Origin: Rhodosorus marinus CCMP1338
Lineage: Eukaryota; Plantae; Rhodophyta
DNA length: 64,000 bases
NCBI GenBank assembly: GCA_029953675.1
Contig: JAMWBK010000003.1
Coordinates: 62,001-126,000 of the forward strand
Reading direction: 5' to 3'
The translations under genes and the position numbers were made by a program. Below, one piece after another: positions 1 to 64,000 of the stretch (the stretch's first letter is position 1; every line of letters begins with the position of its first letter). The notes beneath the pieces are model-generated. The model did not search any database and was not told the origin of the DNA. It was given only the letters and a program-made list of their open reading frames with translations.

Positions 1-930
1 CCACGTGACCAAAGCTTTCCACAATGAAAGGCTGGAACCGGTGGGAGCGTCCCTCAGCGCGAGGCAGACTGGCCATACTCTCAGCATACCGTCGTTCTTT
101 CACTCGGCGAAGGGTCGAAGCAGCTGCTCCCCGGCGGCGAGCGGCGGCCGTGAAATGGGCGCTTGCTACAGGGCATGTAATCGCGAGGTCAACATAAACT
201 GAGCGTCTGGCGGCAGCGTCGGAGACAAGGAGATCTGCGATACAGCGCGGCGGTGCCCTATCCGAGAACGATCTGGGTAGTTCCGTATGCCCTACCCGAG
301 TCAAACATTCGCTGAGGATGTACTCGAAGCGAGTGTGACGCCTCGTACGAAGACCTCTCAACAGTCCACTTGAACCTAAGAAATGGTAACCACAAGCATA
401 GATCCGACTCCCACATCCCCGACAGAAAGACGGCCGATTAGAGTGCCACGGAGCTTGTGGCAAACCCAGATAGATCCGTGCAGCAGAGCGGAACTGAAAG
501 GCATCCAGACGGTGACCCAGTGACAAAGGCAACCTGGTTAACCACAAGTGCGACAGGTTGTCTCCCATGCCTCGGAGGCGAGCGGCTGCGGTAGGCGGTG
601 TGAGGGAAGGGTTGAGCAAGATTGCGTGAGCGGCACTGTGTTGGCCTCAGGTGAGGCTATGTTGAATCACATCAGTGCGCGAGCTCCACAATCGGCTCAG
701 ACCTGGGTGATCGGCAACCGGTGACCCGGGGCTGGCTTCCCCCTCGTCGGCAAGCACTCTGTCGATGGGAGAGTCCGCGATCGCCTCAGTTCGTCCCCAT
801 AAGAGTTCCTTCTAGCAGCGAAATCGGGATCGGCTCTCGTCCGGCACGGGGTTGTACTTACTGAACGCCTGTTGCAGAGCATCATAGATGCTCGTCCGCT
901 TTGGCTGCCATCCACGAGCCCCAATGTGGT
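1..930 (-). mobile_element. CRE-like non-LTR retrotransposon family 1 (subfamily 1B), rearranged fragment running off the window start
   Basis: High nucleotide similarity to 2560-3490 (endonuclease and CCHC region). At about 894-930 a piece from the RT thumb region is joined on. Confidence 0.85.
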
Positions 931-971
931 GGAAGGCTTACGCCGTTTAAGTGTCTCTCTGTGGCGATATT

Positions 972-1038
972 CTGGGCTGTACTGGGCTTTACTGGCTTTA
1001 CTGGCTTTACTGGGCTTTACTGGACTGGACTTTACTAG
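972..1038. repeat. Degenerate 9-10 bp tandem tract CTGG(G/A)CTTTA at the 3' terminus of a family 1 element
   Basis: Read directly: CTGGGCTGTA CTGGGCTTTA CTGGCTTTA CTGGCTTTA CTGGGCTTTA CTGGA CTGGACTTTA CTAG. Confidence 0.95.
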
Positions 1039-2357
1039 CATAGCCTGAAGCGCTACGCAAGGCGTGAAGATGAACTAATAACTAGGGAGGGAAGTATGCA
1101 ACCCCAGGCGCCGATGGCGCCTCGGAAAGCATGTCGCTGGAATATCGCCAAAGGGAGACACTTAAACGCCTCAAGAGCGCCAAATATTCAGAAGGATGCT
1201 CAGCAAAACATTTCCGCAACCACTCTAAACCCGACTTATCGACGTGACCAAAGCTTTCCACAATGAATGGCTGGAACCGGTGAGAGCGACCCTCAGCGCA
1301 AGGCAGACTGGCCATGCTCTCAGCATACCGTCGTTCCTTAACTCTTCGAAGGGCTGAAGCCGCGGCCCCCCGGCGGCGGGCGGCTGCGGTGAGGTGGGCG
1401 CTGGCCACGGGGCAGGTAATCGCAAGGTCCACATATGTTGAGCGTCTGGCAGCAGCGTCGGAGACGAGGAGATCGGCTATACAACGGGGCGGTGCAGAGT
1501 CCGAGATTGATCTGGGCAGTTCCGACTCAACCTCAACCGTATGCCCTATCCGAGTCAAATATTCGCTGAGGATGTACTTGAGGCGAGTGTGACGCCTCGT
1601 ACGGAGACCTCGCAACAGTCCGCAGGAACCCAGGAAGTGGTAGCCACAAGCGTCAATCCGGCTCTCACATCCCTGACAGAAAGACGGCCGATTAGAGTGC
1701 CACGGAGCCTGTGGCAAACCGAGATAGATCCGTGCGGCAGAACGGAACTGGAAAGCATCGAGACGATGACTCAATGACGACGGTAGAGTGGTTAACCACA
1801 AGTGCGAGAGGTGGCCTCCCATGCCGCGGAGACGAGCGGCAGTGGTAGGCGGCGTGAGAGGAGAATTGAGCATGACTGTGTGAGCGGCACTGTGTTGGCC
1901 CCAGGTGAGGCTATGTTGAATCACATCAGTGCGGGAGCTCCACAATCGGCTCAAACCCGGGTAGTCTGCAACAGGTGACCCGGGGCTAGCCTCTCCGTCA
2001 TCGGCAAGAACTCGGTCGAGGGGAGAATCCTCAATCGCTTCAGCTCGTCCCCATAACAGCTCCCTCCAGGAACTAAAGCGGGACCGATTTGCGTCCGGCA
2101 CGGCGTTGTACCTCCTGAACGCGTGTTGAAGACCATCATAAATTGTCAAAAGCGGGGGCGGCAGGGTCACTGGATCCTCGTTGGTCAAAGCTCGAGCCAA
2201 GAGGAAGGCACTTCGCATCTGGAAGGTCACCAACGTTCGCAGCGCGGTAGCCCAGGAGGCAACCGCCGCTGGCGAGCATACCAGCCCACGGTCTGCGACG
2301 CCGAATCCCCCTAATCGCAACGGTAGAGCGATCTGTGCACGGATAAAGTCCCTGTCG
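1025..2357 (-). mobile_element. Family 1A retrotransposon, 5'-truncated copy A
   Basis: Near-identical to 8626-9956. It stops at ...CCTGTCG (2357), where the 3' end of copy B begins. Confidence 0.9.
1082..2320 (-). pseudogene. ORF2 C-terminal part (RT thumb, CCHC knuckle, RLE endonuclease), truncated
   Basis: LGGFGVAD; CQGCESRIDACGYHFLGSC; RHTRLK...IADLLV...VDLAITCP...KERRY...FQPFIVESFG. A 2-nt deletion near the C-terminus alters the last residues. Confidence 0.85.
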
Positions 2358-2402
2358 CTTTACTAGCATAGCCTGAAACGCTACGCAAACCGTGAAAAAG
2401 AA

Positions 2403-5400
2403 CTAAGAACTAGGTAGGGAAGCGTGCAAATCCAGGCGCCAATGGCGCGCCTCGGCAAGCATGCTGCTCGAATATCGCCACAGAGAGACACTTAAACGTC
2501 GCAAAAGTACCAAGTATTCAACAGGATCCTCAGTGAAACATTTCCGCAACCACTCTAAACCCGACTTCTCCACGTGAGCAAAGCTTTCCACAATGAAAGG
2601 CTGGAACCGGTGGGAGCGACCCTCAGCGCGAGGCAGACTGGCCATACTCTCAGCATACCGTCGTTCTTTCACTCGGCGAAGGGCCGAAGCAGCTGCTCCC
2701 CGGCGGCGAACGGCGGCCGTGAGATGGGCGCTTGCCATAGGGCATGTAATCGCGAGGTCAACATTAACTGAGCGTCTGGCGGCAGCATCGGAGACAAGGA
2801 GATCTGCGATACAGCGCGGCGGTGCCCTATCCGAGAACGATCTGGGTAGTTCCGATTCCACCTCAACCGTATGCCCTACCCGAGTCAAACATTCGCTGAG
2901 GATGTGCTTGAAGCGAGTGTGACGCCTCGTACGAAGACCTCTCAACAGCCCGCATGAACCTAAGAAATGGTAACCACAAGCATCGATCCGACTCTCACAT
3001 CCCTGACAGAAGGACGGCCGATTAGAGTGCCACGGGGCTTGTGGCAAACCCAGGTAAATCCGTGGGGCGGTGCGAAACTGGAACGCATCCAGACGGTGAC
3101 CCAGTGAACCCAGTGATGACGGCAGGGTCGTTAACCACAAATGTGATAGATGGCCTCCCATGCCGCGAAGGCGAGCGGCGGTGGTAGGCGGTGTGAGGGG
3201 AGAGTTGAGCAAGACTGCGTGAGCGGCCCTGTGTTGGCCCCAGGTGAGGCTATGTTGAATCACATCAGTGCGCGAGCTCCAAAATCGGCTCAGACCCGGG
3301 TAATCGGCAACCGGTGAACCGGGGCTAGCTTCCCCCTCGTCGGCGAGTACTCTGTCGATGGGAGAGTCCTCGATCGCCTCAGTTCGTCCCCATAACAGCT
3401 CCTTCCAGGAGCGAAATATGGATCGGCTCTCGTCCGGCACGGCTTTGCACTTACTGAACGCCTGTTGCAGAGCATCATAGATACTCAAAAGCGGTGGCGG
3501 AAGGGTCACGGGCTCTTCGTTGGTCAGTGCTCTGGCCAAAAGACAGGCACTCCGCATCCGAAGAGTCACCAGGGTACGGAGCGCGGTAGCCCAGGAGGCG
3601 ACCGCCGCAGGCGAGCTGACGAGGCCCGATCTGCGACGCCAAACCCCCATAATCGCAATGGGAGAGCGAGCTTGGCACGAATGAGGTCCCTGTCCGGAGC
3701 AGCTTCAAGATCGAGGGGTTCATCCACTAGCGTGCCCCAGTGGTGCAGCGTCGTCTCGTCGGCCTTGGCGGCGATCCATGAACCCCAGGCGGGGGGTAGG
3801 CTACGCAACCAGTAGTTGAGTCGGGGACCGGCGCAAAAGCGGGAAAGCAAGCAGGCCGATTGCAGCATGCTGTCTGGAAGGCGTTCAATGGCGTCAGTGA
3901 GCCGCTTGTGCCGAGCCAAAACGCGTTCGCAAGAGGATTGGACGAAGGTCTTGCTCCCTAAACCGACGCCGTGGTGCTCGAACCCTTCACAGTCGCCAAT
4001 AATTCGTAGATTAGATGGCATAGAGGCCATCGAAGCTTCACTCGGAGCGAGAAAACGACACTTTTCTGGTTCCACCGTCAGACCTACTCCACATCCAATT
4101 GCTTCGATCTGGGTCAACCCCCGAGCTAGGTTTTCAGGGTCGCCCAGCAAAGTCACGTCGTCGTGATAGGCGTAGATACGAAGAGCCGGCACCTCATTCG
4201 CGATACGCCGGAGAACGAGCTGCAGGGCACAGGCATGAATTAGAGGCCCGCATGGATCGCCTTGTTGGACTCCAGTATGTGCTTCGAAAATAGTGCCCTC
4301 TCTGGTCCAGTAGGGGAGGCTCCCCCTTCCGTAAAGACCAGAGAGAAATGGCCACGCCTCCGGAAAAACCCGTCGGATCACCTCCAACGCATGCGTCCGC
4401 GAGATGCTGTTGAATGCGTTCCGAAAATCAACCACCAAAACTCCCCACTCCGGCCTACAGGCACGCTCCAGCTCGATCCCATGGGTGATCAATTCGCAAC
4501 CACCGGAAAATCCCACCCCCACTTGCAAGGGCGCCATAAAAGCTGTGACCCGCTGGCGAAGGCGCTGGCACGGCCACCTTCCGGCCAACTTCCGTAGGCT
4601 CTCGACCATACCGATCGGGCCGGAGACGCGTGGGGGCCGGCTGATGGTCAGGCTTCGTGAGCAGGCAAAGCTGTGCCCGGCGGAGGTGTTCCCAGGGAGC
4701 AGACGCACCCGACGTGCCCTGGAACAGTTTGTTCAGAATCTTGAGCAGCGCGCTCTGGCCATCTTTGCCCAAGGCCTGCAATAGTTCGGTGCGGAGCCCT
4801 GAGGGTCTAGGGCAGCGTCCACACAGCGAGGTACGAAGCAACTCCTCTAGGTCAGACTCGTTGAGTGTAAGGTCGATTTGAAACCGGGCCAACTCCGGAC
4901 GGTCCAAGAATGCCTCAAACTCGGGTAGCAAGTCCAAGTCGGACGAGGGGAACAGAGACGACACCGTCGGGGCAAGACTTTCTTCGTAGGGGAGGACAGG
5001 CGCCTGGCCCTCCAGGACCCGTGCCGCTCGACTCAAGTTGCCCACTGCTACCAATTTCTGTACTCGAGCCGTCAGGGGCAGGACGTTTCCAGCCCGAGTC
5101 GGACGAACGGATGGGTCCAACGACGCCAAGTAGCTTTGCTGCAACACCTCGAACTCCCTTTTCAGGAACATCGCCAGCCGATCTCGGACACGCCATCTGC
5201 GCTCCCGCGTGTGTGTTGGGGCCAGAAGCAGGCGCGACATGACCCCCAGAAATTCCCAGATGACGGTGTCCCGGGAGGTTACGTGCCAGGCTCGTGAAAA
5301 TGAAGTCCAGGATAGTCCCAGAGCGAGGTAAGACGACAGACGGAATTCTGCCACGCAGGGGAAGCAAGCCTCCTTCCAAAGACATCCAACGCCGAAGCCA

Positions 5401-5469
5401 ACTTCGTAAACGCGTACGCCAAATACCCCAGTCTCCGCGCTCCTTCACGACATAGGACTGCAAATCCAT
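2403..5469 (-). pseudogene. ORF2 RT-RLE of copy B, frameshifted
   Basis: Split over ORF-track frames 4915..5469, 4455..5354, 3566..4708 and 2403..3650. Contains LRPIG, VDFRNAFNS, GVQQGDPCGP and AYHDD. Confidence 0.9.
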
Positions 5470-5500
5470 CGGCTGCGATCTCGCAGCCGTGCCCGGGGAG

Positions 5501-6875
5501 CTAATCGTGCTTCTCCCCCTTAGACCCGGGGGGAGTCGGTTCTCGCACGTTTTCCGCCTAACCTCACCAAAGTGGTAAGGCGCCCACTCCGCGAGGCTCG
5601 CGGGATAGCTCCCGCGGGCTTCAGCAAAGTAGTAGGGGTGTCCTCCACCGACATGCCCTCACTCTGCTCCCCTTCCTCACCACTCTCACTGGAAGTGGTG
5701 TTGGAAGCAGAGCCCTCTAATACCCCTAACCTCTGTAACTCCCGCCTGTGACTCGACGTCAACACAAGGCACCTCTCCCGGTCGAAAAGGGTAGAGACGG
5801 CGGCACGCAGGTGGCGTGGCCCCGACGCGAAGCGCTCCAAACGGATGAGCTCAATGCGGTGAAGGCGTAGCCAATGGATGGCTGCGGCTTTCACGCTGGC
5901 TTCGCGCTGAGAGAGTCTTGCCATTTCTCCGGGAGACAGGAAGGTGCCCGAGAAACGGTCAAAATCAAAGTGCAGAACGACCTGGGGATGAGACCGCAAC
6001 CAGCGGGCACTCTCAGGCCATTGCTCGGTAGGCTTGGCCAGTAGGGCCTGTAGGTACGTGGCCGCTGTTGTAGTTACCACGAAAAGGACATCCCGGCCCT
6101 CGTAGTTTGCAAAGATGAAGTCGTTGCGGCTACACCCCAAAGACTATGCAAATGTATTCCGAAAATCGCGCATGGACGGGACCTGGCCCCGTGTAGTCTG
6201 GGGCCGGACGTTGCGCACCCAGAGGAATTGCAAAGTAGGCGCTTCAGGTCCGCCCTGCTGCTCGCGAGAGGGCAAAAATCTTAGCATAGCCGCCGTCCTT
6301 GCGCCTGTGGTACCCTTCCGCAAAGCTGAGACGTAAGACGGGCCCCCCTTGGGACCACCTCGTGCCCCCGCCTTGGCCTGGAGCTGTCGCCCACCTGAGG
6401 GCTGGCCCAGGACGGGAAATTCCGCTCCTGCTGAGGGAACATTCGAAGGAGTAGAGATAGCCACACCCCTCTCCAAAGAGGCGCCAGCAGAGGGACCACG
6501 AACAGCGGGCTCGGCAGCCCGCGCCTGTTCTGAGGCAGTCGCAGAATGACTGACCCCTTGATTTTGACTGCCTAAGGGCCGCGTAGGCAACGTGGCCACC
6601 GTGTTCGATTTTAGAGCATGCGCCAGGAGGCTGGATTCCAGCAAACCAAGCCGTTGAGTCAGCTGCGGCAGGACGCGCTTGTCCCCCGCGGCGGTGATTA
6701 GGCTGATTACGGCTGACATCAGAGCTCGTACTTCCGTACCAGTTGCGCCCTGCAGCTCCACCTGCGTAGAGAACTGGCCCGAACTTAGACACACCCGGTG
6801 CCCGACCCCCAAGGATACCTCGTTGCCTGGGAGCTCCGCTCCCGAGGGAGCAGGGCGCGGGGAAACCCCTACCAT
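5501..6875 (-). pseudogene. ORF1 of copy B with an in-frame TAG at 6144-6146
   Basis: Homologous to ORF1 at 11776..13185. TFA*SLG here versus TFAESLG in copy D. One extra G near 5530 alters the C-terminus. Confidence 0.8.
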
Positions 6876-7137
6876 CACCAAAGAATGGAGTGACGATACT
6901 GTTACCACCAATTCCCCCTCCGAAAACACGCACCAGCCAACTCCACAGGAGAAAATTCCCCGTCACGACCCGACAGCCAGAACGCGAATGACCCGACTAC
7001 CAACCACGAAACCCGATAAAACGGGGGAAAAGGCAGCAGAGAGAAGCGCCTCCCACCGAAGAAACCACTTGCTACGCAAAACCACCGAAACCTAGAACCA
7101 GACACCCTCCAACAACTACACAAGCTTTCCTTGGCTT

Positions 7138-7840
7138 TACTGGGTCACCGTCTGGATGATTTCCAGTTTCGCTCCGCTGCACGGATTTTACCTGGATTTC
7201 CCACAAGCTCCGTGGCACTCTAATTGACCGTCTTTCTGTCAGGAGTGTGAGAGTCGGATCGATGCTTGTGGTTACCGTTTCTTAGGTTCATGTGGACTGT
7301 TGATAGGTCTTCGTACGAGACGTTACAGCTTCAAGTACATCCTCAGCGAAAGTCTGACTCGGGTGGGGCATACGGTTGAGGCGGAATCGGAACTACCAAG
7401 ATCGGTCTCGGATAAGGCACCGCCCCGCTGTATCGCAGGTCTCCTCGTCTCCGATGCTGCCGCCAGACGCTCAGCATATGTTGACCTCGCGATTACATGC
7501 CCTGTGGGAAGCGCTCATCTTATGGCTGCCGCCCGCCGCCGGGGAGCAGCTGCTTTGGCCATTCGCCGAGTGAAAGAACGACTGAGAGTATGGCCAGTCT
7601 GCCTCGCGCTGATGTCGCTCCCACCGGTGCCAGCCTTCCATTGTGGAAAGCTTTGGTCACGTGGAGAAGTCAGATTTGGAGTGGTTGCGGAAACGTTTCA
7701 CTGAGCATGCTGGTGAATACTTTGGCGATATTCCAGCGACATGCTTTCCGAGGCGCGCCATCGGCGCCTGGGGTTGCATGCTTCCCTCCCTAGTTATTAG
7801 TTCATCTTCACGCCTTGCGCAGCGCTTCAGGCTATGCTAG
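7138..7840 (+). mobile_element. Family 1 5'-truncated copy C, opposite orientation, frameshifted
   Basis: CCHC and RLE region, then a 1A-type 3'UTR ending GCTATGCTAGTAAAGTCCAG. Confidence 0.85.
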
Positions 7841-8576
7841 TAAAGTCCAGTTGAATACTTGGAACTTCCCTACCTAGTTCGTAGCGCTTTAGTCTATGCT
7901 AATGAGGATCTGAAAGATCAAACCGGGAATTGCGCGGAGCAACAGAATGAGATTCGCCGTACTTTAATGGCTAGAAAACCGATGTAGCAGGAGAGAACTT
8001 CAAAAGTCTCCAGGATTTTTGATAGATGAGGCTGGACAAGGTTGATCCACTTACTAGTGGATAGAGGGTACGCACGCAATTCCATAGCGCAATTCCACTG
8101 GAGCAGGCTAAGGATGAAATCTGCTCCATCGTTAATCATCTGAGGGTCCATCTGACCGAGCAGATCCGTCAATGAAGATCTGGCCGAGTAACTAAAGGAT
8201 TCTCGAGACGATCAGTCTTGCACTTCGTAGAACCATACTCTGATAGAGCGGACTGGAGAGAGACTGGTAACTAGACGAAATATAGGGTCCTTCAGCGACA
8301 TCCTTCAAACCAGACAAAAAAACTACCTTTGCTTAGCTATACGTCCCGGATATGCCCGGCCAAAGTCCATAGCTGGGCGATCCGGCTCTATTGATTAAGA
8401 CGAACGGTGTTTTCGCTTCACGCCCGTCGATGAGGTACTCGTACCAATCGCTTGAACATCTTTCCAGTGTCTTTGGATTGTTGACCCTGTGTCCACTCTG
8501 CTCTGGCCCTAACTTTGGCAGTATGCCAAGTTCTTTCGGCACTGCTCGAGTGCCACATGGCACTAATCCCTTTCAT

Positions 8577-8635
8577 CTGGACTTTACTGGACTTTACTAC
8601 GCTACGCAACTAGCATAGCCTGAAGACTTTACTAG
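8577..8635. repeat. Tail repeats (CTGGACTTTA x2) plus stacked tiny 3'-end fragments
   Basis: CTGGACTTTA CTGGACTTTA CTAC GCTACGCAAC TAGCATAGCCTGAAG ACTTTACTAG. Confidence 0.85.
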
Positions 8636-8671
8636 CATAGCCTGAAGCGCTACGCAAGGCGTGAAGATGAA

Positions 8672-11600
8672 CTAATAACTAGGGAGGGAAGCATGCAACC
8701 CCAGGCGCCGATGGCGCGCCTCGGAAAGCATGTCGCTGGAATATCGCCAAAGGGAGACACTTAAACGCCTCAAGAGCGCCAAATATTCAGAAGGATGCTC
8801 AGCAAAACATTTCCGCAACCACTCTAAACCCGACTTATCGACGTGACCAAAGCTTTCCACAATGAATGGCTGGAACCGGTGAGAGCGACCCTCAGCGCAA
8901 GGCAGACTGGCCATGCTCTCAGCATACCGTCGTTCCTTAACTCTTCGAAGGGCTGAAGCCGCGGCCCCCCGGCGGCGGGCGGCTGCGGTGAGGTGGGCGC
9001 TGGCCACGGGGCAGGTAATCGCAAGGTCCACAGATGTTGAGCGTCTGGCAGCAGCGTCGGAGACGAGGAGATCGGCTATACAACGGGACGGTGCAGAGTC
9101 CGAGATTGATCTGGGCAGTTCCGACTCAACCTCAACCGTATGCCCTATCCGAGTCAAATATTCGCTGAGGATGTACTTGAGGCGAGTGTGACGCCTCGTA
9201 CGGAGACCTCGCAACAGTCCGCAGGAACCCAGGAAGTGGTAGCCACAAGCGTCAATCCGGCTCTCACATCCCTGACAGAAAGACGGCCGATTAGAGTGCC
9301 ACGCAGCCTGTGGCAAACCGAGATAGATCCGTGCGGCAGAACGGAACTGGAAAGCATCGAGACGATGACTCAATGACGACGGTAGAGTGGTTAACCACAA
9401 GTGCGAGAGGTGGCCTCCCATGCCGCGGAGACGAGCGGCAGTGGTAGGCGGCGTGAGAGGAGAATTGAGCATGACTGTGTGAGCGGCACTGTGTTGGCCC
9501 CAGGTGAGGCTATGTTGAATCACATCAGCGCGGGAGCTCCACAATCGGCTCAAACCCGGGTAGTCTGCAACAGGTGACCCGGGGCTAGCCTCTCCGTCAT
9601 CGGCAAGAACTCGGTCGAGGGGACAATCCTCAATCGCTTCAGCTCGTCCCCATAACAGCTCCCTCCAGGAACGAAAGCGGGACCGATTTGCGTCCGGCAC
9701 GGCGTTGCACCTCCTGAACGCGTGTTGAAGACCATCATAAATTGTCAAAAGCGGGGGCGGCAGGGTCACTGGATCCTCGTTGGTCAAAGCTCGAGCCAAG
9801 AGGCAGGCACTTCGCATCTGGAAGGTCACCAACGTTCGCAGCGCGGTAGCCCAGGAGGCAACCGCCGCTGGCGAGCATACCAGCCCACGGTCTGCGACGC
9901 CGAATCCCCCTAATCGCAACGGTAGAGCGATCTGTGCACGAATAAAGTCCCTGTCGGGAGCAGCTTCAAGATCGAGGGGCTCATCCAAGAGCGTTCCCCA
10001 GTGTTGCAGGGTCATTTCGTCGGCTTTAGCCGCGATCCACGAGCCCCAAGCTGGAGGCAGGCTGCGCAACCAGTAGTTGAGTCTGGGACCGGCACAAAAG
10101 CGGGAAAGCAAGCAGGCCGATTGCAGCATGCTGTCGGGTAGGTGCTCAATGGCGTCGGTGAGTTGCTTGTGCCGTGCCAAAACTCGCTCGCAGGATGCTT
10201 GGACAAAGTTGTCAGTCCCCAATCCGACGCCGTGGTGTTCGAACCCTTCACGTTCGCTGATTAGTCGCAGAGTGGGTGGCAGAGAGTTCAGCGACACGTC
10301 CCTCGCGGGGAGAAAGCGACATTTTTCTGTTTCCACAGTCAAACCGACGCGACGTGCAATCGCTTCGATCGCGGTCAGTCCCCTAGCCAGGGTGTCAGGG
10401 GTGCCCAGCAATGTTACGTCATCGTGGTACGCGCAGATTCGAAGATCCGAGACCTCAGTCGAAAGACGTAAAAGTACGAGCTGTAGGGCACAGGCATGAA
10501 GAAGAGGTCCGCAAGGGTCGCCTTGTTGGACGCCAGTATGTGCTTGAAAAACAGTGCCCTCCGTTGTCAAGTAGGGGAGGCTCTCCCCTCCGTAAATACC
10601 CGATAGAAGCGGCCACGCCTCCGGAAACACACGTCGGAGCACCTCTAGCGCATGCGTCCGCGACACGCTGTTGAATGCGTTCCGGAAATCAACCACCAAG
10701 ACTCCCCACTCCGGCCTACTGGCGCGTTCTAGCTCGATCCCATGGGTGATCAGTTCGCAACCCCCCAGAAAATCCCACCCCTACTTGCAAGGGCGCCATA
10801 AAAGCTGTGACGCGCTGGCGAAGGCGCTGGCATAGCCACCTCCCGGCTAACTTCCGTAGGCTCTCCACCATCCCGATCGGCCGGAGACGCGGGTGGGCCG
10901 GCTGCTGGTCAGGTTTCGTGAGCAAGCAAAGCTGTGCCTGCCGGAGATGTTCCCATGGCGCGGACGCACCCGATACGCCCTGGAACAACTTGTTAAGGAT
11001 CCTCAGAAGCGCGCTCTTGCCAGGCTGGCTCAGGGCCTGCAATAGCTCTGTTCTTAGTCCGGAGGGTCCGGGACAGCATCCCCGACGCGAGGTACGAAGC
11101 AAATCCTCCAGGTCAGACTCACTGAGCGTCAGATCGATGCGAAACCTGGCCAACTCCGGACGGTCCAAGAATACCTCGAATTCAGGGGACAAATCCACGT
11201 CGGACTCAGGGAACAAAGACGACACCGTCTGGGCGAGACTATCATCGTAGGGGAGGACAGGCGCCTGGCCCTCCAAAACCCGCGCCGCTCGACTTAAATC
11301 GCCCACTGCTACCAATTTCTGTACTCGAGCTGGCACGGGCGACACTGTGCCATGCCGGGTCCGACGGGCGGATGGTGCTGACGACGCCAAATAGCTGCGC
11401 TGTAGGACTTCAAAGTCTCCCTTCAAGAACAGGGCCAGTCGGTCTCGTACTCGCCATCTGCGCTCCGATGTGTGAATGGGGGCCAGAATCAGGCGCGGCA
11501 TGACCCCCAGAAAAACCCAAATGACTGTGTCCCGAATGTTGCGAGCCCGGCTCGTGAAGATGAAATCGAGAATGGTTCCAGCTACTAGAAGGTCTCCACG

Positions 11601-11744
11601 AGGAAGGACGACTGGGGGAATGCCCCCACGGAGGGGAAGCGAGCCTCCTTCCAAAGAAATCCACCGCCGGAGCCAACTCCGAAAACGCGTACGCCAAATG
11701 CCCCAGTCTCCGCCCTCCTTCAGGACATAAGACTGTAGATCCAT
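8672..11744 (-). CDS. ORF2: reverse transcriptase + CCHC + restriction-like endonuclease (~1023 aa if one G in the G6 run at 10761-10766 is removed)
   Basis: ATG at 11744. GCCPGPSGLR, LRPIGMVE, VDFRNAFNSV, GVQQGDPCGP, AYHDD, LGGFG, CCHC, RH, D-D-K, PFIVESFG. Span is 3073 nt = 1024 codons + 1. Confidence 0.88.
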
Positions 11745-11775
11745 AGGCTGCGACCTCGCAGCCGTGCCTGGAGCG

Positions 11776-13185
11776 CTAATCGTGCTTCTCCCCCTTAGAC
11801 CCGGGGGAGTCGGTCCTCGCTCTCTTACCTCCTATCCGCACCAAAGTCGTGAGCCGCCCACTCCGCGAGGCTCGCGGAACGGATCCCGCGGGCTTCAGCA
11901 AAGTAGCCTGGGCGTCCTCCACCGCCATGCCCTCAGTCTGCTCCCCTGCCTCACCACTCTCGCTGGAAGTAGTGCTGGAAGCAGAGCCCTCCAAAATCCC
12001 CACCCGCTGCAGCTCTGTCTTGTAGCGCGAAGTCAGCACAAGTCGCCTCTCCAGATCGAAGAAACTGGAAACCGCCATGCGCAGGTGACGAGGGCCCGAC
12101 CGGAACCGCTCCAACAAGATCCTCTCAAGGCGCTGAATCCGTAGCCAATGGATCGCTGCCGCCTTCACGCTGCTCTCATGCTCAGAGAGCCCTGCCGTTT
12201 CTCCCGGAGACAGGAAATTGCCCGAGAAACGGTCAAAATCCAAGTGCAAAACCACCTGCGGGTTGCCGCGCAGCCACCGGGCGCTCTCAGGCCACTGCTC
12301 GGTAGGCTTCGCCAGCAAGGCCTCCAGGTACTTGGCGGCGGTTGCGGAGACCAAAAACAGCACATCGCGACCCTCATAGTTTGCGAAGAAGAAATCACCC
12401 CGGCTGCACCCCAACGATTCCGCAAAAGTGTCCCGGAAGTCTCGCATAGACGGAACCTGTCCTCGTGTAGTCTGGGGCCGGACATTTCGCACCCACAGAA
12501 ATAGGAGAGTGGTCTCCACAGGTCCATCCTGAGGCTCGCGAGATGGTATGAAACTGAGCATAGCCGCCGTACGTGTGGCAGTGGTGCCCTTCCGCAAGAC
12601 TGATGCGTACGAAGCGCCCCCCTTGCGGCCACCACGTGCCCCCGAAGTAGCCGGGAGTTGGTGACCACCTGAGGGCTGGTCCAAGAGAGGGAAGTCCACA
12701 GCTGCAGTCTCCTCCACACCGGTTGCCGCACAGTCACCACCACCATTGCCTCGAGTCCCCGAGCGCTGAAGCGCGTTTTGGCCCGGCCTGCCGCTCCCCA
12801 ACGTCGTACTGTCCCGCGCAGAAGCAACAGCCCTCGCCTGTCCCGGGACAGGTTCATGTTGATTGACCGGATGTTGACTGCCTTCAGCCAACGCTGCCAC
12901 TCTGGGGCAATTCAAATTCTCGTCCGAATTTAAATTTGACCTGGCCAGCAATCCCGATTCCAGCCCACCTAGCTTCTGGGTGAGCTGAGGGAGCACTCCA
13001 CGATCACTCGCAGCCGTGATCAGGCTGGTGACAGCGGAGATAAGTGCACGCGCCTGGGTGCCAGAAGCGCCTTCCAAGTCAACCTCGGAAGAAAAGGTGC
13101 CGCAGCTGAGGCGAACACGGAGTCCCCCACCTGGCAGTGCCTCCTTGGGAGGAGGCTCCGTCGAGCGCGGAGATATCCCTACCAT
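11776..13185 (-). CDS. ORF1 (~469 aa) with conserved N-terminal domain and RRM-like core
   Basis: Open frame. ATG at 13185 (MVGISP) matches the MVGVSP starts of copy B and family 2. The upstream TTG extension in the ORF track is probably 5'UTR. Confidence 0.8.
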   Translation of the reverse strand: MVGISPRSTEPPPKEALPGGGLRVRLSCGTFSSEVDLEGASGTQARALISAVTSLITAASDRGVLPQLTQKLGGLESGLLARSNLNSDENLNCPRVAALAEGSQHPVNQHEPVPGQARAVASARDSTTLGSGRPGQNALQRSGTRGNGGGDCAATGVEETAAVDFPLLDQPSGGHQLPATSGARGGRKGGASYASVLRKGTTATRTAAMLSFIPSREPQDGPVETTLLFLWVRNVRPQTTRGQVPSMRDFRDTFAESLGCSRGDFFFANYEGRDVLFLVSATAAKYLEALLAKPTEQWPESARWLRGNPQVVLHLDFDRFSGNFLSPGETAGLSEHESSVKAAAIHWLRIQRLERILLERFRSGPRHLRMAVSSFFDLERRLVLTSRYKTELQRVGILEGSASSTTSSESGEAGEQTEGMAVEDAQATLLKPAGSVPRASRSGRLTTLVRIGGKRARTDSPGSKGEKHD

Positions 13186-13704
13186 CCTGAGGGAATCCGC
13201 AAAGGAAACGTTGCACCACCAATATGAAACCGCACCGAGAGAATAATCGACCAAACCCAACCCAAATAGGAAAGGCCCCGCAACACACCCACCCAGAAGA
13301 CAGAAGTAGTTGCAAATGCAAACGACGCCCCGCGGAAAATCGAGGGGAAGGCGTACCAGAGGAAGCGCTTCCCGTAAACGAACACGCTCGCGACCGAAAA
13401 AGAAACAAAACCCCAATCCTCGACAACAACTCAGCTAGACTGTTAAGCTAACATGGCAAACTACTTCTCAGTAACCCCCCCCATCCCTTTCATCGGCGAG
13501 TTGGTTTTGCAAGCAGGAAACGGACGAGGAGGTGTGGAAGTTTAGCTTTTGTTTTTTTCAATCGGAACCTCAACATGCGGTAGTTCATCTCTTCTCAAAT
13601 GTGCTTCTTCTCCTCGCGACGATTCTCTGGGTGAAGTTGCAGCTTTTCGTAAGGCTCAATCGGACGAGATGCTGGCGCGTCGGAGAGGCGGTGCTGACGT
13701 CGAG

Positions 13705-14168
13705 CGTCTGGATGCCTTCCAGTTTCGCTCCGCCGCACGGACTTACCTGGGTTTGCCACAAGCTCCGTGGCACTCTAATCGGCCGTCTTTTTCTGTCAGG
13801 GATGTGAGAGTCGGATCGATCCTTGTGTTTACCATTTCTTAGGTTCATGCGGACTGTTGAGAGGAACCGTCCCGCCCCTGACGGCTCGAGTACAGAAATT
13901 GGTAGCAGTGGGCAACTTGAGTCGAGCGGCACGGGTCCTGGAGGGCCAGGCGCCTGTCCTCCCCTACGAAGAAAGTCTTGCCCCGACGGTGTCGTCTCTG
14001 TTCCCCTCGTCCGACTTGGACTTGCTACCCGAGTTTGAGGCATTCTTGGACCGTCCGGAGTTGGCCCGGTTTCAAATCGACCTTACACTCAACGAGTCTG
14101 ACCTAGAGGAGTTGCTTCGTACCTCGCTGTGTGGACGCTGCCCTAGACCCTCAGGGCTCCGCACCGAA
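13705..14168 (+). mobile_element. Scrambled family 1B fragment: CCHC region (13705-13864) fused to an upstream ORF2 segment (13864-14168)
   Basis: The second part matches the reverse complement of ~4790-5090. The same antisense peptide MPQTRVASPSRTRG... appears at both loci in the ORF track. Confidence 0.85.
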
Positions 14169-14221
14169 ATATTTTACGCCACTCACACTCATTATTCTAC
14201 GGTTGTCCCATCGGCAGGAAA

Positions 14222-14249
14222 CTGGAATTTATTGGACTGGACTTTACTA
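14222..14249. repeat. Solo family 1A tail motif with no element body
   Basis: CTGGAATTTA TTGGA CTGGACTTTA CTA; the part TGGACTGGACTTTACTA is identical to 1021-1037. Confidence 0.6.
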
Positions 14250-15039
14250 TTAGCAGTAGTACCGGTACGCTCGAAAACCCAAACGGGAAGAGAAAGTCCA
14301 CCTTTGTTCCCAGAAGCTTGGAACCGTGTTTTCACTGGTGCGGCCCTTGACAACATGGCATCGCGTGCCTCCGCAAGTCCGTCCTGGAAATTAGTCCGCT
14401 CTCAACATCGGGCAACCATTCTTTCATATTGAAGCAAAAGATTTCGTTTAAGATTGAATAACTAAATGGACGTTCGTTGTTATCGAAGCAGGAGGTCTGA
14501 AAAATGACGATAGCAGTTAGACTGGGCCTTTTCGTGTTTCTTTAGAGCGCCTTGAGGGTCCTTGGCTTGAACCCTATATATACCCTGAAACGTCATGAGG
14601 ATAACAGTTGATCAGGGACGGAGAAAATGGTAGCCTCTCGCCCAAACGGTGTCCTCGCTTTCAGCGGCCGTCGTATCATAGCCTCTGTCGGACTCCCCTC
14701 GTGCCTCGGGTTTTCTCCTGCACCGATGACGATATCCAGCGCTTGTCCAGCCGGAGGCCTCGCTAATACCACATATACGTATACTGAATCCTTACTGTCC
14801 ATGTCGTCCACCAGTACGTTCGCGACTCCCTTGAGTCGGAGAACTTCTGTAGCTGGTATTTCCAATGCCCGAAGGCATTCCCGGCTTCCCCCTCCCACGC
14901 GAATATTTGAGTTAACTTCAGCTCTCCAGTTCGGTGATCCCTTTCAGCCAAATTTCCCCTTATTTCCATCACCGCATGTTATTTTCAATACTCAAGCATA
15001 TTAGTGAGTCACGTTCACACCTCTTGAACATAGGCTATC

Positions 15040-15400
15040 TCAAACTCAGAAGTTAAGCTGAGGTTGGGGGTGACTCGGGAACGCCAGGTGACGTACCTTT
15101 TGCTCAGCCGCTCTTCGCCGGGGCCCAGCAGCTTCTGTACTTCGCCGACTGAAGGAACGACGATGTGCTGAGAGCATGGCCAGTCTCCTCTGCGCAGGAG
15201 GGCCGTCCTGACAGGTTCCAGACTTTCATTGTGGAAAGCTTTGGGCATCTGGAAAAGCTCAGCTTGGAGTGGCTGCGGAAATGTTTTACTGACAGCTGGT
15301 TGAATATCTTGGACTCGTACCACGGGAAAGTGTCGCTCTCTGGGGATAGCATGCTCGCCGAACTGCGCCATCGCCCCCTGGCTTTTCCACAAATGCATTC
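15040..15400 (+). mobile_element. Diverged family 1-like endonuclease C-terminal relic
   Basis: RFQTFIVESFGHLEKLSLEWLRKCF...MLAELRHR is homologous to the family 1 C-terminus. Confidence 0.75.
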
Positions 15401-15515
15401 AGCAAGTACTCTAACGAACGCCAAACGTAGCCTCGAACTACAATTGACGGATCTCATTCAACCCTAGCATAGTGCTTATCCTCTATGGAACCGATATTAT
15501 CTTCCCCTACGGAAT

Positions 15516-15700
15516 GAATCTGTTTAATCGGAGACTGAAAGAAAAACCGCCCAGCAGGAAAAAAAGAATATTAAACCGCGAAGATCGCGTGCCTCCAATA
15601 TCAAGGCAGCGCTCAGACGCCACAGCAAGAGACTTTTAAACTGGTAAACAACGAGGACAGGCGGTCACGGCGTTCGCGGAACAATTCCCGAACTGCGGGT
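15516..15700 (-). mobile_element. Degenerate family 2-like 3' end
   Basis: Minus strand encodes LLLWRLSAALILEARDLR, followed by a T-rich UTR and TCAGTCTCCGATTAAAC. Confidence 0.75.
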
Positions 15701-16226
15701 AAGTTTGCTACCACTGTGGTGTGACCAACATTTAGAAACCTAAACTGCTTCTAGATTGGACAATATTCTTAATATTATTAGAAAGAATCTGCATCTCCGC
15801 CTGTCAATCTGTTGGAATTTTCGAGGATTCCCAACCTTGACCAAAGTCCCGTCAGCCAAACTTCGATAGTTTCCTTATTGTTTCCCTGACCATTGGGGTC
15901 GGTGTCTCGCACTTCGGTAACCTACTATACTGTGGTGATAGTCGATGGCTTGTACCGTTCGGAATTGGATGCAAAGATCAGTTTTTGGTTTCGTGAGGGT
16001 GTATGGTGCTGGCTTTTGGTGGTTTTGAGTCGCAATTGTGTTCTTCGGTGGGAGGCGCTTCTTTCTGCAGCCTTTCCCCCGCATCTTCTAGTGGTGTGGT
16101 GCGTGCTGGGGGTTGCTAGCGCCCCTTGGAGGTCGTGGTGGTTTTTCTTTGGTTGCAAACGTTGGGAACAAGTTCTCTTTTTGGGGGTTTCGTTGGGGAA
16201 TCGGTTTTTCACACCTTCCAATCGTT

Positions 16227-17513
16227 ATGGTTGGGGTTTCCCCACCCATTCCGGCGGACGGAGCCGTTCTCTCAGCGCGCGTGGAGCTCAGCGTGGGCGG
16301 GTTTAGTACCGCGGCCACCCTCACGGACTGCGCTGACGAGTTAGCCCATGGGATCTGCTCGAAACTGACGAGTCTTCTTGTGACTGCTTCCCAGGAACAC
16401 CGCCTGCCCCTGCTGATCGCCTATTTGGAGCGCTTCTCCGCCTCCGCGCCTGCCCCATACCCCCGGTGCCCGTCCCCGCGGATCCGCACGGTACAGCGGG
16501 GCCTGCCTCCACCCGACCCGAGCGCTCCGCTCCGGTCATTCCTGATTCCGACTGGCCTACCCCTATTCAAGGACAGACGCCTCCTGGGCCCGCGTCGGGC
16601 CCGAATCCTGCTCCCTCCAGTGCCCCACGTGCGACCTATTCGCAGGTCCTGCGCAGGGGCTCTTCTGAACAACGCACGACGGCAATGGTGCGTATGATGC
16701 CACAACACATCCCTATTGACTCTTCTCGCCAACTATCTCCGTTCCACTTTGTTTGGATGACGAACGTGCGTCCCCAGACCCCCTCTCGTGGTCGGGGCCG
16801 CGCGCCCGTCCACTACCGCGATTTTCGCGACACCATGGCTTCCTCCCTTGGGGTCGCCCCGTCTGAATTCCTATATGTGGACTTCACGGGCCCTCATGCC
16901 TGTTTTCTTGTTACTGACTCGGCTTACCAGTTCCTTCAATCGCTTGTAACCACCCCCGCGCCCCAGCGCTCTGCTCTGGCCAACATGATACTGACTCGTC
17001 CTCATGTCTCTTTGTTTGTCGAGTTCGATCGTTTTGACGCCGGCTGGGGCCTTGCAAAACCTGGATGCCTCGCAGGCTTCGGTTGTCGCGCTACACACTC
17101 ATGCGGCGCGGCTCTCGCGCGTACAGGCGAGCCTCTTCGCGCGTTTTCCTCCTCGCGGGGTCCTCGGCACCGCGCTAGAGGCCTTCCTCTCCACTGAGGC
17201 CACCCTGCTGGAAGCCCACCCTGCGTTTGACCTTCTGCCGCCGACTCCTGAGCACCCTTCCTCCCCTCGCCCTGTCTCCGAGGCTCGTGACACCGACATG
17301 CCAGAAGCACCATCGGCCTCTCCGAATCCGCTGGCTCTGGACACCCTCAGTCAAGACTCCGCTGCTGAAAACCCTGTGTCTACTTTCTTCAGGTCTTTTA
17401 GTTCCTTCGTGCGCCCCCCACGTAAGCGTCGTGCGGCTCCTGAGCCTCCCTCCGAGGCACCTCCTCCGGATATTCGATCTGCCTTCCCGACTGAGGGGAG
17501 GCCCGATGTCTGA
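16227..17513 (+). pseudogene. Family 2 ORF1 (RRM-like core), frameshifted
   Basis: Spans frames 16113..16697, 16466..17197 and 17004..17513. Contains FHFVWMTNVRPQT...YRDFRDTMASSLG...EFLYVDF...HACFLV. Confidence 0.8.
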
Positions 17514-20500
17514 GTCTTCCTCCTCCGCGTGCGTGTCGTCCCGGCTACCCCTGTTTACCAGTGACCGCTCAGCCTGGCATGAGCGTGTTATCTCGTGGTT
17601 TTCGCACCTTGTCGCCTCCTACCCGGACGGTTCTCTTCCCCTTTGTCGTCAGAGCACGGCCGTACGGCTCCCTCGTCGACTTCATAAGCCCCTAGGATTG
17701 GTGTTGGATTTCTCTGGCAGCAGGTCGCCGCGAACCCTCACTGCTCTCTTCGCTGGGAACTCTTGTTCTTTTTTCCCCGCCTCGTGCTCACCTCCTCTAC
17801 CGTCCCCCTCAACCCACATCCTCGCCGGGTCCACCCTCGCCGAAACTGCAAATGTTCCTTTCCGGCGACTTTGAGGACCTCGAACGTCTTTATTTCGCTT
17901 CTCTCTCTTCCTTTTCTCCTAGTGCTCCCTCAGCTTTTAGGTCTTCTCGACAGAATCGGGCGCGTCACGCGGTGGTAAGCGGTGATCTGCGGCGGGCAGC
18001 CGGGATCCTCCAGCAGCGGCAACCTGTGGTTCCATACTCCGATGATCTTTCTTCACCGCTCCGTTTGCTCTTTCCCTCGGAAGGCTCCCCTTGGGACTCC
18101 TCGTTTGAATCAGTGTTGGAAGAGTACCGCGCCGCGCCACATCCCAGTGCGCGGTTAGTGGTCAATCTGGAGGCGGTGCGTCAGTTGGTTCATGATGCTC
18201 CGAAGGGCCGTTCCCCAGGGCCCTCGGGGCTGCGGGTGGAATATCTCCGTTTCTTAAGTGATGAAGGTTTGAAGGCGTTGGCGTGGGTGGTCGAAGCGCT
18301 TGTGAATGGTGATCCTCTGTGTGAGTGTGCGTGGTTCTTGGTCGGGCGTTCGCAGTTGTGTCTGCTTTCGAAGCCCGGCCACACGGCCTCGAGCCCTGCT
18401 ATTCGCCCTATTGGCCTGGTTGAGGTGGTCCGCAAATTGGCGGCGCGATGGTTAGTGAAAATCCTGGTTCCCGAATCCCGCCGTTTCTTTGGGCACGTGC
18501 AGTTAGGCGTGGGCTATCGTGGTGGCTGTGAGTTGTTGTCTGTTTTACTCCGTTCGGAAATGGCGTACTCCCCAGATTCTGGGCTCCTCTCTGTAGATTT
18601 TACCAATGCGTTCAACCGCGTCTCTCGTCCGGCTCTCATGCACGTGGTGCGCGAAGTCTTCCCTGTAGGCTTTCCCTTTGTTAGTAGACTTTATTCTCCG
18701 CTTGGTCGTGGGGCTACCTATGACACCCTTGGCGCTTCCTCACACACGTTTGCGGCGCGCACAGGGGTACAACAGGGTGATCCCTTGTCCCCTTTCCTAC
18801 ATGCCTGTGGACTACAACTCGTCTTGCTTTGTCTTCGCTCCGAATTCCCGCAGGTTCGTACGGTTGCATACCACGACGACGTGTGCCTCCTGTGCCCCCT
18901 GATACTCTAGCGCTCGCTTATGATCGTCTCCGCTCCTTGGCTTCGCGGGGGGACTTGGAAGTTAATCATCACGAATCGTTCTACTGGGGAGGTGTAGCTG
19001 CACAAGAGCAGCAGGTACCTGCGTCGTTCCAGGATATTTGGAGACCGGATGGTTTTGTCCACTTAGGCATCCCCTACGGGTCGCCGTCCTTCGTTGAAGG
19101 CGAGTTGCTGCAGCTCCTCGGTAAGCACAGACAGCTGGTTGCAGAGCTTCGACGGCTCCCTCCGGGCTTTCTCCAGTGCGCGTTGTTGCTGTTTCGGTAT
19201 TGTTGCAGTCAGCGGTTAACCTATTGGCTTCGCTCACTTCCAACTCATTGGGGCCGGTGGTTGGCCACTCGTGCGGATGCTGAAAGTTTCCGTGACCTGG
19301 GGTATTTTCTCGATGAAGAGCTGAGCGCTCTGCCGCGACCCACCTGTGATGTTGTGCGCGCCCAGGTAGGCCTCCCATTGCGATTGGGGGGACTGGGCCT
19401 CTGCAATCGTGTTGTGGTCCAACCTGCAGCCGCAGTAGGGGCCTGGGGAACCGCACTTCCCACTTTGAGCAGCTTGGGTATCTCGAAGTTCCGCAATTTG
19501 ATGGCGAGCCTCTCGCGGGGTGTCTTGCTTCCCAGCGTACCGGAAAGCGCCCAAGACTTGTTTCTGGAGCTCCAAACCGCCCTGAATTCCTGTACTAGTC
19601 TCCCCGAAACCGTTCAACCCCGTCTTCCTGACTGGCGAGCTGTATTTGACCGCTCTCGAGGCTCCGCCCCGCCGGGATTCGTCCTGCGCCTGAACCTGTT
19701 CTAGGGGAGATTGACCCAGTGGTTGCCGCAGAAGGAGAAGTTCCAGTTGATCCTCCTGATAATTCCCAGCGCGCTGGGAGCCGAGCTCAAGCACGCACGG
19801 ATGCGCTGCAAAACATCCTTTCTTGGGACTTGCACCGTGCTGCATATGGCCGAGTCCTCGCGCAGATGGTCTCATCTTCTCGCGCCCGCGCCCGCCTACA
19901 TAGTCTTGGAGGGGTTATTAGCTCTCAGTGGCTCATGACCGTACCAGCCTTTCCGCCACTCACACTGTCGGATTTCGAAGTGCGTACTTCACTGCGCTTA
20001 TACCTCGGCTTACATCAGCCCCCTTGGCCGTACGAGATGGGTTCGTCGTGCCCTCTCTGCTCTCAGACTGACGACAACGCAGATTTTGGCGCCCACCTGC
20101 TCGCTAGTTGCCCGGCGGTGAAAGGTGCTCGAACCCGCCGCCATACACGGATCTTGAACCTGTTATACCGGGAACTTCGGCCTATAGTCCGGCAAGCCGG
20201 TCTGGAAATCGAACGTGAGAAACCTTTACCCGTCGCGGACTTTCAAAATGATGAACGCCGTGTAGCCGACCTGGTGATCACCTGTGACGACAGCCGCCGT
20301 ACCACATACGTTGATCTTGCTGTTCCTAACCCTCAAGCTAGTCGTTATCTCCCGGCTGCGGGGGAGCGCCGTGGATCTGCCGCCGCCAGCATGAGACGCC
20401 GCAAAGAGATCAAATACGCGGGGGCTTTGTCTTCCCCTGGTGTTCGTGCTTCGGCACTAGCACATCGCTTGATACCCCTGATCATTGAGTGCTTTGGGTT

Positions 20501-20648
20501 CATGGACTCTGTTGGTTCTCGCTGGCTTCGGGAGTTGTTCCGCGAACGCCCTGACCGTCTTCAATCGTTGTTTACCCGCTTAAGTTTCCTGCTGTGGCGC
20601 ATGAATGCCGCTTTGATGTTGGAGGCGCGAGTACTTCGCCGCGCTTAG
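17506..20648 (+). pseudogene. Family 2 ORF2 RT-RLE, frameshifted
   Basis: ATG at 17506 overlaps the ORF1 stop. GRSPGPSGLR, IRPIG, VDFTNAFNRV, GVQQGDPLSP, AYHDD, CPLC...H...C, RH, VADLV, VDLAV, KEIKY, PLIIECFG. Confidence 0.9.
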
Positions 20649-20975
20649 TCTTTTTTTCCCCTCGCGGTTTTTTTTTTTCAGCCTCCGATTAAACCATTCG
20701 TTCGTACCGTTCAAACTATTTCAAACGTTTAAACAGGTTTTTCTACCGTATACCGTTCGCACATCGGTCCCACCGTATGTATGACGATGTGCGAATCATC
20801 CTTCTACATGCTGAGAGCGTATATTCACCGCTGACCGCTGACCGCGTAACCGTTCCAACACAATCTGTTGGAAGTCCACATGTGATCTAGGCACCCCGTA
20901 CTGGTCTAGGTCATATGTTAGAACCAATTACTCCTATATCTAGTACCGATGCACAGAGTGGTCTAGCAATGGTAT

Positions 20976-21099
20976 TAGAGTTGTGACGAGTGCGAGCGGC
21001 TTTTTCGCTGCTTACGAGCTAGAAGTAGTTAAACCCGCGAAAACAGGGGTTTTTAGAGGGGTAAACAGCGAAAAACCCGAGCCGCTTGACTCAACCCTA
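20976..21099. mobile_element. MITE copy 1 (hAT-like TIRs TAG(A/G)GTTG...CAACCCTA)
   Basis: Imperfect ~30 bp terminal inverted repeats. Internal core AAACCCGCGAAAA is shared with 45329 and 60886. Confidence 0.7.
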
Positions 21100-21497
21100 T
21101 ATATATGATGCTAAGCCGCTCTGTGCTAAGCCACTCTGTGCTCGGAGGGGTGGCTCGAGAAAAAGGGTACGGTGTATGCGCCTGGACGGGTCCCTATAGC
21201 TCTGGAAGAACTTCCAGTTTCAGCAGGTTATGAGCCCAGAGCGCTAACAGAGCTATAAGAACTTCCAGTTTCAACGTAATCCTCTGTGTTCTGGTTGCGA
21301 GTTCACAGAAAGTCGGAGGGTACGTGAGAAAGGGCCTATCAATTTATCCTTCCGCTGTTAGCAGACTCCAGCCAAACCTTTTGTTTCCTGCTCATATGAT
21401 TTATAGAGAGCGGACCGATTTCTCCCATGGGTTTATTATGTTATACAAGTCCGTTCCAGAACTTGGAACGGACTTGAAACACTGATTCGTACCAGGC

Positions 21498-21816
21498 CAG
21501 ATGCCCCAGTCTCCGCTTTCCTTCAGGACATAAGACTGGCTTTACTAGCATAGCCTGAAACGCTACGCAAACCGTGAAAAGGAACTAGGTAGGGAAGCGT
21601 GCAAACCCAGGCGCCGATGGCGCGCCTCGGCAAGCATGCTGCTCGAATATCGCCACAGAGAGACACTTAAAGGCCGCAAAAGTTCCAAGTATTCAACAGG
21701 ATGCTCAGTGAAACACTACTAGCATAGCCTGAAACGCTACGCAAACCGTGAAAGGAACTAAGAACTAGGTAGGGAAGCGTGCAAACCCAGGCGCCGATGG
21801 CGCGCCTCGGCAAGCA
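21498..21816 (-). mobile_element. Stack of family 1 fragments: two 1B 3' ends (21535-21714, 21718-21816) and a ~40 bp piece from the ORF2 start (21498-21537)
   Basis: Matches the 3'UTR at 2358-2540 and the segment 11700-11735. Confidence 0.85.
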
Positions 21817-22162
21817 TTGGGACTACTACAATAAGACCATCCTCATTGTACAAGTCCGTTAGAGAAGTCGGTCCGCTCTGCTCGGCGGGCGACCCTTAGT
21901 TTATCTTGAAGAAGATTTCCTTTTCGTACTGAACCTCTAAATGAACGTTCGTGATTAAGGAGGTGGTTTGAACAGCATTGATAGCCAGGTATGAACAGTG
22001 TTTCAAGCACGCGATGTTTTCTCACCCAAGGCGACCCAGCTAGCAGACCTACCTCAGGCCTATTTGCGGTTCCAGGAATTATTGCCGTTCTTTTCTTCAA
22101 CGACACTTTTTCTTCAAAGATAGGTCCTTTTTTTTTCTTAGCAGATCAAACCAAGAGTTCTC

Positions 22163-22558
22163 GAACCAGAATCAGAACAGTTCATGTTGTTCTACCGGAA
22201 TCAAATGGAAATGTACACGGAGCGGCTGTCGGATGAGATTTGAGGTCGACCAAATTTCAGAACCAGAATCAGAACAGTTCATGTTGTTCTACCGGAATCA
22301 AATGGAAATGTGTACACGGAGCGGCTGTCGGATGAGATTTGAGGTCGACCAAATTTCAGAACCAGAATCAGAACAGTTCATGTTGTTCTACCGGAATCAA
22401 ATGGAAATGTACACGGAGCGGCTGTCGGATGAGATTTGAGGTCGACCAAATTTCAGAACCAGAATCAGAACAGTTCATGTTGTTCTACCGGAATCAAATG
22501 GAAATGTACACGGAGCGGCTGTCGGATGAGATTTGAGGTCGACCAAATTTCAGAACCA
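22163..22558. repeat. Four tandem copies of a 97 bp unit (one copy 99 bp)
   Basis: GAACCAGAATC recurs at 22163, 22260, 22359 and 22456; a partial GAACCA follows at 22553. The units are near-identical. Confidence 0.95.
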
Positions 22559-23247
22559 CCGGCGGATTGATTTTTCTGTGTGTTGGGGGCCGTAAGCCTC
22601 TTGAGTGTACGGATCCGGATTCTTAGGAGAGAATCTAGCTTTGGATGGACAAAGACGATAGGCGAATTTTCAGATTGGCCAACTGCGTTGATGATCATCA
22701 ACTAATGAACGAGCACAAGACAATTTTAGAGGGATATCGCCGAGGCGCGTCATGCGCTGAGAATTAGATGGAGGGGAGCAGACAAGGGGGGGGGGTTCAT
22801 GTGAGTATTATTGCGCGATAGCTGCTTGGCGGTGCTGCGACATTGACACATTAAGGGTGGGGCCCTCCCGGTCGGTTTTTGTTTTGAGATGTACATCCAC
22901 AACGTGAGAAGTGATTGGCGCCGGTGTTGGTTTCGCGAGGCTCAAGCGCCTTGCCGTCGAACAAGAAAAAAGTGTTTATTTTTTTATATTCGCCCTCATA
23001 GCCAGTCAAACTCGAGGCGGATAGAATGAATGAAGAATGAATCTGTAATCTGTTTATTCGGAGACTCAATGGGTTTCAGTCTATTGAGTTTGGCGAGTAT
23101 ATGTAAAGCGTCCGTATGTACTGGGAGGTAGCGTGTGCTCGTGCAGTGCAAGCAAGGCGGATTACAAGCTGTGGACTGAACGTGTCGGGCAGAACATTAA
23201 TCGATTACGCGATTGAGATGTCTGCGTCTGCCTTTGTCTTTGGAAAC

Positions 23248-26200
23248 ATGCACCGATTCGCAGCGTTCGTGCTGATGAGCATGGTCGTTTTAAAGCTTAC
23301 CGCGGGTGCCACGACATGTGACGCAGACCCTAAAAAGGGTTTGTTTGGTTACGAGGGTGCGTGCTTTGCTCTTCTCGATGGTGATGGTGTTAAACACGGG
23401 GAGGTCTGTACCTCCACTGTTCTTAGAACAAAGGGAATGTGCCTTCGCGCCAAGTTCACCGTCGAGAACACGGATTCATCATTATTGAAGCTGAGGGGAG
23501 GGCTCCACAAGAAAGGAGACCCCGTCACGAGAAAATGGTCGAGGTATACCCGCAAGCGAACTGTGGCCAGCCTGAATTCACCGTATCTTCCCAATGCCAG
23601 CCTTGCCTTCTGTCCGAGCCAAATCTCCGTGCTAGAGATACCATGCTGCGGATCGGATCTCGAATTCCTCGGATTTGCGGTGATTTCTGTGCCCGGACCT
23701 GACTCAGATTCTGACCGAATGCAAGTAAAGGCATATGTCAGTCCTCAAACGACCACTGCTGAAGACATCTGCCGCGAAAGGAAATCAGGAGGAGGCCGAG
23801 ATGAGTTTCTCTGCACTTTGAAGCTGACCTGTGATAGTTGCCCTAAGAGTGCATGCAGTGACAGCGGCATGTGCGTTAGTCTGGGGAATTACGCGTGCGG
23901 TGACCTGGAGGTAAAACCAAAGTCTCCGTTCGCTTTCACCAATGCGGGCACCCTCTGATAAAAATATGATTGGACTCACTTGTTTCTTCAGGAAGTGTTT
24001 ACGGATCCCGATACTGGTGCTTGTGGATGTAGATGCGACCCCAGCAAAAATGATGTATGCGTTGATGGGAATAACAGCTGCGTAGAGCTTTCAGACTTTG
24101 AATCACACTCATGTAGTTCCTCCGAGGCATGCCCGCACAAAACTCGTCACACACGAGGAAGTACATGAACTAAACGTTTACATCATCCTCTCAGGTTGGC
24201 GGCATAGACCCATCTGACAATTCTTGTCAGTGTGAAGAGGTGACGTGCGAAGAGAACGAATGCTTTGACCCAATCCAGGGATGCCTTAGTCTCGAATCCT
24301 CTGCGTTTTGCGATGCGGTAAGCGACACTGATCCTCGACTGGACTCTTTTGGCGGGTGCACTCCTCGCTGAACAAACATTCCCCGCCTTACGATGATTTT
24401 TGTGTAGCTGGCGCCAGGTTCACTTTTGTACAAGGACGACGATGGCAATTGTTCCTGCTGTCCACAAGGCTCATGTGTCTCTGTTGGTTCGAATGCAGGC
24501 GATTCGGATGCGGGCGGTATCAAGTGTATTACTGAAGCTGATTTCGGATTGGATTGTATGTTTTCCGTAAGTACCTTCGAGCAACATCATTCTCCCTTTC
24601 TTCTCCATTGGACGGTCATGGCGTGGGCGTGTCTGGGGTATCTCAGATGGTTGCTGAAAGGTCTGACCTGCTGAACTCGTTTGGTGGTTCCTCTTAACAC
24701 AGTCCGCTATTACCGACTCTGAAGGGCTATGTCAGTGTTGTACTGCGCATCCCGACCACTGCTTCGACACTGATCAACAACGGTGTGTGGGAGTTGTGGA
24801 GAGGAAAGTAGTTTGTGATGCTGAAGCCGCAGCCGATCCGTTCGGGCGTCAGGTGAGACTGCCTTTGACAAATTCCATTCACTCAACTTCGGAAATCAAT
24901 TCGTGAATTTCGCAGTTGAAAATCTGCGAATATTCCTGGGCGGTCTTCTCGATTTCCTTCCCCGAATCCTCCAACCTGTGCCCCATGGAGGACTGGGACT
25001 CACATAACACTGTTTGCGCCTTACCTCTATTTCAGTTCGAGCCTGCCAAGAACGCCGGAGCCTGCGAGTGTTGCTCAGGTGTTGGACAGAATGGGAATTC
25101 TTGCGTCGATGCTGATCAACAATGCGTCTCACGCCAAGCTTTTTCGAGCACCAACTGCAACGGACTTTTTCCACACACCGACGCGTCCGGCAACTGTGGA
25201 TGCTGCAGAACTTCGGTTGGCGAGGACCAGTGCATCACTTTCGGGCAATGCTTCGACAATGACAAGTTTGCTGCCGAGTTTTGCAGTTCAGGATTCGCTG
25301 AGCCGGACGAGAATGGGTTTTGCCATTGCGTTTCTAGATGCCCAGTCGATCAATGCGTGGACGATAGTGACACCTGCGTGTCAGTGTCATCAGATAGCGC
25401 AAAAGCGACCTGCGCAAGCTCGCCGAAAATCCCGCAACACTTCGTAAGTTTTAGACCATTCATTATGCTCAAAATCCATGTACTTCAAACTGACCGCGAA
25501 ATCCACTCTTGTGCCGTTTCCAGGTTGCAGTAAAGAATGAAAACACGGAAAGATGTGAGTGCTGCGGGGCGGACCCTAGCAACTGTGTGAACTTGGACGG
25601 TGGAATAGATAATGCAACCTGTGTCAGCACTTCAGCGTACTCGTCAACTACGTGCAGCAGCTCTGAGGTGAGAATACTGAGCAAAAATTTGTTTTTTTGT
25701 CTGGCCCGATTGTCCATGCACCCTTCTCATTCAGGTGTTCCGTGAACCTGCTGTTTTTGGTGAAAGCAGGTAGTATTCACTGACGGTGGTCAATGCGGTT
25801 GTTGTAAAGTTGCTGGTGATTCCGCTGACTCTTGTTTCCTGCCTGGCGAGACTGGTTCATCAAGGCAGTGTACCAAGTTGGCGGACTTCAAAAGTCCGAG
25901 CTGCGGGAATCCCTACGCGGATGTACAACAAAATTATGAATGCCGCTGTTGTGATTCCGTTGATAATTGCGTCACGCCGAATGGTGAATGTCAGCCAATT
26001 GCGTCCGGCAGCGCAGTGTTCCTCACCTGTCCCGGTTTTTCGGTAAGGAAGACAACACAGAGAAATGAAAAGGGTTCTTGAATCGTGCGGTCCTTTCTTG
26101 AGAGCTAACTGCGAACGGAATCACGTTTTCCATGTACCCTTATACGCAAACAGCAAGGTATCGTGTTCTTAGATGAAGATGAGCCAGGAAAGTGTCAGTG

Positions 26201-26836
26201 TTGCGGGGACCACGAGAACACCTGCATTAATTTCAGGACCAACTCCTGTGATACTCTTGATAGGTTTGCCAAATTGTTTTGCCACCCCGACGCGGTATGT
26301 CTTTCCTCTTGTATAGGAAAAAATTTCCTACGCATATCAATCAATCCTCATACGTATCTGACCTCTTCCATCTCCTTCCTCTAATCACCTACTGTATCCA
26401 CGACACAGATACCTTTCATTGCGAAGAGCACTGGAGCTTGCTCGTGTCTCGATTGTCCTGAAGACCATTGCATGGAACCAGCGACCGGTACATGTCAAAC
26501 GTGCCTGTGGCGTAAATACATAACCACGCAACAGACACCTCACGTTCTAACGGCCACTGGAGATTGCTGGTGTGTCGGTTGTCCTGAAGACCATTGCATT
26601 GAACCAGTGGCCGGTACATGTGAAAGGCTTGAGGACTGGGGAAATAATAATGCATGCGCTGTAAGTGTAGAGCAGATGAGCTCCCTTCTCGACGGCAACC
26701 GTATCAATTACGGGGGAAATTGCCCCTACCTTGGTTTTCGCTCATCTGATCATCTGACCATTCTGTTGTTCTTCTGCATCAGACTGTGAGGTTAGATGCG
26801 CATGGTCAGTGTACTTGCGCCCTCGGACCGATCTGA
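23248..26836 (+). CDS. Secreted cysteine-rich modular protein, ~830 aa, 11 predicted exons
   Basis: Signal peptide MHRFAAFVLMSMVVLKLTAG. Exons: 23248-23910, 23992-24126, 24195-24317, 24408-24566, 24703-24852, 25036 (or 24916)-25443, 25524-25667, 25770-26042, 26154-26294, 26409-26660, 26783-26836. All lengths are multiples of 3 with AG/GT boundaries (one GC donor). Confidence 0.75.
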
Positions 26837-27038
26837 CGATCGCAAAGCACATGGCAGAGAATCAGTTGGCAAAGCGATCGGAAACGGTCCATCTCTGGTC
26901 CATCTCTGCACCCGCGCGGGGATTCGCAGCCTTCGCTCTTTGCCTATCCTAGCTTGCAACAATAAATAATGCAAATTTCATCTTCAAAACAAGTAGTGGT
27001 TACCTTTGTAGAATGCAACCCTTCAACTTAATTGGCAA

Positions 27039-27907
27039 TACGAACGAATGGTTTAATCGGAGGCTGAAAAAAAAAACCCCGAGGGGAAAAAAAGACTAAG
27101 CGCGGCGAAGTACTCGCGCCTCCAACATCAAAGCGGCATTCATGCGCCACAGCAGGAAACTTAAGCGGGTAAACAACGATTGAAGACGGTCAGGGCGTTC
27201 GCGGAACAACTCCCGAAGCCAGCGAGAACCAACAGAGTCCATGAACCCAAAGCACTCAATGATCAGGGGTACCAAGCGATGTGCTAGTGCCGAAGCACGA
27301 ACACCAGGGGAAGACAAAGCCCCCGCGTATTTGATCTCTTTGCGGCGTCTCATGCTGGCGGCGGCAGATCCACGGCGCTCCCCCGCAGCCGGGAGATAAC
27401 GACTAGCTTGAGGGTTAGGAACAGCAAGATCAACGTATGTGGTACGGCGGCTGTCGTCACAGGTGATCACCAGGTCGGCTACACGGCGTTCATCATTTTG
27501 AAAGTCCGCGACGGGTAAAGGTTTCTCACGTTCGATTTCCAGACCGGCTTGCCGGACTATAGGCCGAAGTTCCCGGTATAACAGGTTCAAGATCCGTGTA
27601 TGGCGGCGGGTTCGAGCACCTTTCACCGCCGGGCAACTAGCGAGCAGGTGGGCGCCAAAATCTGCGTTGTCGTCAGTCTGAGAGCAGAGAGGGCACGACG
27701 AACCCATCTCGTACGGCCAAGGGGGCTGATGTAAGCCGAGGTATAAGCGCAGTGAAGTACGCACTTCGAAATCCGACAGTGTGAGTGGCGGAAAGGCTGG
27801 TACGGTCATGAGCCACTGAGAGCTAATAACCCCTCCAAGACTACGTAGGCGGGCGCGAGCGCGGGAAGATGAGACCATCTGCGCGAGGAGTCGGCCATAT
27901 GCAGCAC
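27039..27907 (-). mobile_element. Family 2 5'-truncated copy
   Basis: Near-identical to 19840-20712, with the same 3' terminus. Confidence 0.92.
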
Positions 27908-27914
27908 ATTGGCA

Positions 27915-28195
27915 ATAAGCGCAGTCGCGCATGTTAAGAACGTAGGCTTATGCTCTGCGCAAGACGTAAAAGGAAACTAGGGACTAGGGAGACGAGCATG
28001 TAAAATCCCAGGCGGCGGATGCGAGCCTCGGCGAGCATGTTGCTAGAATACCGCCATAGAGCAACAATTAAACGGCGCAGGAGCACCAGATATTCCTCAG
28101 GATGCTCGATAACTCCAGCCACTCCAAGCTTGATTTTTTGAGGTGCCCAAAGCTTTCCACAATGAAAGGCTGGAGCCTGTGAGACCGGCCCTGTC
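27915..28195 (-). mobile_element. 3' end of a third family 1-like subfamily
   Basis: EHPEEYLVLLRRLIVALWRYSSNMLAEARIRRLG and FQPFIVESFG coding sequence. Confidence 0.75.
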
Positions 28196-28201
28196 TGGGG
28201 T

Positions 28202-29157
28202 TAGACTTGGCTATGGAAGCGACAACGCGGACTCACCGACGCTCTGTGGCTGGCGATCTTCCAGGGGACGAAACCGGCACCTCTCGCCTGACTCTCCAAG
28301 CAGCTACAGGAGTCCAACAGGGAGATCCACTGGGGCCGGTGCTACACGCACTATCCCTGGCGCCCTTTCTAAGAGCGTTGCGAGCCAAGTTCCCAACGAA
28401 ACGATTGTTGCTATCCACGACGATATCATGATATTCGGGCCGCTACAAGCCTTGAAGGCATCCCTGGCATGGGGAAAAACTGTGCTCCCCTCTCTTGGAG
28501 CACGTCTGCAACTCGGCAAGTGCACTGTGTACGGGCGAACACTAACTACCACGCGAGTGGTCAACCATGAGATTCCTGGAGTCCAAGTGACCAGAGACGG
28601 AGTCACCATCCACTCGATACCGATAGGCAGCCGAGAATATGTCGAACAGGAGTGCCGGGGGCTGCAAAATAAGCATGAGAAACTCTTTGAGGAAATTGCC
28701 AAGCTCCCACAACCGGACATATTCTCGGCTGCCTATCGGTATCGAGTGGATGGTGACTCCGTCTCTGGTCACTTGGACTCCAGGAATCTCATGGTTGACC
28801 ACTTGCATGGTAGTCAGTGTTCGCCCGTACACAGTGCACTTGCCGAGTTGCAGACGTGCTCCAAGAGAGGGGAGCACAGTTTTTCCCCATGCCAGGGATG
28901 CCTTCAAGGCTTGTAGCGGCCCGAATATCATGATATCGTCGTGGATAGCAACAATCGTTTCGTTGGGAACTTGGCTCGCAACGCTCTTAGAAAGGGCGCC
29001 AGGGATAGTGCGTGTAGCACCGGCCCCAGTGGATCTCCCTGTTGGACTCCTGTAGCTGCTTGGAGAGTCAGGCGAGAGGTGCCGGTTTCGTCCCCTGGAA
29101 GATCGCCAGCCACAGAGCGTCGGTGAGTCCGCGTTGTCGCTTCCATAGCCAAGTCTA
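28202..29157. repeat. 442 bp inverted repeat with a 72 nt loop (arms 28202-28643 and 28716-29157) made from family 3 RT sequence
   Basis: The arms are reverse complements with a few substitutions. The ORF track shows the same peptide on both strands. Confidence 0.9.
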
Positions 29158-31885
29158 TACACCGGTGCAAGCTCCGGGAAGTGCTCGTCCACCAGTTGCT
29201 TGGCGAGGCGTCGGTCGATGCGATTAAAGGCATTCTCCAGGTCTAGCCGAAGGACCACCGAATCGGGTTCGCATAACAAATGGGCCTGGATCGCGTGAAG
29301 TGAGCGTTCGCACCCGCCACTTACTCCAATACCCAGTTTTAAGGGCACCAGGAGCTCACGCACCCTGTCCATAACCGCTTGAAGAGTCCATTGCGTTGCT
29401 ACCTTGCGCAAAACTTCTGGTACTCCGATAGGGCGAACTCCGGGATGTTCCTGCGGCACTGAACCCTTGTTAGGCTTCGCGAACGGCAGGAGTCGACTGC
29501 TGCGAAGGGCGCGGGTCAGAGCCGGGGAAAATTTCTCCGGAGCGGTCGCCAGTTGTCGCAATACACGAATCAACGCCACTTGCGTCTGTTGAGTTGCACC
29601 TTGGAGGTGTTCTGCGCGGAGACCGCTAGGTCCTGGGCTCTTGCCCTGAGGAAGACGTGCCACGATCGACATGAGGCCTTCGTCGGCTGCTTTTCTTGAA
29701 TCCCACCGCCGCTTAAGTGTTTCGGTATTCAGAGCGAGCAAAGATTCCAGGGCTTTTGCAATCTCGTCTGGTAAGTCACCTTCCGCCGGGTCGGGAAAGA
29801 GCGCTTGTAGTTGTCTCCACGTAGCCGCGGTAAAAGGTGCCATTTCGGTGGCCTGTAGGCTCCGAGCTGCGCCTGAAGGGCGGCCAAGGTGTGCTAGTTT
29901 CAACGCTCGCTTGTGGCGCCCGAGATGCTGGCGTCGAACCGCTTCAGCTCCTTGGGCAGTAGTATGCGACAGCATAGACGCCTTGTCCTCTAGAGCGCTC
30001 CAGACCGTAGAGAATTCTCCTTCAAGCACGTGCGATACCTGAATGCCAACATCAAGTGCAGAGTGTCCAAGGACAAGGCCTGGAAGTCCGACAAGAAGCA
30101 GGCTGGCGTTTGTTGGTGCGGTGCTCTCCATAGAGAGCTGTAATGCAGCACGGAAGAGGCAGCTCCATGTATGGACCTGGCCGCGTGGCACAAATCGCCG
30201 TGTGGGAACCGGGCAGTGTGTAAGGCGCGTCCACTGCCTGCCTCCTTCCGTGACGTCGTCGACGAAGAAGACGCTCCACCGTCTGATCCAGTCTTGACGA
30301 TCCGAGAAGAACAAAGGCTCGTCGCGGCGTCGTTTGATTCCCGAACGTCTGCTCGGCATTATTGCGCTGGGTTTTCCTGGCTCTCCTGCGTGTCCATCGC
30401 GTGATGGTTGCCGTCAAGGGCAACCTGTGTCACAGTGGTATCCTGTGGAGTCTCCACGGATGCCGGAGTCATCTCAGTATCCGGTGCCGTGTCATCGGCG
30501 GATACTCGCGAGCGCTTCTGTTGAGGTGGCTCCGGAAGGTTGCAGAGGAGCTCCGCATGGGGATTGTCCTCGTGTGCTGCGTTCTCAGGTACTTGGGAAG
30601 TCGCGCTGGTCTCAACCGGGGCGTAGTTGACGCGGCAGCCCGTGGGACAGTTGGTCCCACGGTCTGCCTGTACATCCCCTGGAAAGGGCGAGGCTTCAGG
30701 GTCTGCGTTCGAAGCGGCTGCAGGTCCAGGGGGTTCCGCGCACTCCCCAGGTACCTCAGGCGGATGTTTTCTGGCTTTTAGGAGCTCTAGTCGTCCCTTC
30801 AGATACTCGTAGAGCGCTGCGAGAGTGTGGAAGGAGAGTTGTCGCCTGCGGATCCTCGAACGAATGCGGATAAGCTGCTCGATGGCCCGCTTCAGCGTGT
30901 GGGCAGCGATATCCCCGGGAGCGATGGTCTGACGTTCGAGGTAACCCAGAAGGTTGTCTGGGTCCAGCGCCTGGCCAGTGTAAAGGCTTAATTGTCGGTC
31001 GGCGTGTCGTTGTGTGAAGGATCCGAAAATCCCAGTCCGGAAAACTCCTCGGGAGATGGCACTTTGGAGAATCGGAATTGCGTCTGGATGGCACAGCAGG
31101 CAGGCATGGGAGGCAATAAAGTCCACATGCGCCACATAAGAGCTGGGCATACCCAGTGCTCTGCAAAGAACCGTTGCAAAGTCCGCAGGGGCCACCTCAT
31201 CCAGCCTTGTAGAGCCCTCCCCGATGGCTGGGAATGCCTCCGCATAGTGTCCTAGATCCCGGACACCAGTCCCTCCCTGGGGTGCAGGGAGCCGGGTTCC
31301 TAAATCATGGACGTCATAACTTCCTGGCAGTCGACCGTTACGGTAACGAGTTTCGGGGCTGAGGTGGTTGCCTACGGCCTGTCGCGGGAGATCATGCGGA
31401 GATGGTGCAGAATTCGTAGTAGCGGCTCCACCTTCCCACATACCCGGTTTCCGGGACAACTCCGTAAGGCGTCCGGTGACGCCTTGCAGCTCTTGCGAGC
31501 TGTTGACCCGCGAGTACAGTTGAAAAACTGCTTTGTAGAAGTCTGTAATTTCGGACGCAGCGATGCCCTGATCCTGGTAGCATCTGTCGAAGCTACGCAG
31601 TTGATGCAAGAATGTGGCTGACGGGTCGGTTGCGGCTGCAGACTCGGTCCGCGTTCTTGCTTGAACATCGCCTGCTTGTGGTGCTGTCGGTGCCTCCTGC
31701 ACGTCGCCATCAGACTGGTGCTGGTGCCTTTGCAAAACTTCCCGGGTGCCCGAGGGGTCCGGGCCCTGAATGACAAGAGGTTCGGGGTACGGCCCGCGTA
31801 CCTCCCTCACAATCATCTTCGGACTCTCTTACGAACTTTTCCTTTTGTCTTCCCCCGTACTACCCCAGACCCCGTAACCGTAAAC
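28716..31885 (-). mobile_element. CRE-like family 3 (ORF1 intact; ORF2 frameshifted and 3'-truncated by the foldback)
   Basis: GKSPGPSGLR, VRPIGVPE, LDLENAFNRI, GVQQGDPLGP, AIHDD. ORF1 is homologous to families 1, 2 and 4. Confidence 0.88.
30359..31816 (-). CDS. Family 3 ORF1, 485 aa, RRM-like core
   Basis: ATG at 31816, open frame. ADFATVLCRALG...AHVDFIASHACLLCHPDA. The stop overlaps the ORF2 start as TAATG. Confidence 0.8.
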   Translation of the reverse strand: MIVREVRGPYPEPLVIQGPDPSGTREVLQRHQHQSDGDVQEAPTAPQAGDVQARTRTESAAATDPSATFLHQLRSFDRCYQDQGIAASEITDFYKAVFQLYSRVNSSQELQGVTGRLTELSRKPGMWEGGAATTNSAPSPHDLPRQAVGNHLSPETRYRNGRLPGSYDVHDLGTRLPAPQGGTGVRDLGHYAEAFPAIGEGSTRLDEVAPADFATVLCRALGMPSSYVAHVDFIASHACLLCHPDAIPILQSAISRGVFRTGIFGSFTQRHADRQLSLYTGQALDPDNLLGYLERQTIAPGDIAAHTLKRAIEQLIRIRSRIRRRQLSFHTLAALYEYLKGRLELLKARKHPPEVPGECAEPPGPAAASNADPEASPFPGDVQADRGTNCPTGCRVNYAPVETSATSQVPENAAHEDNPHAELLCNLPEPPQQKRSRVSADDTAPDTEMTPASVETPQDTTVTQVALDGNHHAMDTQESQENPAQ

Positions 31886-31958
31886 TTTACTGGGCCCTTT
31901 ATATACACATTAGCTGAACTATCTCAGCTTGATTTTTGCACTTTGTTTTATGGTTTTA

Positions 31959-33331
31959 TTAAACTTCAGTAAATTCCCCCCCTAACCCCAATGAGTATAC
32001 CGGAGTCCAGCTGAATACCGTAGTTGTTAAGGCCGCACCTTCAACGGGGTCTACCGTCTCCGCAGCTTGAACCAAGTCTACAGGCTCCGCACCCTGAACG
32101 AAGGCTGCCGGCTCCGCACCCGGAACGAAGGTTGCCGGGCCAGCACTTGGAACGACAGCTGCCGGCTCCGCACCCTGAACGACGGTTGCCGGGCCAGCAC
32201 TCGGAACGAATTTGTGACTGGCAACCTGAACACCCCCCTGAACTTTCTCCGCAAGATGAACTAGGGCTATCGGCTCCGCACCCTGAACGAAGGCTGCCGG
32301 CTCTGCACCCGGAACGAAGGTTGCCGGGCCAGCACTCGGAACGAATTTGTGACCGGCAACCTGAACGCCCCCCTGAACTTTCTCCGCAAGATGAACTAGG
32401 GCTATCGGCTCCGCACCCTGAACGAAGGCTGCCGGCTCCGCACCCGGAACGAAGGTTGCCGGGCCAGCACTCGGAACGACAGCTGCCGGCTCCGCACCCT
32501 GAATGATAGTTGCCGGCTCCGCACCCTGAACGACGGTTGCCGGCTCCGCACCCTGAACGAAGGCTGCCGGCTCTGCACCCTGAACGACGGTTGCCGGGCC
32601 AGCACTCGGAACGAATTTGTGACTGGCAACCTGAACGCCCGCCTGAACTTTCTCCGCACCCTGAACGAAGGCTGCCGGCTCTGCACCCTGAACGACGGTT
32701 GCCGGGCCAGCACTCGGAACGAATTTGTGACTGGCAACCTGAACGCCCGCCTGAACTTTCTCCGCAAGATGAACTTTCTCGATCAACGGAACCGCGGAAC
32801 GAAGGTTGCCGGGCCAGCACTCGGAACGAATTTGTGACCGGCAACCTGAACGCCCCCCTGAACTTTCTCCGCAAGATGAACTAGGGCTATCGGCTCCGCA
32901 CCCTGAACGAAGGCTGCCGGCTCCGCACCCGGAACGAAGGTTGCCGGGCCAGCACTCGGAACGACAGCTGCCGGCTCCGCACCCTGAATGATAGTTGCCG
33001 GCTCCGCACCCTGAACGACGGTTGCCGGCTCCGCACCCTGAACGAAGGCTGCCGGCTCTGCACCCTGAACGACGGTTGCCGGGCCAGCACTCGGAACGAA
33101 TTTGTGACTGGCAACCTGAACGCCCGCCTGAACTTTCTCCGCACCCTGAACGAAGGCTGCCGGCTCTGCACCCTGAACGACGGTTGCCGGGCCAGCACTC
33201 GGAACGAATTTGTGACTGGCAACCTGAACGCCCGCCTGAACTTTCTCCGCAAGATGAACTTTCTCGATCAACGGAACCGCCGTCGTGAACCCTAGCACGG
33301 CGACAAGAACTAATGCGCTCAACTTCATCAT
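31959..33331 (-). CDS. Secreted Ala/Val/Pro/Gly-rich repeat protein (~290 aa without the duplication), interrupted by a 485 bp tandem duplication
   Basis: Signal peptide MMKLSALVLVAVLGFTTA. Repeats VQGAEPAA, VPSAGPAT and VHLAEKVQAGVQVASHKF. GATCAACGGAACCGC occurs at 32781 and 33266. Confidence 0.75.
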
Positions 33332-33715
33332 GTTCAATCCGCTCCCTCTGCAGAACTACACAACTTCGGCCGACCTTCTACAAAATCGTTTACTCCCGTC
33401 GAAATTCAAATCTGAGCTCTTATCACAATCCCCGCTTCTGGCAATGCACGACTTGTCACATATCCCTCGGCCCACACATCCCAATCCTCAGCAGGCATCG
33501 CTTTACTTATAACCCCAGATCACATATCCTCGCAAGACCGTGGACGTTGGTAAGCCGGCATTCCGGTAAGATGGCGAGAGCACCAACGTTAGGCCTATGC
33601 CGTACCCAAGTGAGCTATTTACAATCAGAAAATTCCTTTACGCCGCGTGGAGGTTGCAGTCACTCAGGCCATTGCTATTGGCGTAACGCTACACTTCTAC
33701 ATCAAGGAAACACAG

Positions 33716-33810
33716 ATTGGTTTCCTACCGTGGCTTATGGACGCCGCTGCTTTGATGCTGGAGGCACGCGATCTTCGCCGAACGTAGTCTTTTTTTCCGC
33801 TCGTTTTTTG
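33716..33810 (+). mobile_element. Degenerate family 2-like 3' end
   Basis: Encodes ...AALMLEARDLRRT* followed by a T-rich UTR. Confidence 0.7.
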
Positions 33811-33887
33811 ATTATACAAATTTATTCAATTTTCTGGCGCGATGCATTGTTTTCAATAGACTTATCCCTAGTCTTGCGTCACTATGC

Positions 33888-35955
33888 CTTCCCTGTAGGC
33901 TTTCCCTTTGTTAGTAGACTTTATTCTCCGCTTGGTCGTGGGGCTACCTATGACACCCTTGGCGCTTCCTCACACACGTTTGCGGCGCGCACAGGGGTAC
34001 AACAGGGTGATCCCTTGTCCCCTTTCCTACATGCCTGTGGACTACAACTCGTCTTGCTTTGTCTTCGCTCCGAATTCCCGCAGGTTCGTACGGTTGCATA
34101 CCACGACGACGTGTGCCTCCTGGGGCCCCCTGATACTCTAGCACTCGCTTATGATCGTCTCCGCTCCTTGGCTTCGCGGGTTGACCTGGAGGTTAATCAT
34201 CACAAATCGTTCTACTGGGGAGGTGTAGCTGCACAAGAGCAGCAGGTACCTGCGTCGTTCCAGGATATTTGGAGACCGGATGGTTTTGTCCACTTAGGCA
34301 TCCCCTACGGGTCGCCGTCCTTCGTTGAAGGCGAGTTGCTACAGCTCCTCGGTAAGCACAGACAGCTGGTTGCAGAGCTTCGACGGCTACCTCCGGGCTT
34401 TCTCCAGTGCTCGTTGTTGCTGTTTCGGTATTGTTGCAGTCAGCGGTTAACCTATTGGCTTCGCTCACTTCCAACTCATTGGGGCCGGTGGTTGGCCACT
34501 CGTGCGGATGCTGAAAGTTTCCGTGACCTGGGGTATTTTCTCGATGAAGAGCTGAGCGCTCTGCCGCGACCCACCTGTGATGTTGTGCGCGCCCAGGTAG
34601 GCCTCCCATTGCGATTGGGGGGACTGGGCCTCTGCAATCGTGTTGTGGTCCAACCTGCAGCCGCAGTAGGGGCCTGGGGAACCGCACTTCCCACTTTGAG
34701 CAGCTTGGGTATCTCGAAGTTCCGCAATTTGATGGCGAGCCTCTCGCGGGGTGTCTTGCTTCCCAGCGTACCGGAAAGCGCCCAAGACTTGTTTCTGGAG
34801 CTCCAAACCGCCCTGAATTCCTGTACTAGTCTCCCCGAAACCGTTCAACCCCGTCTTCCTGACTGGCGAGCTGTATTTGACCGCTCTCGAGGCTCCGCCC
34901 CGGGGATTCGTCCTGCGCCTGAACCTGTTCTAGGGGAGATTGACCCAGTGGTTGCCGCAGAAGAAGAAGTTCCAGTTGATCCTCCTGATGATTCCCAGCG
35001 CGCTGGGAGCCGAGCTCAAGCACGCACGGATGCGCTGCAAAATATCCTTTCTTGGGACTTGCACCGTGCTGCATATGGCCGACTCCTCGCGCAGATGGTC
35101 TCATCTTCTCGCGCTCGCGCCCGCCTACGTAGTCTTGGAGGGGTTATTAGCTCTCAGTGGCTCATGACCGTACCAGCCTTTCCGCCACTCACACTGTCGG
35201 ATTTCGAAGTGCGTACTTCACTGCGCTTATACCTCGGCTTACAGCAGCCCCCTTGGCCGTACGAGATGGGTTCGTCGTGCCCTCTCTGCTCTCAGACTGA
35301 AGACAACGCAGATTTTGGCGCCCACCTGCTCGCTAGTTGCCCGGCGGTGAAAGGTGCTCGAACCCGCCGCCACACACGGATCTTGAACCTGTTATACCGG
35401 GAACTTCGGCCTATAGTCCGGCAAGCCGGTCTGGAAATCGAACGTGAGAAACCTTTACCCGTCGCGGACTTTCAAAATGATGAACGCCGTGTAGCCGACC
35501 TGGTGATCACCTGTGACGACAGCCGCCGTACCACATACGTTGATCTTGCTGTTCCTAACCCTCAAGCTAGTCGTTATCTCCCGGCTGCGGGGGAGCGCCG
35601 TGGATCTGCCGCCGCCAGCATGAGACGCCGCAAAGAGATCAAATACGCGGGGGCTTTGTCTTCCCCTGGTGTTCGTGCTTCGGCACTAGCACATCGCTTG
35701 GTACCCCTGATCATTGAGTGCTTTGGGTTCATGGACTCTGTTGGTTCTCGCTGGCTTCGGGAGTTGTTCCGCGAACGCCCTGACCGTCTTCAATCGTTGT
35801 TTACCCGCTTAAGTTTCCTGCTGTGGCGCATGAATGCCGCTTTGATGTTGGAGGCGCGAGTACTTCGCCGCGCTTAGTCTTTTTTTCCCCTCGGGGTTTT
35901 TTTTTTTCAGCCTCCGATTAAACCATTCATTCATTCACTAAACCATTCATTCATG
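33888..35955 (+). mobile_element. Family 2 5'-truncated copy with an open ORF2 frame (33888-35877) and an (ATTC)n-type tail
   Basis: Near-identical to 18658-20700 but in frame across the two breaks of that copy. Ends AAACCATTCATTCATTCACTAAACCATTCATTCAT. Confidence 0.92.
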
Positions 35956-36002
35956 CCTTCTGTCATCCCATGGGTGAGCCGCTTTGGAAAGCTTCGCGGC
36001 CG

Positions 36003-36230
36003 CTTTCATATTGGTTAATAATAATAAAAAACAGGTTTCTCCTTTGAGCACCGCCTTAATTTTCAAGCGTAATTCAATGTCTGTTAATAGTCGTTTGGAA
36101 ACCTCCCGGACACTTTCATATTCGTTAATAATGAAATGGTTTCTCTTGTGAGCACATGCTCTAATTTTCTAGCGTGATTCAATGTCTATTAATAGACGTT
36201 TGGGAACCTTCGCTGACACTTTCATAATTG
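36003..36230. repeat. Degenerate ~110 bp tandem repeat, about 2 copies
   Basis: CTTTCATA recurs at 36003, 36113 and 36219 with similar intervening sequence. Confidence 0.75.
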
Positions 36231-36704
36231 TTCACAACCAACGGGCTTCTCGGCACCAGAGGGGTTGCAGCGCACGCCCCTGCTGCTCTTCAGGTTCCAG
36301 GAACAGATCTTCTTGGTGAATTTCGCCGTGATGGTGGTGGTTGTTTTGCAATGTTGTGATCGGATATTTCATGCTCGAGCGCAAAATCGTTTATCCATCC
36401 AATTGTACTGCTGACGGCGCCGAGTTTGCTCAGATACACGCGGTTTGACTGCGTATCGATAGAACTACGATAAAACCACTAGGACCACGAGAAAAGCTTG
36501 GCTCAAGATCAGGAGATAATTACGAGCCCGGCAAGCGATTCAAATCACGAACACGAGGAGCCGCTCAAAGGATCTTGACGGGCCCCATAGCGCAATACTC
36601 ACGACACTGCCGAAATGCGTTGTGGTATCTGAGTAGACGACGAGAATAAAACCACTATGTATGTGACGTAGGTGACATCAGCAAAACCACTTCGGTTTGA
36701 AGTG

Positions 36705-37140
36705 AATTACTTTGTTCAATCGGAGACTGAAAAAAAAGGAGGAAAACAAGACTACGCGCGGTGAAGACCGCCGGCATCTAACATCGAAACACCGTTCATA
36801 CGCCACAGAGGAAACTTAAGAGGAGTAGACAACGAGTAGGGACGGTCAGGGCGCTACCAAACCAATCAAAAAACCCAAAAACTCAATGACCAAAAAGGTA
36901 TCCTAAAGCTCGGTGAAATACGGAAGATACGCCCCCCGCATATTTCACTTATTTGCGAGGTCTCATCGTGGCAGGGGTAGTTCCACGGCGCCTCCCGCGG
37001 CCGGCAAATAACCGCTAGCCTGATGATTAGGTACAGCAATATCAACCTACTTCGTTCGACGCCTATCGTCGCAGGTGACCATGAGGTCCGTCATTTTGGT
37101 AGTCCAGTAAAGAGAACGGGCTTCTCTCGTTCAATTTCAA
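36705..37140 (-). mobile_element. Old degenerate family 2-like RLE and 3' end
   Basis: TCAGTCTCCGATTGAAC terminus; relic of LSFLLWRMN...LRRA and GLEIERE. Confidence 0.7.
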
Positions 37141-37514
37141 GACCGACTTGCAAATGTCAGGTCAAGTCAGCGCTTCATCCGATACGAAGTCCAATCAACA
37201 AGAATTAAGATCTAGAAATCCATTTTGGAGGATGAATGGATGAGGATAGATGAATGCACAGTAGTCTGGGGTTTGCTAGCCTAGTACTAAAAATAGAATA
37301 GTGGAATAATCCCATACGACCGCAATGCTTCACAAACCATGGAAATTATGGGTCCTACATCAGCCCCTTGGCGAGCCAACTTTGGGATGTCAACCTTACA
37401 GTCTCTGTAGTTCCGATTGATAATCTGGTAGTAGAGCACGCCCTATGGCAGCATAGGGCCTGCCCTATCTGCACTATGCATATTGTGGTTTTCCGTTTAT
37501 TCCAACCACCGAAT

Positions 37515-40500
37515 GTAGCCTGGGTGAGGCGCAAGGAAGACAGGAGGGGCTAGGCTAAGCAGCCCCACAGTGGGGTAGAAGACTACTTTCTATAGGGAAC
37601 AGCGTCCGAACATGATTATCTTTGCGCATGGCATGGATCGCCAAGCGACCCGTGCCTCGCCATAGCTTTCGAGTAATATCCATGCAAATGAGCGTTTGCG
37701 CGTCCGCCTTGTGCTCAAGATGTGCAGTAGTTTCGGTACTGAAGTCTTGGGCCCCTTGCCCGGGTCGTCCAAACCCTTCAACGGCGAAGGGTACAAATTG
37801 GAAGTCATTGTGGTCACCGAGGGAATCCCGATATTGGGTTCGTTTTCCCGGCCTCAGCGTTAGCTGCGGCAAAACCAGTTTGACATGCGGCTCGAACGAG
37901 GAGGTGGGCTCGCAGTGGGGATTCCACCTTGACGTCAATTACGTACTGCTTACCTGCGCGGTGATGACGCACGGCAATATCTGGTCGAAGACGACTACCC
38001 TCAAAAAACCCGCAAGGCTCGGCTTGAAGATCACGAAGGTGCCACCGAGCTGAGGTGACACGCGAGTTCATCACGAATGCGGTTATGGCGCAGAGTCCAA
38101 ATTCCCAGCCGAAGTAGAACAGTGGAATAAACGTTGAGTCCCATCCGCTGCGTGAGTTTTGGCACAGACTGTGCATTCAGGAGTGGTGCGAAGACCAGGT
38201 GTCGGGAGTCCCAAACGAAGGCGAAAGCTGCAGCGGATTTCTTCGGTGGAGAGCAGCTCAGATCCCGTGCTAGGAAGGTCACGAAGCCAGCCACCGGCGC
38301 CAGCACCAGAAGCGGATCGGACTCGAGCGTGGGCGCGATCGTCAAGAGCAGAATTATCCACGATATCCTCAAACGCTCTACGGTGACTCTCCTGCGAGAG
38401 TAGTTGTTGTAGTGGAGTTGCGAGCGGAGGATGGTTTGAAGAAGCACCGGCAGCACCGGTGGGAAGCGCTTTAGACCAAAGAGCGAGCGTGCGAATATGG
38501 GCCGGGCGTGCGAGAGCTGAGGGGGGTGTCGTCCCGCAGCTAGCGAGCACGAGTTGGTGTTCTAAGTGATCTGTGGAACTGGCGAGATCCTCCAGGGAAA
38601 AGTCCGTATTGGGATCCGCACTGCGACACGCCGTGCCCGGACGTCTCAGAAAGGGATTTTCGGCGGCATTATGCTGGAGAGTGCGAAGCTAGGCAGCGTA
38701 AAATTCGATCGGTTTAACTCGAACTCGTGTAGCCAAGCCCAGCCCACCCACTTGCCCAGTAGGCGAATTTGGGCTTTCACGGTATCGAGCTGTTCTGGAG
38801 GGAGACCCTGGAGGATAAGCAAACTTCCGCAAACTTCCACAACGTATCCAACTCGTGCAAGGCGATTACGTGCTCCTCAGAAGCAAGAACTGCGCCGAAA
38901 GGAAGAGCCAGGAACCGGAGATGATAGTCCAACCGGGGACCAGCACTATAGCGAAACAGGGCCAGTTTCGTCTATAATTCGCCTTCCGGGAGTGTCTGAA
39001 TCCCCTTTACGAGCTTGGCGTGTACATTTTGCATCATGCGGCATGCTTGCAGCACAAAGACCGGTTGCCCACTGGTACGGAGTGTAGCATCACTCCATTG
39101 GCGCGTAACATCAACCGCAGGGAAGTCATGATGGACAAGCCGCCGCGAATCACTCTTATGTCCGAAGAGGACGCACTTATCCGGTTGAATTCGGGCGCCG
39201 AGAGAACTTAAGACTCTTTGACTCCATTGGAAGGCCTCTTGAACGGTGTAGTACGGGCGAACAAAGCTAATGTCGTCCTGCAGCGCGAACACCGTGAGGT
39301 TGGGAAAGAGATCGCGAATGGCCATAAAATACGGGGAAAGAGCAAAGGCATGGAGCACCGGTGCTAGGGGATCACAGTGTTGAACGCCAGTACGCGAACG
39401 TGGGAAAATCCTATCCTGCGCGGAAGAGCCTTCTTCAGGGAGCCATTTGAAGTGGTACGAGCCGTCTGCAGAGTCACGGCCATAGCCGAGAAATTAGAGG
39501 GGGAGCAGCTCCGGAAAGCGAACGTCAAGGATGCGTTTTGCAAGACTACGGTCGATGCGATTAAACGCGTTTGCTAGGTCGAGTTTCAGGAGAATGTGGT
39601 CTGGCTCATAGTGTAGACGGGCTTGGAGAGTGTGTATAACTCACAACCGCCGGAGACACCATTACCTAGTTGAGTAGGCAACAGCAATTCACGAGCACGA
39701 GGCACAACGTGTTGGAGACCCATTGTGAAGCAACCTTGCGCAGCACCTCGAGAATGCCAATGGGTTGTAAGCGGGAAGACGATGGCTCCGACTCCAACTT
39801 TGAATGCTTGTCCAGAGCAACATGGTGACTACTCCGTAAACTGTGGAGCAGGATCTCGGGCAGATTCTCAGGTTCCGTAGAAAGCTTGCGAAGAAACCGA
39901 ACCAGGGCTGGACGGACATGATGTTCCAGAGCTTGTAAGTGCTCCGCACGAAGCCCGCTAGGGCCCGGGCTGCGAGCATCCAGAAGCCGTCGCAGACGCG
40001 CCAATAGAGATTCATCCGAGGCTCGTCGCGCGTTCCACGGGGGAATCGGCGTAGGTGTAGAGGCATTCACATTTGTAGACATTCACAGTTGTAGGCAAAG
40101 ACTCCTCGAGTTTTGGATGCAGCGCTTCTTCAGGAACGTCTGGGAAGAGAGCTTCCAGCGCCTCCCACGTTTGTTGAGTTCTTGGGTCCAGCTGGGTCGA
40201 AAGAATATGCTGGGCGGCTTGAGAGGGGCGTCGAATTTTCGCCTGATGGAGAACGCGATGGGAGGAGAACGGCGAGCGAGTGGTACGAAGTCCGGAAGGA
40301 GCGCCAGTGGTGTGCGTGCGCGTAGCAGAGAGATAAATCCACACATATTCGAAATCGCCCTCGAGCAACAGTTCGACCTGGGCCGGTATAGTAAGATCTC
40401 GCGCATTGCCGAGCATCAAGGTAGGCAGGACCTGGACGAAAGGCGCCGGATGGCTGGGGCGTTGTCATCCAGGGCAAGTTCCAGGGCGTGTTTGAGGAGA

Positions 40501-42050
40501 ACGCTCCAGGCAAGGACTTGTCCCGAAGGGACGTGTTGTCGCGCATTGGTGGTAGAATGAGTCAGAGCACCGCCAAAAGTTGCCGTGTTCGGCGTGCGTT
40601 TGAAGGAACGAATCCAGTTGAGAGACCCACCTGTCCACGTCCGCGTAGAACAGCTGAGTTTGGCGGACGCGCTTCCGCGAGCGGGAATGGGAGCGCGGAC
40701 GACTGGCGGTCATGCTTGAGGGGAAGAGTTCTCCTGTTCAGCATTCTCACGTACGGGTGTACTCGCGGAGTCTAGTTCCATTGCCTCAGTCTTGGACTGG
40801 GACGAAAAGGAGGTTCGGTGGAGCTCAGTCTGTTGGGAGTCACCTTGACAGGTGTCCTGTGTACTTGTTCCCGGCCCTTCGTGAGGATTCTTGGACGAGA
40901 CCTGAGCGTCCGAATCCTGTAGGGGAGCACCCTCCGTAGCCAGATCGGTAACAGTGGGACCCGCGGGCTCTTCTCTCCCATCCTAGATAGCTTCGCCAGC
41001 ATGGTGTGTGTTATCTTTGGGGGTTTGCAAACCGTGTAAATACTCCAGACGAGAATCAATAGCCTGGAAAACAAGGTTCATGATCCGGAAGCCGACTGGT
41101 CTCCCGGAAATCTGGCTCCCCAATCTCTCCATTTGGTCCGCAGCTCGTCGAAATACTAGCTTTGAGTACTCTTCCTCCGTCAAACCGCAGCTCTCCGTGA
41201 AGCCCACAAGAAGAGATCCGTCGGGGTCCGAGTAGTATCAAACCTGATCTGTTTCTGTGCGGGACGATTGGCGTACGCGGCAAACATGCCCTTGCGAAAC
41301 ACACCCCTGTCGATGGCACCCTGCACCAGTTGAACGGCATCGGGATGGAGTACAGCGAAAACGTGCGAAGATATGTAGTCCACGCGCACGAGCTGCTGGG
41401 AGTTCAGCCCCAGAGTTTTCGCCAGGTACGCAGCGAGGTCCCTGGGGGAGGTAGGATCAGCTCGGGGAGGCCGAAGGTTTGTAAAAGTGCCAAAGACCGG
41501 AGTAGTGTCAAGCGTCCATGTTGTAGCACCGAACGCTGAATGTAGATGTCGCTGACCTTGGTGTTGCGTGAGGTCAGATTCGGGTGAGTACGCGGGCGCA
41601 CGGTGCACACGGAGCACCGATGGATTAGCTCGGACAGCCCGGTCATAGCTGCCGGGAGCTGCGTGCTGCTCCCCGCAGCAGGCCCATCAGAGCACAACAG
41701 TGAGGGAATTCAGCATCGGAAAGTTGATTGGGCATGCAGTCATTATGGCCGTATTGATTGTTGAATCTCGTGGCGAATCTCACTCCGGCGGCCGTTGGCA
41801 GGGGTTCTGGGGTTTCTGGGCGTGTGGTTCCGAGCATACTCGGGTACCGGGCATTGAGGGTTGGCGGCTGACGTAGGGCCTGAAATATGGCGCCTGGAAC
41901 TCTTCCTTCCGAGTTGATGTGTGTACAGCTCTTCCACGAGGTGGAAGAACCAACGGATCTCGGCTGGTGGAGTCTCGAGTTGCCGGTAGGCGGTCGTCAT
42001 TGATGAGCATCGCGCGAGGAAAGTTTTGGCACCAAAAAAGTCCCCCTTTT
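37515..42050 (-). mobile_element. CRE-like family 4, full-length but heavily degraded (closest to family 3)
   Basis: ORF1 relic RDLAAYLAKTLG...VDYISSHVFAVLHPDA. ORF2 relic SPGPSGLRAEHL, LQPIGILEVLRK, LDLANAFNRI, ALQDD, LRHNRIRDELA, RPDIAV, IDVKV, FVPFAVEGFG. Ends are approximate. Confidence 0.85.
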
Positions 42051-42149
42051 GGCGTAGTAGCTTCTAGGTTTGCGCCGTGATTAGAGGAAAGGGACACAGG
42101 TACCTCTGCCAACTCCTGCACCCATGTTCCGCCGCTGACCTCTTTCCGT

Positions 42150-43370
42150 CATGTTCCAAGTTGCACTTTACGGAGAACTTGCCGTGGAGAGGGGTTGTCT
42201 TCCCGGAGGATATCCGTTGGCAATATCCATCCCACGAACTCTTCGTCTCGTACAGCTCCTCAATTACTTGTTGGTCTTTGGTCTCCAGAAACAAAAAAAT
42301 GCATATTGTGGTACTAATTTCAACGGTTTTGCTCGAAAATGTGGCATATCCGATGGCCAAATCGTCTTCCAACCGGCCCGGCTTGGCTTTCTCTTCTAGG
42401 ATCCTGTCCGAGATATCAGGATCAAGGTGTGCTGAAGTATCGAGGTCATCAAGATCTTCTGGTACAGAATTTCTTTTCACGTCTCCCTTTCCTGGTTCCG
42501 TTCTGGGAGCTGGTGAAACCGTTGCTTGCCCAGTTTGCATTGCTCTACCTCCAACTCTCAATCGCGTATGTATCTTAGGGCGTTCGTCACCGACGTTGTT
42601 TTCTCGTCATGTTGTCGATCGCCCCACCTAACCATCTCGATATACTTGATCATGTCACGAAGCAGCTTTGCTCGTTTCGCCGTGTGCGTCCACGAAAGCT
42701 CCGCAGTCTCTCACAGTCGGCGGTCTGCGAGCCTATTCCGGTGACCAGTATCGCCACTTCTGCCAGTTTTGGGGCATGCTCTCTGTAGATCTCCCAGAAA
42801 AGACTTGGCCTTCGATGGGCTCTCCTTCCCAGCTTTCGCGATGTTGAAGCCTTTGACCTGATCGAGTAGGCTCTCGATCTGGTCCTGGAGATTAGTCAGC
42901 TCCGGAGGCTCCGGTTCAACTGCATCCGAATCCCGGCTTGTGTGCTGATTCCAGCAACCTGGAATCCACCAGACCGCGAATGCTCTCAAACGTATCTGAA
43001 GGTCCCCAGCACAAGTGAGGAATTCGCAAGTAACGAGATCAGGAAAAAGAAATTCAGGGCCTGATGCCAAGTAGCCTAACTTTCGCGTACCGACGAAACA
43101 ATCTCGTCTTTTTTTACCAACGCTCAGCCCGACTCAGCACAGCCTCGGGCCCTTGAGCTACGCCATCTAGTCCTCCCTGCGTAGGCATTCATCCATCAGG
43201 AAGTCGATCCGCTCGGTGAGTGCAGCTTTTTCTTCGCTCGTCAATTCTGCTTGATCGAGCACCACGCTCCTCACCCAGAAGAACGTGCACGCAACAACAA
43301 CTCCATTAATAAACCCTGTCTCGCATACTGCTTGTAGCAAGCAGAGCGCTCTTGCGAGAGGCATTATGAA
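42150..43370 (-). other. Possible multi-exon hypothetical gene or relic
   Basis: Three protein-like ORFs on the same strand (43167..43364, 42711..43070, 42064..42561). No recognisable domain. Confidence 0.3.
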
Positions 43371-43995
43371 GTTGAGTGTCTTCCAAAAGTCACTCTCCTA
43401 ACAAGCGATTCTGTAAGGCGCCTGCTACTGAAAGGTGTGATCGCCCCGGAGTAGAAACACAGACCCAACCTTGCTCGCTTTGTACACAAAGGTCCGTGAA
43501 TGATAGGGAGACCGTTTACAGGAACTCACGCAAGGGGAAATGATGAGCCTATAGGGGAGTTATGGAATCCCAGGTTTGTTGATCGGCTGCGTGCGTTGTG
43601 CTGATAAAATCCTGCACCCTTCCTCAGAGTTTTCCCAGCTCTCTAGTATTCTAGTGAGATGCCCAAGAAAAAGGAAACAGAGTCGTCTCAAATAAGCTTG
43701 AGGAATTGATCATCTTCGGTCATCAACCCGTAGGTCAATCGAGTCAACGGATTCCATATCCTGCCTTTACGAGTTTCACTTCGAGAGCGGGGAGTTGCTC
43801 TCTGGCAAAGGCCCTCCTTAAGAAGAAATTCCGTCTCGCTTTCTCGCCGCCTTCCCAGACTTGAAAAAAGAAGAAATATTTTATTGAAACACTTTCAAGA
43901 AGGTTCAAAGCGACAACTACGCCGATGATATAGATGTTACAACACTAGTCCATTCACGAGAACGATTTGATGCAGACCTCGTTCTTGAAACGGAC

Positions 43996-44287
43996 TTATG
44001 GGAGCTGCCTTCGCTTAATGGGGTCGGTTAAGACCTCGTAAGCTATCGTGCATTGCTGGAACTTTTCCCTAGCATTTTCCGAAGGATTCAGGTCGGGATG
44101 GTACTGACGAGCCATTTTTCTATATGCAGTCTTCAATTCTCTAGCGGTGGCGCACCTCCCAACTCCGAGGATACTAAAATAGTCCTATGCATATGAAATT
44201 CCAAACCATCTGAGCGCAGAAATGTAACAACAAATGCGCAGGTCCTCCATCAACTATCATACTCACCACGTCCATACGGACCTCCAT
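43996..44287 (-). CDS. DnaJ J-domain (Hsp40 family), partial or truncated
   Basis: Not in the ORF track. Exon 44184-43996 reads [62 protein letters not shown], with HPD at 44100-44092. GT-AG intron 44266-44185. The start codon is uncertain. Confidence 0.8.
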
Positions 44288-45328
44288 TCTAACTGCATCC
44301 CGTTTAGACCTGTGCACTTGTGATGATGCTACATGGCCTATGGCCTTCCCGTGAAACTCGCTGTGCCTCCCACACGCGCGTCGGTCCTAAAGATCCCAGG
44401 GAAATATTGCATTTACCGTTAGGAACGGGTGAAAAAAGACGGTCCCCGGAGGCACAAGCGCAATACCTTTCCGGCAGCCGCGAATCCACTCAACGGTACA
44501 AAGCCAACGGATTCCATCCCGATCTTGCACAAGAGTCTTGCAGAATTCAACACATACGACGGAAAGCGATTCTCCCCCTCACCCTCAAACAAACAGACGT
44601 CCCCAAACTCTTAAGCTCTCCCCTCCGCACCAGCCCCGCCACACCCTCCCGACAGAACCGGAATTGCACGTCATCCCCTTTAAGAAGCAGACCTACCGCA
44701 AGCCCATTCACATCTAGATTTCCCCCCTCTTTTGTTAAAACCTCCAGACAAAGTCGAGATACGCGGAAAGCCAGTCCGTTCTCACCACCGCCGCATTTTC
44801 AAACCCTTTCTGAATGACTTTTCAAAAAGTATAAGACCCCCAGACGAATAGAAAAATGCGTTTACCGATAAGCAAGCACGATCATTGGCTACCGTCAACT
44901 CCCATTCCAACATATCAACAATGCAATGCGGCTATTCCGACCTTTTGACTATCGCATCTCAATGCAGGTAATGGCTGTCATCCGCACACGGATACCATTC
45001 GACTTTTCGTTTCTTCTACATTAGCAATTTTCTTAAGAAATAGAGTATGCGCTGAAGTTTTGAGCATCCTTCAATCAAATTCTTCCCGACACGCTACTCA
45101 AAATCCCTGAAATACATGTGACGGTTGAGAAGCAAAGCCAATCATCATCGCCGAGCAGGTTTGAACACTCTGCTCCTAAGAAGTGAAAACACCAAAGAAA
45201 AAAAAATAAGGCTGCCCCAGATTTCATGAATTGAGGCTCAACAATAATAATAATAAAAAAGAATAGTGACTTAATTTGACACAGGCAGAGCTGTCGCCTT
45301 CGCATGGGGGGATCGACTATTCTAGTGT

Positions 45329-45469
45329 GTAGAGTTGTGCCAAGTGGGCCTACTCAATCCCGGCCGGGTTTTTCGCTGTTTACCTCTCTAAACCCCACCT
45401 CTTTTCGCGGGTTTAACCACTTCTGGGTCGTAAACAGCTAAAAACCCGACCCACTTGGCACAACCCCTA
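45329..45469. mobile_element. MITE copy 2 with an 8 bp target-site duplication TCTAGTGT (hAT-type)
   Basis: TIRs AGAGTTGTGCCAAGTGGG / CCCACTTGGCACAACCCCT. TCTAGTGT at 45321-45328 and 45470-45477. Confidence 0.8.
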
Positions 45470-47781
45470 TCTAGTGTCATCCCAGCAACATGAACAACAG
45501 AAACGGGACTGTTTTCTACTGGAACAAGCAAGAAGTGGAAGGCAGTTGACTCGCCACCCTTTACTAAATAGTATATATTCTTGGCCTTACAGCTTCTCAA
45601 TAAGGGGATGGATGGATCCAAAGTAGTAGAAACAGTCACAATTTTTGACTGTTGCTGCCTAAACCTGCATACGAATGCATTGCTTTAGTCCTCAATCAGC
45701 CTAGTTACTTGGTTGGTTGATGGTGCTCATCGTCGATCTTGTCAGCACTCCTGGAAGTGGCCTTCACAAGCACAGATTTCGGTCGAAGAGGTGCAAATTC
45801 AAAAGGCTACCCCGTCCCGAGCAATCGCCGCAGCTGCTCGATTGAATTAAGTTGGGACATATCCATACGCAATGAAAGGATCCCGCACAGGAATCGCAAA
45901 AGCACTTAAATGAGAGCATCGTGGATCGGACAACGTAGTCCTATGGGTGAAAAGTACGAGTTAGTGGTGGTGGTTTACTGGCATATAGCCTTAAGGGCCA
46001 CCAGGGCGGAAAGGGAACTAGTCCATACTCCGTTTTGACAAACCGGAACAAGAAGACAACCCTAGCCCAGCAGATAGCCTAAATGTCGCTAGAGTCCGAA
46101 CATTATCCGAAAGTACTGGATTCACCCGACTGTCCGCGGGGTTCAGGCTCATCTGCCAGACCCAGGCCCAAACCAAGAACTTCTTGTGTGCGCTTCTCCA
46201 AAGAATGTAAAGAATGTATTCCCTTTATCTAGCGCAGCCCAATACCTAAGTTATCTGGCTAATCATCGTGGTTGAACGCCTGCTTAGAGGTTGTCTCAAG
46301 CTAGAGCGCAGCCCAATACCTAGGTTACCAGCTCACGGTGAGAAGCTGAATCAGCCTTTGAGTCAGGGGTGGTTTCATTTCATTCTGAGCGCAAACAGCA
46401 CCTTTCGTAGTCAATTTAAGCATGGCATGGTCTCGGAATTACGTACGCGGACGGCTGAGTGGACCTAAGATGCTAGGAGCGCCCCCTTCCCACCCCCCCT
46501 CCTCCCCCGCTCCGCCTCGTGAGCTTAAGTTAGGAGATGGTGAATTCAAGAGCAAAGGTTCCCTAGACGCCTTTAGAACACGTCAGAATCCAGTTAAGAG
46601 GACACGGGGGTTGATATAGAATTACGTGCAAAAGGAAGAGCCTTCACGCGTGTATGAAAAGCACAAGCGCAATCGAGGCGCTGAACAAGGAGAGCAGCTT
46701 TTTTCCTTTTTTTGTAGGCAGTTTTGCGAACAACAACTGTAGTATCGTGAGTTGACTACTCCCGCAACTTGATGCCAACAGCGTTCGCTTCACACGACAG
46801 CCGGGGGCAGGTTGGGAAAGTTCTTAATGAACACGTTTCTTGTTTTCGTACGGTACTCATGTACCCACTAACGCAACCTCTGAACTTGTTCAACTATTCC
46901 AATTCCGCAGACGGATAAATCTCTGTCTCAACCCCTATGGCCAAACGAAACCCATGACCAACCGACGGCAGTAATCGATGAATCTATAGAATTTCACTCA
47001 TCGTTAAGAAGACAACTGGTCTACCGGCTTCAACAGAAAAAAATTAGTTTTTCAGTTGCAAATTAGATAGAGTTTGGTTGCGTTTTGCTGATAGCGGTGG
47101 ACCACTTCGATATTGTGCTATACACCCTCTTCGAATTTGATACTGTTTGGTTCTAAAAGTTCTTGTAATACATTTATATATTTATACTTTTTAAACGTAA
47201 CCCCTCGTTTGCGGCGGGTCCCGCCCCCCCCTGAGAAAATGAAGTCGGAATGAAAGGCACTCAACGCCCAGGAGCACGTAAGAAGGGTTTGAGCCATTAG
47301 AGTGACGTTGCGAGATCACCAATAGACATTGAATGAAGTAGCCTGTTCGGAGACTACCAAAAAAGGGGGGGAAAAAAGAAGTCTGAATGTAAACCGGTGG
47401 CCCCCCCCAAACAGGGCAGCCATCGCCCCAACAGACAACTCAGGCAAGCAAACACCGACGAGAATAGAGCGGAAGCATGAATCCCGGAGCAACACAACCC
47501 CAAATCAGGGTTTTCGCAGCTCTTAACTGTCAAGGAAGGCGGGGACTAAACAAGCAAAGAATAAAGAAATACTATGTTTGGGGTTTAAAATTCTGATTGT
47601 GCCCTTTTTCGAAAATCTTTTTCAAATTTCATATCTCCATCGACCAACGACAACCGACCTCACCCACCGGACTGACCTCACTGACCGCAGTTCAAATCTC
47701 CTGAGGCCAGAAACTGACGGAAGCTTTTTCGTTGAATATTTTGGGTTCGACTTCAAATCAGAGGAATACCATAGTGGAGAT

Positions 47782-48189
47782 GATTGATTACTAGACTAAC
47801 GTTGATTGAATTCAGAGGTCTTCTCAGACCGATTTCGGGATGGCAATCAGACGTGCGCTTTAGAAGTTCAATCAAGCCTTACTTTTCTATATGGGCACAA
47901 CGGACCAAAAAACCTATTCAGGTTGATATAATGTTTCTTCTCGTTGAGTCCGGTTTCCAACATTTTAGTGTCATGTGCCGTCCGATAACGTTATCGGACG
48001 GTACCGATAATTTTCGAAGTGGCTAGACTATTGCAAAACAGTATAAAAAGGGGTATATGAATGCAATTCTTCGAAAAACAGGTCCGATAGCCCGTCCAAT
48101 AAACAGGACAGATAAACAGGACCGATAAATTGTCCAATATTCAATCAACGTTTGTCTATTAGACTAACGTTGATAGTAATTAATCAATC
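47782..48189. repeat. Inverted-repeat-bounded ~410 bp element with internal GTCCGATA/TATCGGAC motifs
   Basis: GATTGATTA..AACGTTGATTGAAT at the left and its reverse complement at 48139-48189. Perfect palindrome GTCCGATAACGTTATCGGAC at 47980-47999. Confidence 0.55.
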
Positions 48190-49124
48190 ATCTTCAGTCC
48201 AGGTATTGAATCATGATTACCTCTTGGCTGGCTCGCATATCATGAATCATCGTTGCTTCTCCGGCTCTCTAGTTGCCACCCTCATGTAATGAATCATGAT
48301 TACTTCTAGACTCGACAGGCTGGCAAGCATTGGTTGAAGATTGCGGTTACCGTGCTTGCAGTAGAACAAGCGCATTCCGATCGGAGTTTTCTCGTGTCCT
48401 CTGGTAGCATGAGTACTTTGCGGATCGAATATATGGTTGGTCGCGTTTCGGTGTTTTCTTGAGTTATTACTCAGTGGCGGAGTTTAACCGCCCTTATTCT
48501 CGAGGGAGTTCTTTGTGCCGTTCGTATTCCTTAGCCCCGGGGGGGACTTACTCTCGGAGCAAGCCGACTGGACTGGTTCTTTGAGTCACATGACCAGTAG
48601 CTTCAGTATTTTGGTAACCATGAGTTGCTTCAAGACATGCATACCTAAGAATGAACTTGGAGAATTCTTGTGCCCCGCAGTGCTTATGTTTGTGAAATCA
48701 AGCTCAGAGTCTGGATGACCCCTCCGAAGTCCCGTATATGCGAGGAGCAACAAGTACACTTAAGATCGCAGATATTGAATGTTGTGCGTTACGGAGCGGT
48801 TGTTTGTGAGCTTAAAATCTAGGGTTCTTCCACTGTGAGCATTCTTATATTGGGCTTGAGGCTTGCTTTATTAAGAACATCGTACTGCTAGTCAATAGAT
48901 GCGCCCAGAGCTATCACAAGATAGGTGGCCACCGCCTTATCTCCTCTTTCTACCCCTTGCCCTGGTCGTTCAGTGACGGCTACTCGGACTTCCGAATATA
49001 TTCTGAGCTAGTCAACAACAACCTACTGCTTATTGTGGGTGATTACCAAAGCAAAAGTCCTAATGCCCACTGCAATTAAAAACCAATTCATTCATGTACC
49101 GAAAAAGATGCACTGAAAAATATT

Positions 49125-49290
49125 GGACGCAATCGGTCGTTATCGGACCATTTATCGGACGAAGCATATATTTTCTTTTATATTCAGGTCCGATAAACTC
49201 GTATCGGACAGGGGGCCAGCAGAATATATGATCTATTATTACGTCATACAGGTCCGATAAACTTTTATCGGTATTTATCGGACGCAATCG
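49125..49290. repeat. Cluster of TATCGGAC/GTCCGATA motifs
   Basis: Multiple direct and inverted copies, e.g. 49141, 49188/49202 and 49252-49283. Confidence 0.7.
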
Positions 49291-49533
49291 GACGGACACG
49301 ACAACCCTTCCAATATCTATTTAAGGTTATTAATCGGAGTCGGGTTTCCACGGACTACCCCTTCCCCTACCCCCCGGGCGTCAGGGTTCGAAGGTTTAGA
49401 CGACTGACTGGCAGACTAGCTTTTTCTTGACACTCACTTGGAAGCTCTGAGAGAGTAGTCTTCTGTGTATGGGACGTAAATATAGATACAAGGAATCTTG
49501 AGGTGGACGGCAGTGCGAGGCTGGGATCTAATA

Positions 49534-50871
49534 ATGCGTCCTGTATTGTTTGCTATGGGGTTGCTGGTGACAGCTGCGGCTGGAGCCAGTTTCTATGACG
49601 AAAGCTTTTCTCTGGAGGAGTTGAGCACGAACCTGACCTTCCCTGTCGGAACGTGCGTGGTGAGCGGGAGTCAGGACAAGTTTCTTGTCATTGAGCTGGG
49701 CGGCCTGGCCTGGCTTTTTGTCAATGGAACGAAATTAGACACTCCCTTCCTGAACATCTCATCCCAAATCGCCGTGGGACATATGCGAGGACTGAAGGCC
49801 TGTGCCTTCGATTCAGACTTTTCCAACCATCGGTACCTATACCTGAGCTATATGATGCGTCCCGATCAAGCCGATCCCACTGGGCCTACAACTGGACGAG
49901 TCTCAAAATTTAGGGTCAATGAATCCTTTACTGGTGTCACTGAGGAGACGCCTATTCTCGGACGGGTAAAGTCAAACGGTTGCAAGGGTCATGACATAAA
50001 TGCCATAGAAGAGGATGTTATTTGCAACGACAACAAGGGACATAACCTTGGCGGTCTGTTGATGGATAAGCAGGGCCATTTGTATATAGGCCTGGCCGAC
50101 GATGGCATCACTGATGGTGCTAAGGATGGATGGCTCGATCTTATGTATGTACAGACCCCTGGATATCTAGCGGGAAAGATCTTGAGGGTAACTAGGGATG
50201 GAAAAGCGGTAGAAGGAAACCCATACTACTCAGGTAATCAGACAAGCTTGGATGACAACGCATCCAAGGTGTACAGTATTGGCCTTCACAACCCGTGGAG
50301 AATGTTCTACTCGGAAGCATGGGATAGGATCTTCGTCGTCAACGTCGGAGAGGCGGAGTTTGAGAGCGTGTACGCCCTGAGTCCTGGAAAGAATATAGGT
50401 TGGCCATGCACTCAGGCAATTAAGAATGGTGAAGCGTTAGATGATTATTCGGTTTGTCAGAAGATTGCGAACGAAATGGACGCTGGATTCAACTCGCTGT
50501 GGGATTCAACGAAAGAGGGAAGCCCTGGGAGTAGCTGCATTACTGGTGCGCTCCAGGTCAGCAATCGATCCTGGCCTGCAGAGTTCCAGGAAGCATTTCT
50601 TTTCGCAGACTATTGCAATGACTACATCTTCTTGGTAGATGTGGACAGGACCAAGCTCAAGAAACTTGACGAGCCCGCGGACTTTGCCTCGGGTATGGGA
50701 ACAATCGTTGACTTCAGAGAACACCCAGATGGCTACGTCTACGTTGTGACTTTCTTTCCAGGAGCTGTGCATAGAATCAAGTATGACAAGAAGGCGACGG
50801 ACGGGAAGTCGAAAGAAGTCATCGGGAGTTGTAGTATCTCAGCCCTAAATCGGTTTTCGTTCATCTCGTGA
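49534..50871 (+). CDS. Secreted glucose/sorbosone dehydrogenase family (soluble PQQ-type beta-propeller) protein
   Basis: Signal peptide MRPVLFAMGLLVTAAAG. Motifs HNLGGLLMDKQGHLYIGLADDG, GKILRV...GNPY, IGLHNPWRM, NIGWP, FLFADYC, PDGYVYV. A further 3' exon near 50880-51110 is possible. Confidence 0.85.
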   Translation: MRPVLFAMGLLVTAAAGASFYDESFSLEELSTNLTFPVGTCVVSGSQDKFLVIELGGLAWLFVNGTKLDTPFLNISSQIAVGHMRGLKACAFDSDFSNHRYLYLSYMMRPDQADPTGPTTGRVSKFRVNESFTGVTEETPILGRVKSNGCKGHDINAIEEDVICNDNKGHNLGGLLMDKQGHLYIGLADDGITDGAKDGWLDLMYVQTPGYLAGKILRVTRDGKAVEGNPYYSGNQTSLDDNASKVYSIGLHNPWRMFYSEAWDRIFVVNVGEAEFESVYALSPGKNIGWPCTQAIKNGEALDDYSVCQKIANEMDAGFNSLWDSTKEGSPGSSCITGALQVSNRSWPAEFQEAFLFADYCNDYIFLVDVDRTKLKKLDEPADFASGMGTIVDFREHPDGYVYVVTFFPGAVHRIKYDKKATDGKSKEVIGSCSISALNRFSFIS

Positions 50872-51795
50872 AACACCTTTGCTATGGAACCCTTCATTTC
50901 GCTCAAAGGTTTTGGTGGAGAGGCGAAAAGCGCATTTTAAGGCACTTAAGCGGTTGTGGCGACTACAGCTCAGTCAGGGGATTGCCATAGACCCAACAGT
51001 GCTTGCCATTGAAACCTGGGACGGAATGCCCACTATTGCTGGCCATGTGGAATTTCATTACCTGAACAATCTTGTAGAATGCCTCTCCTCGAATATCCAC
51101 GCCCACATATGAACTCAAGCAATACTCGATGGGGTCCTCCCACCCTGTTGGTGGATCGACTCCCAAGAGCCTTGAATAAACAATGCCATTCCCTCTACGG
51201 ACCCTCGGCCTACATTCCAGTCCTTTTGGCGTCCACATGCACGCGTGCTGAGTGAGTCGCCTAGCTGTCTGTTGAGGAGGAGTCTGAGGAGAGTGACACA
51301 GTTCTGAGAACTGCTAAACGAGCTCCGCACGATTCGATGCTTCGCACAGCGTTGACCTCTATATAGCACATGATAAATATGCTTGTGGTTAAGACATAAC
51401 TTTCTTCACTAGTTGAACTTTTGCTGGGAAACTACCCATACTCAAGTCGGCGTCCTCGAAGATCTAAAGGGAGGCAAACTAGTGTTAGCTACAACTTCAC
51501 TATACGATGGACGGCCCCAGACAAAACCGTTTCCTCAGCAAGCCGTGCGCTCCCGTCAGCACGAGCATGACTAAAATCACGGTCAGGCCATCTTCACGTC
51601 AATTTCTTATTGCCTCATGACAGGGAGGCTGCTGAAACAGGCGTTTCCCCCTTCTCCCCCTCCCCCCGACACAGCCGCCCAGCGTTGGCTCCACTACTTG
51701 TCGGAACCTCCACAAAGGTTGGAGCAGAAGCGCTTGCGAATTGGTCGTCTAGTGGACGAGTCTATCAAGGGAACTAGAAGAACCCGCTGAGCAAC

Positions 51796-52479
51796 ATGAG
51801 CGTTCCTTTGCCGCGTACTTTCCTGTTGAGAGGGGCCGGATCGTTTTCTTTCGACATAGTGCTCAAGAAAAAAGGAGGATTGACTCTGATCGTGGAATCT
51901 GGAGGGAATGGCTCGCAAGTCTTGGAGCTTAACGAATCGCACTTGTGGAGTACGGGATGGGAACGTCCGTCTATGGATAGAAAAACTGCCTACTTGCTTG
52001 GCAAGGAGAGTGCGCAGTTTCTGAGACGGGATCTGCATATAGGGAGGCTTTGGTACAAGAAAGACGACCAAAAGAGGCGATCACTGAGCTCGATTGCCAG
52101 ACCTTCATCGCACGGCGCTTTTCATGAAGCCGTTCGTGGCCTTCTGCATGGAGGAGTCCAGATCGAGCTTGAGCTGTCAATGTATCTTGGAGCTCTGAAC
52201 CCGCGACTGTCACCCAGCAGAGAGTTTTGGCGTTTTATTGAGCCTTTGGAGAGGTGTGGATTGGAAGTGTTATGGCCCGAGAGTGCGACTCAGAGAGCAA
52301 GATACGCTCGTTCCCTGCTCTGGGGCCAGGACGCCATCAAGGCAAGGATCGCTTCACCTCATGATTCGCACAGTGACGACCTGCCAAAGGAGGTGGGTGA
52401 GGAAGACTCCCTCGAGAAGTTGATTGATCGCCAGGTCGATGAGCGTGTTGTCGCATCGGGTCACTACATACTGGACTAG
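51796..52479 (+). CDS. Hypothetical protein, 227 aa
   Basis: ATG-initiated open frame with ordinary amino-acid composition; no domain recognised. Confidence 0.5.
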   Translation: MSVPLPRTFLLRGAGSFSFDIVLKKKGGLTLIVESGGNGSQVLELNESHLWSTGWERPSMDRKTAYLLGKESAQFLRRDLHIGRLWYKKDDQKRRSLSSIARPSSHGAFHEAVRGLLHGGVQIELELSMYLGALNPRLSPSREFWRFIEPLERCGLEVLWPESATQRARYARSLLWGQDAIKARIASPHDSHSDDLPKEVGEEDSLEKLIDRQVDERVVASGHYILD

Positions 52480-53074
52480 GCAGCTGCCTAATCTATTTTT
52501 TGAACGCGGGAAAGCGTTTTGATGGTAGGAGCAGGTTGTGAATGGATCGGGTTCTGAAGAATAAGACAGACTTGGTCAAGCTTATCTGAACTGCCGCAAA
52601 CAAGAACATAAAAGAAACTGGAGGCGAGGAAAAAGAAAGCGCGAGAGGGCTAGAAACGATGGAGAAGATTTGTATTTCCTTATATATTTAATAAGACAAA
52701 CGTGCTATTGCTATCACCACTAGTAGCACTAACACTTTGAGTCCAGCCTAACTTCCGCCTGAATAGTCTGTCTTTGGGCAGCGCAGAACCCCACCCCCCC
52801 ATCCTCCCCCCCCCGCCCCCGCACGCCCGCTTGTACTACAAAGCGGACGAATCCGGAAAAACTAAATTTGAACATGCTCATCATCATTAGTCAGATTGGC
52901 GATTCGAAGAAGCTCGTGCACTGTTCCGGCGAGCCCGACACCAGCAGAGGCTTCACCCTCACTACCGGAGTACGCAACGAACCGCCTCTTCGAAAGCTTC
53001 ACACTCCCTTCCCTTCCACAGCTTTTCTAAACCAAATGATCCGCTCGAACCCCGACCCCCCACTCAAAAGCATT

Positions 53075-54818
53075 CTAGACTGCCTTGAGCGCCTGGGCAA
53101 CGTCGTCGATGATGTCGTTAGTACTTTCAATCCCGCACGCAAACCTGATAAACCCGTTAGTAATTCCCAGATCCATTCGCGCCTCCAGTGGCTGATCAAA
53201 GTATCCCATAATACACACTTGCTCCACTAGAGATTCAGTGCCGCCAAGGCTCGGTCCAATGTATGGAATTTTCAGCGCGTCAACGAAACGATTGGCGGCA
53301 TCGAACGTCGACTTTTCAAAAGTGGGTCCAGCAATCTGCAACCATCAGAAACAAAGCAAAACAAAGAGAAAGTAAAGCAAAGATCAGCGAACGGTTTCGA
53401 CAAATTCGTCCACGATTCCTTGCACTCCACGGAACTGCTTTCACAGTACGGCCCGAGTGAATATTTTAGAGCAAGAGGCAGGAACCGCAGTTACCTCAAA
53501 CGACAAAACTCCGCCCCAACCCTTGCACTCTTGCTTCTTTGCCGTCTCGTAGTCTGGGTGATCAGGAATGGTTGGGTACCAAACTCGCGAGATCTTCGGG
53601 TGGTGTTGCAGGAACGCGGCGAGTTTTTCCGCAGTACGATTCTGCTGCTCTATTCTCAATTCGAGCGTCTTCATTCCACGAATTAAAAGGTAGGCAGCGT
53701 GGGGATCTACCACACCTCCCAAAACCCCGTGCAGAGCCCGTACATCCGCTACCAGGTCCGCACGCCCAGCAAGAGCACCGCAGAGCACGTCGTTGTGGCC
53801 GGCAAGGTACTTAGTACCAGAGTGGATCACGAGATCCGCACCCATCGTCACCGGTTTGCAGTTCACCGGAGTCGCGAACGTCGTGTCAATGACGCTAATC
53901 ACGTCGTACTTCTTACATAGCGCCACGACCCCGGGCACGTCGACCACGCGAAGCTGTGGATTTGTAGGAGACTCTGAGAAGAATAGCGTAGCTCCCTCAG
54001 TCTTCAAAATCCTCTCAAAAGTGGCCAGATCTGCTGGATCGATAACCTATGCCACGGACGAAGAGTGTTGGTTGGTCATAAGGGAAGCGATAATGCCATA
54101 CTGCATGAAGAAGGGAGCAGACACTGCTTACGGTTGCCCGAATGCCCATCTTCGGCAGCAGCGTCCGTATGAACTGTCTAGTACGCCTGTAGCAGTCCGT
54201 CGTCACAACAATATGACCATTCTCCGGGACCAGGGCCAGGAGCATGGTAGTGGCCGCATTCATTCCCGAGGCTGAAATCAGAGCGTCCTCAGCGCGTTCT
54301 AGGGCCATGAGCTTCTCCTCCGCACTTCGGACGGTCGGGTTGCCGTAGCGCCCGTACTCGAACGACTGGTAGGATCCCATGTTGTACATGATACACTCCG
54401 CAGAATTCCGGAACGTGAATGTTGAGCTCATAACCACGGGCGTGCTAATGGCGTCTAGAATGGCTTTGGCTTTCTTTCCACCTTTCACCCTCTCCCCCCC
54501 ATGAACAGCTCGGGTAGAATCCGAACCATGCTCAATAACGGCCCGTCGACTCTCTGCGGCTCTGCCTTCCGAGATACGCTGAACCTCCAGATCAAGTGCC
54601 CGAGTTTCGTCAGCTGATTCAAGAGATTCCTCTGTAACAAATTCACGAACTGTCGCCGTCATGTCCCTGCCCTGCAACTTCTCATCTTCCTCAGATCCTA
54701 CAGGCTTTGACAGCTGCTGGGTGCATCGAACGATACACCGACCGCGCGGAGGCATGCCCCGATTCCAACCTTTATTCGATCTCGTCACGAGCGGTCCCGC
54801 ACCCACAACGAACGCCAT
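53075..54818 (-). CDS. CGS1: Cystathionine gamma-synthase, plastid-targeted, 3 exons, 499 aa
   Basis: Exons 54818-54132, 54046-53495 and 53335-53075, all phase 0 with GT-AG introns. YGRYGNPT, FSESPTNP, PLP lysine in HSGTKYLAGHND, SLGGTESL. MAFV-type transit peptide. Confidence 0.93.
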
Positions 54819-57732
54819 CTTATCACAGAATTTTGACCGCACACCCACAAACCAACCGTCAAAACGCCCTCTCGTCTAGTGCACACAGCTCACCCTCAGA
54901 ACGTACAACCCTACGGATACGCACTAAATCCACCACAAGAAGAAGAAACCAAATGCCTAACTTCAGCTCCCGCCTGACCTTTCCCCAGTGAACAATCTCT
55001 CTGGACTCGATTCCAACACCCGGAGACGAAACTACCAAACCCAAAGCAAAGCAATCCTCTGTCAATTTTTCATTGTTCGTGTCTCAAACTCAATGAAAGA
55101 ACCCTGGAAAAGGTTAAACCCCCCAAAAAGCCTTCTTTAATCAGGTGCAAAGCATCCCCTAGATACCGTACGGGTAGAAAAAGAACCTTTGTTTTACCAA
55201 TTATTTCAACTTATTCCGAATTAAAAAGTAAACTGCGATCCCCCTCTTATTGATTTTCCGCTAATACGAAACGCAGAGAAGGAGCCGAACCAAGTGCATC
55301 GTCGATTCCTGCACAGAATCTCCAAATTACTGCGTTGCAATATAGAGCAGTATAGGGGGTTGCGTATTTCTTACTATTGCTAGCATTATCCCTACTATAG
55401 AATTGTTTCTATTTAGGCTTGATTTGTCGTTGTAGTATACAAGAGCTGGCTCTATCTTCCCCCCCCCTCCAGATCTAACTGCTTTAAAGGCTTACTATAA
55501 TATTCCATGTTGTTGAAAGTTTTAGGTTGGGTTAGAAAACCTCGCGGCTAGACAAAAAAAAAGAATTTTAATAAGGGAACCTTCACGGCCGATGAAAGCC
55601 GTTTCCGCGTGCAGTTGAGAAACAATCACAAGATCGAGAACAAGCTCAAAACTTTATTCGAAAACGGATAAGAAAGGTACGCTTTCCAGCACCCCTAGCA
55701 TGAAATCGGAATTGCTTGTGATTATTTTATTATCAATTAATTTTGAAGATCTTGGTTGATTTTGCCTCACCCTCCACCTGTCACGCAAAAAGCTAATGAC
55801 GGAACTTCTGCATAAGCTCTTGAAACACTTGTTTCCTCTTTCGTCAAGGGCTGCTGTATTCCACGTAGGGGAATACTGGAAAATTGATATTGACGCCGGC
55901 TAGTAGCCAAGAGGTTAGGTTTAAAAAAGCCGAAACCCCTCAGTTTGCCCACCTGAAGGTCCTCACCTGTTTTGGAAAGGCTCTACCAACGAGGTTGGCC
56001 GGAACTGTTGCGTCGCCGTCTTATTCCATCTTCAAGGACAAGCCCTGGAAAGCTAATCCTTTGGTGATGCGCAAGCTTTTCTTATATGCCATGCCAATAG
56101 AGCAAGACGTGGAACGACTTTCTCAAGCTGCAATGCCCTTGTTCACCGGTGAAACACTCACTTCTATACACCGCTGATTTGGAGAAATATTTGTAAAAGT
56201 GGTGGGGAGTCTACTCCTGGCAGAGGATGCAACTCCCCAACTATGCTTGCATTTTGATGACTGAATGTCAGTCATTTTCTACCTAGAAACTTACTTTCGT
56301 GGGCAAGCGCAGCTGAGTTTCAGAGCAGGCTCCTGGAACTACTGATAGAGTCATTAACTGGTGGTGGTTTTACTAAGTCGCCTTATGGGCGTCATACACT
56401 AGAACATGCCCCAAGGCAGCGGTGTTCATTCCATGCCCGTCCAAAGGCTATACCGCAACTGGGCTCTCGTCAGGAGAGCGTCGTAGGTAGTCGTCATAAA
56501 CTACAAACCGAAAGAGCAAGTGTTAAAAGAGCAAACCCAAAGCCAAATCATGACCTTCAACAGGCCCCTCTTCGCAAAAGTAGACTGACAGCTTCTAAAC
56601 CATGACCATCAACACACATCTTCGAGAGCGGATCGGATTACCGGTTGCGGTCCGTGGAGTCGATAGACCTCTGCCAGGTTCGCCCAGTCAACGTCCCAGC
56701 GGGATCAACAGAACAGAATACTGAAGTTCTGTCCTTGCACCTGGATGCAGACTAATCGTAACCGTAAGCTTTACTTGGCAGCTGCCTACTGCAGCGCAAC
56801 ACTACGTCTAATCCTATCTAGGGAGAAACTTACTGGAACCCCGCTACCGGGGTCTCATGCTACGTTCAAAAGAAAAAACAGGCGCCAGCGGATTCTCCAA
56901 CTGGTCCACGCGCAAAGCGCCTAGTGCTATCTCTGCAGTACCTCGCCATAGTTGCCGGTTCATCTGCGATCTCACATCTCTCAGCTCCTCACTCCTGTGT
57001 AGTAAGTGTTTGCAGCTGTCGCGGAGAAACCCCAGACTAAACGATGATCAGACCGCAATCCTTCGCTAACCATCGTGTCCGATAATCCTCCGACAAAAGG
57101 ATGTGATCAGGGTTGAGCTTGTCAGAACGACCGCTCTACTTCCCTCCATGCATTTCAGTTCAATAGTTCGTTCTGAATTGGGGTTTCAATATTTCTCCAT
57201 CATACGAATGAACGTTGATGTGTTGTATTTTAGCTCAAATTAAGAGTGTATCCAGGTGGTCCCTTTTTCATGAATATACAAAGTAAATTTGCACAGTGAG
57301 CATGCCGCAAATGTGCCCCGAACAGTGAGTACCCAACAAATTTTTATTCGTATCGACGGTGGGCGAGCAACCGTAACAGGGGCGCATGGGACAGGTCACC
57401 GTTTGTACTCGAACCACCTTAGTTCAAGCAGGCCGGCTGCGGGATCTCGCAACTTGTCAATCCAATGGAATTGATTGAGTTGGGTTTCCCGTTAAAATGA
57501 AGATTCGAACTTGGGAGCCCGCGTCCCAATTTCCCTTTTTCTTGGTGTCCACAGCGAGCCGCTGGAAAATGAGAGCCCTCTATTTATGCTGAGGTCATTC
57601 GGAAGCTGTCTGTGCATAAGCTCAGGAAGTGAACGTTCAGGAGATTGTCTAGATAGTGTTCGTGTTCGTTATGTTTGCTGCTAACTCGTGCCGTGGACTT
57701 GCTTGAATAGAAGAAAGAGCGTGTTTGTTAAG

Positions 57733-58413
57733 ATGAATTGTGTAGGGTTTATTTTTGGTGGAGTTGGGATTGAAGACTGGAGGAAGGGGGGTGTGCTAGT
57801 ATGTCGGAGGGCGCGTCCAGTGAGGTGCGTTGAGGATGGAAGTGTTGGAGGTTTGGTCGGCGAACTTGAAAGGAGTTTGACATCTGTGAGGAGCGAGTTG
57901 GATAAATTGGAGAAGGCTGCGGGGCATTTGAGGAAGGTTGAGAGAGAGCTTATGAAAGCAAAGAACGTTTTAAAAGGAGGGGATTGTGAGAGCAGGTCCA
58001 GCTCCAGCTCCAGCTCGAATGAGGGCGAAGAGCGTAGAATGAGGAAGGAGAAGAAAAAATTGGACAAGCTAGCAAGGAAGGAGAAGCTCATGGAGTTGGA
58101 ACAGCGTCGGGAGGGGCGTGGGCTTGTAGAAGCGGAGGTTTGTACTGGCAAGCCCTGTATGAGAAATGGCGCTCTTGAAGTCTACAGTTCTCTAGAGAAT
58201 ATGGCACAAGTGAACGAAGGGCTCTCAGTACAGCAGTGCGCGTGCCTGGGGAAATGTAAAGGTACAAACCCAACCGTTAGCATCAACGGCAGCAAATTGA
58301 AGGAAAGCGTGAGCGCAACAAAAACAAGAATACGAATGGAACTGGATGAAAAAGGTAGGCTCAAGCTGCAGCGAGTACCCAAGCGTCAAAGCAGCAAGAG
58401 ATGCAAACTCTAA
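57733..58413 (+). CDS. Thioredoxin-like [2Fe-2S] ferredoxin domain protein, DGAT3-like architecture
   Basis: Transit-like N-terminus, coiled coil, poly-Ser (CESRSSSSSSS), Lys-rich stretch, then EVCTGKPC...CACLGKCKGTNPTV (CX4C ... CX3C). Confidence 0.7.
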   Translation: MNCVGFIFGGVGIEDWRKGGVLVCRRARPVRCVEDGSVGGLVGELERSLTSVRSELDKLEKAAGHLRKVERELMKAKNVLKGGDCESRSSSSSSSNEGEERRMRKEKKKLDKLARKEKLMELEQRREGRGLVEAEVCTGKPCMRNGALEVYSSLENMAQVNEGLSVQQCACLGKCKGTNPTVSINGSKLKESVSATKTRIRMELDEKGRLKLQRVPKRQSSKRCKL

Positions 58414-60885
58414 ACTTATTCCCTGCTCCGCCTGATGTTCGTTCTGCCGTAGTTTTCCAACCCGAGCGTGAAAAAGAACTACCCGATGTCTCCAGGGAGC
58501 GACCCCAAATCATGTTGAATGGCAAAGATGCACCGGAGTTCGTTGTTGCTCAACTAATGGAGGGACTATAGCCCCCAACCCGTCCCTCCATGTAACCCGA
58601 CTGCTACTAACTAGACTGAACAACAACTGCTCTATGGCTTCGGAGCTAAGACTCTGCACATGTGATAGACTAGTTCAAGCCTTGACAAGCTCTTGGAGTA
58701 GCTCGTCGACCGGACGGGAGGCCCTTCTCGAGACGGTTTCGACGAGCAAGTAGTAGGGTTCTTTTAGCATTCCAATGCGTAATCTAAAAGCTTGAGAATC
58801 GATGTTGGTGAATCGTACTCAGAAGAGAAAACACAGGTTCCTCTGAAGCCACGTGACCAGCCGGGCGAACATGGCTGCCCCCCCAAAACGCTTGACTCTG
58901 ACGGACTCCTTCGAGGCTGGCAGCCAACACGCATGCATAGAAGCAATGGCGTTCGGTTCATGCGATTGGGTGCAGCGTGTTAGTCAGATACTCAATCATG
59001 TCTTCACCTGCAGAGGCTCTAGCTACTCGAAAGTCCCTTGCGCGTCCACGCGATCACGAAAATTTTCAAGCTTCTACATATTCAGGTAACGCGACTATGG
59101 AATGAGACCATTCCTCCAGACATAAACGGGAGTGCACGTCTGTCTCGAGGACTGGTAAACTGGTCCATTCTTACTGTGGGACAAGACAAATAGACCAAAA
59201 TCTCTTCCGACAAGTTCAGGTGAAACACTCAAATCGAAGGAACCACCTCAGCCTGCGCACTATCCAAACATCTGATAAGTGCATTTGTCCAACATAAACC
59301 AAACCTGCCTATCATTTGAAGAGCCGGGCAGCGATGAAACAAGAAAGGTATTAGCCTTATGCAACTGAAAAAAAGCAGGCACTCTCTGTACTCTTCTTTC
59401 GATGCCATCAGACGCAAATTATTGTTGTTATCATTCATAAACGCAATGTCAACCAAACTGTGAAGTTTAGCGCAAAATTGTCTTCTTCATCGGCAACGGA
59501 GGGACAGTGCAAAAACAGAGCGAGCCCAGCCTGTTGGCTAACAATCAGCCCTTGCTGCTGTCATTGCCAAGAGACATACCTGGAGGAGTCTCGTTGGTGC
59601 ACTAAGAAGAGCCCTCATCATAGGACTTGTACACGGCACAGTTTGACTACAGTCACATTGCTTTCAGAGAGCTACCTAGAACCTCTGACCAAACGAAACA
59701 TCAAAAGCCACCGGTTTCTTCAGAGGCCACGGATCACATATTTGCTCTTTACAACTAAAGGCTCGGTGGTCAGAGAATTGTAGTCTAGAACGTTCCTTCA
59801 CCATTGCCGTAGCGTCTGGTTACTAAGAAAGTTAATCTTCATCATTTGCACTCAAATGTTTAACCAAGCAAAATTGCTGACCCGCTCACCGTTAATAAGC
59901 TTCAAAGCTTCACTGAGAGGGGTGATCTGGCGCCTGATCTGTCCTGTCCAACACAAAAGTGAAGTTGAGTCAGCAAGGTTTCCTCAACTCAATGTAGGCA
60001 GAAAGGTTTCTCCAACTCCATCTGAAGCCCTCGCCCTGGTGTCGGGCTACGCCGAAATAAGTCCGAAGCTTGGATGTGTATGTGCGCCTTCGCATTTCTC
60101 TTTCATCAGTCCTATCATTTGATAGTCCCCACATTTTTTTGTTTTTGGATTGTTCTTAAAAAAATGGATCGGATTCGTCATCTAATAAAACATGATATCA
60201 TCATCTGAAACAGCAAATACAGAAAGGACACACACACACACACGAATCTGCGGCGATTGCCGTCGAGGCCTTGCAGGAGTCCACAAGCAGACCTCCGTAC
60301 CAGGACAAAGAAGACAGCTTGAAAAACAATGGATTTGCGTCTTACCATTCGATTAACTGCCCGCTACACAAACCCGCTCTCATCACCGTTCCCGCTGATC
60401 CGCCTCCAAGGCAATGGATCTTCGAAAACTAGGTTAATTCTGCCGCCACGGAGAAGTGACGAAAACTTCCAAGGTCAAATTGAAAGCGCCACACGCAACT
60501 GGATCATGCAAACGGCATATATTACAACCCCGTCACAGAACCAGGGTCCAACAGTTGTCCTTTATTGATAGCGTCGGCGAATTTTTTTTCGCCGACGCTA
60601 TCTGCGCAGCTTCCACTTTCATCGCACTACACGCATATAAAGCTGAAATCCTTTCATCCTCGTGATGATTGTGCGATCCCCCCTCATTCCCTGCATAATT
60701 CCTTCCAATCGGCCTCAATGTACCCACTGCGACGGTCCCGGAGCTTTACACTTTGACCGTACGCCGCACGGCGACTAATGGTTTTAAAACAAAACTTGCT
60801 CAACACGATCCAGTTCGCATCCAATAGTACCGATGCGATACTATTAAAGTGTGGTCGTAATACTAATACTATTGGGGGGAGGGGG

Positions 60886-61015
60886 GGGTTGTTGTGCCAA
60901 GTGGGTCGGGCTTTTCGCGTCCCCCCCGCGCTTAAACCCCGCTCTGCTTTCGCGGGTTTAACCGCTTCTGGGTCGTAAACAGCGGAAAAACCCAACCCAC
61001 TTTGCCACAACCCTA
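60886..61015. mobile_element. MITE copy 3
   Basis: TIRs GTTGTGCCAAGTGGGTCGGG / CCCAACCCACTTTGCCACAACCCTA. Core CGCGGGTTTAACC(A/G)CTTCTGGGTCGTAAACAGC is shared with 45329. Confidence 0.75.
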
Positions 61016-64000
61016 GTACCTAGCGCCATAGGGCCAGCCCCATGTAGGTTTCGATAGGGCACTGCCATAATGAAAACAATTCGAAATGTCCCCCCTCGAT
61101 TCTGAACCATTTTCATAGGGCCATACAGCCATTTTTAATTCTATCCACGCTGCCCAATGCGGTTAATTCATGCCCTAGGTTTGTAGTGTTTTGGTTAATA
61201 AAATAGGCTATTTTGACGTGCATTCGTATTATGAAGAAAAAGCATTCCCCTTTCTATATAATGAATTATTCAACTAAAATTCACGATATCATGTCAATGG
61301 AGGACCTACCTCCATTGACATTAATTCACCGAACACACTCCTTTCCTAAGGGTAGTTAGTCTCTGAATAAACGGATGATGATGAAGATTCGACTGAACGA
61401 GCCTTCAGACGCCGAGGCGTTGACGAATCCTACATTTCGGGGCTCTTCGCCGTTTGATCGGTTTGTACCGCTCATTATCGAGTTCTTTGGTCTCTTAGTC
61501 CGTGGTTAGTTGTGTCTTTCGTGATGACCCCGGATGTCTTTACCGCCTCCTCATGGTTCTATCTTTGACACCCTGGGGCTCCAACGCAGCTTTAATGTTC
61601 CGCGCGGGTCATCAGCCTCTCCCTTTAGGCTCCGAATAAACGCATGGTGATGATGAACTTCAGTGCCAACCGCAGAGTTTTAGCGGTATAAGTAGCTAAA
61701 ACAAGTAGGCGGGTAAGGAGCGCTCTGCCGGGCTTCTTGAAATCGATATCGCAAGTACATGGAGAGACTAGAGAGGAATAATTCCGGTGAAGGTTTTGCG
61801 AGCAGGAGCCTGCCGCTTTTTGAGAGATCCTGAGGAGGTGAAAGTGTTGTCCATATTTTCCTTGTTGACGGATTTTAAAGAGGTAAAAACGGACTGACTG
61901 AGGAAACACCTCATCAATTGTCCCTGGGGAGGATTGCTGAGGGGTCCGGTAGCATGCCAACCGATTCCAGCGCCGTGGTCAAAGCTTTCCCAATACTCCC
62001 TTAACCATCCGACAGAATCGATCTTACAAGCTCGAACCCTATCCATCCATTTCACAACTCCTCTGCTTTTGAAGTGGATGGGGTTAGGGAAGAAGTGTTG
62101 CATAGATGCTGCGATCAGCAGCAGGCAAGCGGTTATGCTTGAGGTGGGCATGGGGCATGCCCCAATGCTTGATGTCGGGATTTGGGTGGTTGCAGAAGTA
62201 GGTGAGAAGTTCTCCTGGGGGGTCTTGTGAAAGCTGCTGCTTCTCAAGGAGCTGGTCCACCTTTATAATGAATTTCACTTCGATAACTCATTTTAATGGG
62301 GCATTCAATTTATTTTCATTACAGGACCGAACGTCAATATATTGTAGTATAATTGTATTAATGGCATATGGCAATGCCGCTATTTTTTCCTGAATATGAA
62401 ATAAATGTACTCTGATGCAGACCAAATTTTTTTTGCGCACAGGCTGAATGATGCGCCCCAAGACCAAGGGTCATCGGTCCTTTTTCTGGTCATCGGTCCT
62501 TTTTCTATCAGCATCGAATTGAGCCATTCAATTTCAATGCGCATGCCATTGCCCCATTGACCCCAGCTCTCCAAGTTATGCCAGTGGCATAACTTATGGG
62601 ATCTACTTTCCCAAACTCACGCGCAGTCTAGGGTTACGATAGGCGGCTTGAGACAAATTCTGGCTGTGGGCAATGAAAACGTGAGAAGTGTTGGCTGGTA
62701 ATATTGTTGGAAGGTCAGACAGGGTAGCGTAGTAAGAGTAAAAGAAGCCACCGAAGTCTGGAGAAATACGAATGAGGTCACGTACTTCTAACAAAAGGCA
62801 ACTTGGCAGGGCCTTTTGCTTAGCAGTCCGAGGATTGGCCCCCTTTTTTCTGGAACACGCCGTTTTGAGGGGAGGAGGGCGTACCGTGGACGCAGTTTTT
62901 AGCATCGCTTTCCCTTCGTGTAGGGCGCACAGGCTTCGGATCTTCTCCTACTTGAGGAGGTTTGCCACGTCGCCTCACTGCCTGGCTTCGCGAATCAGTA
63001 AAGAGAGAGCTAGACCCTCCGGACCATCACTAGGTTTCTTCGATGGAATGAGGAGAAAAGTTAAGCTTCGTTCATGGATCCTGTGGAGCTTCAGTCTGTT
63101 CGGGCGCACTCATCTGACAGTCCTCGTCCATGCGCATTGCTGGTTGCTCGGAGATCATCGATGAATCCCAATAGGTCTGCTTTGCGGAGAATTCTCAGGT
63201 TTCACCGCAGGAAGGCCGGATAATCGTTTTTCTGTTGCGTCATCAGGTGTGTCCATCGGTTCACAAGCAATCCAGGCTAGAACATGATCACAATTTAAAG
63301 GGACCCCAGGGATGACGGTGACGTGTAAGCACGCGGCCGTCATCACTGATCATGAAGCATCCAGCGATCGCTCGGGGAGCCATCAGCATTTTGCATGTAG
63401 AAAATCTATAGAATGGTATCTGTGCGTTATTAAAGGTATGGGGTCAGATTCCTGAGGAAACGAAGGATAATCAGAGAGAAACAAACTCAAAACGATATTT
63501 CGTTTGGAGATAAAAGTTCCGATGGAGCTTGTTTTGAAGTCTGGTAATCTGGCTAAAAGGACCGTGCTTTACTGTATCGGTTGAGCAGTTCGGAGACCTC
63601 TTCACGTTGAGCATATCCTCCTAAACACAGAAAAATCGCGCTGCTCAAGTGCCCATTGCAAACTGGGTCTCAACCCTCCTTCCCCTCACTTCCCTCAAGA
63701 AAAGACATATCCACGAAAAAACTAGCAAATCACGAGCTTCTCTGTCCGCTGACACTGGTCATATGATACTCCTCAGATCTAGTCTCGGAGACCAATCCTC
63801 AAAACCCACATATGAAAAACGCAAAAGGACCAACAGCTCACCCCCCCAAAAAGAAAAGCAACCCAAGAACTGACACCTTCCGCACGCAGCGAACCTTTGA
63901 ATTCAGCGAAAAAAGCTTGCATCCCTTTCAGAAGCGTACCGGAGAGGTACCATGGGCAGAACCGTCATCGCAGCAGCTAACGGACACACGTTCTATTTCA

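Follow-up and report, generated by a model that had tools for sequence, protein, structure and literature searches.

An R2-like retrotransposon family with a repeat-unit tail that may favour its own tails as landing sites in the red alga Rhodosorus marinus

Introduction

Retrotransposons that insert into copies of themselves have been described in several lineages. According to PMC8226300 (citing Higashiyama 1997) and PMC3446292, Zepp and Zepp-like LINEs of Chlorella, Coccomyxa and Chlamydomonas insert into existing copies, giving rise to clusters that are arrays of mostly 5'-truncated 3' ends. The retrotransposon family analyzed here, family 1, includes head-to-tail chains of copies that may have arisen in a Zepp-like manner. 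However, Zepp belongs to the L1 clade, its endonuclease is of the AP type and its tail is poly(A), whereas family 1 has a predicted R2-like endonuclease and a tail of 9–10-nt units, and resides in a red alga. Zepp also forms one cluster per chromosome, whereas family 1 is known here from one window of a scaffold. A second precedent is Alu, which depends on the L1 machinery and for which the A-rich tracts of older Alus are hotspots of insertion in the sense orientation (PMC2836564). As may hold for family 1, the repeat at the 3' end of Alu is similar to the site of priming or nicking, but Alu is a non-autonomous mammalian element with a homopolymer tail and an AP-endonuclease that recognizes a TTTT/AA site, unlike family 1.

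The closest relatives by protein are the R2 elements, whose proteins carry out template jumping, form snap-back 5' junctions and produce head-to-tail tandem copies (PMC11371274). In family 1 as in R2, the RT precedes a Cys/His motif and a putative restriction-like endonuclease (RLE), and the junctions of the two appear to be of the same types. R2, by contrast, occupies a single site in 28S rDNA and has an N-terminal zinc-finger/Myb region, neither of which was seen in family 1, and sequence identity between the two is low.

LINEs specific for microsatellites include Dong, which occupies (TAA)n, as well as Waldo, Mino, Kibi and Koshi. The tail repeat of these elements is the repeat that they occupy, and their targets are common host microsatellites of 2–4 nt. 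The family 1 unit is instead 9–10 nt long and is seen only beside element ends, and family 1 also has insertions into non-repeat DNA with TSDs. Telomeric arrays (HeT-A/TART/TAHRE, TRAS/SART, GilM/GilT of Giardia, MoTeR) likewise grow head-to-tail via successive retrotransposition, but these LINEs extend chromosome ends or telomere repeats, whereas the family 1 window lies 62–126 kb inside a 3.35-Mb scaffold. Precedents for insertion into relatives by way of a target-like tail, or for self-nesting as such, already exist in Zepp, Alu and the microsatellite LINEs. The transposons of red algae are barely described.

Results

The DNA studied (referred to as the window) is a 64-kb stretch, bases 62001–126000 of scaffold JAMWBK010000003.1 (3,353,001 bp), from assembly GCA_029953675.1 of Rhodosorus marinus CCMP1338; this assembly is linked to R. 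marinus in PMC10250338. The sample is thus a single window in which about eight copies of family 1 are present, and all statements on junctions refer to it. LINEs of at least three families account for almost the entire first ~37 kb. The TE ORFs of the window are absent from the called genes of the genome, and the host gene at 49534–50871 is an exact match to a called gene of the assembly. In the window, we found no rRNA or other Rfam family, no tRNA or snRNA target (Rfam, ARAGORN) and, by tandem-repeat search, no telomere-type repeat. A metagenome scan with a 20-mer from the family 1 3' end returned one chance match, in a bacterial-looking contig. Copy C served as the reference for delimiting the family 1 copies, most of which have their sense on the minus strand (Table 1).

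Table 1. Positions of family 1 copies, tails and 3' junctions in the window (arrows give the direction of reading).
Feature	Position	Strand	Description
Copy Z	1–938	-	1B-type, 5'-truncated, ~277-nt internal deletion; 3' end ~216 nt left of window start
Inverted 1B fragment, 36 nt	937–972	+ (antisense relative to Z)	94% identity to B sense positions 4642–4676
Pre-existing tail array	973–1020	-	1020→973: GTAAAGCCCA, GTAAAGCCA, GTAAAGCCA, GTAAAGCCCA, GTACAGCCCA
A's own T-type tail, 15 nt	1021–1035	-	GTAAAGTCCAGTCCA (= GTAAAGTCCA GTCCA); same 15-mer at 14233–14247
Copy A	1036–2357	-	1A-type, 5'-truncated, intact 412-aa ORF stretch
Copy B	2358–7131	-	1B-type, near full-length, ORF in at least 5 pieces
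Tail-like 13-nt string CCCAGTAAAGCCA	7132–7144 (7144→7132)	-	directly upstream of B's 5' end
D-old, left part of old 1B copy	7141–7719	+	right part degenerate, 7851–7905
D-short, young 5'-truncated 1A copy, ~130 nt	7720–7850	+	99.2% identical to C; tail GTAAAGTCCA(G) at 7840–7850
Copy C	8578–13482	-	full-length 1A, 4.9 kb including compound tail; RT, Cys/His motif, predicted RLE
C's 12-bp TSD GATGAAAGGGAT	3' copy 8566–8577, 5' copy 13483–13494	-	exact 12-mer
C's compound tail	8578–8632	-	GTAAAGTC / TTCAGGCTATGCTAGT / TGCGTAGCG^TAGTAAAGTCCA GTAAAGTCCA
Locus G, very divergent family-1-like 3' end	tail 14233–14247	-	tail GTAAAGTCCAGTCCA; z = 3.2–3.7; unrelated DNA beyond
F/E cluster	21537–21830	-	13-nt mini-piece TGTAGTAGTCCCA, then F, then E, then tail GTAAAGCCA
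Copy F	21717–21817	-	ends GCTAGTAG
Copy E	21546–21715	-	1B-type; followed by tail
Odd family 1 fragments	13705–13864 (+), 13873–14158 (+), 21496–21538 (-)		
...CCA junction, composite array	last base 973		then 36-nt inverted fragment
...CCA junction, C	last base 8578		then TSD GATGAAAGGGAT
...CCA junction, D-short	last base 7849		then G, T, then TGAATACTT
...CCA junction, E	last base 21537		then GTCTTAT
...CCA junction, locus G	last base 14233		then unrelated DNA

From its predicted proteins, family 1 is assigned to the R2-like, RLE-type non-LTR retrotransposons, outside R2 in the strict sense. The RVT_1 domain was detected by Pfam in ORF pieces of B and C (E = 1e-11 and 1.2e-13), and the best solved relatives of the protein in the PDB are the R2 proteins 9nl3 and 9dou (E = 1.7e-9). 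A second match to R2, which spans the CCHC/endonuclease region, is weak (domain i-Evalue 2.2). The Cys/His motif CQGCESRIDACGYHFLGSC, followed by ...ADLLV...VDLAI...KERRY, lies C-terminal to the RT, and an alignment with three distant relatives (P0001, P0004 and P0007) contains C, C, C, H, D, D, K and E columns common to all. At the level of motifs, a Cys/His motif and a PD-(D/E)xK restriction-like endonuclease are thus predicted to follow the RT. With the threshold relaxed to E ≤ 5, the ORF pieces of B and C still gave no AP-endonuclease (Exo_endo_phos) or further Pfam domain; the 546-aa N-terminal ORF has no Pfam domain, and no zinc-finger/Myb was seen there. A search of 5.8 billion sequences with the RT/RLE protein gave a nearest protein with 34% identity and returned no R. 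marinus protein. Family 1 does not insert at one specific target sequence, as the targets defined by TSDs (GATGAAAGGGAT, TGAATACTT and GTCTTAT) all differ. Relatives of family 1 carry a separate upstream ORF (L003). The distant relative L004 has a degenerate (TTGTA)n tail of ~220 nt, while L003 ends 39 nt past its stop codon and L006 and L007 are without a clear tail.

With the body end taken as ...GGCTATGCTA, the family 1 tail reads (GTAAAG[T/C/-]CCA)n. The tail tract after A is 63 nt long (973–1035), and a tandem tract with period 9/10 was detected at 972–1023 (5.4 copies, TRF score 83). In the window, GTAAAGYCCA occurs seven times, compared to 0.11 expected by chance, and GTAAAGCCA four times, compared to 0.46 expected; all tail units together make up ~150 nt of the 64 kb, well under 1%. 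Element-free arrays of the repeat, which would have counted against the element-encoded origin proposed in the initial annotation, were sought and none was found in the window: the arrays at 972–1035 and 8578–8597 both adjoin family 1 3' ends. Solitary CCAGTAAAG strings are present at 37104–37112 and 49926–49934. Two further strings, at 31885 and 56769, were considered as family 1 3' ends and rejected, their similarity to the 3' region being weak or absent (z ≤ 2.5).

Two subtypes emerge from the alignment of the 3' ends: subtype 1A comprises A, C and the 130 nt at the 3' end of "D", and subtype 1B comprises B, E and F. T-containing units adjoin all three 1A ends, and a 9-nt T-less unit adjoins E, the sole 1B end with a tail. 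The earlier proposal that the tail unit tracks the 3' subtype thus holds in direction within the window, with a comparison of three ends against one that is not significant and with the divergent end at locus G also being T-type. Two of the units on which that proposal drew read differently on re-examination. The full TCCAGTAAAG is absent at 7829–7840, with only GTAAAGTCCA(G) present, at 7840–7850, and no CCAGTAAAG follows the element end near 21535, only GTAAAG plus CCA(G) at 21537–21545. GTCCA half-units are confined to T-type tails.

In every tail of the window, the flank is met at ...CCA. If phase were random for a 9–10-nt unit, the same phase in all five tails would be expected with a probability of about 1e-4. 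The end of A's tail (CCA, 1021) was delimited through the 15-mer shared with locus G and is not an independent sixth case. Five of the six flanks have G as their first base, and a flank usually starts with G or GT; this microhomology was noticed post hoc, and its bases could in part belong to either tail or target. Derivation of the terminal CCA from a tRNA-like 3' end was considered and dropped, since ARAGORN and Rfam found nothing of the kind.

The chain B → A → array → Z lies at 937–7144. As first annotated, B runs straight into A, with B ending at 2358 and the truncated 5' start of A at 2357. The terminus of B reads ...GCTAGTAAAG / ...GGCTATGCTAGTAAAG / ...GCTA GTAAAG (2363→2358), directly abutting A. 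Also as annotated, the T-type tail of A is followed by T-less and C-type units (1020→973), which resemble the T-less unit at the 1B end E. The sequence GTAAAGTCCAGTCCA (1035→1021) recurs exactly at 14247→14233, with 0 such recurrences expected by chance. Because the identical 15-mer at locus G is followed by unrelated DNA, A's own tail is delimited to 15 nt, so the units beyond it (1020→973) predate the arrival of A. GTAAAG is present on both sides of A, which fits a 6-bp TSD, the first GTAAAG of the array being a possible 3' TSD.

On its other side, the array meets a 36-nt fragment (972→937) that is antisense to a 1B segment within the span of Z itself and is joined to Z's truncated 5' end. 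This inverted piece looks like a snap-back 5' junction of Z, of the type reported for R2 proteins (PMC11371274). This makes the array the upstream flank of Z. Z and A/B cannot be one cDNA; thus, at least two independent events used one array of ~60 nt, whatever their order. The 3' side of Z, beyond the left edge of the window, would fix the history of the locus. The 5' flank of B is ambiguous: CCCAGTAAAGCCA is either a remnant of a tail array or an altered form of the native antisense 1B motif CCCAGTGACAAAGGCAA, from which it differs by a 3-nt deletion and one substitution.

The initial annotation had A inserting into the tail of B. Of this claim, the presence of the array before A stands, while the order of B and then A is not shown. 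B is not demonstrably older than A, because a 311-nt fragment at 13863–14173 is 99% identical to B. An argument for greater age from the broken ORF of B was dropped for the same reason and because C, a near-identical relative of A, is also frameshifted (ORF pieces of 546, 342 and 675 aa). A is 99.1–99.4% identical to C and about 84–86% identical to B, and Z is 94.6% identical to B over their shared 520 nt. B → A and F → E, the other chain observed in this small sample, could each be a single template-jumping event.

The feature first described as copy "D" (7141–7905) is, judging from its alignments, a composite of a young 1A copy inside the body of an older 1B copy. The switch from 1B to 1A coincides with a 31-nt gap, and the younger insertion, D-short, is flanked by TGAATACTT at 7714–7722 and 7852–7860. 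D-old is 91.0% identical to B and 90.4% identical to Z. The possibility that it is a snap-back copy made with B was rejected, as B is closer to Z than to D-old.

For three events, C, D-short and the F/E cluster, the insertion site is not a tail, and the TSDs measure 12, 9 and 7 bp, respectively; C sits in DNA that is not part of an element. As a chance control for the TSD of C, a shared 12-mer turned up in 20 of 20000 trials (0.1%) with random window pairs. The F/E cluster as a whole is flanked by GTCTTAT at 21530–21536 and 21831–21837. The reconstructed empty sites of C, D-short and F/E match tail dimers no better than random windows do (p = 0.72, ~1 and 0.72, respectively), and resemblance of non-tail targets to the tail unit as a general rule was rejected on these scores. 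A high score was reached in the same test only by the antisense motif native to 1B copies. Within the tail of C, the 3' terminus is repeated as mini-copies of 16 nt and ~17 nt (GTAAAGTC / TTCAGGCTATGCTAGT / TGCGTAGCG^TAGTAAAG...), which fit RT template switching or re-initiation better than separate insertions. A similar terminal duplication is found in a family 2 copy at 35925–35960.

Discussion

The initial annotation had proposed a self-propagating head-to-tail array in which the tail is both encoded by the element and the target of its endonuclease. Its observations were partly confirmed and its interpretation is partly supported: one array was used recurrently, but the tail is not the sole target, as C, D-short and F/E demonstrate. 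We favour the reading that tails are a favoured, non-obligatory landing site of an R2-like family whose RNA carries a unit tail, and assign to it as a whole a probability of about 0.5. The family 1 RNA would end in a 3' tail (GUAAAG[U/C/-]CCA)n of 9–10-nt units, and integration would proceed by target-primed reverse transcription with staggered nicks, leaving TSDs of 6–12 bp. The phase-locked CCA junction suggests pairing between the DNA end left by the nick and the GU that opens a unit. Repeated pairing on GU, in a manner similar to telomerase slippage, could add units and so yield variable unit numbers, and the second GU in the T-type unit could give rise to the GTCCA half-units. The endonuclease seems permissive; an existing tail array would offer many perfect priming sites and might for this reason be favoured, while elsewhere family 1 would enter ordinary sequence. 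At least two events (Z, and A and/or B) on one array would have built the chain at 937–7144, and the very short tandem copies of 3' ends would result from template switching or re-initiation of the RT within a single event.

Some of these structures could also arise without any preference for tails. RT template jumping or re-initiation within single events might generate B → A, F → E and the mini-copies of C, with the tract after A representing A's own error-prone tail. R2 proteins do jump to further 3'UTR RNAs and leave head-to-tail tandem copies in cells (PMC11371274), the mini-copies of C are implausible as separate insertions, and the family 2 copy shows the same kind of terminal duplication. 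That one GTCTTAT pair flanks the entire F/E cluster is likewise as expected from a single event, and A and B could be of the same age, given the 99%-identical partner of B. However, the locus G match limits A's tail to 15 nt, making the units beyond it target DNA, and Z, with its inverted 36-nt piece and the array upstream of it, cannot belong to the same cDNA. In addition, the copies that would have been jumped to end in GT, GTA(G), GTAAAG or GTAAAGTC, never in the ...CCA of true 3' junctions, and A and B are of different subfamilies (1A and 1B). We therefore consider template jumping a rather unlikely account of the locus as a whole.

A transposon island offers another route to nesting, because TE-rich islands gather nested copies for reasons unrelated to targeting, a caveat to any reading of self-nesting. 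If family 1 inserts almost anywhere and insertions survive in gene-poor DNA, chains could form by chance. The first 37 kb of the window are almost all LINE, from at least three families; C, D-short and F/E lie at unrelated sites whose empty forms are not tail-like, and a family 2 copy is located 35 nt past the 3' end of another family. Yet the 3' junction of A, the 5' junction of Z and the 5' junction of B share one array although tails amount to just ~150 nt per 64 kb; the F → E junction likewise lies at a 3' end, and nested copies share the orientation of their host copies. Chance nesting appears improbable on these grounds. RLE-type LINEs are usually site-specific (R2, R4/Dong, NeSL, CRE), and strict specificity for an independent host (CCAGTAAAG)n satellite, comparable to that of Dong for (TAA)n, would turn the "tails" into host target DNA. 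The solitary CCAGTAAAG strings noted above could be seen as traces of such a satellite, but the window has no element-free arrays, the type of unit follows the 3'-end subtype of the element, and C, whose 12-bp TSD is unrelated sequence, nevertheless carries two tail units that its 5' side lacks. D-short and E likewise have tail units beside non-tail TSDs, and we regard a host satellite as very improbable.

A bolder version of the favoured reading, in which tails serve as non-obligatory landing sites, would make family 1 an RLE-type LINE that targets itself. The decamer tail encoded by the element would be lengthened through realignment on GU, much as in telomerase, and later copies would use it as their preferred site of priming and perhaps of nicking as well, so that the element would create its own safe-harbour arrays without a host target gene. 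Family 1 would then parallel the Zepp clusters as an R2-like element of a red alga and might also have a chromosomal role. We put this forward as a tentative proposal, one that we would sooner doubt than accept. Family 1 is an undescribed family, and a self-targeting habit is plausible for it. Should the pattern hold genome-wide, family 1 would represent an R2-like LINE able to supply the sites on which it lands and would join repeat tails, homology-assisted priming and self-nesting in one element. The phase-locked ...CCA/G junction offers a concrete, testable entry point to the positioning of initiation along a repeat tail.

Copies and fragments of family 1

Copy Z of the R2-like family 1 (1–938, minus strand) lacks ∼277 nt that the reference copy, C, contains between C positions 9740 and 10016. 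Two plus-strand fragments of the same family, at 13705–13864 and 13863–14173, are joined out of order, with the endonuclease region placed ahead of the pre-RT region. The second fragment is 99% identical to positions 4780–5090 of copy B. These two fragments are not ordinary truncated insertions, because the 3′ end is absent.

The 5′ untranslated region of copy B (7022–7109) shares 85% identity with the 5′ region of the full-length family 2 copy (15995–16081), family 2 being another LINE. The 5′ region of C has no relation to that of B. This pattern of resemblance suggests that 5′ modules are swapped between families.

Within the tail of copy C, the final 16–25 nt of the element itself recur as two mini-copies (8598–8632), one of which has an internal skip of 13 nt. 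These mini-copies resemble the outcome of abortive initiation or template switching within one integration.

The cluster of family 1 pieces F and E (21537–21830, minus strand) is flanked by an inverted repeat, GAGCGGACCGAYTTCTC, at 21408–21424 and 21862–21878, and ACGGACTTGTA is also present on both sides. The cluster may be housed in a small foldback element.

Neighboring elements and repeats

Features of the transposon island and of the adjacent host region
Feature	Position	Strand	Remark
Family 2 LINE copy	15512–15692	−	
Family 2 LINE copy	15990–20703	+	
Family 1 ORF piece, 43 nt	21496–21538		Near F/E cluster, same bracketed stretch
Family 2 LINE copy	27039–27907	−	
Third LINE family, H	27943–31884		Full-length element
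Family 2 LINE copy	33313–35932	+	
Solitary exact CCAGTAAAG	37104–37112	+	Distant from family 1 ends
Solitary exact CCAGTAAAG	49926–49934	−	Distant from family 1 ends; within GSDH gene, opposite strand
Assembly-called host genes	43996–58571		DnaJ, GSDH (49534–50871), 227-aa ORF, Cys/Met PLP enzyme, thioredoxin-like 2Fe-2S protein

Family 2 has an RT and a tail unlike that of family 1, ending in AAACCATTC followed by (RTTC)n. The terminal ∼15 nt (TAAACCATTCATTCAT...) of the copy ending near 35932 are duplicated in tandem, and the minus-strand copy starting at 27907 begins just 35 nt past the 3′ end of H. The right-hand boundary of the transposon island lies near 37 kb of the window.

With the copies at 7135 and 31885, the two exact CCAGTAAAG matches tabulated here bring the solitary occurrences to four, against roughly 0.5 expected from a 9-mer estimate. 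The string AGTAAAGYTTACGGTTACG was found twice (0 expected), at 31873–31891 and 56757–56775, both on the minus strand. In the former case the string is located at the 5′ end of H, itself a full-length element; in the latter it falls between two host genes. The flanks of the two occurrences are unrelated on either side.

A large nested tandem repeat (32033–33280), with periods of 27, 108, 135 and 485 bp, is situated between the 5′ end of H and a family 2 copy. Another tandem array, at 22163–22558, comprises 4.1 copies of a 97-bp unit with 98% identity.

Follow-up and report, generated by a model that had tools for sequence, protein, structure and literature searches.

An apparently undescribed ORF1 with a predicted RRM-like core in a small lineage of two-ORF RLE-type retrotransposons from the red alga Rhodosorus marinus

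A small lineage of non-LTR retrotransposons (LINEs) from the unicellular red alga Rhodosorus marinus, which encode a restriction-like endonuclease (RLE), possesses two ORFs, the first of which is of a genuine and apparently undescribed type. Positions 5520-6875 (minus strand) of the window, i.e., of the whole stretch of 64,000 nucleotides that was analysed, are a nonsense-disabled copy of the ORF1 of such a bicistronic element. The product of this ORF1 would bind the RNA of the element itself, a reading that we regard as probable, if only just.

In the left two thirds of the window, retroelement copies rich in GC (about 57-60%) are nested within DNA of ~48% GC. The right third holds ordinary genes, among which are a glucose/sorbosone dehydrogenase-like ORF, a Cys/Met-metabolism PLP enzyme spread across two ORFs and a thioredoxin-like ferredoxin gene.

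The retroelements belong to four families of non-LTR retrotransposons, F1 to F4, whose ORF2 encodes a reverse transcriptase (RT) and a C-terminal RLE, and all four have an upstream ORF1 with one common core of ~90 amino acids (aa). The F1 family is represented by a near full-length element of 4782 bp, F1b (8626-13407, minus strand), whose 3' end reads ...GCTATGCTAGTAAAG, by an older copy, F1a (2358-6966, minus strand), by 5'-truncated copies at 1-1023 and 1028-2357 (both minus strand) and by further fragments elsewhere. The F1 copies are arranged in head-to-tail stacks with a fixed 3' end and abut other copies of the same element, which suggests targeted insertion. The F2 family includes a frameshifted copy (16113-20648, plus strand) and two younger 3' copies (27042-27907, minus strand, and 33888-35932, plus strand), F3 is found at 28542-31816 (minus strand) and a degraded F4 element lies at about 38000-41617 (minus strand). 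F1b shares 98.4% identity over 4.8 kb with a copy found elsewhere in the same assembly (locus L006; GCA_029953675.1, contig JAMWBK010000007.1), and the younger F2 copies are 98.8-99.3% identical; these identities indicate that the lineage has been recently active in R. marinus.

The ORF2 of F1b (8672-11744, minus strand; RT and CCHC/RLE) is interrupted by one frameshift near 10700-10716, and that of F2 (17530-20648, plus strand; RT and RLE) is also frameshifted. The F3 ORF2 (28542-30359, minus strand; RT) is cut off by a 442-nt inverted duplication, and degraded remnants of the F4 ORF2 (about 38000-40560) are located downstream of the ORF1 fragment of this family. ORF2 encodes a non-LTR reverse transcriptase (Pfam RVT_1 match, E-value of 1e-11), and its closest solved relatives are R2 proteins (E-value of 1.7e-9), with 9nl3 and 9dou as the best PDB matches (E-values of about 2e-9). 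At its C-terminus, the motifs C-x2-C-x7-H-x4-C, RRHTR, ADLLV and VDLAI align with the CCHC, RH and PDL...D region of R2, an alignment that is weak taken alone (E-values of 0.4-0.6). Pfam detects no APE domain (PF03372) in any ORF2 of the window. Judging from these motifs, ORF2 is of the RLE type, with a C-terminal CCHC followed by a putative PD-(D/E)xK-type nuclease and no APE. In F1, ORF2 starts 31 nt past the ORF1 stop codon, both in the window and at L006, while in F3 the ORF2 start overlaps the ORF1 stop (ATGA).

The reference copy of ORF1 is that of F1b (11776-13185, minus strand), which is intact and encodes 469 aa from the methionine of MVGISP. It comprises an N-terminal module (12937-13185) with strands at residues 2-6, 22-28 and 31-37 and helices at 42-58 and 65-83 (pLDDT 53-69), the core (12232-12507) and basic C-terminal helices (11998-12171; pI 10.7), which are followed by a disordered Ser/Glu-rich tail with a KRAR motif at its end. 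The F1a copy at 5520-6875 is homologous to it over its full length and colinear with it (tblastn within the window, 64% aa identity, E-value of 5e-170); it includes an N-terminal module (MVGVSP..., beta strands and two helices) at 6615-6875 and an RRM-like/ferredoxin-like core at 5958-6233. Calling this segment an ORF1, as the first-pass annotation did, is thus correct as far as homology is concerned, but the copy is not intact: it harbours a single in-frame TAG (6144-6146), at the Glu codon of the 'FAESLG' of F1b, in the first helix of the core. The F2 ORF1 (16227-17513, plus strand) is split over three reading frames by at least two frameshifts, with its N-module at 16227-16439, its core at 16742-17029 and its C-terminal helices and tail at 17055-17513. 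The F3 ORF1 is an open frame of 485 aa (30359-31816, minus strand; core 30974-31249, N-module-like helices 31451-31612), whereas F4 retains a fragment with the core (41180-41617, core 41231-41497, minus strand).

That these four families share an ORF1 domain had been proposed from pattern matching; the similarity proves to be far beyond chance, the F1a-F1b match being the strongest. Within the window, tblastn also links the ORF1 of F1 to that of F2 (16631-17080; E-value of 1.6e-24), F3 (30359-31816) to F4 (41234-41464; 1e-15) and F2 to F3 (1.7e-4). The proposal that F1 and F2 also share the MVG(V/I)SP N-terminus and the adjacent module is equally borne out: this N-terminal module (RVRLSCGTFSxEVDL followed by two helices) is common to both families and is also found in the divergent protein P0035 (see below) and, more weakly, in F3. 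The consensus pattern drawn up for the core holds for a block of ~90 aa at the coordinates given for the families, but its first element, LWxxNVRP, was slightly over-generalised. It is complete only in F1 (LWVRNVRP) and F2 (VWMTNVRP); F4 has FTNLRP, with no W, and the F3 copy of the window has an unrelated sequence at that place. A compensated frameshift was considered as the cause of this loss in F3 and rejected: the motif appears in no other frame, and the DNA similarity to the F3-like copy of L006, which reads LRNVRPP, stops there, beginning only at 'RLDEVAP'.

The charge of these proteins is uneven. The overall pI is 9.4 for F1b, 7.4 for P0035 and 5.6, i.e., acidic, for F3, and the cores are merely mildly basic or acidic. 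The C-terminal helices are basic across all lineages (pI 10.2-10.9). Because the overall charge of ORF1 varies to this extent (pI of 5.6 in F3), a simple nucleic-acid-coating model is weakened.

Outside the window, relatives are scarce. When 1.84 billion representative proteins were scanned by HMMER with a profile of the core, 11 matches were obtained, nine of them below 1e-10, most of which are short fragments very near the window families. The two matches whose genomic context was examined, P0025 and P0035, both adjoin an RT-RLE ORF2. P0025 is KAJ8903743.1, a hypothetical protein of R. marinus encoded at L006. P0035 (503 aa), a full-length but divergent ORF1, joins an N-module of the F1/F2 type to a core of the F3/F4 type; on its contig (L009), ORF2 begins just before the ORF1 stop codon, so that the ORFs overlap, and the N-terminus of this ORF2 shares 36% identity with the F3 ORF2. 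Outside the genome, ORF2 has its closest relative in P0001 (34% identity, full coverage). In the metagenomic loci L001 and L007, P0001 follows an ORF1 that has the same core (VVVDNIRP...VDFHNRYTFFLV), with an ATGA overlap. An HMM built without this metagenomic lineage detects its ORF1 with an E-value of 1e-8. The ORF1-ORF2 layout is therefore present in six lineages, F1 to F4, L001/L007 and L009, the last two coming from other samples.

An ORF1 of this kind is absent from the more distant RLE elements of the animal-like contigs L002-L005 and of Pyropia (L008), and metagenome scans with back-translated core motifs revealed no further loci. With the whole F1b ORF1 as query, a word-indexed search of proteins gave no match, because words from the low-complexity linker probably swamped the query. 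The suggestion of a possibly undescribed lineage agrees with these searches: no Pfam family and no named homologue among the 1.84 billion representative proteins was found, nor, in the literature searched, any paper on retrotransposons of Rhodosorus or on RLE elements with an RRM-like ORF1. The ORF1 family is real, is closely linked with a single group of RT-RLE ORF2s and occurs very rarely in public data.

Comparison of F1a with F1b by the Nei-Gojobori method reveals how unevenly ORF1 has been constrained, the ratios being rough since synonymous sites are saturated. The core has a dN/dS of 0.046 (pN 0.075, pS 0.67), whereas the N-module has 0.11, the C-terminal helices 0.20, the tail 0.29 and the linker 0.39; the value for the RLE part of ORF2 is 0.12. 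No other section of ORF1 is as constrained as the core, and the contrast is plain despite the roughness of the ratios. On these values, we rejected the idea that the ORF had arisen by chance or was non-coding. Furthermore, the core is transcribed, as a fragment (P0033) comes from the R. marinus transcriptome MMETSP0315, and intact ORF1s are found in young copies. ORF1 is a real gene under selection.

The broken copies of the window, with the nonsense codon of F1a, the frameshifts of F2, the F4 fragment and the loss of the strand-1 motif in F3, could give the impression of a captured host gene fragment or of a decaying remnant that plays no role in transposition. This would fit poorly with the dN/dS of the core, with intact ORF1s in young copies and with the maintenance of the same ORF1-ORF2 arrangement in six lineages. 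In the same way, the core matches examined in their genomic context adjoin an RT-RLE ORF2, and the remainder are short fragments that closely resemble the window families. A remnant without function is hardly credible on this evidence.

The fold of the core was predicted with AlphaFold2, first-pass annotation having proposed an RRM-like one. A 240-aa core construct, run with a 19-row alignment mostly from one species, gave a mean pLDDT of 77.6, with 85-93 in the core. The modelled order is beta1 (42-48), alpha1 (62-72), beta2 (80-86), beta3 (89-95), alpha2 (96-107), a short helix and beta4 (127-130), beyond which three long helices extend over 150-209. In F1b, these elements correspond to LFLWVRN (beta1), RDFRDTFAESL (alpha1), FFFANYE (beta2), DVLFLVS (beta3), TAAKYLEALL (alpha2) and VVLH (beta4). 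The full-length model (mean pLDDT 60) gives the same pLDDT for the core, with identical secondary-structure boundaries, and also shows an N-module of low confidence, made of three strands and two helices, a disordered linker of 100 residues and a tail that is likewise disordered. The beta1-alpha1-beta2-beta3-alpha2-beta4 order of the RRM topology is thus present in both models, whose alignments have most rows in common, so that the predictions are not independent.

This overlap between the alignments, together with their shallowness (only 19 sequences, most from one genome), the low mean pLDDT of the full-length model and the lack of any significant structural neighbour in Foldseek searches of the PDB and of BFVD, would be expected if the shallow alignment had produced a false fold and the actual structure were different. 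However, the core reaches a pLDDT of 85-93 with identical boundaries in both runs, and in lineages that are less than 20% identical the four strands keep their alternating hydrophobic patterns and the helices their amphipathic character. An artefact of this kind therefore appears decidedly unlikely.

Whether this topology reflects an RRM is a separate matter. Foldseek against the PDB yielded 0 matches at E<=1e-3 with either model, and no structural match was found in the viral fold library BFVD. RRM-type RNA-binding domains nevertheless head both Foldseek lists, with E-values of 0.03-0.2 and target-normalised TM scores of 0.41-0.54. The leading matches (probability 0.80-0.99) include the C-terminal RNA-binding domain of DbpA/YxiN (E-value of 0.035, probability 0.99), the ACF RRM 2cpd (E-values of 0.056-0.09, probability 0.87-0.94) and RRM1 of RBM30 (2dnq; probability 0.89-0.97, rmsd 3.2 A over 66 columns); RRM2 of RBM30 (2dgt) is also listed, and the Pof8 xRRM and the Mex67 RRM come lower (about 0.28-0.4). 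Designed ferredoxin folds, NIPSNAP and the IS200 TnpA are interleaved with these RRMs. Sequence profiles gave no significant match: Pfam RRM_1 matches none of the 19 members at E<=10, the lone xRRM match has an E-value of 0.24, and a PDB sequence-profile search returned only bZIP-like noise on the C-terminal helices. Alignment by hhalign with 12 canonical RRMs, whose sequences may contain errors, gave a P of 0.04 and a probability of 1.3%, against 0.44 for a reversed control, a weak negative.

The RNP motifs tell a similar story. RNP2, [ILV]-[FY]-[ILV]-x-N-[LV], is well matched by strand 1 of F1 (LWVRNV) and F2 (VWMTNV). The RNP2-like motif of the first-pass annotation is complete in these two families but does not extend to the others: F4, P0025, P0033, P0035 and L001 keep hydrophobic-x-N-[VLIA] and miss the aromatic residue, and the F3 copy of the window lacks the motif altogether. 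RNP1, [RK]-G-[FY]-[GA]-[FY]-[ILV]-x-[FY], is absent from beta3 (RDVLFLVS, PHACFLVT, SHACLLCH, SHVFAVLH), in which there is never more than one aromatic residue and Gly is missing. The RRM-like proposal is therefore sustained for the order of strands and helices and for the rank of RRMs in the lists, but not by any significant structural or profile match. The models support a ferredoxin-like fold of RRM topology, as a topology only; descent from RRMs is possible. That an early-branching RLE-type LINE lineage already packages its RNA with an ORF1 protein of a true, if highly diverged, RRM type is a tentative idea, which we hold to be somewhat improbable.

By analogy with the characterised LINE ORF1 proteins, all of which bind or chaperone RNA (PMC4120745), the most likely role of the Rhodosorus ORF1 would be to bind and chaperone the RNA of its own element. 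ORF1 lies immediately 5' of ORF2 (spacer of 31 nt, or stop and start codons that overlap) and would be translated from the mRNA of the element itself. The small N-terminal module of strands and two helices could serve in self-association and would be separated by the long disordered linker from the core and from the basic helical hairpin that follows it; the core and these basic helices would bind the element RNA. The ORF1 protein, the RT-RLE protein and the RNA would then form an RNP, and the ORF1 protein would go with the RT-RLE protein to the nucleus for target-primed reverse transcription, the KRxR motif that ends the disordered tail resembling a nuclear localisation signal. The conserved core, the basic C-terminal helices and the terminal KRxR are candidate functional parts. 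The gene, its association with RT-RLE ORF2s, its conservation, selection and transcription, and the predicted fold rest on observation, whereas RNA binding, oligomerisation and nuclear import of the protein, and any descent of its core from true RRMs, are inferred.

The core could also be a ferredoxin-like domain with another task than RNA binding, for example a dimerisation module. No zinc finger or Myb match is found in the N-terminal region of ~200 aa of the ORF2 of F1, F3 and L009, and the stacking of F1 copies at a fixed 3' end suggests targeted insertion, which needs a DNA-recognition function. Because ORF2 lacks these N-terminal DNA-binding motifs and F1 copies are stacked, a role of ORF1 in target recognition is a serious rival. 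The DNA-binding IS200 TnpA and dimeric alpha/beta-barrel (NIPSNAP) folds appear at Foldseek E-values similar to those of RRMs, and the cores are not strongly basic, which also favours this alternative. However, the highest Foldseek probabilities in both searches belong to RRM-type RNA-binding domains, and the core carries neither an HUH motif nor any other catalytic one; the His that is conserved ahead of strand 3 is missing in F1 and L001. Joined to the fact that all characterised LINE ORF1 proteins bind or chaperone RNA (PMC4120745), this makes a task other than RNA binding unlikely, and we retain the binding of the element RNA as the preferred reading.

The value of these elements concerns the evolution of transposable elements and genome annotation, and broader biology is unchanged. 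LINEs are classically split into early, single-ORF elements with an RLE and later, two-ORF elements with an APE and RRM-type ORF1 domains. A recently active RLE lineage from a red alga, with a conserved and selected ORF1 whose core is predicted to be RRM-like, blurs this textbook split. If its ORF1 were truly of the RRM type, the architecture that combines an ORF1 chaperone with an ORF2 enzyme would predate the switch from RLE to APE, or would have been invented twice on the same fold. The Rhodosorus system is tractable for studying when and how often the ORF1 "RNA chaperone" arose, and whether ORF1 can replace the missing N-terminal nucleic-acid-binding domains of ORF2. Furthermore, "hypothetical proteins" of R. 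marinus, such as KAJ8903743.1, can now be annotated as retrotransposon ORF1.

Among known systems, SLACS and CZAR, two members of the CRE clade from trypanosomatids, are two-ORF RLE elements. The Rhodosorus elements resemble them in being of the RLE type with ORF1 upstream of the RT-RLE ORF. However, the trypanosomatid members of the CRE clade insert into spliced-leader RNA genes (PMC5814959), whereas Rfam detects no RNA genes, spliced-leader genes included, in the 64-kb window. No trypanosomatid protein is found among the 11 matches of the core profile, from a library whose sources include NCBI and UniRef, and when ORF2 was used in a profile search for named CRE, SLACS or R2 relatives, none of the homologues obtained carried the name of a transposable element or a clade assignment. 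The features that can be checked for the CRE-like label of the first-pass annotation, i.e., a spliced-leader target and an ORF2 N-terminal zinc finger, do not point to CRE.

With the RLE LINEs in general (R2, R4, NeSL, HERO and CRE clades), the Rhodosorus elements share a non-LTR RT that is nearest to R2 among solved structures, a C-terminal region of ORF2 with a CCHC and a PD...D nuclease, and stacked insertions, as if they preferred particular sites. RLE LINEs are described as single-ORF elements with N-terminal zinc-finger/Myb DNA-binding motifs (PMC5678591); unlike this usual description, the Rhodosorus elements have two ORFs and an ORF2 without N-terminal zinc finger or Myb.

ORF1 proteins with RRMs are included in types I to V of Khazina and Weichenrieder, which were defined in APE-type clades (PMC4120745). 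The background on which the first-pass annotation relied, namely RLE elements with a single ORF (PMC5678591) and RRM-containing ORF1s in APE-type clades (PMC4120745), agrees with this literature. Type I ORF1s (I, Jockey, R1, Tad1 and plant L1 clades), which combine one or several RRMs with CCHC knuckles, resemble the Rhodosorus ORF1 in having a non-canonical RRM-like domain, a kind of domain that in LINE ORF1s evades simple sequence searches (PMC4120745). They differ from it in that the Rhodosorus ORF1 has no CCHC zinc knuckle, possesses a single core domain and belongs to an RLE-type element.

The L1 ORF1p (type II, with a coiled coil, an RRM and a CTD; Transposase_22) has no match in Pfam searches with the Rhodosorus proteins and is absent from their PDB sequence and fold matches. 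The Rhodosorus ORF1 also differs from it by its domain order, with basic helices after the core and no CTD, by an overall charge that is not uniformly basic and by a partner ORF2 with an RLE, not an APE. Like L1 ORF1p, it is nonetheless the upstream ORF of a bicistronic LINE with a short spacer, and it has a modular organisation with a helical candidate for self-association, one beta-alpha-beta-beta-alpha-beta domain and an adjacent basic region. In both cases, the presumed role of the protein is to coat the RNA of its own element.

The F1 elements of the window, like those of L006 (a locus on another R. marinus contig that carries F1b-like and F3-like copies), carry no poly(A) and terminate in ...GCTATGCTAGTAAAG (window 960-1060, 2340-2400, 7820-7860 and 8560-8640; L006 17940-17960), which is followed in some copies by short (C)CCAGTAAAG repeats. 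In both places, 5'-truncated F1 copies directly adjoin full-length ones in a head-to-tail arrangement. The distance between L006 and the end of its 2.2-Mb contig is 5-26 kb. This pattern suggests that F1 insertion is targeted, at or beside pre-existing F1 copies. Two solo F1 3' ends, the last 100-180 bp of the element in each case, also stand in tandem at 21534-21817, neither of them joined to an element body.

The F3 element of the window is truncated by a foldback rearrangement: within the RT region of its ORF2, an inverted duplication of 442 nt (28202-28643 and 28716-29157) has arms that are 99% complementary and separated by a 72-nt spacer. Its ORF1 is an open frame of 485 aa. At 30974-31369 (minus strand), however far the frame stays open, what precedes RLDEVAP bears no relation to the matching stretch of the F3-like L006 copy. 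This leaves the window's ORF1 without the conserved strand-1 motif (LRNVRPP), and the window copy thus looks like a recombinant or a variant.

An F2 fragment adjoins an ORF (31959-33337, minus strand) without any Pfam match. This ORF opens with a signal-peptide-like sequence (MNMMKLSALVLVAVLGFTTA), after which a 27-nt repeat coding for (GAEPAxxVQ)-type units recurs about 43 times, and it includes a 485-bp duplication, 100% identical. It looks like a gene for a secreted repetitive protein. The unique region between elements holds a 97-bp tandem repeat (22163-22558; 4.1 copies, 98% identity). Host genes encode a glucose/sorbosone dehydrogenase-like protein (49498-50871, plus strand; PF07995), a Cys/Met-metabolism PLP enzyme in two ORFs divided by an intron or a frameshift (53441-54848, minus strand; PF01053) and a thioredoxin-like [2Fe-2S] ferredoxin domain protein (57688-58413, plus strand; PF01257).

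Every full-length ORF1 ends at its C-terminus in a disordered acidic/Ser/Pro-rich tail (F1b, 11776-11830; F2, ~17440-17513; F3, 30359-30560; also the divergent 503-aa ORF1 P0035 and the further ORF1-ORF2 lineage of contig L007). Within this tail, a short basic stretch, K(R/K)(A/S/V)R, is conserved and resembles a nuclear localisation signal.
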